Made by a program: the position numbers and the translations under genes
Notes under the pieces: model-generated
What the model saw: only the letters and a program-made list of their open reading frames with translations
Database searches by the model: none
What the model was told of the DNA's origin: nothing
Part shown: piece after piece, positions 1 to 64,000 of the stretch
Numbering within the stretch: the stretch's first letter is position 1
How the letters are laid out: every line of letters begins with the position of its first letter
From: Eledone cirrhosa
Taxonomy: Eukaryota
Assembly: GCA_964016885.1 (NCBI GenBank)
Contig: OZ024746.1
Span: forward strand, 39,928,001-39,992,000
DNA: 64,000 nt
Reading direction: 5' to 3'

Positions 1-1844
1 CCCCTGAACACGGGTCCGAAGCCTGCCGCCTCGAGCACCGCATCCAGGTAACGATGGTCAACCCTATCGAAAGCCTTAGACTGATCCAAGTTGATCAGGG
101 CCCCACCGAAGCCGGGTTTACACCCTACCCTCTCTATGATGTATCGCATGAGGTGGAGGTTGTCGTGTATGGACCTGGTCGGGATCGCGCATGTCTGCGC
201 TTCTCCCACCAGGTTCTCGACGACAAGCGCCAGCCTCTTTGCCAACACCTTGGCCAAAATCTGTAACTCTGTGTTTAGCAGAGTTATGGGCCGGAAGTTG
301 CCTATGTCATCCCCCTTATTCTCGTCCTTCCTGATTAGTGTGACCACGCCCCCGGTTACAGAACTGGGAATTCTCCCGTTCTGTTGCCAGTTGCAGTAGA
401 CCGCTTCCAGGAGACCGGAGAATAAGTCCGGCATTGCTACGTAAAATTCGTAGGGTAGACCGTCGAGACCTGGAGATTTGCGTTTGCCGCATTGGCTCAG
501 CGCGTCCCCTATCTCAGTGGCTGAAATCGGCTTTTCGCAGAACTTCGCCTCGCTGTCCGAGAGTAGCGGTAGGCCGTCGAGGTATGGACCGAAATCCATA
601 GCCTCTCCCGGCGCGCCGCTCCCCCCGAACAGCCGAGCAAAGTGCCGCTGAAAAGCCGCACACATCTGCTTCGGCTCACGTATCACGCGTCCGTTTTGGT
701 CCTTCAAAGACCGAATCGTGGACTTGTTGCCACTTTTTGCCTCCGTCACTCGGGCCCAGCTAACAGCTTTGGCTCCCTCGTTTCCCAGAGCACGTATTTT
801 GCTTCTGACAACGCAGCCCTCGTGCTTTGCGTCGAAGAACTGGTCCAAGGCCGTTCTCGTTGCTAGCACGCTGGCTACGTTGCCACTTCTAATTGCCTCG
901 TCTACTTTATCTACCAGTTCCTTCTCGGTTCTATTTCTATCTAACGCTAATTCTTTACTAAAAACTATCGAGTCTAATCTAACTGCCCTCTTGAGAGAGT
1001 ACCACCATCTGTTGTTGACAATGGCCCCTGTCAAGTGCTGTTTAACTAAAGTGCTAATCCGTCTACTGTAGGCTTTGCTTGTCGGTAACGACAAGTTCAG
1101 CTTCCAGTAGCCGGGTCCTTGTCTATGGGTTCTATCAAGGTTGGCCATGCAGGTCACTAGTTTGTGATCTGAATAGGCAACCATGAACATTTGTGGACAG
1201 CTTAACATGTCCCTATCCTTATTTCTAACTAGAACCCTATCTAGGTACGATCTAGATGTTCCGCTACGATTACTCCACGTCCACAGTGGCGCAGTCGGAA
1301 AATCTAGTCGATATCTATCGGCCAGGTCAAATCGGTCGATTAACTGTTTGAGGCTGTTACACCCCCCTTTATCGGGACATGCTCCCACATAGTCCCAACG
1401 TGCATCTAGGATTCCATTCCAGTCCCCCACTAAAAGCAAGGAGCGGGACGTTCCCAGAAAAGTCTCTAGACGTTTGAAGAAGTCTGGCCGCGGTGTCCCG
1501 GATGGGGCATATGCGGCCACCAGCCTGAACGCTCCACCTTCACTACCGTCAACGTCTAGGACCACCAGTCGACCCTCCGGGTCCAGATGTACCGTCTGTG
1601 TTACGAGGCCCAGGTGTTTCCGCAGCAAAACGGCAACTCCGCCCCCACCCCCCGGTTGACAGAGAGATGCGTAGATCTCAAAGTCATCGAAGATGGGGGC
1701 CAGCTGTCGCTCGCCGTGGATCCTGGACTCGCAAATGGCTACCACATCCAAACTGTGCGACCTGAGGTCGTTTAAGAGTTTGCCCTGTTTCCAGGGCATC
1801 CCCAGGCCGCGTACATTCACACATCCAACTCTTATATTGGCCAT
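1..1844 (-). CDS. LINE ORF2: apurinic-like endonuclease plus N-terminal part of reverse transcriptase (truncated by window edge)
   Basis: Hand translation of segments from ATG at 1844 gives MANIRVGCVNVRGL...AICES, LVGDWNGILD and AYSDHK (APE motifs), then KSPGLDGLPYEFY, NFRPITLLNTELQILAKVLAKRL and INLDQSKAFDRVDH (RT motifs). Probably absent from the ORF track because no stop falls inside the window. Confidence 0.92.
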   Translation of the reverse strand, partial: MANIRVGCVNVRGLGMPWKQGKLLNDLRSHSLDVVAICESRIHGERQLAPIFDDFEIYASLCQPGGGGGVAVLLRKHLGLVTQTVHLDPEGRLVVLDVDGSEGGAFRLVAAYAPSGTPRPDFFKRLETFLGTSRSLLLVGDWNGILDARWDYVGACPDKGGCNSLKQLIDRFDLADRYRLDFPTAPLWTWSNRSGTSRSYLDRVLVRNKDRDMLSCPQMFMVAYSDHKLVTCMANLDRTHRQGPGYWKLNLSLPTSKAYSRRISTLVKQHLTGAIVNNRWWYSLKRAVRLDSIVFSKELALDRNRTEKELVDKVDEAIRSGNVASVLATRTALDQFFDAKHEGCVVRSKIRALGNEGAKAVSWARVTEAKSGNKSTIRSLKDQNGRVIREPKQMCAAFQRHFARLFGGSGAPGEAMDFGPYLDGLPLLSDSEAKFCEKPISATEIGDALSQCGKRKSPGLDGLPYEFYVAMPDLFSGLLEAVYCNWQQNGRIPSSVTGGVVTLIRKDENKGDDIGNFRPITLLNTELQILAKVLAKRLALVVENLVGEAQTCAIPTRSIHDNLHLMRYIIERVGCKPGFGGALINLDQSKAFDRVDHRYLDAVLEAAGFGPVFR

Positions 1845-1877
1845 GTTGGTGCTGAAAAGTTAAAAGAGGAAAAGAGA

Positions 1878-3794
1878 TCACTCACCCTTCGCCTCCTGGG
1901 GACCAGGCCGCACGATTTCCATGGGGGTGTTGGAGGGGTTGTCTGGATGGGTGGTGGTTTCCGGTGGGGTGGGGACGCAGATGTTTGGTGGGGTGGGGTC
2001 TGGTGGGATGGGGGTGTCTGGGGTGGGGAGGCATTTGAGAAGGACGCGGTTGAGTGGTTTCACGCAGGAATTCCCCACATCCTTCTCAAATGTTTCTTTT
2101 AGGGACCTATAAGTTTGTATAGGGACCCTAATCAGTTTTAGGTTCATTTTTTTGCTATTTTTTATAGAGTGGGCGAAAGTTTTCCCTTCGGTGAAAACCG
2201 AAGGGTCGTTCGTAATGGTCTCCATTGGTGTTTTGTTTTCAGTGTTTATGTAAGTGTAAGTGTAATTTTCTTGTGTTGTGTTTGTTTTTGTCTGTAGTTC
2301 TTGTGTGTGCTTTCGTTTTGTTGTAGGTATTTTGTTTTCAGGAGGTGGGGGTTTTGTTTGTGATATTTTTGTTGTTTGTGTTGGTGGTTGTATGTTTGTG
2401 GTAGTGTTTACTGGTTTTTTGCTTTTGTGATGTCTTTTCTTTCTTTTCGAGCGATGGGGTTCTCCCTCGTCTTCACTGGGTGATGGCGAGATAGCCTCAT
2501 CTGTTGTATCGTCTGTGTGATTGGGGAGGGGTATGTCTTGGGGAGCTGTTGTGTCTGTATGTGATTTTGCAGTGGTTTTAGGTGGAGTGAGGTTGGGTGG
2601 GACTGTGTTTGTTGTGGTTATTTTTGTGTGTTGGTGTTGTTGTTGTAGTGGTGGTGTTGGTGGTTGTGTTGTTTTGATGGGTGTTGGCAGAAGAGCCTTT
2701 TTTTGGTTCATTAGTTTAGGACAGGAAGCCCTCAGGTGACCCCTGCTAAAGCAATGGTAACATGAAGGCCGCCTACCCTCAACCGAAAGGTTTATGTAGG
2801 TAAGTCCGTCCAGGAGTACACGCTGTGGGATCATAGCTATTCGCTCTGGGCTCATTTGCACCAGAACTTCAATGCTAGTCCCATTGAATACATCTCTGGG
2901 GGACTTGCCTACTGACAGTATTCTGTCTTCATCAAAATTGATGAAGCCGCACAGTATCCACCATATGTTCACCTTTGGTGTGACACTTGTGATTCTGATC
3001 TTTTGTGTCCTTTTTCCCATGTATGTAGGGAAAAAGGTGTACAGGTTGGATACAATTGGCGACACAGAGTAATTTTGGGCCGTCAATTGATCCTTCATCA
3101 GTACCGAAATACTCCCAAAAAGTTTGCTTCTTTGAATGAATGCAATATCATTCATTGAATCTTTGAAAACCAGTTCAATATCTTTCTGTGACAATTGGAC
3201 TGGTTTTCGGGTAGAATTGGAAACTGTCCTAAAAACTATCGTTTTGAGAGCAGTTTCCTTGCGAATTTCTACCGGAGAATTGATGCTGAAAGCACCATTT
3301 TTTTCGAAGGTGACATATCTCTTAGCGTCCTTTAAAAGGTGTTCAGCATTTGTTATGTCGAGATATATCAATTGTTCTTTCTTTTGAACTTTCTCCGCAA
3401 AGGAGATTTTTGGTTTCTTTGTGGAATCCGTATTGGTGGTGTTGTCATTATTGTTGTTATTCTTGTTGTTATTCTTGTTGTCACCGATGTTGGTATCATC
3501 CGTATTTTCCTTGGTGTTGTTGTTGTCTTTGATGCTGGTGTTATTGGCGTTGTCTTTATTTTTTTCTTTGTTGTTGTTATCATTGTTGCTTTTATCATCA
3601 TTATTGGTTTTGCTGTTATTTTTGTTGTCATTGAGCTGTTTGGTGTCATTTGTGTTGTTTGGATGTGAATTCGTTTTTTTATTTTCATTTTGTCTTTCCA
3701 TCTCTATAGTATCTAGTGAAGAAGACGTTGTTGACTGCGAGCTTTGTAGTCTTACCGCCTCTCCACCACCATTATCGTTGGACGCAGCGTTCAT
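1878..3794 (-). CDS. LINE ORF1 (gag-like RNA-binding protein with CCHC zinc knuckle)
   Basis: 638-aa ORF containing CYHCFSRGHLRASC, an N/D-rich N-terminus and a P/T-rich C-terminus; ends 33 nt upstream of ORF2. Confidence 0.9.
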   Translation of the reverse strand: MNAASNDNGGGEAVRLQSSQSTTSSSLDTIEMERQNENKKTNSHPNNTNDTKQLNDNKNNSKTNNDDKSNNDNNNKEKNKDNANNTSIKDNNNTKENTDDTNIGDNKNNNKNNNNNDNTTNTDSTKKPKISFAEKVQKKEQLIYLDITNAEHLLKDAKRYVTFEKNGAFSINSPVEIRKETALKTIVFRTVSNSTRKPVQLSQKDIELVFKDSMNDIAFIQRSKLFGSISVLMKDQLTAQNYSVSPIVSNLYTFFPTYMGKRTQKIRITSVTPKVNIWWILCGFINFDEDRILSVGKSPRDVFNGTSIEVLVQMSPERIAMIPQRVLLDGLTYINLSVEGRRPSCYHCFSRGHLRASCPKLMNQKKALLPTPIKTTQPPTPPLQQQHQHTKITTTNTVPPNLTPPKTTAKSHTDTTAPQDIPLPNHTDDTTDEAISPSPSEDEGEPHRSKRKKRHHKSKKPVNTTTNIQPPTQTTKISQTKPPPPENKIPTTKRKHTQELQTKTNTTQENYTYTYINTENKTPMETITNDPSVFTEGKTFAHSIKNSKKMNLKLIRVPIQTYRSLKETFEKDVGNSCVKPLNRVLLKCLPTPDTPIPPDPTPPNICVPTPPETTTHPDNPSNTPMEIVRPGPQEAKGE

Positions 3795-4049
3795 AACGTA
3801 ATCAAAATTTTACAATATTTTTTCCAAGATTCGATGGAGAAAAATTTTTTAAATGGATATTCCGCCCCTGAAGGGGCGAAAATGAGTTGACCCACCACCT
3901 GAAGGTCCAGACGGGTGGTCAAGTTACACAATGATATAAAATTGAACTAAAAACTCACGTTTTTTCCTTACATAAATTAACGGAAACTTCTCCGCGAAGT
4001 GACACACGACTGATAGAGAGATAGATAGATATATTTCTTTATTAGCCCC

Positions 4050-4102
<53 letters not shown>

Positions 4103-4620
4103 TTTCACGAGTTTCAACTGCATAAAATACACAAACCAACTTTACTGTTGTCAAACAAACAACTAATTACAGTAATAAGAAGACAGCATTAATGAATATG
4201 TTTGTCTCCATGCTCATAATTTCTCATGGAAAGCTAAACAGCTGATTCTACCTCGGGGTACACACATACAGCTATGGGTTCGGCCACGTCCTGTTTATTG
4301 ACTTATTGATCGGAGAAAAACAGTTATTTTCATTATAGACGTTGTCACATTCGTTTGACAAGACCAATACAACAACAGTACAAGCATGGTAGAAACACTA
4401 GACAACAATAATTTAAACATTTGCAGATTGTAATAAGAAGCAGAAGAGAATAAAAAAAAGACATGCACACAAAGGTGAAGCGTAGTAGCATAGAAGCGTA
4501 GGCGGCACTAGCTTTATCTTAGTATGTATTACTACAATACACTACACTCTTACTGTGTTACTCAGTGGCTTTGTAAACGAACACGTAATATAATATAATA
4601 TACACGCATACACACACACA

Positions 4621-4651
<31 letters not shown>

Positions 4652-4694
4652 ACATACATAGTTAGACTATAAACGGATAGCTTCGTTCAACTTA

Positions 4695-6981
<2,287 letters not shown>

Positions 6982-7030
6982 GATAGAAGGTCGAACTGGA
7001 AATATCCCTTTAAAGATTTAAAGTTGCAAA

Positions 7031-7093
7031 AATCACTATATATTTCAGTGGCCTGATTCCGTAAGACCGTGGCGACATCACCAGGCTGGGATT
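7031..7093 (-). ncRNA. degenerate hammerhead-like motif (CTGGTGA core) in short insert 6973-7111
   Basis: Minus strand reads aatc-ccagc-CTGGTGA-...-GAAA-tata-TA-gt-gatt; insert flanked by (AT)n. Confidence 0.45.
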
Positions 7094-7108
7094 GTGTAAT
7101 TAGTTAAT

Positions 7109-7157
<49 letters not shown>

Positions 7158-7162
<5 letters not shown>

Positions 7163-7448
7163 ATGCTTTGGGAGGGTCATGTTGCCAATAAGAAACACAC
7201 GCACCAGTTGCTTTCACTTCAATTTATTATAAATTAAATTTATAAATTTAAGAATTTATAAATTTCCGGTTGGTTGGTTGGTTCCACAACCAGACGATTG
7301 TTCATATATTGTCAAAGTTGTTTCGTCACACATTCTATGACCTCTTCAGTGACTGGGGATTATTTTCTTTGTTTTTGTGCCTCTCCTTTGTTCTGTCCTA
7401 CTCCATCTTGTTTCAGATAAAGAATCTTGCTAAACAAATTCAGAAACG

Positions 7449-7450
<2 letters not shown>
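7158..7450 (-). mobile_element. PLE terminal-repeat fragment of the 52381-53834 family, HHR at 7311-7353
   Basis: Clearly homologous to 52381-52640; minus strand gtca-CTGAAGA-ggtca..tgac-GAAA-caac-TT-tgac; 7411-7450 matches the tail at ~53797-53834 in plus orientation. Confidence 0.8.
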
Positions 7451-7530
<80 letters not shown>

Positions 7531-9089
7531 AGTGGGAGGGAGAAAAAATATATATATATATGCATGTAATCAGTGATGTCAATTCCTCATTCTTCATAAT
7601 AAAAAGCACCACACCGTACATAAACGACGAAACTGAAATTGACGATGAAATTAAAGTTGGTGGTGATGGAATTGTGACTGGCAATGACGTAATTGAAGTT
7701 GGCAATAACGAAATTGGCATTAATAATGACGAATTTCATGAAGGAACTCTGTATATTCTCAAATTTGGGTTAGTTAGCAGTAATAAAGTTTATTAAATTT
7801 TAGAAGGTATTATATATCTACATAAAACAGGGTGCTACTAACCTATGGCTAGTGAGCCTTTAATTTGTTCATTTAGAACTCACCTAAGACGAAACAACAA
7901 TAACAATAACAATAATAATAATTGAAGTTGACTATGATGAATCTGAGATTGACGATGGCATTGATAAGAATTTGAGGGGGAAACCCTGTATGTTTGAAAA
8001 AATTAAGGCGTTGCTACATTCAATGTTTTTTTTTTGTTTTTTTTACGTTAGAAAATAAAATATGAAACTTCCGGGACAAAAGAGGGCAGATTTCTTAAAT
8101 ATTTTCCTCGATTCCGTTTCCTGAATAACTTACTGAAATCATAAACTGTATTATGTTCTTATTTTTAGGACATTGCACACACCTTACGCATACAATTCCT
8201 GGACAGCATCATATGATGGCAAAACATTCATTTAAAACAACTTCAAAACTCTAGCTATGGAGTCCTCTTTACTTCGACTTGATCCAATGATCCCAGTTTT
8301 TTTCCTGAAGTTACGAACATATGTAACATTCACAAAACATCTGATTGATGGATCAGGATTATTAATACACGCATAATATTTAAAAAAACCCAGAGTATTT
8401 AATATTTAAAACACCATCGGAGTTTGTACTCAGGTAGGTGTTATAGAGCACTGATATAGAGTTCCATCCACAACATCCCAGACCTCATTCACTTACCGAG
8501 TGAGTTGGGACTCGTCAAATCGGACCAAGGAAACAATATTTCCATTGGCCTTTCCATTGCGGTCGCAGCACCTAGCAATTATAAATTCAATATATAACAC
8601 GAACCCCTACTATAAATTGTTGATAGAAAACCTTAAGTTTATAGAAGGAATGGGAAACATGAAAGTATATTTTGTCGAGACTAATTCAATCCAAGAGGGA
8701 AATGTTATCGCTATAACTAGGAACTAATGTCTTTCTGCTCTAGAACACCAACAACAATGACAACCCATACTATTACCAGCTCTTCATCAGTTACCACTAT
8801 GCGTGATCCAATTGTTCGATAATTAGCTTGTAAATCGCTGAGTAATTGATATACATATGAACTCTTAACCTAATTCCTCGAATCAACATGAGAATGAGTA
8901 ACAGAGCTGGCACTTTGAAATACAGATAGTTCATCCGATGGGCGTCCAAACTGTTTCCACCTACCAAATTTCTCTCACAAGGTTTGGGTGAACTCGATAT
9001 TAGGCAAAACACTACACAGTAGGATTAAAGGTGAGACATCATGATCCTTAACCATTTGTCCCTTCCTGCGTCCAACTATAACGTCTTGG

Positions 9090-9356
9090 TTCACGGTCGT
9101 AAGGTTGTAAGTTCGTCCATGTGGTGTGGTGTGTCCTTGAGTAAGACTCTTCATGTCATGATGTTTTAGTTCACTCAGCTGATAAAATTGAGTTGCACAT
9201 GTAAGCGAGTTTTGTTACATACTGTGTCTCCCCGAGAACTACGTTAAGGAACGTGTGTCTGTAGAATTATCAACCACTTGCGTGTTCATATGGCGAGCAG
9301 GCTGTTCCGTTAATCAGGCAACAGGAACAATCGTCGTCAGAACCGACGGAGGTCCA
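9090..9356 (+). mobile_element. tRNA-derived SINE, family B (tgtgtccttgagcaagacact core)
   Basis: Homologous copies at ~40980-41247 (+), ~48890-49195 (+) and ~56925-57360 (-); the head and core are also seen at ~39510-39790 and ~48265-48350. Confidence 0.7.
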
Positions 9357-9886
9357 GCCTGTTCACACATAACATACACAAGTTAACTTTAGCATGCCAC
9401 CTACTACTTAATGAGGTGTTTGGTATGTCAACTCCAAAAGCTTTATATCACAGTTGACAATGAATAAGTGAACATGAATAGGTTCCACAAGGAATTGAAA
9501 CTGTTATGAAGAATCGGCTGGTCGGAAGTTTACGTAAAGAATTACAATCCTGGCAACTAAATAGTAAATATGTTACTATAAATACTAAGCCCGGCATAAC
9601 AATATTACCTGAGATGTGGCTGTACTGTGAAGGTTGGAACGATGATTAAATGATTTAATCAATTTTTAATTAAGGAGGCTAGATTTCCCCCAAAAAAAAT
9701 TATGTAGGTGTCCGGAAGCATTCACTGATCAAGGTTCCGATGAAACTAACCAGGCCAATGAGGTAACGCCACGTCACTGAAATTCTACTTTCATTTTCTG
9801 GCGCTGATAGTATTTTTGCATTCTCGAATCTTTATATATATTGCTCAATTAAACAATCAGCTTCGATTATTAGATTATATATATAT

Positions 9887-10316
9887 ATAATATATAAGAT
9901 CAAAAGATGGTTAAAAGAGTTCCATGTATTTTATTATGCGCATTTCAAAAACAAATATCATCATGCGATGACATTTACGTTTTCCTCAGATAAAATAGGG
10001 AGACATGATATGAAGGTTAAAAAACACTTGTGAATAGTGCAGTTTTAAATCAACATATATGTTGATTTAAAACTGCACTATTCACAAGTGTTTTTTAACC
10101 TTCATATCATGTCTCCCTATTTTATCTGAGGAAAACGTAAATGTCATCGCATGATGATATTTGTTTTTGAAATGCGCATAATAAAATACATGGAACTCTT
10201 TTAACCATCTTTTGATCTTATATATTATTTATACTCCAGTCCTACAAACTGTAGAGTGGTACTTATCCGATATCTGCATTGCTTTATTGTACTACAATAA
10301 AACTCACCTCCTACAT
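9887..10316. mobile_element. perfect ~342-bp palindrome plus 88-nt tail; PLE-type HHR insert in (AT)n
   Basis: Arms 9887-10057 and 10058-10228 with zero spacer (caacata|tatgttg); tail 10229-10316; relative at 25501-25770. Confidence 0.8.
10118..10188 (+). ncRNA. minimal type I hammerhead ribozyme (mirror at 9927-9997, minus)
   Basis: tattttat-CTGAGGA-aaac..aaatgtcatc gcat gatgatattt..gttt-tt-GAAA-tgcgca-TA-ataaaata; perfect 8-bp stem I and palindromic stem III. Confidence 0.85.
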
Positions 10317-10380
10317 TATATATATATATATACCACCCACTCCAGTGCGTGTACACTCACGGCATACTCACATACACACT

Positions 10381-10417
<37 letters not shown>

Positions 10418-10422
<5 letters not shown>

Positions 10423-10610
10423 AACCAGTAAGACCCCGACAGCTGAGCTCAAGCCGTTTCGACGGCTAATTCTAATTAGAATTAGCCGTCGAAACGGCTT
10501 GAGCTCAGCTGTCGGGGTCTTACTGGTTCCTATTACCCACTCTACTACCTCAAGTATTGAGTACTTTGGTGCGTTATGGTCCACCTGGTTCCTTACCACA
10601 TTTCCTTCGT

Positions 10611-10611
<1 letters not shown>
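10418..10611. mobile_element. short perfect palindrome (10418-10533) plus tail; truncated PLE-type insert
   Basis: Centre tctaa|ttaga at 10475/10476; retains only a GAAA-cggc half motif; tail contains ttgagtac; (AT)n on both sides. Confidence 0.65.
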
Positions 10612-10643
<32 letters not shown>

Positions 10644-10646
10644 GTA

Positions 10647-10677
<31 letters not shown>

Positions 10678-10801
10678 ATATATATATATATGTGTATATA
10701 TATATAGGTATGTATGTATGTATAGATATAGATATATATATATGTGTGTGTGCGTGTGTGCGTGTGCGTGTGCGTGTGTGCGTGTGTGCGTGCGCGCGCG
10801 G

Positions 10802-10898
<97 letters not shown>

Positions 10899-11204
10899 CT
10901 AGTTATATTATTTAAAATAAAGTACCAGTAATACACAAGGTTATTGCTGGCCTTGTGCCAAAAGTAGAAACAATTATTTATAAAATAAATATGTAAATGC
11001 AATTAATATCATTTTTGAAACTACATTAAAGCAGTCGAGTGCAATGACATTAAAACACATTCGTTCCATAGTTTACTAGAAAAAATATATATAAGTCCGT
11101 ATATATAGAGACACACACACACATACATTTACACACACACATCTCTACACACACACATATATATATATATTTATATGTTTATGCACACATTTAAGCCCCA
11201 CCCA

Positions 11205-11269
<65 letters not shown>

Positions 11270-11288
11270 ACATATTAAACAACACAAT

Positions 11289-11372
11289 ATAATTATTCCA
11301 TTACCGAAGGTTTCAAGAAACTTGACGATTCTTACAGAAACGTCTAACCCGTTCATCAAAGAAAATAATTAT
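11289..11372 (-). ncRNA. hammerhead-like motif (TTGATGA core), same family as 20500-20559
   Basis: Minus strand ataattattttct-TTGATGA-..gacgtttct gta agaatcgtc..-GAAA-ccttcgg-TA-atggaataattat. Confidence 0.55.
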
Positions 11373-11383
11373 CTTAATAATAA

Positions 11384-11900
11384 AGCACCAGTAATACACT
11401 CGGATAATTGCTGGCCTTGGGCCTAAAGTACAAAAAATTATTATAATATTATTATTATTATTCTCACAGCATAGTTACGTCCCTTTACGATCTGAGTTCA
11501 AATCCCGCCGAAGTTGACTTTGCCTTTCATCCTTACGGGGGTCGATAAAATAAAGTACCAGTAATGCACTGGAATAATTGCTGGCCTTGTGCCAAAAGTA
11601 GAAACAATTATTATTCTCACACAAATACATTTAGGAATCTATGATGTTAAGAACGAAGACAAATGTTTGGGTTTTTATATATATTATATATAAGAGGGCG
11701 GTGGATTGGCAGTATCGGTAGAGGGTCGGACGCCATGCTTTGCAGCATAGAGTTACGTCCTTTTATGATCTGAGCTCAAATCCCGCCGAGGTTAACTTTG
11801 CCTTTCATCTTTATGGGGTCAATAAAATAAAGTACCACTGACGTACTGGGGTCGATTTAATCGACTTTCCCCTCCCCCCAAATTACTGGCCTTGTGCCTA
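11384..11900 (+). mobile_element. tRNA-derived SINE family A (Meta-domain-like core gcctttcatcc..ggggtcgataaaataaagtaccag), two adjacent copies
   Basis: A box tggcagtatcgg and B box gttcaaatcc; further copies at ~23740 (+), 24170 (-), 37475 (-), 38186 (+), 42470-42735 (-), 43060 (-), 49610 (-), 54070 (+), 56680 (-) and 63000 (-). Confidence 0.8.
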
Positions 11901-12092
11901 TATACGATTAAATATATATGTATATATATATATGTATATATATATATGTATATATATATATGTATATATATATTAAAATAACAGATTAAAGTTTAAGCAA
12001 AGAATCGCTGCTTTCACCCTTAACGTTTTTTTATATATATTTTCCTTATCGAGCCCTCTTTGGATTTTAGTCTTCAATTTTATTATTATTAC

Positions 12093-12159
<67 letters not shown>

Positions 12160-12211
12160 GTATATATATATACATACATATATATATTTATATATACATA
12201 TATATTTATAT

Positions 12212-12301
<90 letters not shown>

Positions 12302-13173
12302 ATGTGAGTATATAGTATATATATGTGTATGTATGTATACTTGTATTTTTGTATTTTTGTATGTGTTATTGTTTTTGCATTTGTTTTGTTTTGCTTTTGT
12401 TTTTTGTTTTTTTTGTGGTTTTATTTAAATCCTTCTTCGTAGAATACACACACCGGATACTAATAAATTGGCAAGGTTTCTTTGAATAAAGACAATGTCA
12501 GAGTGTTGTGAATATCTGAGGGCGAGTTACTGCGTGCATTATGTGGGTGTATGTGCAAATGCGTCTTTGTTACACATTTATGTATTTATGTGTCATTCCG
12601 CCTGTTTATGTATGGGTGGCTGCTTGTTTCTTTTCTTTATTTATATATCTGCTGGTACGTGTGCTTTGGCATGTGTTCATCCAAGAGCCGTTAACTTGGT
12701 GATGGAGTTGTATAGGCACGTAGTAATATACGGCGTGTCGTGGACATTTAAACTTAGCGGAGTCCATCCGTCACCATGTCTAAACATAACCGATTTCTTC
12801 CACTGGGAGCAAGAAAGAGAAAGTGAGAAATAGAGGAAGAATGCCCCCCCCCCTTAATAGACTGGCACTTTATAGACCTTTAAAGGATGAAAGGCAAAGC
12901 TAGACCTTAGCCGGAACGAATACCGTGAAGCATCCTATGCGTACTCGTATGTATTATAGAAAAAACCCAACCCTTTTTCTCTTTCCTTAGAGAGTTCACA
13001 AAGAACAGGTAAAATATTTCTGGTAACTCTTTGTGAACGTTCTATTTTGATATCTTCATCAAGAGAAGAACTCCAGTATATAACTGGTTATATATCAATC
13101 GAAATCTAAAATAAAAGACAAAATCACTCTCAGTGGAATTTGAACTCCAAATCAAATATGTTCATGCATTGTA

Positions 13174-13485
13174 ACCGACGGACTAAACTCGCCGCCTTTA
13201 AAGAACCGACGGACTAAACGGTCGGCCGTTAAGGAACCGACGGACTAAACTCACCGCCTTTAAGGAACCGACGGACTAAACTCACCGCCTTTAAGGAACC
13301 GACGGACTAAACTCACCGCCTTTAAGGAACCGACGGACTAAACTCGCTGCCGTTAAGGAACCGACGGACTAAACTCACCACCGTTAAGGAACCGACGAAC
13401 TAAACTCGCCGCCTTTAAGGAACCGACGGACTAAACTCACCGCCGTTAAGGAACCGACGAACTAAACTCGCCGCCTTTAAGGAAC
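13174..13485. repeat. 31-bp minisatellite, about 10 copies
   Basis: Unit aaggaaccgacggactaaactcaccgccttt with minor variants; arises at the head end of a minus-strand SINE A remnant. Confidence 0.9.
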
Positions 13486-13652
13486 AGTGATAAGGAAACT
13501 ATAAGGTTTTACATTCTTCCACCATAAAAATTATTTGAAATATACTTGAGTATTATTTATTTAATCAATTCTATGACGTAAAATTATTATATACATTGAC
13601 TAACGAAAAGTAAGGCAATAACTGAAATAATGTACGTATAGACAATACACTT

Positions 13653-14140
13653 TTGTTGCTGTTGTTGTTGTTGCTGGTGTTGTTAGTAGTGGCGGCGGCA
13701 ACGGTGGTGGTGGACGTCGTGGTCGTCGTGGCGGTGGTGGTAACGACAGTGATAGCTGCTGATGGTGATTGTGGTGATTTGCGGTGCTGGTGCTGGAGAA
13801 GGTGCTGGAGATGGCGTCGGCGGTGGTGGTGGTGGTGGCGGCGGTGGTAGTGTGGTGATGGTGGTAGTGTGGTGATGGCGGTGGTGTGGTTGTGGTGGCG
13901 GTGGTGGCGGTGGTGGCGGTGGTGGTGATGGCGGTGGTGTGGTTGTGGTGGCGGTGGTGGCGATGGTGGCGGTGGTGGTGTTGGTGGTGGTGGTGGTGGC
14001 GGTAGTGTGGTGATGGTGGTAGTGTGGTGATGGTGGTAGTGTGGTGATGGCGGTGGTGTAGTTGCGGTGGCGGTGGTGGCGATGGTGGTGGTGGTGGCGG
14101 TGGTGGTGTTGGTGGTGGTCGGCGTCACCGTATTGGTGGT
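13653..14140. repeat. (GGT/GGC)n degenerate trinucleotide repeat
   Basis: Directly visible. Confidence 0.9.
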
Positions 14141-14633
14141 TTTACTAGATTGCAAGCTTAAAAATAATGTTGGCTAGGGGCCAAACTGGTCATATCATTA
14201 TAGGAGGGATCTTTACTAAATCAGAATCCCATTCCAAAAGAATTATCGACATGTATATCGACACGACACGTCATCATTTGATAATTAAGTTATCAAGGTT
14301 TTTATTAGTTTATAACAATCACTAGTTATAAATATTAATTTTCTAATTTACTTTGGCATGAAGCCAAAACCATACATTTGCAAGGAAGAATATATATGTG
14401 TGTGTGCGCGCGCCCCTGTGTGTGTGTGTGTGTGTGTGTGCGTGTGTGTGTGTGTGTGTGTACATATACATATATATATATATATATGGGGAGTTAAGAC
14501 TAGTAAGGCTATTGTTCAACGTAAAAACTAAATACGACAGCAAGTTCGAAACTGAATCAGTTACCAGCTTCCTACCGAAACGGTAAGATCTCAGTCGTAG
14601 CGCAGAAAATCATTATGTATATATGTGTGTGTG

Positions 14634-14691
<58 letters not shown>

Positions 14692-14995
14692 TTCATCTCG
14701 AAAGGTCTTTTTTCTACGCGCTCATATATTCACCCAGCTTATGCTGACAGAATAACTATGTAGCTTGTGCCCTTCCTATCTACGGTTAGCTTTTCTCTTT
14801 GTTGTTTACTTGTCTCACTCGCTTTACGCGTTTTAATTGTCCTAATAACTTAATTTAGTTATTATTGCACCAACGTGAGGTATATAATTTTTAATGCAAT
14901 GAAATATCTATGATCGTTGGCAAATCACTGATGAGGGACTCATTTTATAACATGTTATCCATGTGCAACCTGCAGTATTCTTCTCCCCATTTTTT

Positions 14996-15061
<66 letters not shown>

Positions 15062-15181
15062 TATAGACATAGAATATTCGAAAATATTCTGTATGTTTAT
15101 AATAAACATTTTGAAGACCTAATCGCTATAGAATAGAATACGTCACGTATTACAATTAGATTCTCGATAAAAGCAAGGGAA

Positions 15182-15224
15182 GTAATCTACGCGTTTCATT
15201 CTCGTTAGAAATCATCAGGACTAC
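15182..15224 (-). ncRNA. minimal type I hammerhead ribozyme, first of 10 minus-strand copies (every 310 bp to 17972-18014)
   Basis: Reverse complement of gtagtc-CTGATGA-t-ttct aacg agaa-t-GAAA-cgcg-TA-gattac. Confidence 0.88.
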
Positions 15225-18185
15225 ATATCCAGTGCTTTTATCGAGAATGACACAGCTAGAGACTTATAGAATACTTAGCTGTGTACAGGAACTGGTTTGA
15301 AAGAGCGGTTGCCGGTCCGGCAGAAATTAGAAATTGGAATAAATGCTCTGAAATAGCGATATATATGTGAATATAGACATAGAATATTCGAAAATATTCT
15401 GTATGTTTATAATAAACATTTTGAAGACCTAATCGCTATAGAATAGAATACGTCACGTATTACAATTAGATTCTCGATAAAAGCAAGGGAAGTAATCTAC
15501 GCGTTTCATTCTCGTTAGAAATCATCAGGACTACATATCCAGTGCTTTTATCGAGAATGACACAGCTAGAGACTTATAGAATACTTAGCTGTGTACAGGA
15601 ACTGGTTTGAAAGAGCGGTTGCCGGTCCGGCAGAAATTAGAAATTGGAATAAATGCTCTGAAATAGCGATATATATGTGAATATAGACATAGAATATTCG
15701 AAAATATTCTGTATGTTTATAATAAACATTTTGAAGACCTAATCGCTATAGAATAGAATACGTCACGTATTACAATTAGATTCTCGATAAAAGCAAGGGA
15801 AGTAATCTACGCGTTTCATTCTCGTTAGAAATCATCAGGACTACATATCCAGTGCTTTTATCGAGAATGACACAGCTAGAGACTTATAGAATACTTAGCT
15901 GTGTACAGGAACTGGTTTGAAAGAGCGGTTGCCGGTCCGGCAGAAATTAGAAATTGGAATAAATGCTCTGAAATAGCGATATATATGTGAATATAGACAT
16001 AGAATATTCGAAAATATTCTGTATGTTTATAATAAACATTTTGAAGACCTAATCGCTATAGAATAGAATACGTCACGTATTACAATTAGATTCTCGATAA
16101 AAGCAAGGGAAGTAATCTACGCGTTTCATTCTCGTTAGAAATCATCAGGACTACATATCCAGTGCTTTTATCGAGAATGACACAGCTAGAGACTTATAGA
16201 ATACTTAGCTGTGTACAGGAACTGGTTTGAAAGAGCGGTTGCCGGTCCGGCAGAAATTAGAAATTGGAATAAATGCTCTGAAATAGCGATATATATGTGA
16301 ATATAGACATAGAATATTCGAAAATATTCTGTATGTTTATAATAAACATTTTGAAGACCTAATCGCTATAGAATAGAATACGTCACGTATTACAATTAGA
16401 TTCTCGATAAAAGCAAGGGAAGTAATCTACGCGTTTCATTCTCGTTAGAAATCATCAGGACTACATATCCAGTGCTTTTATCGAGAATGACACAGCTAGA
16501 GACTTATAGAATACTTAGCTGTGTACAGGAACTGGTTTGAAAGAGCGGTTGCCGGTCCGGCAGAAATTAGAAATTGGAATAAATGCTCTGAAATAGCGAT
16601 ATATATGTGAATATAGACATAGAATATTCGAAAATATTCTGTATGTTTATAATAAACATTTTGAAGACCTAATCGCTATAGAATAGAATACGTCACGTAT
16701 TACAATTAGATTCTCGATAAAAGCAAGGGAAGTAATCTACGCGTTTCATTCTCGTTAGAAATCATCAGGACTACATATCCAGTGCTTTTATCGAGAATGA
16801 CACAGCTAGAGACTTATAGAATACTTAGCTGTGTACAGGAACTGGTTTGAAAGAGCGGTTGCCGGTCCGGCAGAAATTAGAAATTGGAATAAATGCTCTG
16901 AAATAGCGATATATATGTGAATATAGACATAGAATATTCGAAAATATTCTGTATGTTTATAATAAACATTTTGAAGACCTAATCGCTATAGAATAGAATA
17001 CGTCACGTATTACAATTAGATTCTCGATAAAAGCAAGGGAAGTAATCTACGCGTTTCATTCTCGTTAGAAATCATCAGGACTACATATCCAGTGCTTTTA
17101 TCGAGAATGACACAGCTAGAGACTTATAGAATACTTAGCTGTGTACAGGAACTGGTTTGAAAGAGCGGTTGCCGGTCCGGCAGAAATTAGAAATTGGAAT
17201 AAATGCTCTGAAATAGCGATATATATGTGAATATAGACATAGAATATTCGAAAATATTCTGTATGTTTATAATAAACATTTTGAAGACCTAATCGCTATA
17301 GAATAGAATACGTCACGTATTACAATTAGATTCTCGATAAAAGCAAGGGAAGTAATCTACGCGTTTCATTCTCGTTAGAAATCATCAGGACTACATATCC
17401 AGTGCTTTTATCGAGAATGACACAGCTAGAGACTTATAGAATACTTAGCTGTGTACAGGAACTGGTTTGAAAGAGCGGTTGCCGGTCCGGCAGAAATTAG
17501 AAATTGGAATAAATGCTCTGAAATAGCGATATATATGTGAATATAGACATAGAATATTCGAAAATATTCTGTATGTTTATAATAAACATTTTGAAGACCT
17601 AATCGCTATAGAATAGAATACGTCACGTATTACAATTAGATTCTCGATAAAAGCAAGGGAAGTAATCTACGCGTTTCATTCTCGTTAGAAATCATCAGGA
17701 CTACATATCCAGTGCTTTTATCGAGAATGACACAGCTAGAGACTTATAGAATACTTAGCTGTGTACAGGAACTGGTTTGAAAGAGCGGTTGCCGGTCCGG
17801 CAGAAATTAGAAATTGGAATAAATGCTCTGAAATAGCGATATATATGTGAATATAGACATAGAATATTCGAAAATATTCTGTATGTTTATAATAAACATT
17901 TTGAAGACCTAATCGCTATAGAATAGAATACGTCACGTATTACAATTAGATTCTCGATAAAAGCAAGGGAAGTAATCTACGCGTTTCATTCTCGTTAGAA
18001 ATCATCAGGACTACATATCCAGTGCTTTTATCGAGAATGACACAGCTAGAGACTTATAGAATACTTAGCTGTGTACAGGAACTGGTTTGAAAGAGCGGTT
18101 GCCGGTCCGGCAGAAATTAGAAATTGGAATAAATGCTCTGAAATAGCGATATATATGTGAATATAGACATAAAAGCACTGGATAT

Positions 18186-18228
18186 GTAGTCCTGATGATT
18201 TCTAACGAGAATGAAACGCGTAGATTAC
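18186..18228 (+). ncRNA. minimal type I hammerhead ribozyme, first of 7 plus-strand copies (every 310 bp to 20046-20088)
   Basis: Stem I gtagtc/gattac, intact CUGAUGA and GAAA boxes, stem II ttct/agaa, palindromic cgcg stem III, GUA cleavage triplet (predicted cut after 18222). Confidence 0.88.
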
Positions 18229-20499
18229 TTCCCTTGCTTTTATCGAGAATCTAATTGTAATACGTGACGTATTCTATTCTATAGCGATTAGGTCTTCAAA
18301 ATGTTTATTATAAACATACAGAATATTTTCGAATATTCTATGTCTATATTCACATATATATCGCTATTTCAGAGCATTTATTCCAATTTCTAATTTCTGC
18401 CGGACCGGCAACCGCTCTTTCAAACCAGTTCCTGTACACAGCTAAGTATTCTATAAGTCTCTAGCTGTGTCATTCTCGATAAAAGCACTGGATATGTAGT
18501 CCTGATGATTTCTAACGAGAATGAAACGCGTAGATTACTTCCCTTGCTTTTATCGAGAATCTAATTGTAATACGTGACGTATTCTATTCTATAGCGATTA
18601 GGTCTTCAAAATGTTTATTATAAACATACAGAATATTTTCGAATATTCTATGTCTATATTCACATATATATCGCTATTTCAGAGCATTTATTCCAATTTC
18701 TAATTTCTGCCGGACCGGCAACCGCTCTTTCAAACCAGTTCCTGTACACAGCTAAGTATTCTATAAGTCTCTAGCTGTGTCATTCTCGATAAAAGCACTG
18801 GATATGTAGTCCTGATGATTTCTAACGAGAATGAAACGCGTAGATTACTTCCCTTGCTTTTATCGAGAATCTAATTGTAATACGTGACGTATTCTATTCT
18901 ATAGCGATTAGGTCTTCAAAATGTTTATTATAAACATACAGAATATTTTCGAATATTCTATGTCTATATTCACATATATATCGCTATTTCAGAGCATTTA
19001 TTCCAATTTCTAATTTCTGCCGGACCGGCAACCGCTCTTTCAAACCAGTTCCTGTACACAGCTAAGTATTCTATAAGTCTCTAGCTGTGTCATTCTCGAT
19101 AAAAGCACTGGATATGTAGTCCTGATGATTTCTAACGAGAATGAAACGCGTAGATTACTTCCCTTGCTTTTATCGAGAATCTAATTGTAATACGTGACGT
19201 ATTCTATTCTATAGCGATTAGGTCTTCAAAATGTTTATTATAAACATACAGAATATTTTCGAATATTCTATGTCTATATTCACATATATATCGCTATTTC
19301 AGAGCATTTATTCCAATTTCTAATTTCTGCCGGACCGGCAACCGCTCTTTCAAACCAGTTCCTGTACACAGCTAAGTATTCTATAAGTCTCTAGCTGTGT
19401 CATTCTCGATAAAAGCACTGGATATGTAGTCCTGATGATTTCTAACGAGAATGAAACGCGTAGATTACTTCCCTTGCTTTTATCGAGAATCTAATTGTAA
19501 TACGTGACGTATTCTATTCTATAGCGATTAGGTCTTCAAAATGTTTATTATAAACATACAGAATATTTTCGAATATTCTATGTCTATATTCACATATATA
19601 TCGCTATTTCAGAGCATTTATTCCAATTTCTAATTTCTGCCGGACCGGCAACCGCTCTTTCAAACCAGTTCCTGTACACAGCTAAGTATTCTATAAGTCT
19701 CTAGCTGTGTCATTCTCGATAAAAGCACTGGATATGTAGTCCTGATGATTTCTAACGAGAATGAAACGCGTAGATTACTTCCCTTGCTTTTATCGAGAAT
19801 CTAATTGTAATACGTGACGTATTCTATTCTATAGCGATTAGGTCTTCAAAATGTTTATTATAAACATACAGAATATTTTCGAATATTCTATGTCTATATT
19901 CACATATATATCGCTATTTCAGAGCATTTATTCCAATTTCTAATTTCTGCCGGACCGGCAACCGCTCTTTCAAACCAGTTCCTGTACACAGCTAAGTATT
20001 CTATAAGTCTCTAGCTGTGTCATTCTCGATAAAAGCACTGGATATGTAGTCCTGATGATTTCTAACGAGAATGAAACGCGTAGATTACTTCCCTTGCTTT
20101 TATCGAGAATCTAATTGTAATACGTGACGTATTCTATTCTATAGCGATTAGGTCTTCAAAATGTTTATTATAAACATACAGAATATTTTCGAATATTCTA
20201 TGTCTATATTCACATATATATCGCTATTTCAGAGCATTTATTCCAATATATATATATATATATTTATATATATACACACATATAGTAAATGAAGTATTTA
20301 TATTTCCATGTAGACGCACATATACATATGTGTGAACGTATATGTTTACGTACTATTACGTATATGCGTGAGTTTGTGTATGTGTATATTTATGTATTTG
20401 GATTTTTTTCCCCTCAATTTATGCCCTTATTTTATATCAGCCTCACTTTCATTTATCCTAAATTCTGTTTTCAAATCCATATCACTATTCCATAATAAA

Positions 20500-20559
20500 T
20501 ATTTTTTCTGATGACAGACATAAGTATCTGTCTTCAAGAAACCATTGGTAAATGAAATA
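20500..20559 (+). ncRNA. hammerhead-like motif in PLE-type terminal repeat remnant
   Basis: tatttttt-CTGATGA-c-agaca..tgtct-tcaa-GAAA-ccattgg-TA-aatgaaata; downstream sequence matches that of 11289-11372. Confidence 0.6.
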
Positions 20560-20593
20560 ATTATCTTATGTTGTTTATTACATAACTATATAT

Positions 20594-21046
20594 AGGGCAA
20601 AGGAGCTCTTAAGAGTCAATTGCCATCCAAAATCACCGGGAGAGATGACCCCTTAGCCTTTGTCAAGGCAGAATTCTAGGAGAAGGAAAACTCTGATATA
20701 ACACCTGCAACCCTGATGGTATCCAATGATGTTGACTTGTTCTTCTTTTTGGTAAATATCATCTTGGGTTAAGAGAGTGGGACTGGCTTTGTGCAGTGCC
20801 TTTGCTCACTATAAAAGCTTCACGGCACAGGCATTGCTTTATATCTGGAGATCTCTCTACACTTGTCGTCACATGGTACCATGGGCCCAGCACTATGTAT
20901 CAATAGTTGTCACAAGTGTAGTGTTTGTACCAGAGTTTTCAAGTCGCTGGCTGGACTAAAAGTCACACTTGTTTAGCGCATCGGTAGGGGTTCTCCTACA
21001 TGGATATAAAGTAGTGGCCGTACTCGAAAACGAGTTGGCAGCCACC
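20594..21046 (+). mobile_element. degenerate RTE-derived bipartite element
   Basis: RTE 5'UTR-like ctaggagaaggaaaactctga and a C-terminal zinc-finger-like remnant HKCSVCTRVFKSLAGLK. Confidence 0.4.
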
Positions 21047-21229
21047 ATATATATATATATATTATATAAATTTTGAGTATATGTTGGTTGTATATAAACA
21101 CCTCAGTATGCAGATTGGAGCACTCGACGAAGTGCGCAGGTTGGTTTGGTTACTCCGGAGTAATGTAAAATAAAATAAAATAAATAAGTCGAATGTTTAA
21201 AATTTGGCTTCGTTTACTACTTTATATAG

Positions 21230-21313
<84 letters not shown>

Positions 21314-21360
21314 CTGTGTGTGTGTATGTGGGTATATATATATGTATGGGTATATACATG

Positions 21361-21460
<100 letters not shown>

Positions 21461-21471
21461 AGTGTGTGTGT

Positions 21472-21532
<61 letters not shown>

Positions 21533-21621
21533 CCCGGGTTTAATCGGGGTAACCACGGTAAGTAAGGTACTCAATACAGTGCAGAATACTATGTATATTA
21601 TAGGCTATTTACATTTTAATC

Positions 21622-21697
<76 letters not shown>

Positions 21698-23478
21698 GAT
21701 TAAAATGTAAACAATAGACAGATTGGCACATAAAAAATAGAGTCGCTTAAAATAAAAGTATATTACGGGGAGGATTCTCCCAGAAATGAGTGAGGGACCA
21801 GGTGCGCACCAGGGCAGGTTGATAGCTGAGAGTTCACAGCTCGTTCCCTTAGCAAAGCTTACGAAACTCTGCGCAATACGGGACCAAGCTGAATGAGAAT
21901 CACAAGGAACCAAGGAACCACATGGAAGCAGCAGAGAAGTCATCTAAATGGCTCTAGCTGAAGAGAAGTGACCAATGGTGCCAGTAGTATATATATGACA
22001 CCTGGACACATACTGAGGCATGATCAACCTCGGTTGGGCCACCTGGATAAGGGTTCAAGTTGTAAGAACCGAAACACCCAGTGACTCCAGGATTTCACAC
22101 TGAGGATGTGTCGAAGTTTTTTGCATCCGTAGATATATGAAGAACTTGGACTTAAGTAAATTTGATGATTATGCATGGTCTCGGGGGTTGGCGTGAACAA
22201 GACCACATCATCTAATGTGTCCTTCCTGTTTTTGTAAGATGTAGGATTTAATTCAACGGCCACGTTGAATAAGGCTCCTTTGTTCGCTCTTTAATTTTAA
22301 ATGATGATTAAATATTTCGACAAACGCTTTATTGACGGCAAGAAATATAATTCTCTAATTCTTCTCACAGAAAGATTGGAGTATTGTGTAATATGCAATA
22401 CAGCCACTCCACACTAAACGACGATGTCTAACAACCGCTCACACAATCATAAATTTGTTTATATATACTATCTATATTATAGGCTACATACTTTTAAATT
22501 TTCTTTTGTGTATTTTTTATGTTACGTAGATTTGTCAGTCTTTAATTAATCTTTTAAAGTTTTAAAATAATGTTTTATGTTTGTAGGAATTTTTCAAAAG
22601 AAAACATATTTACAGTTAGTAAATATGTCCATTAGACTCTCACGAATTTAATGTGAAACTAATACAATTCACATTCTATCACTTGTCAGGTGATATTGAA
22701 ATAAAACCTAAATACATTTTATAATTTAAGTATTTGTTGTCATATCCGAGGTTTTGAGAGATATAAATTCATGTATAAATACCTTGGAGTAACCAACAAG
22801 GTATTAGTTAAGCATGTAGTATCGAATGAATAGAAGTAAACATACACACACATGTACACCAGGTCCGAACACAGAGGAGCCAAACTCCCACTGTTATCGC
22901 CTCAGTTTCTCTTTCCCTCCCCATCTCTCACTATTATGAGCAAATGAGGTCCCACGCGCTGGAACAACCCACGGCCCCGCTGGACAGAATAGAGAAAGCT
23001 TTTCCCCGGAGGAGGGTGAGGGAGATGTGCTGGAAGAGCCATCTTGGAACAGAACCTAGTTGTTAAGTGATAAGTTTGTTTACAGAGTAATTCGCTTGGG
23101 GACCTGGTCGGTAGAACGTAACCGTGTCGTTAAGAGAGCTGTAACTGCATTCCATATATTCTCATTGGATATAGCATGAAACAACCTTACACTGGAATGT
23201 TTCAATATTTGAATTCTCATAAAACAATACGATTGAAACAGATGCTATGCAAACGTTATAAAGAAAATGGCTTCAATTGAAATATTTGGGTGTTTGTCTA
23301 TAAAGATCTAATTCCATACCTTATCGGTGAAATCGTATATAGCAATGACATATACGGCACCATTATATTCAGGAAATATGTTTTTTTTCTACCACCCCTC
23401 ACTCTAGGGGCAGTAAAATATAATAGCAGGAAGAAGCGGGTGTGTATGTGTGTCTGTGTGTGTCGGTGTATTTATAAA

Positions 23479-23510
<32 letters not shown>

Positions 23511-24720
23511 AATACACACACACACACGCACTCATGTATGAGTGTATTTATATATATATGAAAAAAGATACTACTAAACTTAGGATTTAAATGTTTTTAT
23601 ACGTTGAAACTTTGTTTTATGTATATATGTTAAGCTTAACAAATATGTATAATAAAGTATCAACGAGGATTTGCTTGGTTTCAAATTCTATACAATGAAT
23701 GTTTGGTTGTTTGGACGATATTTAACATATTTGTCAGAGAATTGGCAGAGTTGTTAGAACGTTAGTATTTGTTCCGCTCTCTAGGCTCCAAATTCAACTC
23801 CATCAAACGCCAAGTTTGCCTTTCATCCATTGGGGTCAATAAATAAAGTATCAGTCTTGGAGCAGTGGATTGGAGGAATTCCCAATGAGTCGGACAGTTT
23901 CTTTGCGATATCTGACCCACCCGGTTCTGTGCCTTCTGAGTTCAAATACCGCCTTTTTCTACCGGGAATTTCGACCGGTAGATAGTAGCAGCAGTGTATT
24001 TATGTATGCTCCTGTAAATCCTGATAGAGTCGTAGGGGCGCCGTATTGACATACGGCGTTTCTTGCACATTTTAAGCCTGGCGGAGCCCATCCCTCTCCA
24101 GGCCTGAGAACAGCAGATTTCTTCCAGAGAAAGATAGAAAATGAGAGATGAAATGCGAAAGAGATATAGAGGAAGAATTGACCCCAGTACTAGACTGGTA
24201 CTTATTTTTATCGACCTCAAAAGGATGAAAGGAAAAGTTGTCCAGGGCGGGATTTGAACTCATAGAGGAGAGAGCTGGACCGAATACCGAATACCGACGT
24301 TCTAACGACTCTGTCAATTTAGTCACTTAGTAGCAACAATAGAAAGACCAATGAAAACAGTTTCCTTGGTGCAATCTAATTATTGACTCTTTTCCTTTAA
24401 GATGCTTAGATTACATTAAATGCTGCATTTTGTTAAATAATCATTCGAGATATTCATTTAGCAATTATACTCCCCTTCAGATTATCAAAATATGTTGTGT
24501 TTAAGATGTGACGTCTGTGTGCAAAGTATATATTAAGTGTATGTCATATATGTATAGATGTATACATTAACATTGTGACTGTGTGGTCTTGATAAACGCT
24601 CACAAGCGAGAAACAGACGATGCAATGCACCAGGTAGGGAAGGGATTTTATTTAACTTCACTGAGATGTGACTTTGGCAGAACTAGTTCTGTTCATTCGA
24701 AACATATATGCACTCTTTTA

Positions 24721-24794
24721 CAGGTGTCCCAAAAAGATGTATACACATATTTATTGGAATGGTGTTGAAGTGTGCATACATTTTTGGAGAGGCA

Positions 24795-24797
<3 letters not shown>
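24721..24797. mobile_element. small Tc1/mariner-type MITE
   Basis: Imperfect TIRs caggtgtcccaaaaagatgtatacac / gtgtgcatacatttttggagaggcactg flanked by TA. Confidence 0.5.
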
Positions 24798-24856
<59 letters not shown>

Positions 24857-24862
<6 letters not shown>

Positions 24863-25206
24863 GTGAGGTTTTTTTAACAAAATGAAAAATAACCGGTGTC
24901 CTACACGAGTGAAAGTATAAAGAAAAAAAGATGAAATAGAAAATGCAACTGGAGTCTTATTTTTTTTTTAAATATATATATTTATTTGGTTCCTTTACCG
25001 GTTTCGCAGTTCTTCTGCTTTTCAAAAGTTGAGATGGGGGGTCTGTGGTTTTTCTTACATCTGATGTGAGAAAAACCACAGACCCTCCATCTCAACTCTA
25101 CTTTTGAAAAGCAGAAGAACTGCGAAACCGGTAAAGGAACCAAATAAATATATATATATTTTTTTTAAATAAGACTCCAGTTGAATTTTCGATTTCATCT
25201 TTTTTT

Positions 25207-25213
<7 letters not shown>
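24857..25213. mobile_element. PLE-type palindrome with left tail, in (AT)n
   Basis: Arms ~24916-25060 and ~25064-25213; tail 24857-24915; variant HHR in each arm. Confidence 0.75.
25101..25136 (+). ncRNA. minimal hammerhead ribozyme with U3-A8 core (mirror at 24993-25028, minus)
   Basis: ctt-TTGAAAA-gcag aagaa ctgc-GAAA-ccgg-TA-aag. Confidence 0.65.
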
Positions 25214-25271
<58 letters not shown>

Positions 25272-25273
<2 letters not shown>

Positions 25274-25401
25274 GATGATTTCTCACGAATGAAACAGTTC
25301 TAGTCCTGTAGAAGCTCTTCTATATTAAAACTGTTATACTCTGCTATGTATTGAGTACCTTACTTACTGTGGTTACCGCCTATTCAACCCAGAATAACTT
25401 T
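25272..25401 (+). mobile_element. PLE-type 3' stub truncated inside the HHR core, with tail
   Basis: TGATGA-t-ttc tcac gaa-t-GAAA-cagttc-TA; tail ttgagtaccttacttactgtggttacc also seen reversed at ~21528-21580. Confidence 0.55.
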
Positions 25402-25770
<369 letters not shown>

Positions 25771-25940
25771 ATATATATATATATATTAGGTTATGCAAGA
25801 AATGCTTAGGATTATCCTGAATGCAGTAATGGTTAATTACTACACATAGCATGACTGGGCTGTGTAACTACTGTTGAAACATTTGTAAGCACTCGGAATA
25901 AATTACCTTTTTATGATGTCTACCTGTTTTATTATTCATT

Positions 25941-26013
<73 letters not shown>

Positions 26014-26016
26014 TAT

Positions 26017-26521
26017 GGGTGGCAAAGGAGACTTAAAGATCTCCTTAATGAGAGCTCCATAGACCTCATCATGTACTCTCGTAGACGATATCAATATAGT
26101 TATAAGAACATCCCCACTAGAGAGCAGTAACAAGTTTGATTTAGAACGTAGCACAATGGAAAGCATCCAGCAGATAGCTAATTCCATACACCAGAGTATA
26201 ACTGTAACTATCGACTACCCTTCCAAACACCCTAACAATAGACTACCTGTATTAGACACAGAACTCTGGATTAACACTATAGACGAGAGACCCCAAATTC
26301 TCCACTCACACTATGCTAAACCCATGGCCTCCAAATACCTGATACTCAAAAACTCACCAATGTCCAGTAGTGCTAAGTTTAATATTCTGATCGCAGATTT
26401 GGTACGAGTGATGAAGAATGTGTCCCGCATGTGCGACCCAACAGAAATGGAAAAACACATCCAACACTTCATCAACCGCATGCAGTTCTCTGGCTACAAC
26501 CAAAGAGACAGAGTCAGATAA
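26017..26521 (+). pseudogene. Neptune-type Penelope-like element reverse transcriptase fragment
   Basis: VDDINIV (YVDD region disrupted upstream), TIDYPSKHPNNRLPVLD, HYAKPMASK, LVRVMKNVS and FINRMQFSGY, which are PLE RT core and thumb motifs; starts at an (AT)n tract. Confidence 0.85.
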
Positions 26522-26621
26522 AATGACAAGTCAGTCAATCATATTGGTGGCTTCCCCACAGCCCCGGCGGACAGAATGGAGAAGGCGTTTCCCCGGAGGA
26601 CGACAAGGGTGACGCGCTGGA

Positions 26622-26885
26622 ATAGTAGGTTTATAAGTATGAATTTTCATAAGATTTTTCGTAGTTGTCTCTGTGGCCTAGCGGTAATTACTAGAGACGG
26701 TGGAGCTCCTTTCCTTGGGTTCAATCTTGGTCAAGAAGTACATGTAATCTTCTTCAGTTTTTATTTTACAACCCATAGAAAAAAACTGAAAAGGTTTACT
26801 GGGAACCCTACTCTCGACCAGGATCGAACTTCTGACCAGGATCCCCACCGTCTATGATTCCTCCAAATAGGCCACCGAGACAGTT
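26622..26885. repeat. module with two convergent tRNA-like sequences; reversed copy of 43805-44106
   Basis: tggcctagcgg...ggttcaatc on plus and tggcctatttgg...gttcgatcc on minus. Confidence 0.6.
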
Positions 26886-27759
26886 ATTATATTATATTAT
26901 TTATCCTTTAATTGGCAGGCTTTTTTGACGGGGCTCTACTGGATTCTTGTAGGAGTGGAGATTCGAGTAAAAACATTGTACAAAACTATCTTATCCCATA
27001 CCGACGTATCTTTCGCTAACTTCAGAACTGTGGTGTTGTGTGTAATATCGCATTAGTTGTGTATCAACTAATGCGATATTACATTTCTAGTGGAGAGGGA
27101 AGTTTTCTTTGACCCTACAACAGCAGCTAGGGTATATTCTTTACAGTATTTTTTTATCTCATAGACGGGCCACATGAATAGGATATCTTGACAGAATTGC
27201 AATTGAATATTTGAACTGTTGTGGTGGAAAATGTCTATCTATTCAATGTAAAAATGTCTTACCTTACATTAGTCTTTACTTTAAGGGAAAAGGAACGTGC
27301 GAACAAGATAATTCTTCTTTTTCAGTTAGTATTTTTACGTATGGTTGGGTTAGGAATAATTGGGTGTCTACTTAATTTTGTCATTAAAACTACTATCTAG
27401 GAGGGTTTGGTTGTAGTGTGGCACGGCCTTATCTAAAATATCCCTGGTTGCTGGTAGATTTGAGATCCTACGACTAATATTAGAAACTAAGATTTAAAAA
27501 CAGCAAGGGAGGTGGCATAAGGCTTTGTTAATATATTTCAATTTTCCGTTAGGTTTATGGTAGGGTTTATACGAAGCTGATTAGGGTTCTACTGGTATGG
27601 AATATAAGGTAATATTCCTGGCTTTATCGCTGCTACAGAGGCCTGGTTGGAGGCCCAATCTTCCGAGTTATTTTTACGGGGTGTAGAAAAAGTGAAAGAC
27701 TGCTGCAGTCAGTGTGTGAATCTGAGAGGGGAATATGTTGAATAAAATCTGGGTACAGA

Positions 27760-29365
<1,606 letters not shown>

Positions 29366-29367
29366 GT

Positions 29368-29455
<88 letters not shown>

Positions 29456-30104
29456 TCTTTATACCCGCATTTCCATTTCATAAACTTCTTCTCTATATAC
29501 ATATGTATATATACATATGTATACATATATATATATATACATACATACATCTGTATATACACACGCAATTAACCAAACATATCACCGAAACGTTTTATAT
29601 TATGATATTCATATAGCAGTCACTAACTCGGCAGAACATATGTAGGTCTAGATTCATTGCTAGCTATTAGACTAATTACCATCAGTAGTTCTATTAATAC
29701 AACTTTCTACTTACATTGAAGCAACACTCAATATACACTCATTGAAAGAACTCATAAAAATTGGAAATGATATAAGTGGTAGCAACTATTAGATATTATG
29801 GCTCCACCCAGTAGAATCTTAAAACTGATTCAACCTCCTGTAATATTTGGAAGTTTAAATACAGTTTCTCTTGTTCGTGCAATCTATCTAGTTTAGGCTT
29901 GAGAACTATATAAATCTTTAAACCTCTATGGAGCCACACGTGTACATACATATACACACTTACAAACATAATAGACACACACGCACAAAGATACATATAT
30001 ATGTGTGTATATGTATATATATGTGTGTATATGTATATATATATATATGTGTGTGTACCCTAGGTTGGTCGCCATCAAGTTCGCTTCCAGCAGGGTGTCT
30101 CTCA

Positions 30105-30540
30105 TTGCTGTAGTGGAGTCTGTGCTGCTGTATGGGTCTGAGACTTGGACACTGACCAAGAAACTCACTCAAATGGTGGATGGGTGCTACACGAGAATGC
30201 TGCGGATGGCTCTGAACATTAATCAGTATACACTGAGGATGAAAAACTCAGAGCTGTATGGGAGCATCCCAAAAGTCAGCTCAAAAGTGACACAGAGGAG
30301 ACTGAGGTTAGCTGGACATGCTCACCGACATCCAGAGTTGACATTGCACTCAGTACTCCTTTGGGAGCCCCTACATGGACACACTAGAAGAGGAAGACCA
30401 AAGTTAACGTATGTTGATGCCCTAAGGACAGACACTGGTATGTTGGAGATGCAGGACATGGCAGCGATAATGAAGGACAGAGACCGCTGGAGAGAACTCG
30501 TCCATGGATCTCGGGAATTTTACCCGCCTTAGATAGATAG
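30105..30540 (+). mobile_element. RTE-clade LINE 3' fragment
   Basis: VVESVLLYGSETWTL...YTRMLRMALNI...RRLRLAGHAHRH...LLWEP..RRGRPKLTYVD; stop at 30532 runs straight into a tagata tail. Confidence 0.85.
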
Positions 30541-30782
30541 ATATATATGTGTGTGTGTGTGTGTTTATATATATGTGTGTGTGTGGGGGGGGGGGGCGTG
30601 CGTGCGTGTGTGTCACTCTTTCTTCTATATTTGTCTCTATATGGATACATTTATGTCTGACGAGCCTGTAAATGTACAGTTGAAACTCCAGAGTAACAAG
30701 ACGTATCCTTTAGCAATAATAAAAAATATTTAAATTTACTTCTATATTTAGTAGTCATTCTCAAGTCCGTCAATATTACATG

Positions 30783-30842
<60 letters not shown>

Positions 30843-32012
30843 TATTTCTTTATTTACTATAAAGGCATAAAAAGAAGGGACAAATACAAAGGGGGAGTTT
30901 ACATACAATCGAGTAAAAAGGGTGTAAAATGAAAATAATCGAAAACAACCTCAAAAGGGAGGGGACGTGATGGGGGTTGCCCACACACCCGAAAAAGTGT
31001 GTAATCCTTTGCCCGGGGAGCACATGGAGAAGGTGCTCCCCTCTCCTTCACTTCTTTACCTACAGGATGGTATACAGAGAAGGCCCATTTACACGAGCCA
31101 TTCTCGCCACTATCACCCACCTTTCATAAAACTGCCTGTGGCCAAGCACCTCTCTCTCCATTCTTATCCTTCTTCCGAAGTGATATCGGAAGAAGTAGAC
31201 CAGACTATGGCCAGAGTGGAAGTTACCTGACCTCAGACCTTTCAATCGTGTCCACCAAACAACCTCTTTCAACATGGCTTTTACGCACAGAAAAACCGCC
31301 TTTGCTTCCATTGTGAAGAGGGGAGGCGGTTTGATTGTCATCACGGACTCGGCGGTCAATTGAATCGGCGCCACCCGCGACAGCAGTCGTTCGGCGTAGC
31401 CCCACAGATCAGCCACGCCCGGACATTGCACCAATGCGTGCGCAACGGTTTCTTCGTGACGCACGCATCTAGGGCAAATCTTTTTCGAGGGATCCCTGCC
31501 CGGGCGCCCGTGTCTGTAGAGCCTCTCTCGAACGGTAGAGCCCCCCGTTAGCACTGCCAGGCTAGTGACTTCTGGAAGTTGTCCATTGGTCCCGGGCCGA
31601 AAGTCCTACCGAACAGGCTGGCCAGTTCGTCCTCTTCCATGTCCAGCGACTCTCCAAGGGTGTCATCGCCCCTGCTAGCCACCAGCCCTCTATAGAATGA
31701 TGAGGTGGATTCTCCACCGATGGCCTGGCCCGCTTGCCAGAGAGCCCTGAGCGCCTGAGCACACTCAGTGTGCCAGTCTCCCAGTTTTCCGGATCTTTGC
31801 TTGACCCAGGACTGCAGCTCGGTGAGCGAGACGAGTCTCGGAAAGGCTCGTTTCACGAACGGAGCCCACACCGGTTGACCAGTGAGGAATACCTGTAGGT
31901 GCCGTAGCCTTAATGCGTGCCTACGCATCATCAACCACGGCATCCCCAGCCCTCCTTTCGAAGGTTGTTGGCAGCAGATGGATCTTCTCACCATAGGAGG
32001 GCGCTTCTTCAA
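30783..32012 (-). mobile_element. 5'-truncated Tx1/L1-clade LINE (ORF2 C-terminus with zinc finger, 3'UTR, (TATC)n tail)
   Basis: KGGLGMP motif and CPRC..EETVAHALVQC; one frameshift near 31550; ends aataaagaaatatatctatctatc; (GATA)n on both sides. Confidence 0.88.
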
Positions 32013-32019
32013 TATAGAG

Positions 32020-32079
<60 letters not shown>

Positions 32080-32139
32080 GGGTGGATGGACAGGCAGACA
32101 GGCAGACATACAAACAGGCAAACAGATAGATAGATATCT

Positions 32140-32520
32140 TTAGATAGATAGATTTCTTTATTTGCCACAAGGGCGCACAAGAAAAGGGGACAATACAAGG
32201 ACATATGCCGGGGATTTCACATACAATCGTGTAAAAAAATGTTTAAACAAATAAATTCAACAATCGAAATCCCCAATAGGGGGGGGGGGGTTACAAATGG
32301 GTTGTTTAATACCTCGTAGATAGAACAACCCTCAACTCCAGGAGCGTGTTGTGCAAGTGCTCCTTTCCTCCTTTTGCTCTCATTTTCAACCTACAGAGAA
32401 GGCCCAATCACTCGGGCCATTTTTGCTACATTCACCCACCTTTCAGTAAATTTACTGGGGTGCAGTGTCTCTCTCTCCACTCTGATTCTCCTTCTAAAGT
32501 GGTACCTAAAGTCATTTCAA
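32140..32520 (-). mobile_element. second, more diverged Tx1 3' fragment in tandem
   Basis: Homologous to ~30840-31190; same aataaagaaat..tatc terminus. Confidence 0.75.
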
Positions 32521-33114
32521 ACATACACATATCGTTATATACACGCTTGAAATAGCTTTATACTCTATAAAGTGAATTCTATCATACATCTACGACCCTG
32601 TCATTAACACTATTCCACTGTAATAGAAATGTCGTAAACCTATTACAAAATTTGAAAGAATAATTTAGAAATATGTCACTGTTAAATTTTACATAAATAA
32701 TAATACGTAACAAAATCATGGCCTCGGATTTTTGCTTGTTTGTCTTTTATGTATAAATAATATTACAACCTCATTCCATATCAATTCAAAAATAATTACT
32801 TCCTTTGATAAAAATCTCCGTCGCAGAAGAGCATATGTTTCTATGAAATAATACTTTAAAATAAAAACATGCACAGTATCAAACAACATTCACCGAAAAA
32901 TAGTTAATGGAAATACTCATACATCTTTAGATAACATCTTAGAACAGTTAACGAGGATATATTAAAAGTCAATAAACGTAGTCATGAAGCAGATAAAATA
33001 CACGAAATTTAGTATGAAACTAAGATGAACTTAGATTAGAAAGCAGATGAAAGTAAGTTCTTACGTTTAAAGAATATCATAAAACAAATGTTCATATTCA
33101 ATAATATCGAATTA

Positions 33115-33158
33115 ACGTTATCATATACATTATAAAGTGAATACATAAATATACATAC

Positions 33159-33202
<44 letters not shown>

Positions 33203-33239
33203 ATATGATATATTCACTTTATACTTTATATGATAACGT
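33115..33239. mobile_element. MITE-like inverted repeat around a microsatellite core
   Basis: acgttatcatata..tataaagtgaata / tattcactttata..tatatgataacgt. Confidence 0.45.
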
Positions 33240-34867
33240 ATATATATGTGCGTGTGCGTGTGTATAGAGAAGGGGGAGAGAGATACACTCAGTAATATTT
33301 AAGAAGCATTGGTAACACGATTTGAGGATTTTAGAGAATCTTTAATCCGAAATGCTTTCGGATTTCGGAATAGGGTGTTGCAGAGATAACTTCTGACAAC
33401 AAACTGGCACTAACTTGATTGGACTGCCTCGAGTATACCCTAGGTAGATGAGGCCACTTACCGCAGCTGCCACGTAACGCGCAACAGTTACATATCACCC
33501 AGGTCCTGTCAACTCTCCTCCATCCGACGGGGAGGTCTCCCACCCACTCTAGGGTGGGTGAAAGATGTCTTCTCTTGTGAAAATGGATATAACTTTTATT
33601 ATGTAAAATCTCCCCATTTTGCCTCGTTTCTCCCCTTTTGGGGGCACTTTTCTTTCATGGTACTCCCTGTTTGGCCTTCGTGGATTTTTTTCATTTGTGA
33701 CAAGTCATTCAGCACATAAAGGTTTTCGGATTTGGCATTTCTGGGTAAAAGATTCTTTATCTGAATTAACCCACCAGAACCTTAAATCCCTCTCGTTAGT
33801 CAAATTGTTATATACTTCTATATAATACTGTTCGGTGGCCAAGTATTGAGATTTCAAATACACTTGTGTCCCACTTCTGGCAAATTAGTTTTCTGCACTT
33901 TCTCCCCACCACCTAAGATTGCAGTTGTAGCTCTGAAGGTAAAAATACTTTCCATTATGCAAAAAACATGTGCTAAAGAATCTCAACTAAACGACAAATC
34001 TAGTCACTGATTTAAATAATGATTTCTTATGGCTTTAAATAACATTTTTGTGTGTTTGTGTGTGAGATGTATGAGTGTCCGTACGTGTGTATGTATATAT
34101 GGAGAGAACAGAGAGAACGCGAAGGGAAAAGTTTATTTGTAAATCATCAGCATACTCACCGTGGAAGGGGAATTCTTTGCAAAAAGAAAATACCACTCAA
34201 TGGCCCTATCCACCTAGCTGTAAATAGACATAATGGGGGAGGGAGCAATATAAGTAATAAATTCTGCATAATTTACGTAGTTTTCGTTATACTTGTAGTT
34301 TGACTTCAAATTCTTCCAGTGACATGAATTAGGTAAGAGGAAATCTGTTCGCTGCAGTGAATTATTTTTTACGTTGATATATTTGAAACGATGATTTATC
34401 TTCAAGATTATGTAGAAGGCTGAGAGCTTCTGATATAATGTCCTCGAAGAAAGCTATATTTTCAGCATAGTCCGTTGGAAAACTACAGAACTGCTCGGGT
34501 AAATGGGTAGACATAAGGCCTTAATACCTGCAAAGACAGCTTCAACAGATGAGAGGGTGTGTTAAGAAACTACTATATCGATAATTTGTCTACTAATTGC
34601 TTGGATAATTTCAATATGGACCAGAGATTTCTAAATTTTGCCTCATGACATTGTTTTAATTCCGCTACAAATCGTGAAGATGATATTACACCAGAGGAAG
34701 GATCCTCGCGATGTGGAATGGCTGATGCAGCAACTATCGCTGGCTTTTCTCTGCGGCAATGAGTTTGCCACCAAGCCCGTGCGTTTGCAGCTGAGATATA
34801 TCGTCTAGCGAACAGTATAGAATTTAACCCCTCCTCATTTCCTTTCTTTTTTTTCTTTTTCTTTTTT

Positions 34868-34898
<31 letters not shown>

Positions 34899-35683
34899 TC
34901 TTTTTTTCTTTTTCTTTTTTTCTTTTTCTTCTTTTTTTTTGTTATTATGGTGTTGTAAGCAAATTTGAAATATTTTGTACTTGTACGAATATTTGAGTGT
35001 GAAGCGTATTTTTTTTTTTTTTTTTTTAGATCAATAACTTTACGTACAATAAAATGCAGTGATGGGAATCAGTTTTAAGAACTGAGAATGTGCTAAAGAC
35101 CATAAAGAAGAAGTAGAAGGGTATTGCCGCTATATTTCTCCTCTGTTAGAATCTAAGAATTAAAGAACGATACCCCATTACATACACCCCTTCATTTCCA
35201 ATACTGGACTTATGATATGTGATATTATATTTAATTATTCATTGGTTGGTTTCGTTAATTTCTTGTTGTTAACAAAACTTAATTAATGAGTCACGAAATA
35301 TATTTTTACAAACTGTCGTCAGTGGGAAAAGTTTGGAAAGCTCTGATATAAGGAGTAGAAATTAGAGTAGATCTGGTCTTTAAAGCCAGCTTGTGGATGT
35401 TTCGGTATCGTCAAGCTTCCCCCGTGTATTCATTTCTGTTGACAAGACTCGATGGACTTGCGTCGGTTTCGAAGATGAGTGTTCCAGTTGTTGGATCAAC
35501 TGATTAGCCAGCTCATGAATTTAAGGTTTTGTTCCTGGCATTGGCATTATGTTTCTCCGAAAATATTTGTTGAATATTTTTTTGGATTTGTTTTAGTCCC
35601 TGTAGCAAATAAAGATATTATTGTTGTTGTTTTGGTGCTATTGAAAGCTGTTCTCTTTTTTCTCTTTGCTCCATACCCCACTT

Positions 35684-35734
<51 letters not shown>

Positions 35735-36188
35735 CACATATACACACAGTCACGCATTTTTAATACAAGACTTATGCTCGGGGAACGTGTGTATGTATGT
35801 GAGAGACGCCTGCGTGAACGTATGTGTGTGTGTGTGTGTGTATGTTTGTGTGCGTAAAAGAAAAATGTCTATGATACGTGTGTGCGCGTATGTGTGTGTG
35901 TATGTATGTGTGTGTGTGTGTTTGTGTATGTGTGTTGTGGAATGTAATTAAACTTTCTATGGCTAAACACTGTTCTGTTTATTTTTTTCCTTTTGTTTCT
36001 TTATTGTTTAGCAGCTGTCAACACCGCTTAACTGAATTTCGACGCCATCTTTTTTTTCTTTCGTGTTTCAAGCTACGAATCCCCCTTTTAGTTTAGTCCT
36101 AGAAACCTGTGACGAAATAATCGCTGGTATGTCAGAAAAGATTATAGTTCGAATGTTGAAAAAGTCGAATAGCATCTGTTTTTGTCGG

Positions 36189-36262
36189 CTATATACCCGC
36201 TAGAAGAGGGAGGAGAGCAGAAGGGGTTGGAGAGCAGCTGTATTCTATGGCTCAAATGACGT
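36189..36262 (-). promoter_or_regulatory. candidate Pol II core promoter (CRE-like TGACGT and TATA-like box)
   Basis: tgacgt at 36257-36262 and gtatatag (minus) at 36189-36196 within non-repetitive sequence; candidate donor cg|gtaagt at 33462/33461 downstream. Confidence 0.25.
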
Positions 36263-36339
36263 GACAATGTAAGTGAGCTTTAATCCACTTGAGCACGGTC
36301 ACTCTTCTCATAATCCACATTACTTCTAACTTCTTTCTC

Positions 36340-36454
36340 ACTTCTCTTCCCTTCCTTCTCTCTCTCTCGCTCTCATTCCCTCGTATTTACATCTTTCTCT
36401 CTCTCTTTCTTTCTTTCTTTCTCTCTCTCTCTCTCTCAATCCCTCGTATTTACA

Positions 36455-36489
<35 letters not shown>

Positions 36490-36508
36490 CTCTCTCTCTC
36501 TCTTTCTT

Positions 36509-36540
<32 letters not shown>

Positions 36541-36543
36541 TCC

Positions 36544-36583
<40 letters not shown>

Positions 36584-36610
36584 CTCTCTCTCTCTTTCTC
36601 TCCCTCTCTT

Positions 36611-36663
<53 letters not shown>

Positions 36664-37063
36664 TTCTCTCATTCCCTCGTATTTACTTCTCTCTCTTTCT
36701 CTCTTTCACTCTCTCTTTCTCTCTCTCTCTCTCTCATTCCCTCGTATTTACATCTTTCTCTCTCTCTTTCTTTCTTTCTTTCTTTATCTCTCTCTCTCTC
36801 ATTCCCTCGTATTTACATCTCTCTTTCTCTCTTTCTTTCTCTCTCTCTCTCTCATTCGCTCATATTTACATCTCTCTCTTTCTCTCTCTCTCTTTCTCTC
36901 TCTCTCTTTCTCTCTCTCTCTTTCTCTCCCTCTCTTTCTCTCTCTCTCTCTTTCTCTCATTCCCTCGTATTTACTTCTCTTTCTTTCTCTCTTTCACTCT
37001 CTCTTTCTCTCTCTCTCATTCATTATTATTTACATCTCTCTTATACCCTCATCTCTCGCTCTC

Positions 37064-37094
<31 letters not shown>

Positions 37095-37100
37095 GTTCTC
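36340..37100. repeat. (CT)n tract with recurring ctcattccctcgtatttaca unit
   Basis: The unit recurs about 7 times, separated by variable CT/CTTT runs. Confidence 0.9.
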
Positions 37101-37241
37101 TATATTCTCTCTGTTTTAATACATTGTCTCTATAGTGTATGTGTGTGTATATAATGTATCTCATCCACCTGTCAGCTATTCCAATATAAAATATGTTTAA
37201 ATGCTGACTTAATTAGGGACAAATTCCTCTCTCTCTCCCTC

Positions 37242-37276
<35 letters not shown>

Positions 37277-37436
37277 TCACACAATCACTTCATTTCTCTT
37301 CCTTTCTAACAATTTCTCTCTCTCCCTCTCTCCCTCTCTCCCTCTCTCTCTCTTCTCTAGCCTTCTTTCCTCTTCTCTCCTTCCTATCTCTCTATCTCTA
37401 TCTGCCTGTGTTTCCATTGCTATCTATTTATTTGTC

Positions 37437-37468
<32 letters not shown>

Positions 37469-37655
37469 AATTGTTTCTACTTTAGGCACAAGGCCAGCAA
37501 TTACCCAGTGCATTACTGGTACTTTATTTTATCGACCCCGTAAGGATGAAAGGCAAAGTTAACCTCGGCGGGATTTGAACTCAGATCGTAAAGGGCCGTA
37601 ACTATGCTGGAAAGCATGGCGTCCGACCCTCTACCGATACTGCCAATCCACCGCC

Positions 37656-37879
<224 letters not shown>

Positions 37880-37983
37880 TGTGTGTGTTTATATGCTCAA
37901 ATTAAACGGAAAACAGCAGAGCAAAATGATACGGTACAATGAAGATATATATTAGTTGAAGGCTTGATATAGTAGGAAAAGAG

Positions 37984-38019
37984 TCCTGACATTTCGAACG
38001 TTAGTCCCTCATCAGAACA
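37984..38019 (-). ncRNA. degenerate ultra-minimal hammerhead (GAAA-YG-TC type) in PLE-type repeat; relative at 51290-51325 (+)
   Basis: Minus strand tgtt-CTGATGA-g-ggac taac gttc-GAAA-tg-TC-agga; both copies continue ctcttttcctactatatcaagc and end in (AT)n. Confidence 0.5.
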
Positions 38020-38664
38020 TAAAATGACAACTAATAACTAGCAAGATAAAGGAGATGATTGGGATAGGGGAGAAAAGGTAGGCGTGTGTTCAGTTAACCA
38101 AATACACATCTTTCCTCGTTAAACGAAACATTAACAGGTTTCCATGTTCTTATATTGGGTCGTCATTTATTAGTATCAATAAATGGTGGTGGATTGACAG
38201 TATCGATAGAGCGTCAGACACCATTCTTTGCAGCATAGAGTTATGGCCCTTTGCGTTATGAGTTCAAATCCCTCCGAAGTTAACTTACGGTGTCGATAAA
38301 ATAAAGTACCAGTAATGCACTAGGGTAATTGCTGGCTAAACTAGAAACATTTATTAGTATCAATAGAATAGCGACGGATGGATGGATGGGTGGATGTATT
38401 AAAAGGGAAGAAAAATTAAATATATGTGGGAAAGAAAGAAAGAAACAAACAAACAAACAAACAAAGAAAGAGGGGAAATAGTAAGGAAGAAAAGAAGAAT
38501 GAAGTAGAAAATATGTAATGGAAAAATAGTAATGGAATATTAGTGGAGAATAAAATAAGATCTTAAATGAGAAAGAGGTTTAGTGAATTGGTGTGAAAAG
38601 TATTTCTAGAAAGAGAGAAAAAACCTGCATGACGATTAAATATACAGAACTAGGCAAGTATTGC

Positions 38665-39105
38665 AGACATTAAAAATAGATTTCTAAAAGGCTATTTCAG
38701 ATAATCAGCTTTCACAGCTCCTACACGATAAATGGACGAACTAAAGATGTGCATCTACGTAGTCACTCGATCTGCTAGAAATAGTAGCTAAAGCTTGCCC
38801 AAACCACGCTAGACATTAAAATAATAGATTTCTAAAAGGCTATTTCAGATAATCAGCTTTCACAGCTCCTACACGATAAATGGACGAACTAAAGATGTGC
38901 ATCTACGTAGTCACTCGACCTGCTAGAAATAGTAGCTAAAGCTCGCCCAAACCACGCTAGACATTAAAAAATAGATTTCTAAAAGGCTATTTCAGATAAT
39001 CAGCTTTCACAGCTCCTACACGATAAATGGACGAACTAAAGATGTGCATCTACGTAGTCACTCGACCTGCTAGAAATAGTAGCTAAAGCTCGCCCAAACC
39101 ACGCT
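38665..39105. repeat. three tandem copies of a ~147-bp unit
   Basis: agacattaaa..atagatttctaaaaggc...cccaaaccacgct repeated 3 times; no HHR core seen. Confidence 0.9.
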
Positions 39106-40328
39106 GAATCGTTGTAGAGAAGGGAATGTTGGTTAATGTAGTTCTGGGTACCCTATATATATAGGAAAACATACCATAGATCTACTAAATCAGAGCTACG
39201 CAGTGGCTAAACTACAACAACAACAATAAACAATAGACCGAGTTTTTTTGACAATCGGTCCGTTTCTATAAATAAATCCAATAACTTTTTTATAAGGTAA
39301 AGAGCCAACACTTTTGTTATATAAAGAAGGGTAAATATATGCTCGATACATAAAGTATATTATCTTGAGTGAACCCTATGCCTCGTGAGAGGCTTGGGTA
39401 TGGAATACCATCTGTTAACCATGCGTGCAGGTCTCCAATGTTGTCCAAGGAAAAGGTAAGAGCCCCACGGACAAGGGTATTAAAACGACAGGGTAATCTC
39501 AGAATGTGGAGCCGCGTGGCCGAGTGGTAAGGGTGTTGGACTTACAACCACAATGTCATAGAATCAATTCCTAGATTGGGGTTGTCAGTTGTTTTCTTCA
39601 GCAAAAAACTTTTTACATTTTACATTGCTCCAGTATACTCAGCTGAAAATAAGTACCAACAATAGCTGGGGGTTTAACACTGCGATGGACTGGCGTCTTG
39701 TCCAGGGGAAAGAGTTTTGTACTTTCAGTCGCTTCACACCACGGAAACTGAGATAAGTACCGGCCTGCTGAGCCTCAAGACAGACTTTAGTAATCTCACA
39801 ATCCCAGAAATATAACATTCCTCTTTAAAAGTTTACCGTCAGTTCCTTCAAATATGGTACAAGGCGTCCGATTTAAAGGAGAGTAGAAACATTACATTGT
39901 TATATCTTGAATGTTTTTTAAATAAAGACATTAACAGCATCAGTGAAATGAATTGGCTTTAACTCTTTAATTAGTTTCGATTCGTAAGATCGAAATTCAT
40001 GTGCGGATTCAGCTGGCAGAGAATTGGCGGTTTACGGTAATCGATATATTAAATCAAAACGGTTACGCTAGTCCCCTTGTAGTACTTTAACCAAGACAAC
40101 CTATTTTTCTCTCTTAATTGTTACTACTTTCTCTAACTGTCTTTCTCACTATCTTCCTCTCTCTCTCTCTCTGTCTCCCCCTCTCTCTCTCCCTCTCTCC
40201 TCTCAGTCGTTATTTTCATTTTGTCTCTCAATCTCACTTTTTCGTTCTTCTTTTTTTGTCTCTTTCTCTCCCTTCTTTTGCAATCACTAATTCGCTGTAT
40301 CATTTTTACTCGGATTTCCTCTCCCTTA

Positions 40329-40367
<39 letters not shown>

Positions 40368-40373
40368 CATAAT

Positions 40374-40447
<74 letters not shown>

Positions 40448-41245
40448 TATGTATATATATATATATATATATCGCTTCTTACTAATCTTCATCACTTTCT
40501 TCTTCTTTTGTTCCCTTGCGTCCTAATTTATAAGATAGAAAACTCCACGAAACTAAGTATCTAATCAAGTGTGAAATATGCCAGAGACAAACGATAAAGG
40601 AAATCCTCAACAGGCGCTCGGGAACATTTTTCATGCTTTGTTTCTGATAAGCAACAGCTGTTCGTCTTAAGGAACATATTTTACACACAAACGTTACATT
40701 ACATTACTAGAGACGTTAACAAAATGTCGAATCATTGGATTCGATGTTTATTAATTGATTGGGAAGGGGATGAAATACGAGTGACATATGCGATACCCAA
40801 CATGCGATGTACGAAGTCGATTAAAAATGAAGGCAATGGATATTTATACATCAAAGTAATAAAATATTTATCATTGGGTCTTCAAGTATGAAATTTGTAA
40901 AAAAAAAACATATGGCGATATGCCTCACTACAAATTTCATAGTTGACAATCCAATATATATATGTGGGATGGGGGAGCTTAGCGTGAGTTCGATTCTTGA
41001 CGATTCGTTGTGTCCTTGAACAAGACACTATATTCCACGCTGTTCCAGCAACTGGCAAAAAATGATTTGTTCCTGTAATTCAAACGGCCAGACTTATTAC
41101 ACAATTTGTCACATTGAACCAGCCTGAGAACTACGTTATAGGTACACGTGTCTGTGGAATGATGAGCCACTTGCATGTTAATTTCAAGCGCGGGCTATTT
41201 CGATGGCCGAACAACTAGAACACTTCGTCGTTTGAACCGACGGAG

Positions 41246-41290
<45 letters not shown>

Positions 41291-41294
<4 letters not shown>

Positions 41295-41658
41295 AAATAG
41301 TAGAAAAAAAAAGGTTCTATAAAGCTTACCAAGTTATAAACAGAGTAGGACGGACACAGAGAATGATTTCTCTGAATGTGAAAATTAATTTTTTTTCTTC
41401 CCCTTTTTATTTTTATTTTCATTGCCTTCATCATTATTATTACTAATATCACTATTTGTACAAATATGCAACTTAACAATATTCTGCATATCCACAATTG
41501 ACAATGCATTTAATGCTGAAACCGGTATTGTAAATAAATTAATGTTTTGATATCTCACTGAAAAAAATCTCTTCAACATTTTCTACTGAAAGAATCTTTT
41601 TCCTTTCTACTATTTGTTTTTACATATATCAACTCGTGTGTTACTTGTCTACATTCGA
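41291..41658 (+). mobile_element. PLE-type terminal repeat with short inverted end and tail
   Basis: aaacaaatagtagaaa (41291) / tttctactatttgttt (41604-41619); tail aactcgtgtgttac; (AT)n on both sides. Confidence 0.65.
41494..41531 (+). ncRNA. minimal hammerhead ribozyme with U3-A8 core
   Basis: acaa-TTGACAA-t-gcatt t aatgc-t-GAAA-ccgg-TA-ttgt followed by aataaa. Confidence 0.7.
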
Positions 41659-41682
41659 TATATATATATATATATATATATA

Positions 41683-42028
41683 TTGGTAAACGGAATAGAA
41701 AATGCTGGCAAATTGTTCACAGTTGAAAAATAGTTTAGTTTTTACCGGTTGCGCATTTCTAAATGCTTTTCAAAAATAATTTTGAGATAGAGCGTCCGTG
41801 TTGTTTCACGGACGCTCTATCTCAAAATTATTTTTAAAAAGCATTTAGAAATGCGCAACCGGTAAAAACTTAAAAACTTAAAACCACAACTGAATACTAA
41901 CCCATACAATTACTAATACTCTTTTATTCCTAATTAAACTATTTTTCAACTGTGAACAATTTGTCAGCATTTTCTATTCCGTTTACCAATATATAATAAC
42001 TTGTGTGTTACACCTCTATTCTTTTAAC
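41683..42028. mobile_element. PLE-type palindrome plus tail; variant HHR at 41740-41776 (-); second family copy at ~44522-44940 (HHR 44673-44708, -)
   Basis: Inverted arms centred near 41803; minus strand ttt-TTGAAAA-gcattt ag aaatgc-GCAA-ccgg-TA-aaa. Confidence 0.7.
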
Positions 42029-42149
42029 TATATATATATATATATACGGAAAAAATGAAACGAAATTATCCTTCCATGGTTTACAAACACACCGAGCATT
42101 ATAATAAATGTTCGGTGAATCCATACGTACATATATATAAGTGTGCATG

Positions 42150-42230
<81 letters not shown>

Positions 42231-42245
42231 TTATATATATACATA

Positions 42246-42290
<45 letters not shown>

Positions 42291-43509
42291 TTCATTCAGC
42301 CCCATCGCTCTCTGTGGGGCATGGGCGAATGTCGACCGTCCACTATCGAACACGATCCTGAACTGCTCTCGCCACTCCACTTTAGTAGGCTTCCAGTTTT
42401 CTTAATTGATGATCGACTAAAGAAAGAAACTCTGAAGATGGTGCCCCATCATTGATGCAGTCCAATATCTGAAGGAAGAAAGTCAAAGTTGGCCTCGGTG
42501 GGATTTAAATTCAGAATGGAGATGTTCGTAACGAAACCAATAAAATAACGGTTTCTGATTTAAGCATCAAGTCAACAATTTCAGGAGGGTGGTAAAGTCG
42601 ATTAAATCGACCCAAGTACTTGGCTGCTACTTTATTTTATCGAACTTGGAAGTATGAAAGGTAGAGTTGATCTCGGCGAGATTTGAACTCTGAACGCTAA
42701 GCATTTTGTCCGACGCTCTATTGTTACCGCCCAATAAAATAATTCTGACAAATACCGTACAAAGGAATACACCAAGTATCTTTTGTTGGGTGTTGGGTAT
42801 AATGAAATTTGGTTATCGATTCACTATCAAGAAATATTTAATAATACTTTCGAATATCACATCTTTTAATATTCGTTTCTAAGCTCTCCTAAACATGTAT
42901 GTATGGACGTACAAATCCTGGTCGAGTTGTAAGGGCGTCGTAGTGACTTACAAGGTTTCCTGAGCACTTTAAACATGGCGTAGCCCATCCCTCTCATGAT
43001 TTGAACACGGACAATTTCTTCCGGATAAGGAAAATGATAGAGAGGAAATGAAAAAAGAATTGTCCTGGTACTTTTTTTTATCGACCATGGAAGGATAAAA
43101 CCGCAAAGTTGACCTCATCGGGATTTGAACTTAGAGAGAAAAGATTCAGAACAAATACTGCAAAGTATTCTATCCGACATTCTAACTACTCCGCAAATTC
43201 GCCGCCTCTGGTTAACATATTAATGCCTTAAATTATCTTGCTTATTTGTCTTTCTCATTCAGTCATTTTTCTCTGCCTAAATAGTTAATAATTTATTAAT
43301 CTGTTCTTATATATTTTATGACAATGAAATCCCTGCTATTGGTATTTTCTCAAGTTACTCAATTTGTTAATTTTTTCTTTATTGTTGTTTTCTCATTAGA
43401 ACAGTCTGCTCTTATCGTATGTTTTTGTTGTTATTGATTTGACACTGATTTTTTGGTTGGTTATGGTTGTCGTTGCTGTTGTTGTTGTAACTGTTGCTGC
43501 CGCTGTTGA

Positions 43510-46282
<2,773 letters not shown>

Positions 46283-46639
46283 GCTGCTGATGTTAATGCT
46301 GCTGCTGCTGCTACTGTTGCTGCTGTAGTAATATACACACACACACACACATACATACATACAAACATACATACATATATACATACATACATACATACAT
46401 ACATACATACATACATACATACATACATACATACAATAACATCCATATCTACACATGCATGCATACATACATATCTACCTAGTTGATGTTGTGTAAATTC
46501 CAATGAGGGAGTCTTGTGTCTATGTTAGAAACCGACTCTCTCTCTCTATTGGTAAAACTTTGTGAAATTATAAAACCAGAAGAACATACATACATACATA
46601 TATATATATACAAAATCCAAAATCGAGGGCTTTCTCACT

Positions 46640-47335
46640 TTTTTTGGAGGAAGCCCTCTCAGTTTTACCTCCACAGCTTCCTATCTCTGGTCATATTCGG
46701 CCATGTGGGGCCGAGATATCGGCTCAGATCGCTGCGCCACGTTACCTTTGGCCGCTCTCTGGTTCTTCTCTGTCTTGGTCTCCACTCCGTTGCTCTAATT
46801 GTCCATCTGTTATCTCTGAGCTCATCTATGTTTGCCATTCTTGATAGTCCTTCACTCCAGTCTGCTGTCGAATCCAGCTGTTGCTCTTCCTGTCATGTAA
46901 GGTCGTACCGAGCGTGATTCGCTCCATTTTATGTTGGGTAACTGCAAGCATCTCTGTAGTGGTGGCGTTGAACGCCCATATTTCATTTCCATAAGTCATC
47001 ACCAGCGGAATATATTCATTAAACAGCTTTCTTTGGTTTCGATTGCAGACTTGGGACTTCTTATGTTGTTATAAACCTTTCCAAACGCCGCCAGGCCAAA
47101 CACAATCCTTTTGACCTCCGGAAGTTGGACACCATCTCTTGCAATCTTCTTTCCGGGGTACACATAACTGCCTCCTTCCTCGATGGTCTTTCCATTTACA
47201 ATAACTGATGATGATTTAACGTGACTGTTAAACATGACCGTTGTTTTCCTATATTCGATGTTAAGGCCTACGAGTTGACTCCCAGTGAGAATAGCATTGA
47301 GCATCTCCTCCAATTCTTGTAGTGTATAGACTATT
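46640..47335 (-). mobile_element. decayed RTE-clade LINE fragment
   Basis: LEEMLNAILTGSQLVGLNIEYRKTTVMFN...SYVYPG...EVKRIVFGLAAFGK, followed by frameshifted RTE C-terminal motifs. Confidence 0.75.
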
Positions 47336-47394
47336 AGGATGTATAGACTATTAGTGTATAGACTATGTCGCAGAGGAGTTCACCATCTTTGTTG

Positions 47395-47545
47395 AGAAGA
47401 AGAAGAAGAAGAAGAAGAAGAAGAAGAAGAAGAAGAAGAAGAAGAAGAAGAAGAAGAAGAAGAAGAAGAAGAAGAAGAAGAAGAAGAAGAAGAAGAAGAA
47501 GAAGAAGAAGAAGAAGAAGAAGAAGAAGAAGAAGAAGAAGAAGAA
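47395..47545. repeat. (AGA)n microsatellite
   Basis: Directly visible. Confidence 0.95.
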
Positions 47546-48045
47546 ACTTTGCTATATTGAAGTAGCGTTGCTATTAAGTAGTTATAAGCATAATTAAAGT
47601 TCATGCTGCGCATGCTCCGTCTGTTGTAAAGGAGACAGAAAGAAAGAAGACAGTAAACAATAGCGAGATGACCAAGTGTCAGCCATGTCGTAGTGAAGAA
47701 TTGTTTCAAGTGATTTCATAAGAGCGGCGGCAGGGCGGGAGTTAATACAATTAGAAATAAAGGGGGGTAGCATTGTTATATGGGAAATTAATAGTATAAC
47801 GGGAAATGACTAATCATGTAATGAAATGTAATATTCATATATATGTGTGTGTGTGTCACATATATATATATATATATATATATGCATGCATATATATATA
47901 TGTGTGTGTGTGTGTCTGTGTGTATTACATAATATTTGTTGTGTTAAGAAGTCGATGAAATTTTAGTCTAGTCACAGATATTTCGTATTTTTTTGTTGTA
48001 GATTTGTTTTGTTTTGGGTTTGTATTTTTTTCATTTTGTCGTTAG

Positions 48046-48084
<39 letters not shown>

Positions 48085-51000
48085 ATACCTACTCTAAATT
48101 AAAACCTTATTGTGGCGCCCCCCGATAACCCCCACCCCACCCCCCACTCTAGTTTCGATATGTGTCACTAAATGACTCTTAAAAGCCAGTACTTAATTAC
48201 GATTTCGTGGCATTAATTACGTCTTTAATTAATGTCACTAAATACGATTTCATGGGTGTAGGCAAGGTTCTGTGGTTAAGGAGTTAACTTCAAAACTATG
48301 TGGTCTCCTGTTCGATCTCCCCGTGTTGCACCTTGAGCAAGTGTCTCTCCTGCTACAGCCTCGACTCGACTAAAACCTCGCGAGTGAAATTCAGTAAATG
48401 GAAAGTGTGTAAACTCGTCGAGTGTGTAAGCCCGTTTCTGTTGTGTGCTAGACTTAATCCCCCCACCTGGTATAACATTGCTACTATGTAGTCCTTGATT
48501 GCGTATTCTGTCCTTTAACCTGTAACTCCTGATGGAGTCGTAGGATCTCCGTCATGACAGCTTGTCTTAGCGAAGCCTATCCCTTTTCCAGGTCTTAACT
48601 AGCACACCCGATTTACAGAGATCGATTCTTCCTTTATACCTCTTTCACTCCTCTCTCTTTCTCTCTCTCTCTCTCTCACTCCCCTTTTCTAGGAGAAATC
48701 GGCTGCGTTTACACCTAGAGAGGGGTGGGATCTGCCAGGTTTTAAAGAGCCCAGGAGGAGTTATGGCCACATTACATATATTCTACTTCGGTGAGTTGAG
48801 TTGAAAAACAGAGTTGAAAAACTGAGATTATTTATACAATTAGTAGAAAAAAACTCATCTATTTGTGTTTAAAATGCGTGTGTGAATGCGCGTTGCTTAG
48901 TCGTTAATGTGTTCGGCTCATGGTCGTAATTTCGTTTAGTGCGGTGCAGTATGTCCTTGAACAAGACACTTTATTTTACGCTGCTCCAGTCCATTCAACC
49001 GGAATATGAGTCGTATCATATATGTAATTTTAATAGCCAGTGTTATCACACATTGTGTTACACTGAATTTCCCTGAGAACTACTTTAACGTTATACGTTT
49101 CTGTTGAATGTTCAGCTATTTGCACGTTAATTTCCCGAGCAGAGTGTTCCGCTCATCACACAAATAGAATCATCATCGTTGGGACCGACGTTGGTCCAAC
49201 GCTCACACAATGCTACAAACATTTCGTTTCACAAACACATACACAGTACGTGTATATGGTGGGGGGAGCGTAAGGAAACTTGTGTAACATTCTTAAACGT
49301 TGCTTGAAATGAGATGTATATAAAAACATGTAAACAGAGAAGCCTTGCAGCTTATAATCAACATAATATATATATCACGTGACTACTGGTATTGACAACA
49401 TTGTGCGGCCTGAAACGGATGTCGAAAATGAATCAGTTTTCTTCGTAGAGATGGGTCAAGTATGTTGGTATTGGGTCAGTTGGTTAGCGGTTGTCATGTT
49501 TTCTCAACTGAATCGGTGCTGTCGTTATTTCCTGTTGACAATACAAGATTTTTCTCAGAACAATTCTTTGTTATGTATTATAAAGGAGTTAGCCAATCAA
49601 AGAGTTGCTTTGGTTTCTTAGTTAGGTACAAGGTCAGCAATTTTGGAGAATGTGGTGAGAAAGTTGATTCAATCGACTCCCCATCATTTGTCTGGTACTT
49701 TATTTTATTGACCCCGAAATGATGAAGAGTAAAGTTGACCTTGGCGGGATTTAAATACAGAGCGTAAAGTATCAAAATAAATACCGAAAAACATTTCCCC
49801 AAGTTCTAACGATTCTGTAAATTCACCACCCTTGCCAAACCACCGAACGACTTTAAGAAATCAAATATCAACACAACACATAGCATGCAATAATTATTTT
49901 ACTCAATATCCTATAATTCCTGGTAGTTACTAAAATTTTCTGACACAGCAGAAATATCCGTGTAGATATGTGTCTAGTTTCTTATGAGAAGTGTATTTTA
50001 TACGTTCGCCTACTATCGCAAAGCCTATAAGATGACCACCAAATAATCAAAGATGGCCTCTTCTATCGCAGAGCCTGTAAGCTTTTAGACTGAACCTTCT
50101 TGACCTTTGTGAATATCGACTCTTGCCAGTCATTCCTGTCAACTACTTCTAACAACCATTCCTTAACTAACATTGTTCTTTATATTCTTACAGATAATGT
50201 CAATAAATGTGCTCATAGTTTTTCTTGATATTCCACCGTGCAAAACAGACTTCCCAACTCATATTCTTCACCTCACTTTTTTACAGACCACGTGCATACA
50301 GTCACAAATGCGGGAAGTTTTGCAGTCACTTCAACTCAACAAGGTGACCGATTCTGGCGAGGTCCCTTCTATCACCCTCAAACAATGTTTTTCCCCAAAT
50401 AACTGCTTTCCTCATTAAGCTCGTCCATATTTCCCCTTCTTTGAATATCCAGACTTACTAATAAAGACATGCAGTAATTATTCCCCCAATCCCTGCAATA
50501 TATTTATCACCCTTTACGGTTAGAGTAGGGCCAAACCTTCCAAAGGCAGGCTTTCCTACTCACAGTTCAATAGTCTCTCGACCTTGACAACGACGGCACG
50601 AGTAATGTTGTAGCCATTGACAGTAACCTTCGACCGTATCTGACATGATATTCTCGTGGCAAACTTGTCTGCATATAAAGGTCATTCATCTTTCATCTCT
50701 TGAATCACAAGCTTCCTCTTATTCCGCTTCATCACAGCATTTTAAGACATCTCTTTACCCGACCCCCTTTCATATTAATAGTGATGGATCTGAGAGATTC
50801 ATTACATTAATCCCAAACGCAGAAAATAACTGTAACAACAGTCGATCGCTATAAATAATAGCTTAGAAAATCGGGTAAATTACCCCTAAAGACGGGAAAA
50901 AGTAGACAACAGCCATTCCGTAGCAAATGTTGGTGGCTTTTATATATGGCGATCGATTTGGCAATCCTAAGAGTGTTAAATATTTGTTCCGGGTCTCTGC

Positions 51001-51100
51001 ATTCTCAGTTCAAATCACTTTCGGGGTCTATAAAGAAAATACCATTCCATTGTGGGTGCAGCCTGGGAAATTCATACTCAATTGCGAGTGACGGCAATAG

Positions 51101-51132
<32 letters not shown>

Positions 51133-51133
51133 G

Positions 51134-51189
<56 letters not shown>

Positions 51190-51810
51190 TTGATTGAATA
51201 TACACGTGCTTTTTCTCAAAAATGATTTTTTTTCGTTCCTTCCTCTTCTCATTCTCTATCTTTCTATTTCATCTTTAGTTCTCATTTTATCTTCTGGTGA
51301 AGGACTGTTGTACGAAACGAAAAGACTCTTTTCCTACTATATCAAGCGTTAAACTAATATATTTCTTCACTCTACTGTGTTGTTTTCTTTGTTGTTTCCG
51401 TTTACTTTTCACATATATATAAATACATATATATATATATATATAAATACATATATATATATATATATGTATTTATATATATATATATTTTTTTTTTTAT
51501 GTGGGCTGATAGGGGGCGGTTTAAAGATTTACAGAAACCCAAGAAGCTAGATTTACCATCTTTCTAGTGGGTCCGGGTAAGCTTTTTACATTCATATGAT
51601 TTATTGATTTATTGATATTTTATCTGAGTGACCCGAATCTTCCTGATCGTAATTTTTCGGTCGTATGGGTGATTTTAGACATAATCTTTGTGTGTTGGTA
51701 TTTTAACGATAGTTATAGCTCTGATTTATCTGAATTATTGAGCCCTCTGCCATTCATGTCGAATTTTGTTTATCGTGAACTCGTGCGCCGATTTTTCGAT
51801 ACTCGATTAT

Positions 51811-51812
51811 TC

Positions 51813-51846
<34 letters not shown>

Positions 51847-52343
51847 GAATGGCAATTTCTGTATGTTTGTGTGTTTGTTTGTTTGTGAACCTAAAACTCA
51901 AAAACTACCAAACCGATCTTGATGAAACTTGACACGTGTGTGGGGCTAATGCCCATTTGATTTCTTACGTATATTTCATTTTAATCAAAGGATTCCCCGG
52001 GGGCTCAAATCCCTGCTGAAAATTTTTTCTCTTCGATTTACATGAAATTTAAACCATAGGTAAATGACAAGATATGATGCCAAATTTCACTAATATTAAG
52101 ACACCCTAATGAGGGTTCTATCTTTTTCCTTATAGCAACACTCAACTTCTCAGATAAACATGTTTTCATCTGACCAATGCAATCAACAATATTTGTTTGT
52201 ATTATTGTTTCGTAAATGAATTTGTCTTCGCTTTTGGTTATCTGTCGTATATTTTGATTTCATTTTTGGACTGAGAGGTATTGGGCATTTTAATGGGAAC
52301 TGGGAATACCCCCGCTCCCGGGTATTACCGGGTACCTCAGCTA

Positions 52344-52344
<1 letters not shown>
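51811..52344 (+). mobile_element. non-autonomous Helitron-like element
   Basis: 5' TC followed by TA and (tttg)n microsatellite and aaaactac..accgat; 3' hairpin cccgggtattaccggg about 8 nt before terminal CTAG, followed by T. Confidence 0.65.
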
Positions 52345-52387
<43 letters not shown>

Positions 52388-52794
52388 ATACTTTGGGAGG
52401 GTCATGTTGCCAATAAGAAACACACGCACCAGTTGCTTTCACTTCAATTTATTATATATTTATAAATTTATAAATTTACAAATCTACAAATTTATAAATT
52501 TCTGGTTGGTTGGTTGGTTCCACAACCAGATAGTTGTTTATATATAGTCATAGTCCTTTCGTCACACACTCTGTGACCTCTTCAGTGACTGGGGATTCCT
52601 TTCTTTGTTTCTGTGCCTTTCCTTTCTTCTGTCCTACGCCATTTTGTTTCTGTGTGTGTGTTGTGTGCTCAGTTTGCGCATGCGCCATATCCGGGTGTCT
52701 GTGTGTGTTTGTGTTCATTTATCTATTTGTTTATTTATTTACATGTTATTGGTTGGTTGTTTGTTCTATGTGTGTGTGTGTTTTCATTTTGTCC

Positions 52795-53514
52795 TTAATT
52801 GTAAGTTGTGATGTTGCTGTTCCACTCATATTTTCTATTTAATTTTGGTTGTAATTCTTTTATGTTTATTGCCTCTGTAATTTGTCTAAACATTGCATCT
52901 TTCCTGTGTGTAGATTCTATTTTTATTTCTATGTTCTCTAATTTACCCTTGTGTTCTATCTTAGCATGTTGGTAGAGTACAGATGATTCTTTATTATCTT
53001 GAAGGTCTCGCTAGTGTTCATTTATCCGTTCCCCTATACTACGAGCTGTCTCACCTATGTACACTATATTTTTGTTTCTACATTGTCCTTCAGTACATCT
53101 TATGCTATACACTACATTTCTAGTTTTACAGTTAATATGGGGGCTTATTTTACAGGTTATACATTTCTTATCTATACATGAGGGTCTTTAGAACGGGTAT
53201 CTCTTGCTAATAAGTGTTTTTACGGAGGTACCTGGTCTTTCTACTATCTTAATATTGAGTTTATGTTTATTTAGGGCCCTTCTAAATTTGTAGGCTAGTT
53301 CGCCTCTAGGGGTTGTATCGATGAACATTACACTCTGGTATTTATTGCTATCATACCATGAGTTTATTCTATTGGCCTTGTTCCTAGTTCTTTCTATTCT
53401 ATTCCAAAATTTGCTCCTATACAAGGGGCAGGTCCCATTTATGTCATTATTTACCATTTTTTTTACCATTTTTTTCCCATTTGGTTCTGGCTCCTCTATA
53501 CACTCTGAGAACAA
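52795..53514 (-). pseudogene. PLE polyprotein C-terminus: linker, Cys-rich zinc finger, GIY-YIG endonuclease (two in-frame stops)
   Basis: One frame: VMFIDTTPRGELA..KIVERPGTS..YPF*RPSCIDKKCITCKISPHINCKTRNVVYSIRCTEGQC..VYIGETARSIGERINEH*..SVLYQHAKIEH..RQITEAINI..LNRKYEWN. Confidence 0.9.
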
Positions 53515-53572
53515 TTAGGAATGACGTAGGACAGAAGAAAGGAAAGGCACAGAAACAAAGAAAGGAATCCCC

Positions 53573-53617
53573 AGTCACTGAAGAGGTCACAGAGTGTGTG
53601 ACGAAAGGACTATGACT
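53573..53617 (+). ncRNA. minimal type I hammerhead ribozyme in the PLE terminal repeat (mirror at 52546-52590, minus)
   Basis: agtca-CTGAAGA-g-gtcaca..tgtgac-GAAA-ggac-TA-tgact. Confidence 0.8.
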
Positions 53618-53831
53618 ATATATAAACAACTATCTGGTTGTGGAACCAACCAACCAGAAATTTATAAATTTGTAGATTTGTAAATTTATAAATTTATAAA
53701 TATATAATAAATTGAAGTGAAAGCAACTGGTGCGTGTGTTTCTTATTGGCAACATGACCCTCCCAAAGTATAACAATATCGGTTTCAACACACGATTTCA
53801 GATAAAGAATCTTCCTAAACAAATTCAGAAA

Positions 53832-54000
<169 letters not shown>

Positions 54001-54314
54001 AATGCATTGGAAGTTAGACAGAAGCATAGATAATCACATGCATGCACACACAAAGCATATAAGTTTACCTTGGTGAATTGGCAGTATCGGTAGAGTGTCG
54101 GACGCCATGCTTTGCAGCATAGTTACGTCCCTTTACGATCTGAGTTCAAATCCCGCCGAGGTTAACTTTGCCTTTCATCCTTACGGGGGCGATAAAATAA
54201 ACTACCAGTAATACACTGGGTAATTGCTGGCCTTGTGCCAAATGTAGAAACACTTATATATTAAATTATCCTAAAAATGTGTGTGTATCCTTAATGTAAA
54301 GAAGGAAGGATGTG

Positions 54315-54378
<64 letters not shown>

Positions 54379-57300
54379 GGTGGGATAAGCGAGAGTAAAA
54401 TTACTGTTATGCCTGAATACATATGCATGTTAGCTAATAAATCATTAGATAATATAGCTAATATAACCAGTTCATTAACATAAGTATATATATGCGTGTG
54501 TGTGTGTGGGTGTGTATTTATATATAAACATATATATACACATATATATATACACACATATATATACATACATATCTTTATACATACATATACTCATCTC
54601 CATTCATTTCCACTATTAACATAAGACCATCAGTTTGAAGGTAGCGGTGTAGCCGAGTTAATAGACTCCAGTAGAGGACACGCCATCATTTTCTCTAGAA
54701 TGATGAACGACAAAATTGATCTCAGTAGGTTTTGTAGTAACTAAATACACCAATTCAGATTCTGCCACCACCACCCCTCCCAACTCCACCAACACCAACA
54801 GCAACGGCACTACCATCACGACCACACCACCATTAACTGTTGCTATCACTATCGCACCACCACACCACCCTTAGCTGAGCCAATATTAAAAACAACTGAG
54901 CCAAATTAGTTAATTCTCACTGGAATGGAGTTTTGCCAAAACCGACATTTATATCTGCGGGTGTCATTCGTAACGAAAAAAAGAACATCATATCTAGTTT
55001 ATAAATATATAGAAATATATAGCAATCATACATTATATCATACTACATGTATTAAAGTGCATACATCAAAATAAATATGCAGTAAAGAAAAAACAAAATC
55101 TATGTGACAACTTCATTAGTATGCTTGATTGGACATACATAAAAATCTTAAAGATTGACAGTAAAAAAAAAAAACCTGAAGAAAATTTACTACTATTGGC
55201 AACATGTTGATTGAATTCATAAACAGAAAATTAAAACCGAATGAAACTTAAAATTAATCTCATTCGTCTTTGGTTACTAAATTACATACATTCTCTAAGA
55301 CAGAAGCTAATAAATCGTAGATTATATATGTAAATGATAGACCACCAAGGAGTTTATGACGGAACGCCGTTTTTTTTTGGGGGGGGGGGATAAAGGGAAT
55401 AGTATTAGGTTGTTCAGAAATTTATGCAGGTTTTTAAACATTTATTTTAAAACGACATATCTCAGTCCAGATTAAACTTTATTGATTGAAATAAAAACCA
55501 TTAGAATCTACTTATTTTTGTTAACAAGATACAAGTTTATTTATTCCGGTAATATAGATAGTTAATTTACACAGTGCTCCTGTTGCTTAGAATTGTGAAT
55601 ATATTTACACATTCTACCTAAGTATCGCTAGATTGACTGAGCCCACCAATAGAAACAATCTTGGTCATAGTTTGAACGTAGCCCATTCGACCAGCAATCA
55701 ACATCCATCAACTTAACTAGCTGTGTCACTCTAAGAGGAATTCGGTGCCAAATGTTGATAAGCAACTGAATAGTAAAGTCCACTGCATTTCGAAATAAAC
55801 CTATATGCCACGATTTCGATTTCTTATTGAAATCCTTTTCATTTTCTTACGCTATAAATATTCTTTAGAAAGGTATATATCACTACTCTCATCCCTAAAG
55901 TTTTGGGGTTCTTTCTTACCCAGAGAAGGTCAGAGGAAATCATTCTTGAGCGTCATCATTTTGTACACTCCTTCAAATAAAGTTTGGAAACATATAATTA
56001 TAATCGATATAAAGAGCAAAATGTTGAAATGTTAATAAATGACGTTTGTTTATGCAGAGGATGTATCATATACTCCATCTTTAATATTCGGGTAACATAC
56101 ATATATTTTTTTCAAAAAATTATGAATGATGGCATATTACTATAGAAGACGTAAACTATATATATATATATATATATCAATATATAATTAAAACTTCAAT
56201 CTTCTCTTGGGCATGAACAGCGAAGAATATCATTTTTTTTTTTTTTTTGGCTGATAGTGACAGTGTTTGATTACTATTTGGCTAAAACTTTGAAAGTGGC
56301 GATATTATATTTCTGGGGAGATTTCATCGTCTTGGGGGTATAGTCGATTAAAGTTAAAATATCTTAGTATTTCTTTTTGTATTTTTTAATACTAAACCAA
56401 TACTTATAAGGGAGAGGAACAGAGTTGTGATGTTCATGCTTTTCTCTGCAAGAATTAACGAGATAATCAAAATTATAAAAAAAGAAATTTTTTAAATGCG
56501 TGGCCTTAGATCACCTTAAATTTCGTGACGTGTGTCAAAAAGACAAATAAAACATTGCAGTTGTAGAATGAATAAAATATGAATTGCTATGTAAATAGTG
56601 GAAATATAAGATTAATAGCTTTAATATAGATAACTGTAAATATTGTTCTTGGGAATTAATTTGCGTTATGTCGTAAATAATTGGTTTCTGAATTAGGCAC
56701 AAGACCATCAATTTAGGGGGAGGGGAAAGTCGATTAAACCGCCCTAGTGTGTTACTGGTACTTTATTTTATCGACCCCGTAAAGATGAAAGGTAAAATTA
56801 ACCTAGACAGGATTTGAACTCAGAACGTAAAGGAACGTAACCATATGCCGCAAAGTATTTTGTCCGACGTTCTACCGATACTGACAATCCACAGCCCTTA
56901 CGTCGTAAATAATTGAGATTTATTGATAAATGATATGATCTATCGAACGACAAACACCGTGAGCTTGATGAGAGAGTGGGCTGTAATTGGTGTTGGTAAG
57001 GAAAATAACGGGCAAGTGGCTGAGCATTCCACAGACACTGTACCCTTAACGTAGTTAAATGATACGATCCATTGAACGACCAACAATGTGAGCTTGATGA
57101 GAGAGTGGACTGCAATTAGATTATTGGTGTTGGTAGGGAAACTAACGTGCAAGTGTCTGAGCATTCCACAGACACGTGTACCCTTCACCTAGTTCTCGGC
57201 GATGTTCAGGGTGATAGTGTATGGCAAGGCTTCCCCTTTGAATTACAGGTACAGCTCATTTTTACTAGCTGGGTATACTACTGGTGCAATGTGAAATAAA

Positions 57301-57469
57301 GTGTTTTGTTCAAGGTCACAAGGGGACGCTGGGAATCGAACTCACAGACTTACGATCACGGGTCTTCAGTTACAGGCCTTCACAATGAAGCTATATTTCA
57401 GTTAAATGCATCAATTTTAGATCGGGTTTAAAGCTACTTGTAAGAGAACTGTTTTACTTCCGGTTATAC

Positions 57470-60400
57470 TAGTGATGGCGATGACTGTCATGGTGGCGAT
57501 TGGAATAATGATGACAATTATGGTGATGATAGTGATGATAGTGGTGATAGTATTGGTGGTGATGGTGGTGATGGTGGTGATGGTGGTGATGGTGGTGATG
57601 GTGGTGGTGGTGATGGTGGTGATGGTGGTGATGGTGGTGATGGTGGTAGTGGTGATGGTGGAGATGGTGGTGATGGTGGTGATGGTGGTAATGGTGGTGA
57701 TGGTGATGGTGGTGATGGTGGTGATGGTGGTAATGGTGGTGATGGTGGTGATGGTGGTAGTGGTGATGGTGGAGATGGTGGTGATGGTGGTGATGGTGGT
57801 GATGGTGGTAATGGTGGTAATGGTGGTGATGGTGGTAGTGGTGATGGTGGAGATGGTGGTGATGGTGGTGATGGTGGTGATGGTGGTGATGGTGGTGATG
57901 GTGGTGATGGTGGTGGTGGTGGTGATGGTAATGATAGTGATGGTGGTGATGGTGGTGATGGTGGTGATGGTGGTGATGGCGGTGATGGTAATGATAGTGA
58001 TGGTGGTGATGGTGGTGATGGTGGTGATGGTGGTGATGGTGGTGATGGTGGTGGTGGTGATGGTGGTGATGGTAATGATAGTGATGGTGGTGATGGTGGT
58101 GATGGTGGTGATGGTGGTGATGATGGTGGTGATGGTGATGGTGGTGATGGTGGTGATGGTGGTGATGATGGTGATGGTGGTGATGATGGTGATGGTGATG
58201 TTGGTGATGGTAATGATAGTGATGGTGGTGATGGTGGTGATGGTGGTGATGGTGGTGATGATGGTGATGGTGGTGATGGTGGTGATGGTGGTGATGGTGG
58301 TGATGGTGGTGATGGTGGTGGTGGTGGTGATGGTGGTGGTGGTGGTGATGGTGGTGATGATGGTGATGGTGGTGATGATGGTGATGGTGATGTTGGTGAT
58401 GGTAATGATAGTGATGGTGGTGATGGTGGTGATGGTGGTGATGGTGGTGATGGTGGTGATGGTAATGGTGGTGATGGTGGTGATGGTGGTGATGATGGTG
58501 ATGGTGGTGATGGTGGTGATGGTGGTGGTGGTGGTGATGGTGGTGATGGTGGTCATGGTGGTCATGATGGTGATGGTGGTGATGGTGGTGATGGTGGTGA
58601 TGGTGGTGGTGGTGGTGATGGTGGTGATGGTGGTGATAGTGGTGATGGTGGTGATGGTGGTGATGATGGTGATGGTGGTGATGGTGGTGATGGTGGTGGT
58701 GGTGGTGATGGTAGTGATGGTGGTGATGGTGGTGATGGTGGTGATGGTGGTGGTGGTGGTGATGGTGGTGATGGTGGTGATGGTGGTGATGGTGGTGATG
58801 GTGGTGGTGGTGGTGATGGTGGTGATGGTGGTGATGGTGGTGATAGTGGTGATGGTGGTGATGGTGGTGATGGTGGTGATGGTGATGGTGGTGATGGTGG
58901 TGATGGTGGTGATGGTGGTGATGGCGGTGATGGTAATGATAGTGATGGTGGTGATGGTGGTGATGGTGGTGATGGTGGTGATGGTGGTGATGGTGGTGGT
59001 GGTGATGGTGGTGATGGTAATGATAGTGATGGTGGTGGTGGTGGAGATGGTGGTGATGGTGGTGATGGTGGTGATGATGGTGATGGTGGTGATGATGGTG
59101 ATGGTGATGTTGGTGATGGTAATGATAGTGATGGTGGTGATGGTGGTGATGGTGGTGATGGTGGTGATGGTGGTGATGGTGGTGATGGTAATGGTGGTGA
59201 TGGTGGTGATGGTGGTGATGATGGTGATGGTGGTGATGGTGGTGATGGTGGTGGTGGTGGTGATGGTGGTGATGGTGGTGATGGTGGTGATGATGGTGAT
59301 GGTGGTGATGGTGGTGATGGTGGTGATGGTGGTGGTGGTGGTGATGGTGGTGATGGTGGTGATGGTGGTGATGGTGGTGATGGTGGTGGTGGTGGTGATG
59401 GTGGTGATGGTGGTGATGGTGGTGGTGGTGGTGATGGTAGTGATGGTGGTGATGGTGGTGATGGTGGTGGTGGTGGTGATGGTGGTGATGGTGGTGATGG
59501 TGGTGATGGTGGTGATGGTGGTGGTGGTGGTGATGGTGGTGATGGTGGTGATGGTGGTGGTGGTGGTGATGGTAGTGATGGTGGTGATGGTGGTGATGAT
59601 GGTGATGGTGGTGATGGTGGTGATGGTGGTGATGGTGGTGGTGGTGGTGATGGTGGTGATGGTGGTGATGGTGGTGGTGGTGGTGATGGTAGTGATGGTG
59701 GTGATGGTGGTGATGATGGTGATGGTGGTGATGGTGGTGATGGTGGTGGTGGTGGTGATGGTGGTGATGGTGGTGATGGTGGTGATGGTGGTGATGGTGG
59801 TGGTGGTGGTGGTGGTGGTGATGGTAGTGATGGTGGTGATGGTGGTGATAGTGAGTGATGGTGGTGATGTGGTGATGGTGGTGATGGTGGTGGTGGTGGT
59901 GATGGTGGTGATGGTGGTGATGGTGGTGATGGTGGTGATGGTGGTGGTGGTGGTGATGGTGTGATGGTGGTGATGGTGGTGGTGGTGGTGATGGTAGTGA
60001 TGGTGGTGATGGTGGTGATGATGGTGATGGTGGTGATGGTGGTGATGGTGGTGATGGTGGTGGTGGTGGTGATGGTGGTGATGGTGGTGATGGTGGTGGT
60101 GGTGGTGATGGTAGTGATGGTGGTGATGGTGGTGATGGTGGTGGTGGTGTGATGGTGGGTGATGGTGGTGATGGTGGTGATGGTGGTGATGGTGGTGGTG
60201 GTGGTGATGGTGGTGATGGTGGTGATGGTGGAGGTGGTGGTGATGGTAGTGATGGTGTGATGGTGGTGATGATGAGCTGGTGTGATGATGGTGATGGTGA
60301 TGTTGGTGATGGTAATGATAGTGATGGTGGTGATGGTGGTGATTGGTGGTGATGTGGTGATGGTGGTGATGGTGGTGATGGTAATGGTGTGATGTGGTGA

Positions 60401-62228
60401 TGGTGGTGATGATGGTGATGGTGGTGATGGTGGTGATGGTGGTGGTGGTGGTGATGGTGGTGATGGTGGTGAGGTGGTGATGGTGGTGATGGTGGTGATG
60501 GTGGTGATGGTGGTGATGTGATGGTGGTGGTGGTGGTGATGGTGGTGATGTGGTGATGGTGTGTGGTGGTGATGGTGGTGGTGGTGGTGATGGTGTGATG
60601 GTGGTGATGTGGTGGTGGTGGTGATGGTAGTATGGTGTGATGGTGGTGATGGTGGTGGTGGTGGTGATGGTGGTGATGGTGGTGATGGTGGTGATGTGGT
60701 GAAGGTGGTGGTGGTGGTGATGGTGGTGATGGTGGTGATGGTGGTGGTGGTGATGGTAGTGATGGTGGTGATGGTGGTGATGATGGTGATGGTGGTGATG
60801 GTGGTGATGGTGGTGATGGTGGTGGTGGTGGTGATGGTGGTGATGGTGGTGATGTGTGGTGGTGGTGATGTAGTGATGGTGGTGATGATGGTGTGATGGT
60901 GGTGATGGTGGTGATGGTGGTGATGGTGGTGTGGTGGTGATGGTGGTGTGGTGATGGTGGTGATGGTGGTGATGGTGGTGATGGTGGTGGTGGTGGTGGT
61001 GTGGTAGTGATGGTGGTGATGGTGGTGATAGTGGTGATGGTGGTGATGGTGGTGATGGTGGTGATGGTGGTGGTGGTGGTGATGGTGGTGATGATGGTGT
61101 GATGGTGATGGTGGTGATGGTGGTGTGGTGGTGATGGTGGTGATGGTGGTGATGGTGTGGTGGTGGTGATGGTAGTGATGGTGGTGATGGTGGTGATGAT
61201 GGTGATGGTGTGATGGTGGTAGATGGTGGTGATGGTGGTGGTGGTGGTGATGGTGGTGATGGTGGTGATGGTAGGTGATGGTGGTGATGGTGGTGATGGT
61301 GGTGGTGGTGGTGATGGTGTGGTGATGGTGGTGATGGTGGTGATGGTGGTGCATGGTGAGGTTGTGAGGTGAGGTGTGATGGTGAGATGTGGAGGTGGTG
61401 GTGATGGTAGTGATGGTGGTGCTGGTGGTGATGAGGTGATGGTGGAGATGTTGGTGAAGGTGGTGATGGTGGTGGTGGTGGTGATGGTGGTGATGGTGGT
61501 GATGGTGTGGTGGTGGTGATGGTAGTGATGGTGGCTGATGGTAGGTGATGATCTGGTGATGGTGGTGATGGTGGTGATGGTGGTGATGGTGGTGGTGGTG
61601 GTGATGAGTGGTGATGGTGGTGATGGTGGTGATGGTGGTGATGGTGGTGGTGGTGGTGATGGTGGTGATGGTGGTGATGGTGGTGGTGGTGGTGATGGTA
61701 GTGATGGTGGTGATGGTGGTGATAGTGGTGATGGTGGTGATGGTGGTGATGGTGGTGATAGTGGTGATGGTGGTGATGGTGGTGATGGTAATGATGGTGA
61801 TGGTGGTGATGATGGTGATGGTGGTGATGGTGGTGATGATGGTACTGATGATGATGTAATGATGGTGATGATGGTACTGATGGAGATGATGGTGATGATG
61901 GTGATGAGGATGATAAGGATGATGGTGGTGATGGTAATGATGGTGATGATGTTGATGATGATGATGATGATGATGTCCATTTTGACGCGATGATAGTGAT
62001 GATTGTAATGATGGTAATGTTGGTGATGATGATGATGAGGAGGAGGAGGAGGAGGAGGAGGAGGAGGAGGAGGGCGAGGGCGAGGAGGAGGATAGTGATG
62101 GTAATGATGGTGATGATGTTGATGATGATGTATGGTGGTGGTGGTGGTGGTGGTGGTGGCGATGTTGGTGATGTGGTGATAGTGATGACAGTGATGATTG
62201 TAATGATGGTAACGATGGTGATGATGAC

Positions 62229-62263
<35 letters not shown>

Positions 62264-62420
62264 CGTTGACGATGGTGATCGTGATGAAGTTGTTGATGAT
62301 GATCGATATAATTTTAATGATGGTGGTTTTGGTGATGATGATGATGATGACGATGACGATGGCTATGATGACCGCGATGAAGTTGTTGTTCTTGACGACG
62401 ACGACGACGACGACGACGAC
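57470..62420. repeat. ~5-kb (GGT/GAT)n trinucleotide satellite, dominant 9-mer gatggtggt
   Basis: Directly visible; phase is kept to ~59850 and then breaks frequently; source of spurious poly-His/Val-Met ORFs. Confidence 0.95.
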
Positions 62421-62609
62421 GGTATGCTATCCAGACGACATAACCTACGTCTTATGGTCTTTAAGTAGATGTAAAACATACCTCGTGCTTTTAAAAGTTT
62501 CTATTCCAGGCAAAATGTCTGCTAAAAGGACTTGGAAGTAGAAAATGTATCCAGTAAGTCTTCCAAATATGAAGCCATTGAGAGTCTGGTAAAAGTGTGA
62601 GCTGCTCCT

Positions 62610-62734
62610 ATTGTTGTTGTTGTTGTTGTTAGTGGTGGTGGTGGTGATGGTGGTGATGGTGATGGCGGCGGTGGTGGTGGTGGCGGTGGTGGTAGTGCTG
62701 GTGCTGGAAGGCGGACAAGAAAATAATCTGGAAC

Positions 62735-62813
<79 letters not shown>

Positions 62814-62819
62814 TTGATG

Positions 62820-62864
<45 letters not shown>

Positions 62865-62870
62865 TTAATG

Positions 62871-62935
<65 letters not shown>

Positions 62936-63514
62936 GGTGGTGGTGGTGGTGGTAGTAGTAGTAGTGGCGATAGTAATCATCATAATGATGATGGTAATAA
63001 TTGTTTCTACGTTAGGCACAAGACCAGAAATTACCCAGTGCATTACTGGTACTTTATTTTATCGACCCCGTAAGGATGAAAGGCAAAGTCAACCTCGGCG
63101 GGATTTGAACTCAGATCGTAAAGGGACGTAACTACGAGATGATGGTAATAATGATTTCTGATTTAGGCACAAGGGAAACAATTTTGGGGGAGGGGAAAAT
63201 TGATTCCGATACTGCCAATACACCGCCCTTTCCCTGCCTTAATAACAATTGCATTGTAGAGTGACTTATGTGTAGTAGTAGTAGTAGTAGTAGGTGGTGG
63301 TGGTGGTGGTGGTGGTGGTGGTGGTGGTATTGGCAGGGGTTTTGGTGGTGGTGGTGGTAGCAGTAGCAGTAGCAGCAGCAGTAGCAGTAGCAGCAGCAGC
63401 AGTAGTAGTAGTGGTGGTGGTGGTGGTGGTGGTGGTGGTGGTGGTGGTTTTGGTAATGGTGGTGGTAGCAACAGCAGCAGCAGTAGCAGCAGCAGCAGTA
63501 GCAGTAGCAGTACT

Positions 63515-63561
<47 letters not shown>

Positions 63562-63890
63562 TAATAGTAGTAGTAGTAGCAGCAGCAGCAGCAACATTAG
63601 TAGTAGCAGTAGTAGTAGTAGCAGCAGTAGTAGTAGTAGTAGCAGCAGCAGCAGCAGCAACATTAGTAGTAGCAGCAGTAGTAGTAGCAGCAGCAGTAGT
63701 AGTAGTAGTAGTAGCAGCAGCAGCAGCAACATTAGTAGTAGCAGCAGTAGTAGTAGTAGCAGCAGTAGTAGTAGTAGTAGTAGTAGCAGCAGCAGCAGCA
63801 ACATTAGTAGTAGCAGCAGTAGTAGTAGTAGCAGCAGCAGTAGTAGTAGTAGTAGCAGCAGCAGTAGCAGCAGCAGTAGTAGTAGGTGAT
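62610..63890. repeat. (GTA)n/(GGT)n/(GCA)n compound repeats interrupted by a SINE A copy
   Basis: Directly visible; SINE at ~63000-63135 (-). Confidence 0.9.
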
Positions 63891-64000
63891 GGTTCTGATA
63901 ATGGCGGTGTATTGTAAAGATTAGTTACGGTGGACGTTTTCGTTCGGTCGATTAACGATTAGTGTTGCGAAGGGCTTGCTGGCTTTTTACTCTGATTTAT

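What the first reader, a model, noticed from the sequence alone, without database searches (positions are those of the whole stretch)
15058..20247. 5.2-kb array of 310-bp monomers, each carrying an intact hammerhead ribozyme: candidate cephalopod retrozyme / circular RNA element
Seen: what looks like a satellite is ~16.7 apparently identical 310-bp units, each containing gtagtc-CTGATGA-tttctaacgagaat-GAAA-cgcg-TA-gattac, which has complete HHR core boxes, paired stems I and II and a palindromic stem III; the unit has no ORF. Established: metazoan non-LTR retrozymes are non-coding tandem repeats of a few hundred nt with type I HHRs that self-cleave to monomers and circularise, and minimal HHRs with palindromic stem III can cleave as dimers, which a tandem transcript would favour. 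Inference: read-through transcription releases 310-nt monomers that circularise, and the array is a rolling-circle cDNA of such a circle made by a PLE reverse transcriptase. I am not aware of a description of this family but cannot check databases.
Basis: partly seen in the sequence, partly recalled or inferred. Interest (0 to 1): 0.93.

Follow-up and report, generated by a model that had tools for sequence, protein, structure and literature searches.

The report
Two-armed rolling-circle hammerhead retroelement
This is one copy of a very young, non-coding jumping element that carries a self-cutting RNA motif, and its two back-to-back runs of identical units look like the record of one small circular RNA being copied round and round into both ends of a DNA break.

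Summary
The 310-bp units and their hammerhead (HHR) are real, but the array is not one tandem. It is two opposed arms (10.05 units minus, 6.71 plus) joined head to head inside (TA)n. The family has at least 15,148 units at roughly 2,000 dispersed loci (estimate). Of 94 loci examined, 75 of the 80 resolved have the same divergent arms. One arm ends at unit position ~184-193 and the other at ~219: the Penelope-like element (PLE) signature of inverted copy, 35-nt tail and microsatellite target. Each locus carries one haplotype on both arms (33 of 35; chance 0.14). Two A-to-G changes in predicted stems (832 and 791 units) occur as whole-array runs, A20G on five backgrounds, while control changes occur 2-5 times singly. 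Best reading: a non-LTR retrozyme whose monomer circle, sometimes ADAR-edited, is primed from both ends of a PLE-made break and copied by rolling-circle reverse transcription. Not shown: cleavage, the circle, editing, the autonomous PLE. The HHR has a U·U pair at 10.1/11.1 and no Rfam match. The class is known; this architecture and the editing imprint were not found in the papers searched.

The parts
15001..15057 (.). Left (TA)n target tract
15058..18171 (-). Arm A: 10.05 identical units, HHR on minus strand; RNA-sense 3' end at unit position 184 (site A) at 15058, 5' truncation at unit position 171
18169..18171 (.). Head-to-head junction of the arms, 3-nt microhomology
18169..20247 (+). Arm B: 6.71 identical units, HHR on plus strand; 3' end at unit position 219 (site B). 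Unit numbering throughout: 18169 = 1
18186..18228 (+). Type I hammerhead, first of 7 plus-strand copies (every 310 bp); predicted cut after 18222; U·U at 10.1/11.1; recurrent A>G site A20 at 18188 (A here)
17972..18014 (-). Type I hammerhead, innermost of 10 minus-strand copies (outermost 15182-15224)
18473..18559 (+). 15-bp outer stem enclosing the HHR (18473-18487 with 18545-18559; spans the unit boundary), with compensatory changes in sister family B; recurrent A>G sites A3, A4, A74 lie in it
20213..20247 (+). 35-nt 'tail' between sites A and B, present at the end of arm B only
   Evidence: PLE tail as in PMC8557442 and PMC11167929
20248..20274 (.). Right (TA)n target tract

Best explanation
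A young non-LTR retrozyme mobilised in trans by a Penelope-like RT/GIY-YIG protein. (1, inferred) Read-through transcripts are cut by the HHR, probably as a dimer, and 310-nt monomers are ligated to circles. (2, inferred from sequence) Some circles are A-to-I edited in their long stems. (3, inferred; PLE biochemistry known) The PLE protein cuts both strands of (TA)n, and each 3' end primes reverse transcription on the same RNA unit, one at site A (~184-193, an AU patch) and one at site B (~219). (4, inferred) Each RT runs round the circle for a variable number of turns. (5, junctions shown, process inferred) The two cDNAs are joined by microhomology or short inserts and filled in. The product, which is shown, is two divergent multimer arms of one haplotype with a 35-nt tail on one arm. 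A few long arrays expand further as DNA.
For: Architecture: 75 of 80 resolved loci are two-armed and divergent, 5 single-armed, none convergent; 14 of 94 unresolved (13 cut by the fetch edge, 1 N gap). In the 14 loci not chosen by their end (window, L031-L040, L141-L143) all 12 two-armed ones have one A end (180-193) and one B end (217-224). Genome-wide there are 1001 exact B/(AT)n and 676 exact A184/(TA)n junctions. The same layout occurs in coding PLEs here (L102, L103, L110, L154; window 52381-53833) and is the described PLE signature. A purified PLE cut both strands of AT-rich DNA and started RT at two adjacent internal RNA sites bounding the tail (PMC11167929). One template: arms share a haplotype in 33 of 35 loci, chance 0.139; 29 haplotypes among 85 loci. 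Inner truncations are uniform over the unit (KS p=0.20) with no excess at the ribozyme cut (3 of 96 vs 2.2 expected). A20G: 832 units; the 100 listed form 14 runs on 5 backgrounds, none isolated, both orientations in 10 of 14. A74G: 791 units, in runs. Controls C23T 5, A20C/T 5, T57C 2 units, none in adjacent units. In loci held, 15 of 16 locus-site cases (A3, A4, A20, A74) are all-G. A>G is 9 of 21 distinct non-backbone fixed changes vs 7 of 84 singletons (Fisher p=5e-4), T>C 2 of 21, and 8 of 9 A>G sites are predicted paired at 0.96 or more. UAG is a top edited triplet and octopus has the highest editing rate of 22 species.
Against: No direct evidence of cleavage, circle or editing. The HHR is atypical at 10.1/11.1 and its active fold lies 6.7 (monomer) or 6.4 kcal/mol (dimer, two sites) above the MFE; 8 of 9 Xenopus retrozyme dimers did not cleave in vitro, and the anole PLE did not need its HHR for insertion in vitro. 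No PLE with a homologous terminal repeat among 75 PLE-containing loci of about eight families. Core conservation alone is not significant (0 of 29 fixed changes in 11 of 310 positions; about 1 expected). L058 and L167 switch haplotype within an arm; L050 and L067 share a partial variant across arms; L071 (45 units) has repeated partial variants. A56G lies in GAU, the least edited triplet (one background only). 80 of 94 loci were chosen by the 219 end and all but the window lie on contig C1. The backbone/non-backbone split was chosen after seeing the data.
Confidence: 0.68

Rival explanations
1. Fold-back: one end primes rolling-circle RT, the enzyme switches onto its own cDNA and copies back, and the second end is made by endonuclease resolution. 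The template is still one circle, but there is one priming event.
For: Gives one haplotype on both arms without two enzymes on one RNA. Arm lengths correlate (rho 0.43, p=0.004). Partial variants are shared across arms at L050 and L067. Craig et al. ascribe the tail to EN resolution.
Against: Either arm can be longer (A>B in 17 of 43), so both orders would be needed. Both outer ends sit at RNA positions with microhomology to (TA)n. At L058 neither arm can be a copy of the other. In vitro both strands are extended from two RNA sites.
Confidence: 0.14
2. Linear template: an uncut multimeric read-through transcript, or a cut monomer whose paired ends let RT jump across the nick.
For: Arrays of up to 45 units exist; the HHR may be weak; unprocessed RNA was the main substrate of the anole PLE; non-autonomous head-to-tail multicopy PLEs such as MRC1 occur in a clade said to lack canonical HHRs.
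Against: Independent editing or mutation of units in a multimer would give mosaics; A20G and A74G are all-or-none. No arm examined ran into a parent's junction or flank. No unit-to-unit heterogeneity at the cut site and no excess of 5' ends there. A nicked, unligated circle is not excluded.
Confidence: 0.11
3. The recurrent A>G changes are not editing. They are rare DNA or RT mutations favoured by selection on RNA structure and spread across backgrounds by template switching. This concerns step 2 only.
For: A-U to G·U keeps pairing; sister family B has G at the A20 position; switches between backgrounds occur (L167).
Against: Equally pair-keeping C23T and pair-improving T57C occur 5 and 2 times. 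A20G sits on 5 backgrounds defined by sites 8-19 nt away, too close for frequent recombination.
Confidence: 0.3
4. DNA-level satellite amplification (unequal exchange or reinserted circular DNA), or an assembly artefact.
For: L071 and L050 show repeated partial variants typical of DNA expansion. Inverted repeats are known to trouble assemblies.
Against: Over 1000 dispersed loci with different junctions, haplotypes and flanks but two fixed end sites; strand-asymmetric A>G; a 11-15 bp target duplication at L143; contigs of runs from separate studies cover the whole unit and its unit-to-unit join.
Confidence: 0.05

Closest known systems
Metazoan non-LTR retrozymes (coral, mussel, axolotl: PMC7229834; vertebrate survey: bioRxiv 10.64898/2026.07.22.740005)
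   Same: Non-coding, low-GC tandem units of a few hundred bp, each with a type I HHR; circle intermediate and PLE helper proposed.
   Different: Divergent two-armed insertions, fixed A/B ends, (TA)n target and locus-fixed A>G changes are not described in the parts read; 'inverted' occurs 0 times in PMC7229834 and once, in a reference title, in the preprint. Those families have RNA evidence or a matching pLTR; this one has neither yet.
EN+ Penelope-like elements (PMC8557442; anole Poseidon PAc, PMC11167929)
   Same: Inverted 5'-truncated copy, 30-40 bp tail at one end, microsatellite or AT-rich target, two internal RT starts downstream of the HHR.
   Different: No ORF; both arms are long multimers of a 310-nt unit; no autonomous partner found.
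MRC1 and other non-autonomous Chlamys elements (PMC8557442, passage)
   Same: Non-autonomous PLE derivatives with multicopy head-to-tail insertions.
   Different: They resemble their autonomous partner at the 3' end and belong to a clade said to lack canonical HHRs.
L1 twin priming; hepatitis delta virus amber/W editing (both recalled, no call)
   Same: Two primers on one RNA giving an inverted 5' part joined by microhomology; ADAR editing of a UAG in a circular ribozyme RNA that becomes fixed on copying.
   Different: L1 uses a linear RNA and a poly(A) end; HDV is copied RNA to RNA and codes for a protein.

Membership tests
non-LTR retrozyme | Tandem units of about 150-450 bp, each with a type I HHR | tested here: met
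   definition
non-LTR retrozyme | GC below 50%, no protein coding | tested here: met
   GC 0.34-0.35 over the array; longest frame 59 aa
non-LTR retrozyme | No LTR, PBS or PPT | tested here: inconclusive
   No LTR layout at any locus; PBS and PPT not searched
non-LTR retrozyme | TSD longer than 4 bp when present | tested here: inconclusive
   11-15 bp at the one clear non-TA locus, L143; in TA flanks 2 of 43 vs 1.9 in controls
non-LTR retrozyme | HHR self-cleaves as monomer or dimer | not testable with these tools
   Folding only; the 9 fixed changes inside the HHR fall at N7, loop II, 10.1 (making A-U) or pair-keeping stem I sites
non-LTR retrozyme | Expressed as linear and circular monomer RNA | not testable with these tools
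   Needs RNA data; genomic inference only
canonical metazoan type I HHR (PMC4209133) | Helix I 6 bp, helix II 4 bp, helix III 1-2 bp with palindromic loop, full core | tested here: met
canonical metazoan type I HHR (PMC4209133) | G10.1-C11.1 pair | tested here: not met
   U·U in the window; A-U in T31A haplotypes, 17 of 85 loci
canonical metazoan type I HHR (PMC4209133) | Match to an Rfam hammerhead model | tested here: not met
canonical metazoan type I HHR (PMC4209133) | Loop 1-loop 2 tertiary contacts | not tested
   Not examined
non-autonomous PLE derivative | Inverted 5'-truncated copy next to the main copy | tested here: met
   75 of 80 resolved loci
non-autonomous PLE derivative | 30-40 bp tail on one end | tested here: met
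   A 180-193 vs B 217-224 in 12 of 12 unselected two-armed loci
non-autonomous PLE derivative | Microsatellite or AT-rich target | tested here: met
non-autonomous PLE derivative | Homology to the pLTR of an autonomous PLE in the genome | tested here: inconclusive
   None in 75 PLE-containing loci of about eight families; 50 had only 1.5-kb flanks and the family list is incomplete

The most novel reading that the evidence does not exclude
Each of about 2,000 loci records one circular RNA molecule, read by two PLE reverse transcriptases from both ends of one break, with that molecule's A-to-I edits written into every unit. This would be genomic evidence that retrozyme circles are the true transposition template, a mechanism for PLE tandem/inverted/tail structure, and a route by which cephalopod RNA editing becomes heritable DNA change at about 5% of units per site.
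Probability: 0.45. Interest if true: 0.88.

Novelty: new variant of a known kind. Interest (0 to 1): 0.76.

Why it matters
Two open points meet here. How PLEs make their tandem and inverted structure is called undefined in PMC8557442, and the helper and template of animal retrozymes are proposed but not demonstrated in PMC7229834, PMC7761336 and the 2026 preprint. This family is very young (84 singleton changes in 753 units, 3.6e-4 per base, assembly errors included), abundant and stereotyped. It supplies exact priming sites, a 310-nt template and two marker positions for direct tests. If the A>G pattern is editing, it shows germ-line RNA editing fixed in the genome through a circular RNA.

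Tried and rejected
DNA search of the own genome with the unit returned nothing because common words are skipped; patterns were used instead. Rfam: no hammerhead; the MIR8562 hit reflects the inverted junction and lies far below its gathering score. I first read a 68% match beside PLE copies as that PLE's terminal repeat; some searches showed a separate older sister family (B) in (TA)n, and L101/L104 are duplicates. The long ORF near L141 is an APE-RT LINE by its motifs, not a partner. Partner search by a window PLE fragment and by PF01541 found none. TSD test in TA flanks was uninformative. Sequencing runs: no RNA holder listed. The closed 340-letter records in X1 and X2 arise from tandem DNA as well as from a circle, so they say nothing about RNA; the best holder may be the source sample. 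Rows dropped before counts: the first arm of L070 (duplicate of L069), a 0.42-unit inner piece of L041, loci under two units for haplotype counts (9 of 94), arms under one unit for concordance (10 of 45), L050 and L076 for end and length counts. Sixteen further listed loci were not obtained and twenty only as 1.3-kb pieces. Three look-ups of earlier findings returned nothing. PMC5785218 is not held.
Full report
OBSERVATION. Tandem Repeats Finder reports two 310-bp arrays, 15049-18171 and 18169-20247. Mapping every base to the first plus-strand unit (18169 = position 1) shows no mismatch in 16.75 units, but opposite orientation: 10 HHR cores on minus, 7 on plus. The arms meet head to head through 3 nt of microhomology and both outer ends lie in (TA)n. 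The HHR has a full core, 6-bp stem I, 4-bp stem II and a palindromic stem III, the canonical metazoan type I layout of PMC4209133. A descriptor matches 1 of 3000 shuffles. Against 'intact': U·U at 10.1/11.1, a predicted competing pairing that hides the GAAA box (stem II probability 0.13-0.15, rising to about 0.9 in the natural T31A haplotype), an active fold 6.7 kcal/mol above the MFE as monomer and 6.4 for two sites as dimer, and no Rfam hammerhead hit. A 15-bp outer stem encloses the ribozyme; against four copies of an older sister family it keeps 63 of 65 cells paired, with 5 of 13 pairs changed on both sides (few, related sequences). The longest frame is 59 aa.

THE FAMILY. The genome is 3.0 Gb. 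Exact patterns give 4,226 HHR cores of the window type, 15,148 copies of an internal 31-mer, 1001 junctions of position 219 with (AT)n and 676 of position 184. About 2,000 loci is my estimate from units per locus and end frequencies. I analysed 94 loci (window plus 93 on contig C1; 753 units): 75 two-armed and divergent, 5 single-armed, none convergent, 14 unresolved. Eighty were chosen by the 219 end. In the 14 that were not, all 12 two-armed loci have one end at 180-193 and one at 217-224. Inner ends are uniform over the unit. Of 45 junctions, 25 overlap by 1-5 nt (one by 16), 5 are blunt and 15 carry inserts. The one clear non-TA insertion has an 11-15 bp duplication. Singleton divergence is 84 in 753 units, so the burst is very recent.

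PLE SIGNATURE. An inverted 5'-truncated copy, a 30-40 bp tail on one end and a microsatellite bias are described PLE features. The purified anole PLE cut both strands of AT-rich DNA and began RT at two adjacent internal sites bounding the tail. Coding PLEs in this genome have the same layout, including one in the window at 52381-53833. The best named homologue of one such protein is from Octopus vulgaris, 67%. No autonomous element with a repeat homologous to the unit was found in 75 PLE-containing loci of about eight families, so the helper is inferred.

ONE TEMPLATE UNIT PER LOCUS. Variants are mostly fixed in every unit of both arms: 104 fixed calls, 8 partial and 60 singletons in the first 51 loci; arms agree in 33 of 35, chance 0.139; 29 haplotypes in 85 loci. 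Arms do not stop at the ribozyme cut (3 of 96 vs 2.2). Among non-backbone fixed changes A>G is 9 of 21 (singletons 7 of 84, p=5e-4; T>C 2 of 21), nearly all in predicted stems (the backbone set was chosen after inspection). A20G (UAG) occurs in 832 units; the 100 listed form 14 runs on five HHR backgrounds, in both orientations at 10. A74G occurs in 791, also in runs. Controls C23T, A20C/T and T57C occur 5, 5 and 2 times, never in adjacent units. In loci held, 15 of 16 cases are all-G. A change that recurs on many backgrounds, on one strand, in ADAR's preferred context, and then fills whole arrays is best read as an RNA edit on a single unit that was copied repeatedly for both arms. A linear multimer edited unit by unit would give mosaics. 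This is inference; selection plus template switching is the rival. Exceptions: L058 and L167 switch once within an arm, L050 and L067 share a partial variant across arms, and L071 has expanded as DNA.

MECHANISM. Shown: unit, motif, arms, ends, target, haplotype pattern. Inferred: cleavage and ligation to a circle, editing of some circles, double-strand cut in (TA)n by a PLE protein, priming at A and B on one RNA, rolling-circle extension, microhomology joining. Confidence 0.68; fold-back 0.14; linear or nicked template 0.11; DNA-only or artefact 0.05. For the A>G step alone, editing about 0.65.

COMPARISON. It works like, and meets the sequence criteria of, a non-LTR retrozyme; the RNA criteria are untested. 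It ends like a PLE, but a partner is not identified. Searches for retrozyme+hammerhead, Penelope+hammerhead+tandem+inverted+rolling circle, cephalopod+hammerhead ribozyme, Penelope+twin priming+inverted, octopus/Penelope/non-autonomous/circular RNA (69), Penelope-like+satellite DNA+hammerhead, A-to-I+retrozyme and ADAR/retrotransposed/octopus (89) listed no description of this family, of two-armed retrozyme arrays or of an editing imprint. Subscription journals, Repbase and Dfam were not searchable. Seen: bioRxiv 10.64898/2026.07.22.740005 parts 1-3 of 5 and a term search; PMC7229834 abstract, passages, Results part 1 of 3 and Discussion; PMC11167929 parts 1-2 of 4; PMC4209133 parts 1-2 of 4; passages only of bioRxiv 2021.04.23.441226 and PMC8557442, PMC7761336, PMC5680766 and bioRxiv 2020.01.19.911685. 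No supplements were read; those of PMC7229834 and PMC4209133 list further invertebrate HHRs and could include a cephalopod one. L1 twin priming, HDV editing and the PLE clade names given to proteins here are recalled.

VERDICT. Real; a new variant of a known kind; interest 0.76.

Noticed in passing
window 52381-53833: Truncated coding PLE with the same layout: (TA)n, long minus arm with the 3' part of an RT/GIY-YIG frame (56% to P0001, with stops), 263-bp inverted arm with a ~55-nt tail, (TA)n; well-formed type I HHR cores at 52585 (-) and 53578 (+).
   Followed up: partly
window 26063-26521: Fragment of an abundant PLE family (15,487 first-look candidates; frames to 1304 aa including microsatellite read-through; linker Zn finger and C-terminal GIY-YIG).
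   Followed up: partly
L101:7061-7574, L110:595-1014, L112:2449-2864, L033:4623-4709, L073:7546-7650: Older sister family B, about 68% identical to the unit, two-armed in (TA)n, mostly decayed HHR; its ends appear shifted to unit-equivalent ~152 and ~187; 5 independent loci in 765 kb.
   Followed up: partly
L154:185 and 5700-5830, L158:6213 and 7145, L159:5851: Further small HHR-bearing insertions in (TA)n, several two-armed; one shares stem II and the U·U pair with this family.
   Followed up: no
L041, L047, L068, L077, L074: Two different locus-fixed 1-nt insertions two bases after the predicted cut site, giving 311-bp units.
   Followed up: no
G000:C1704:50582-107713: Three C23T units of one haplotype 24-33 kb apart in mixed orientation on a small contig; a large array or a duplicated locus.
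   Followed up: no
L071+L146: Arm of 45.4 units with partial variants repeated 9, 5 and 2 times: secondary DNA-level expansion or assembly effect.
   Followed up: partly
window 3-1859 and 1878-3809, minus strand: LINE with an APE-RT frame (Pfam Exo_endo_phos, RVT_1) and an upstream 643-aa frame without Pfam match; related fragments at 31060-32216.
   Followed up: no
window 13173-13485, 38665-39105, 56927-57194, 57520-61969: Other tandem arrays: 31 bp x10, 148 bp x3, 137 bp x2, and 4.4 kb of a 9-bp unit with extreme GC skew.
   Followed up: no
window 20530-21036: High-copy repeat right of the array, also seen upstream of a PLE at L149.
   Followed up: no
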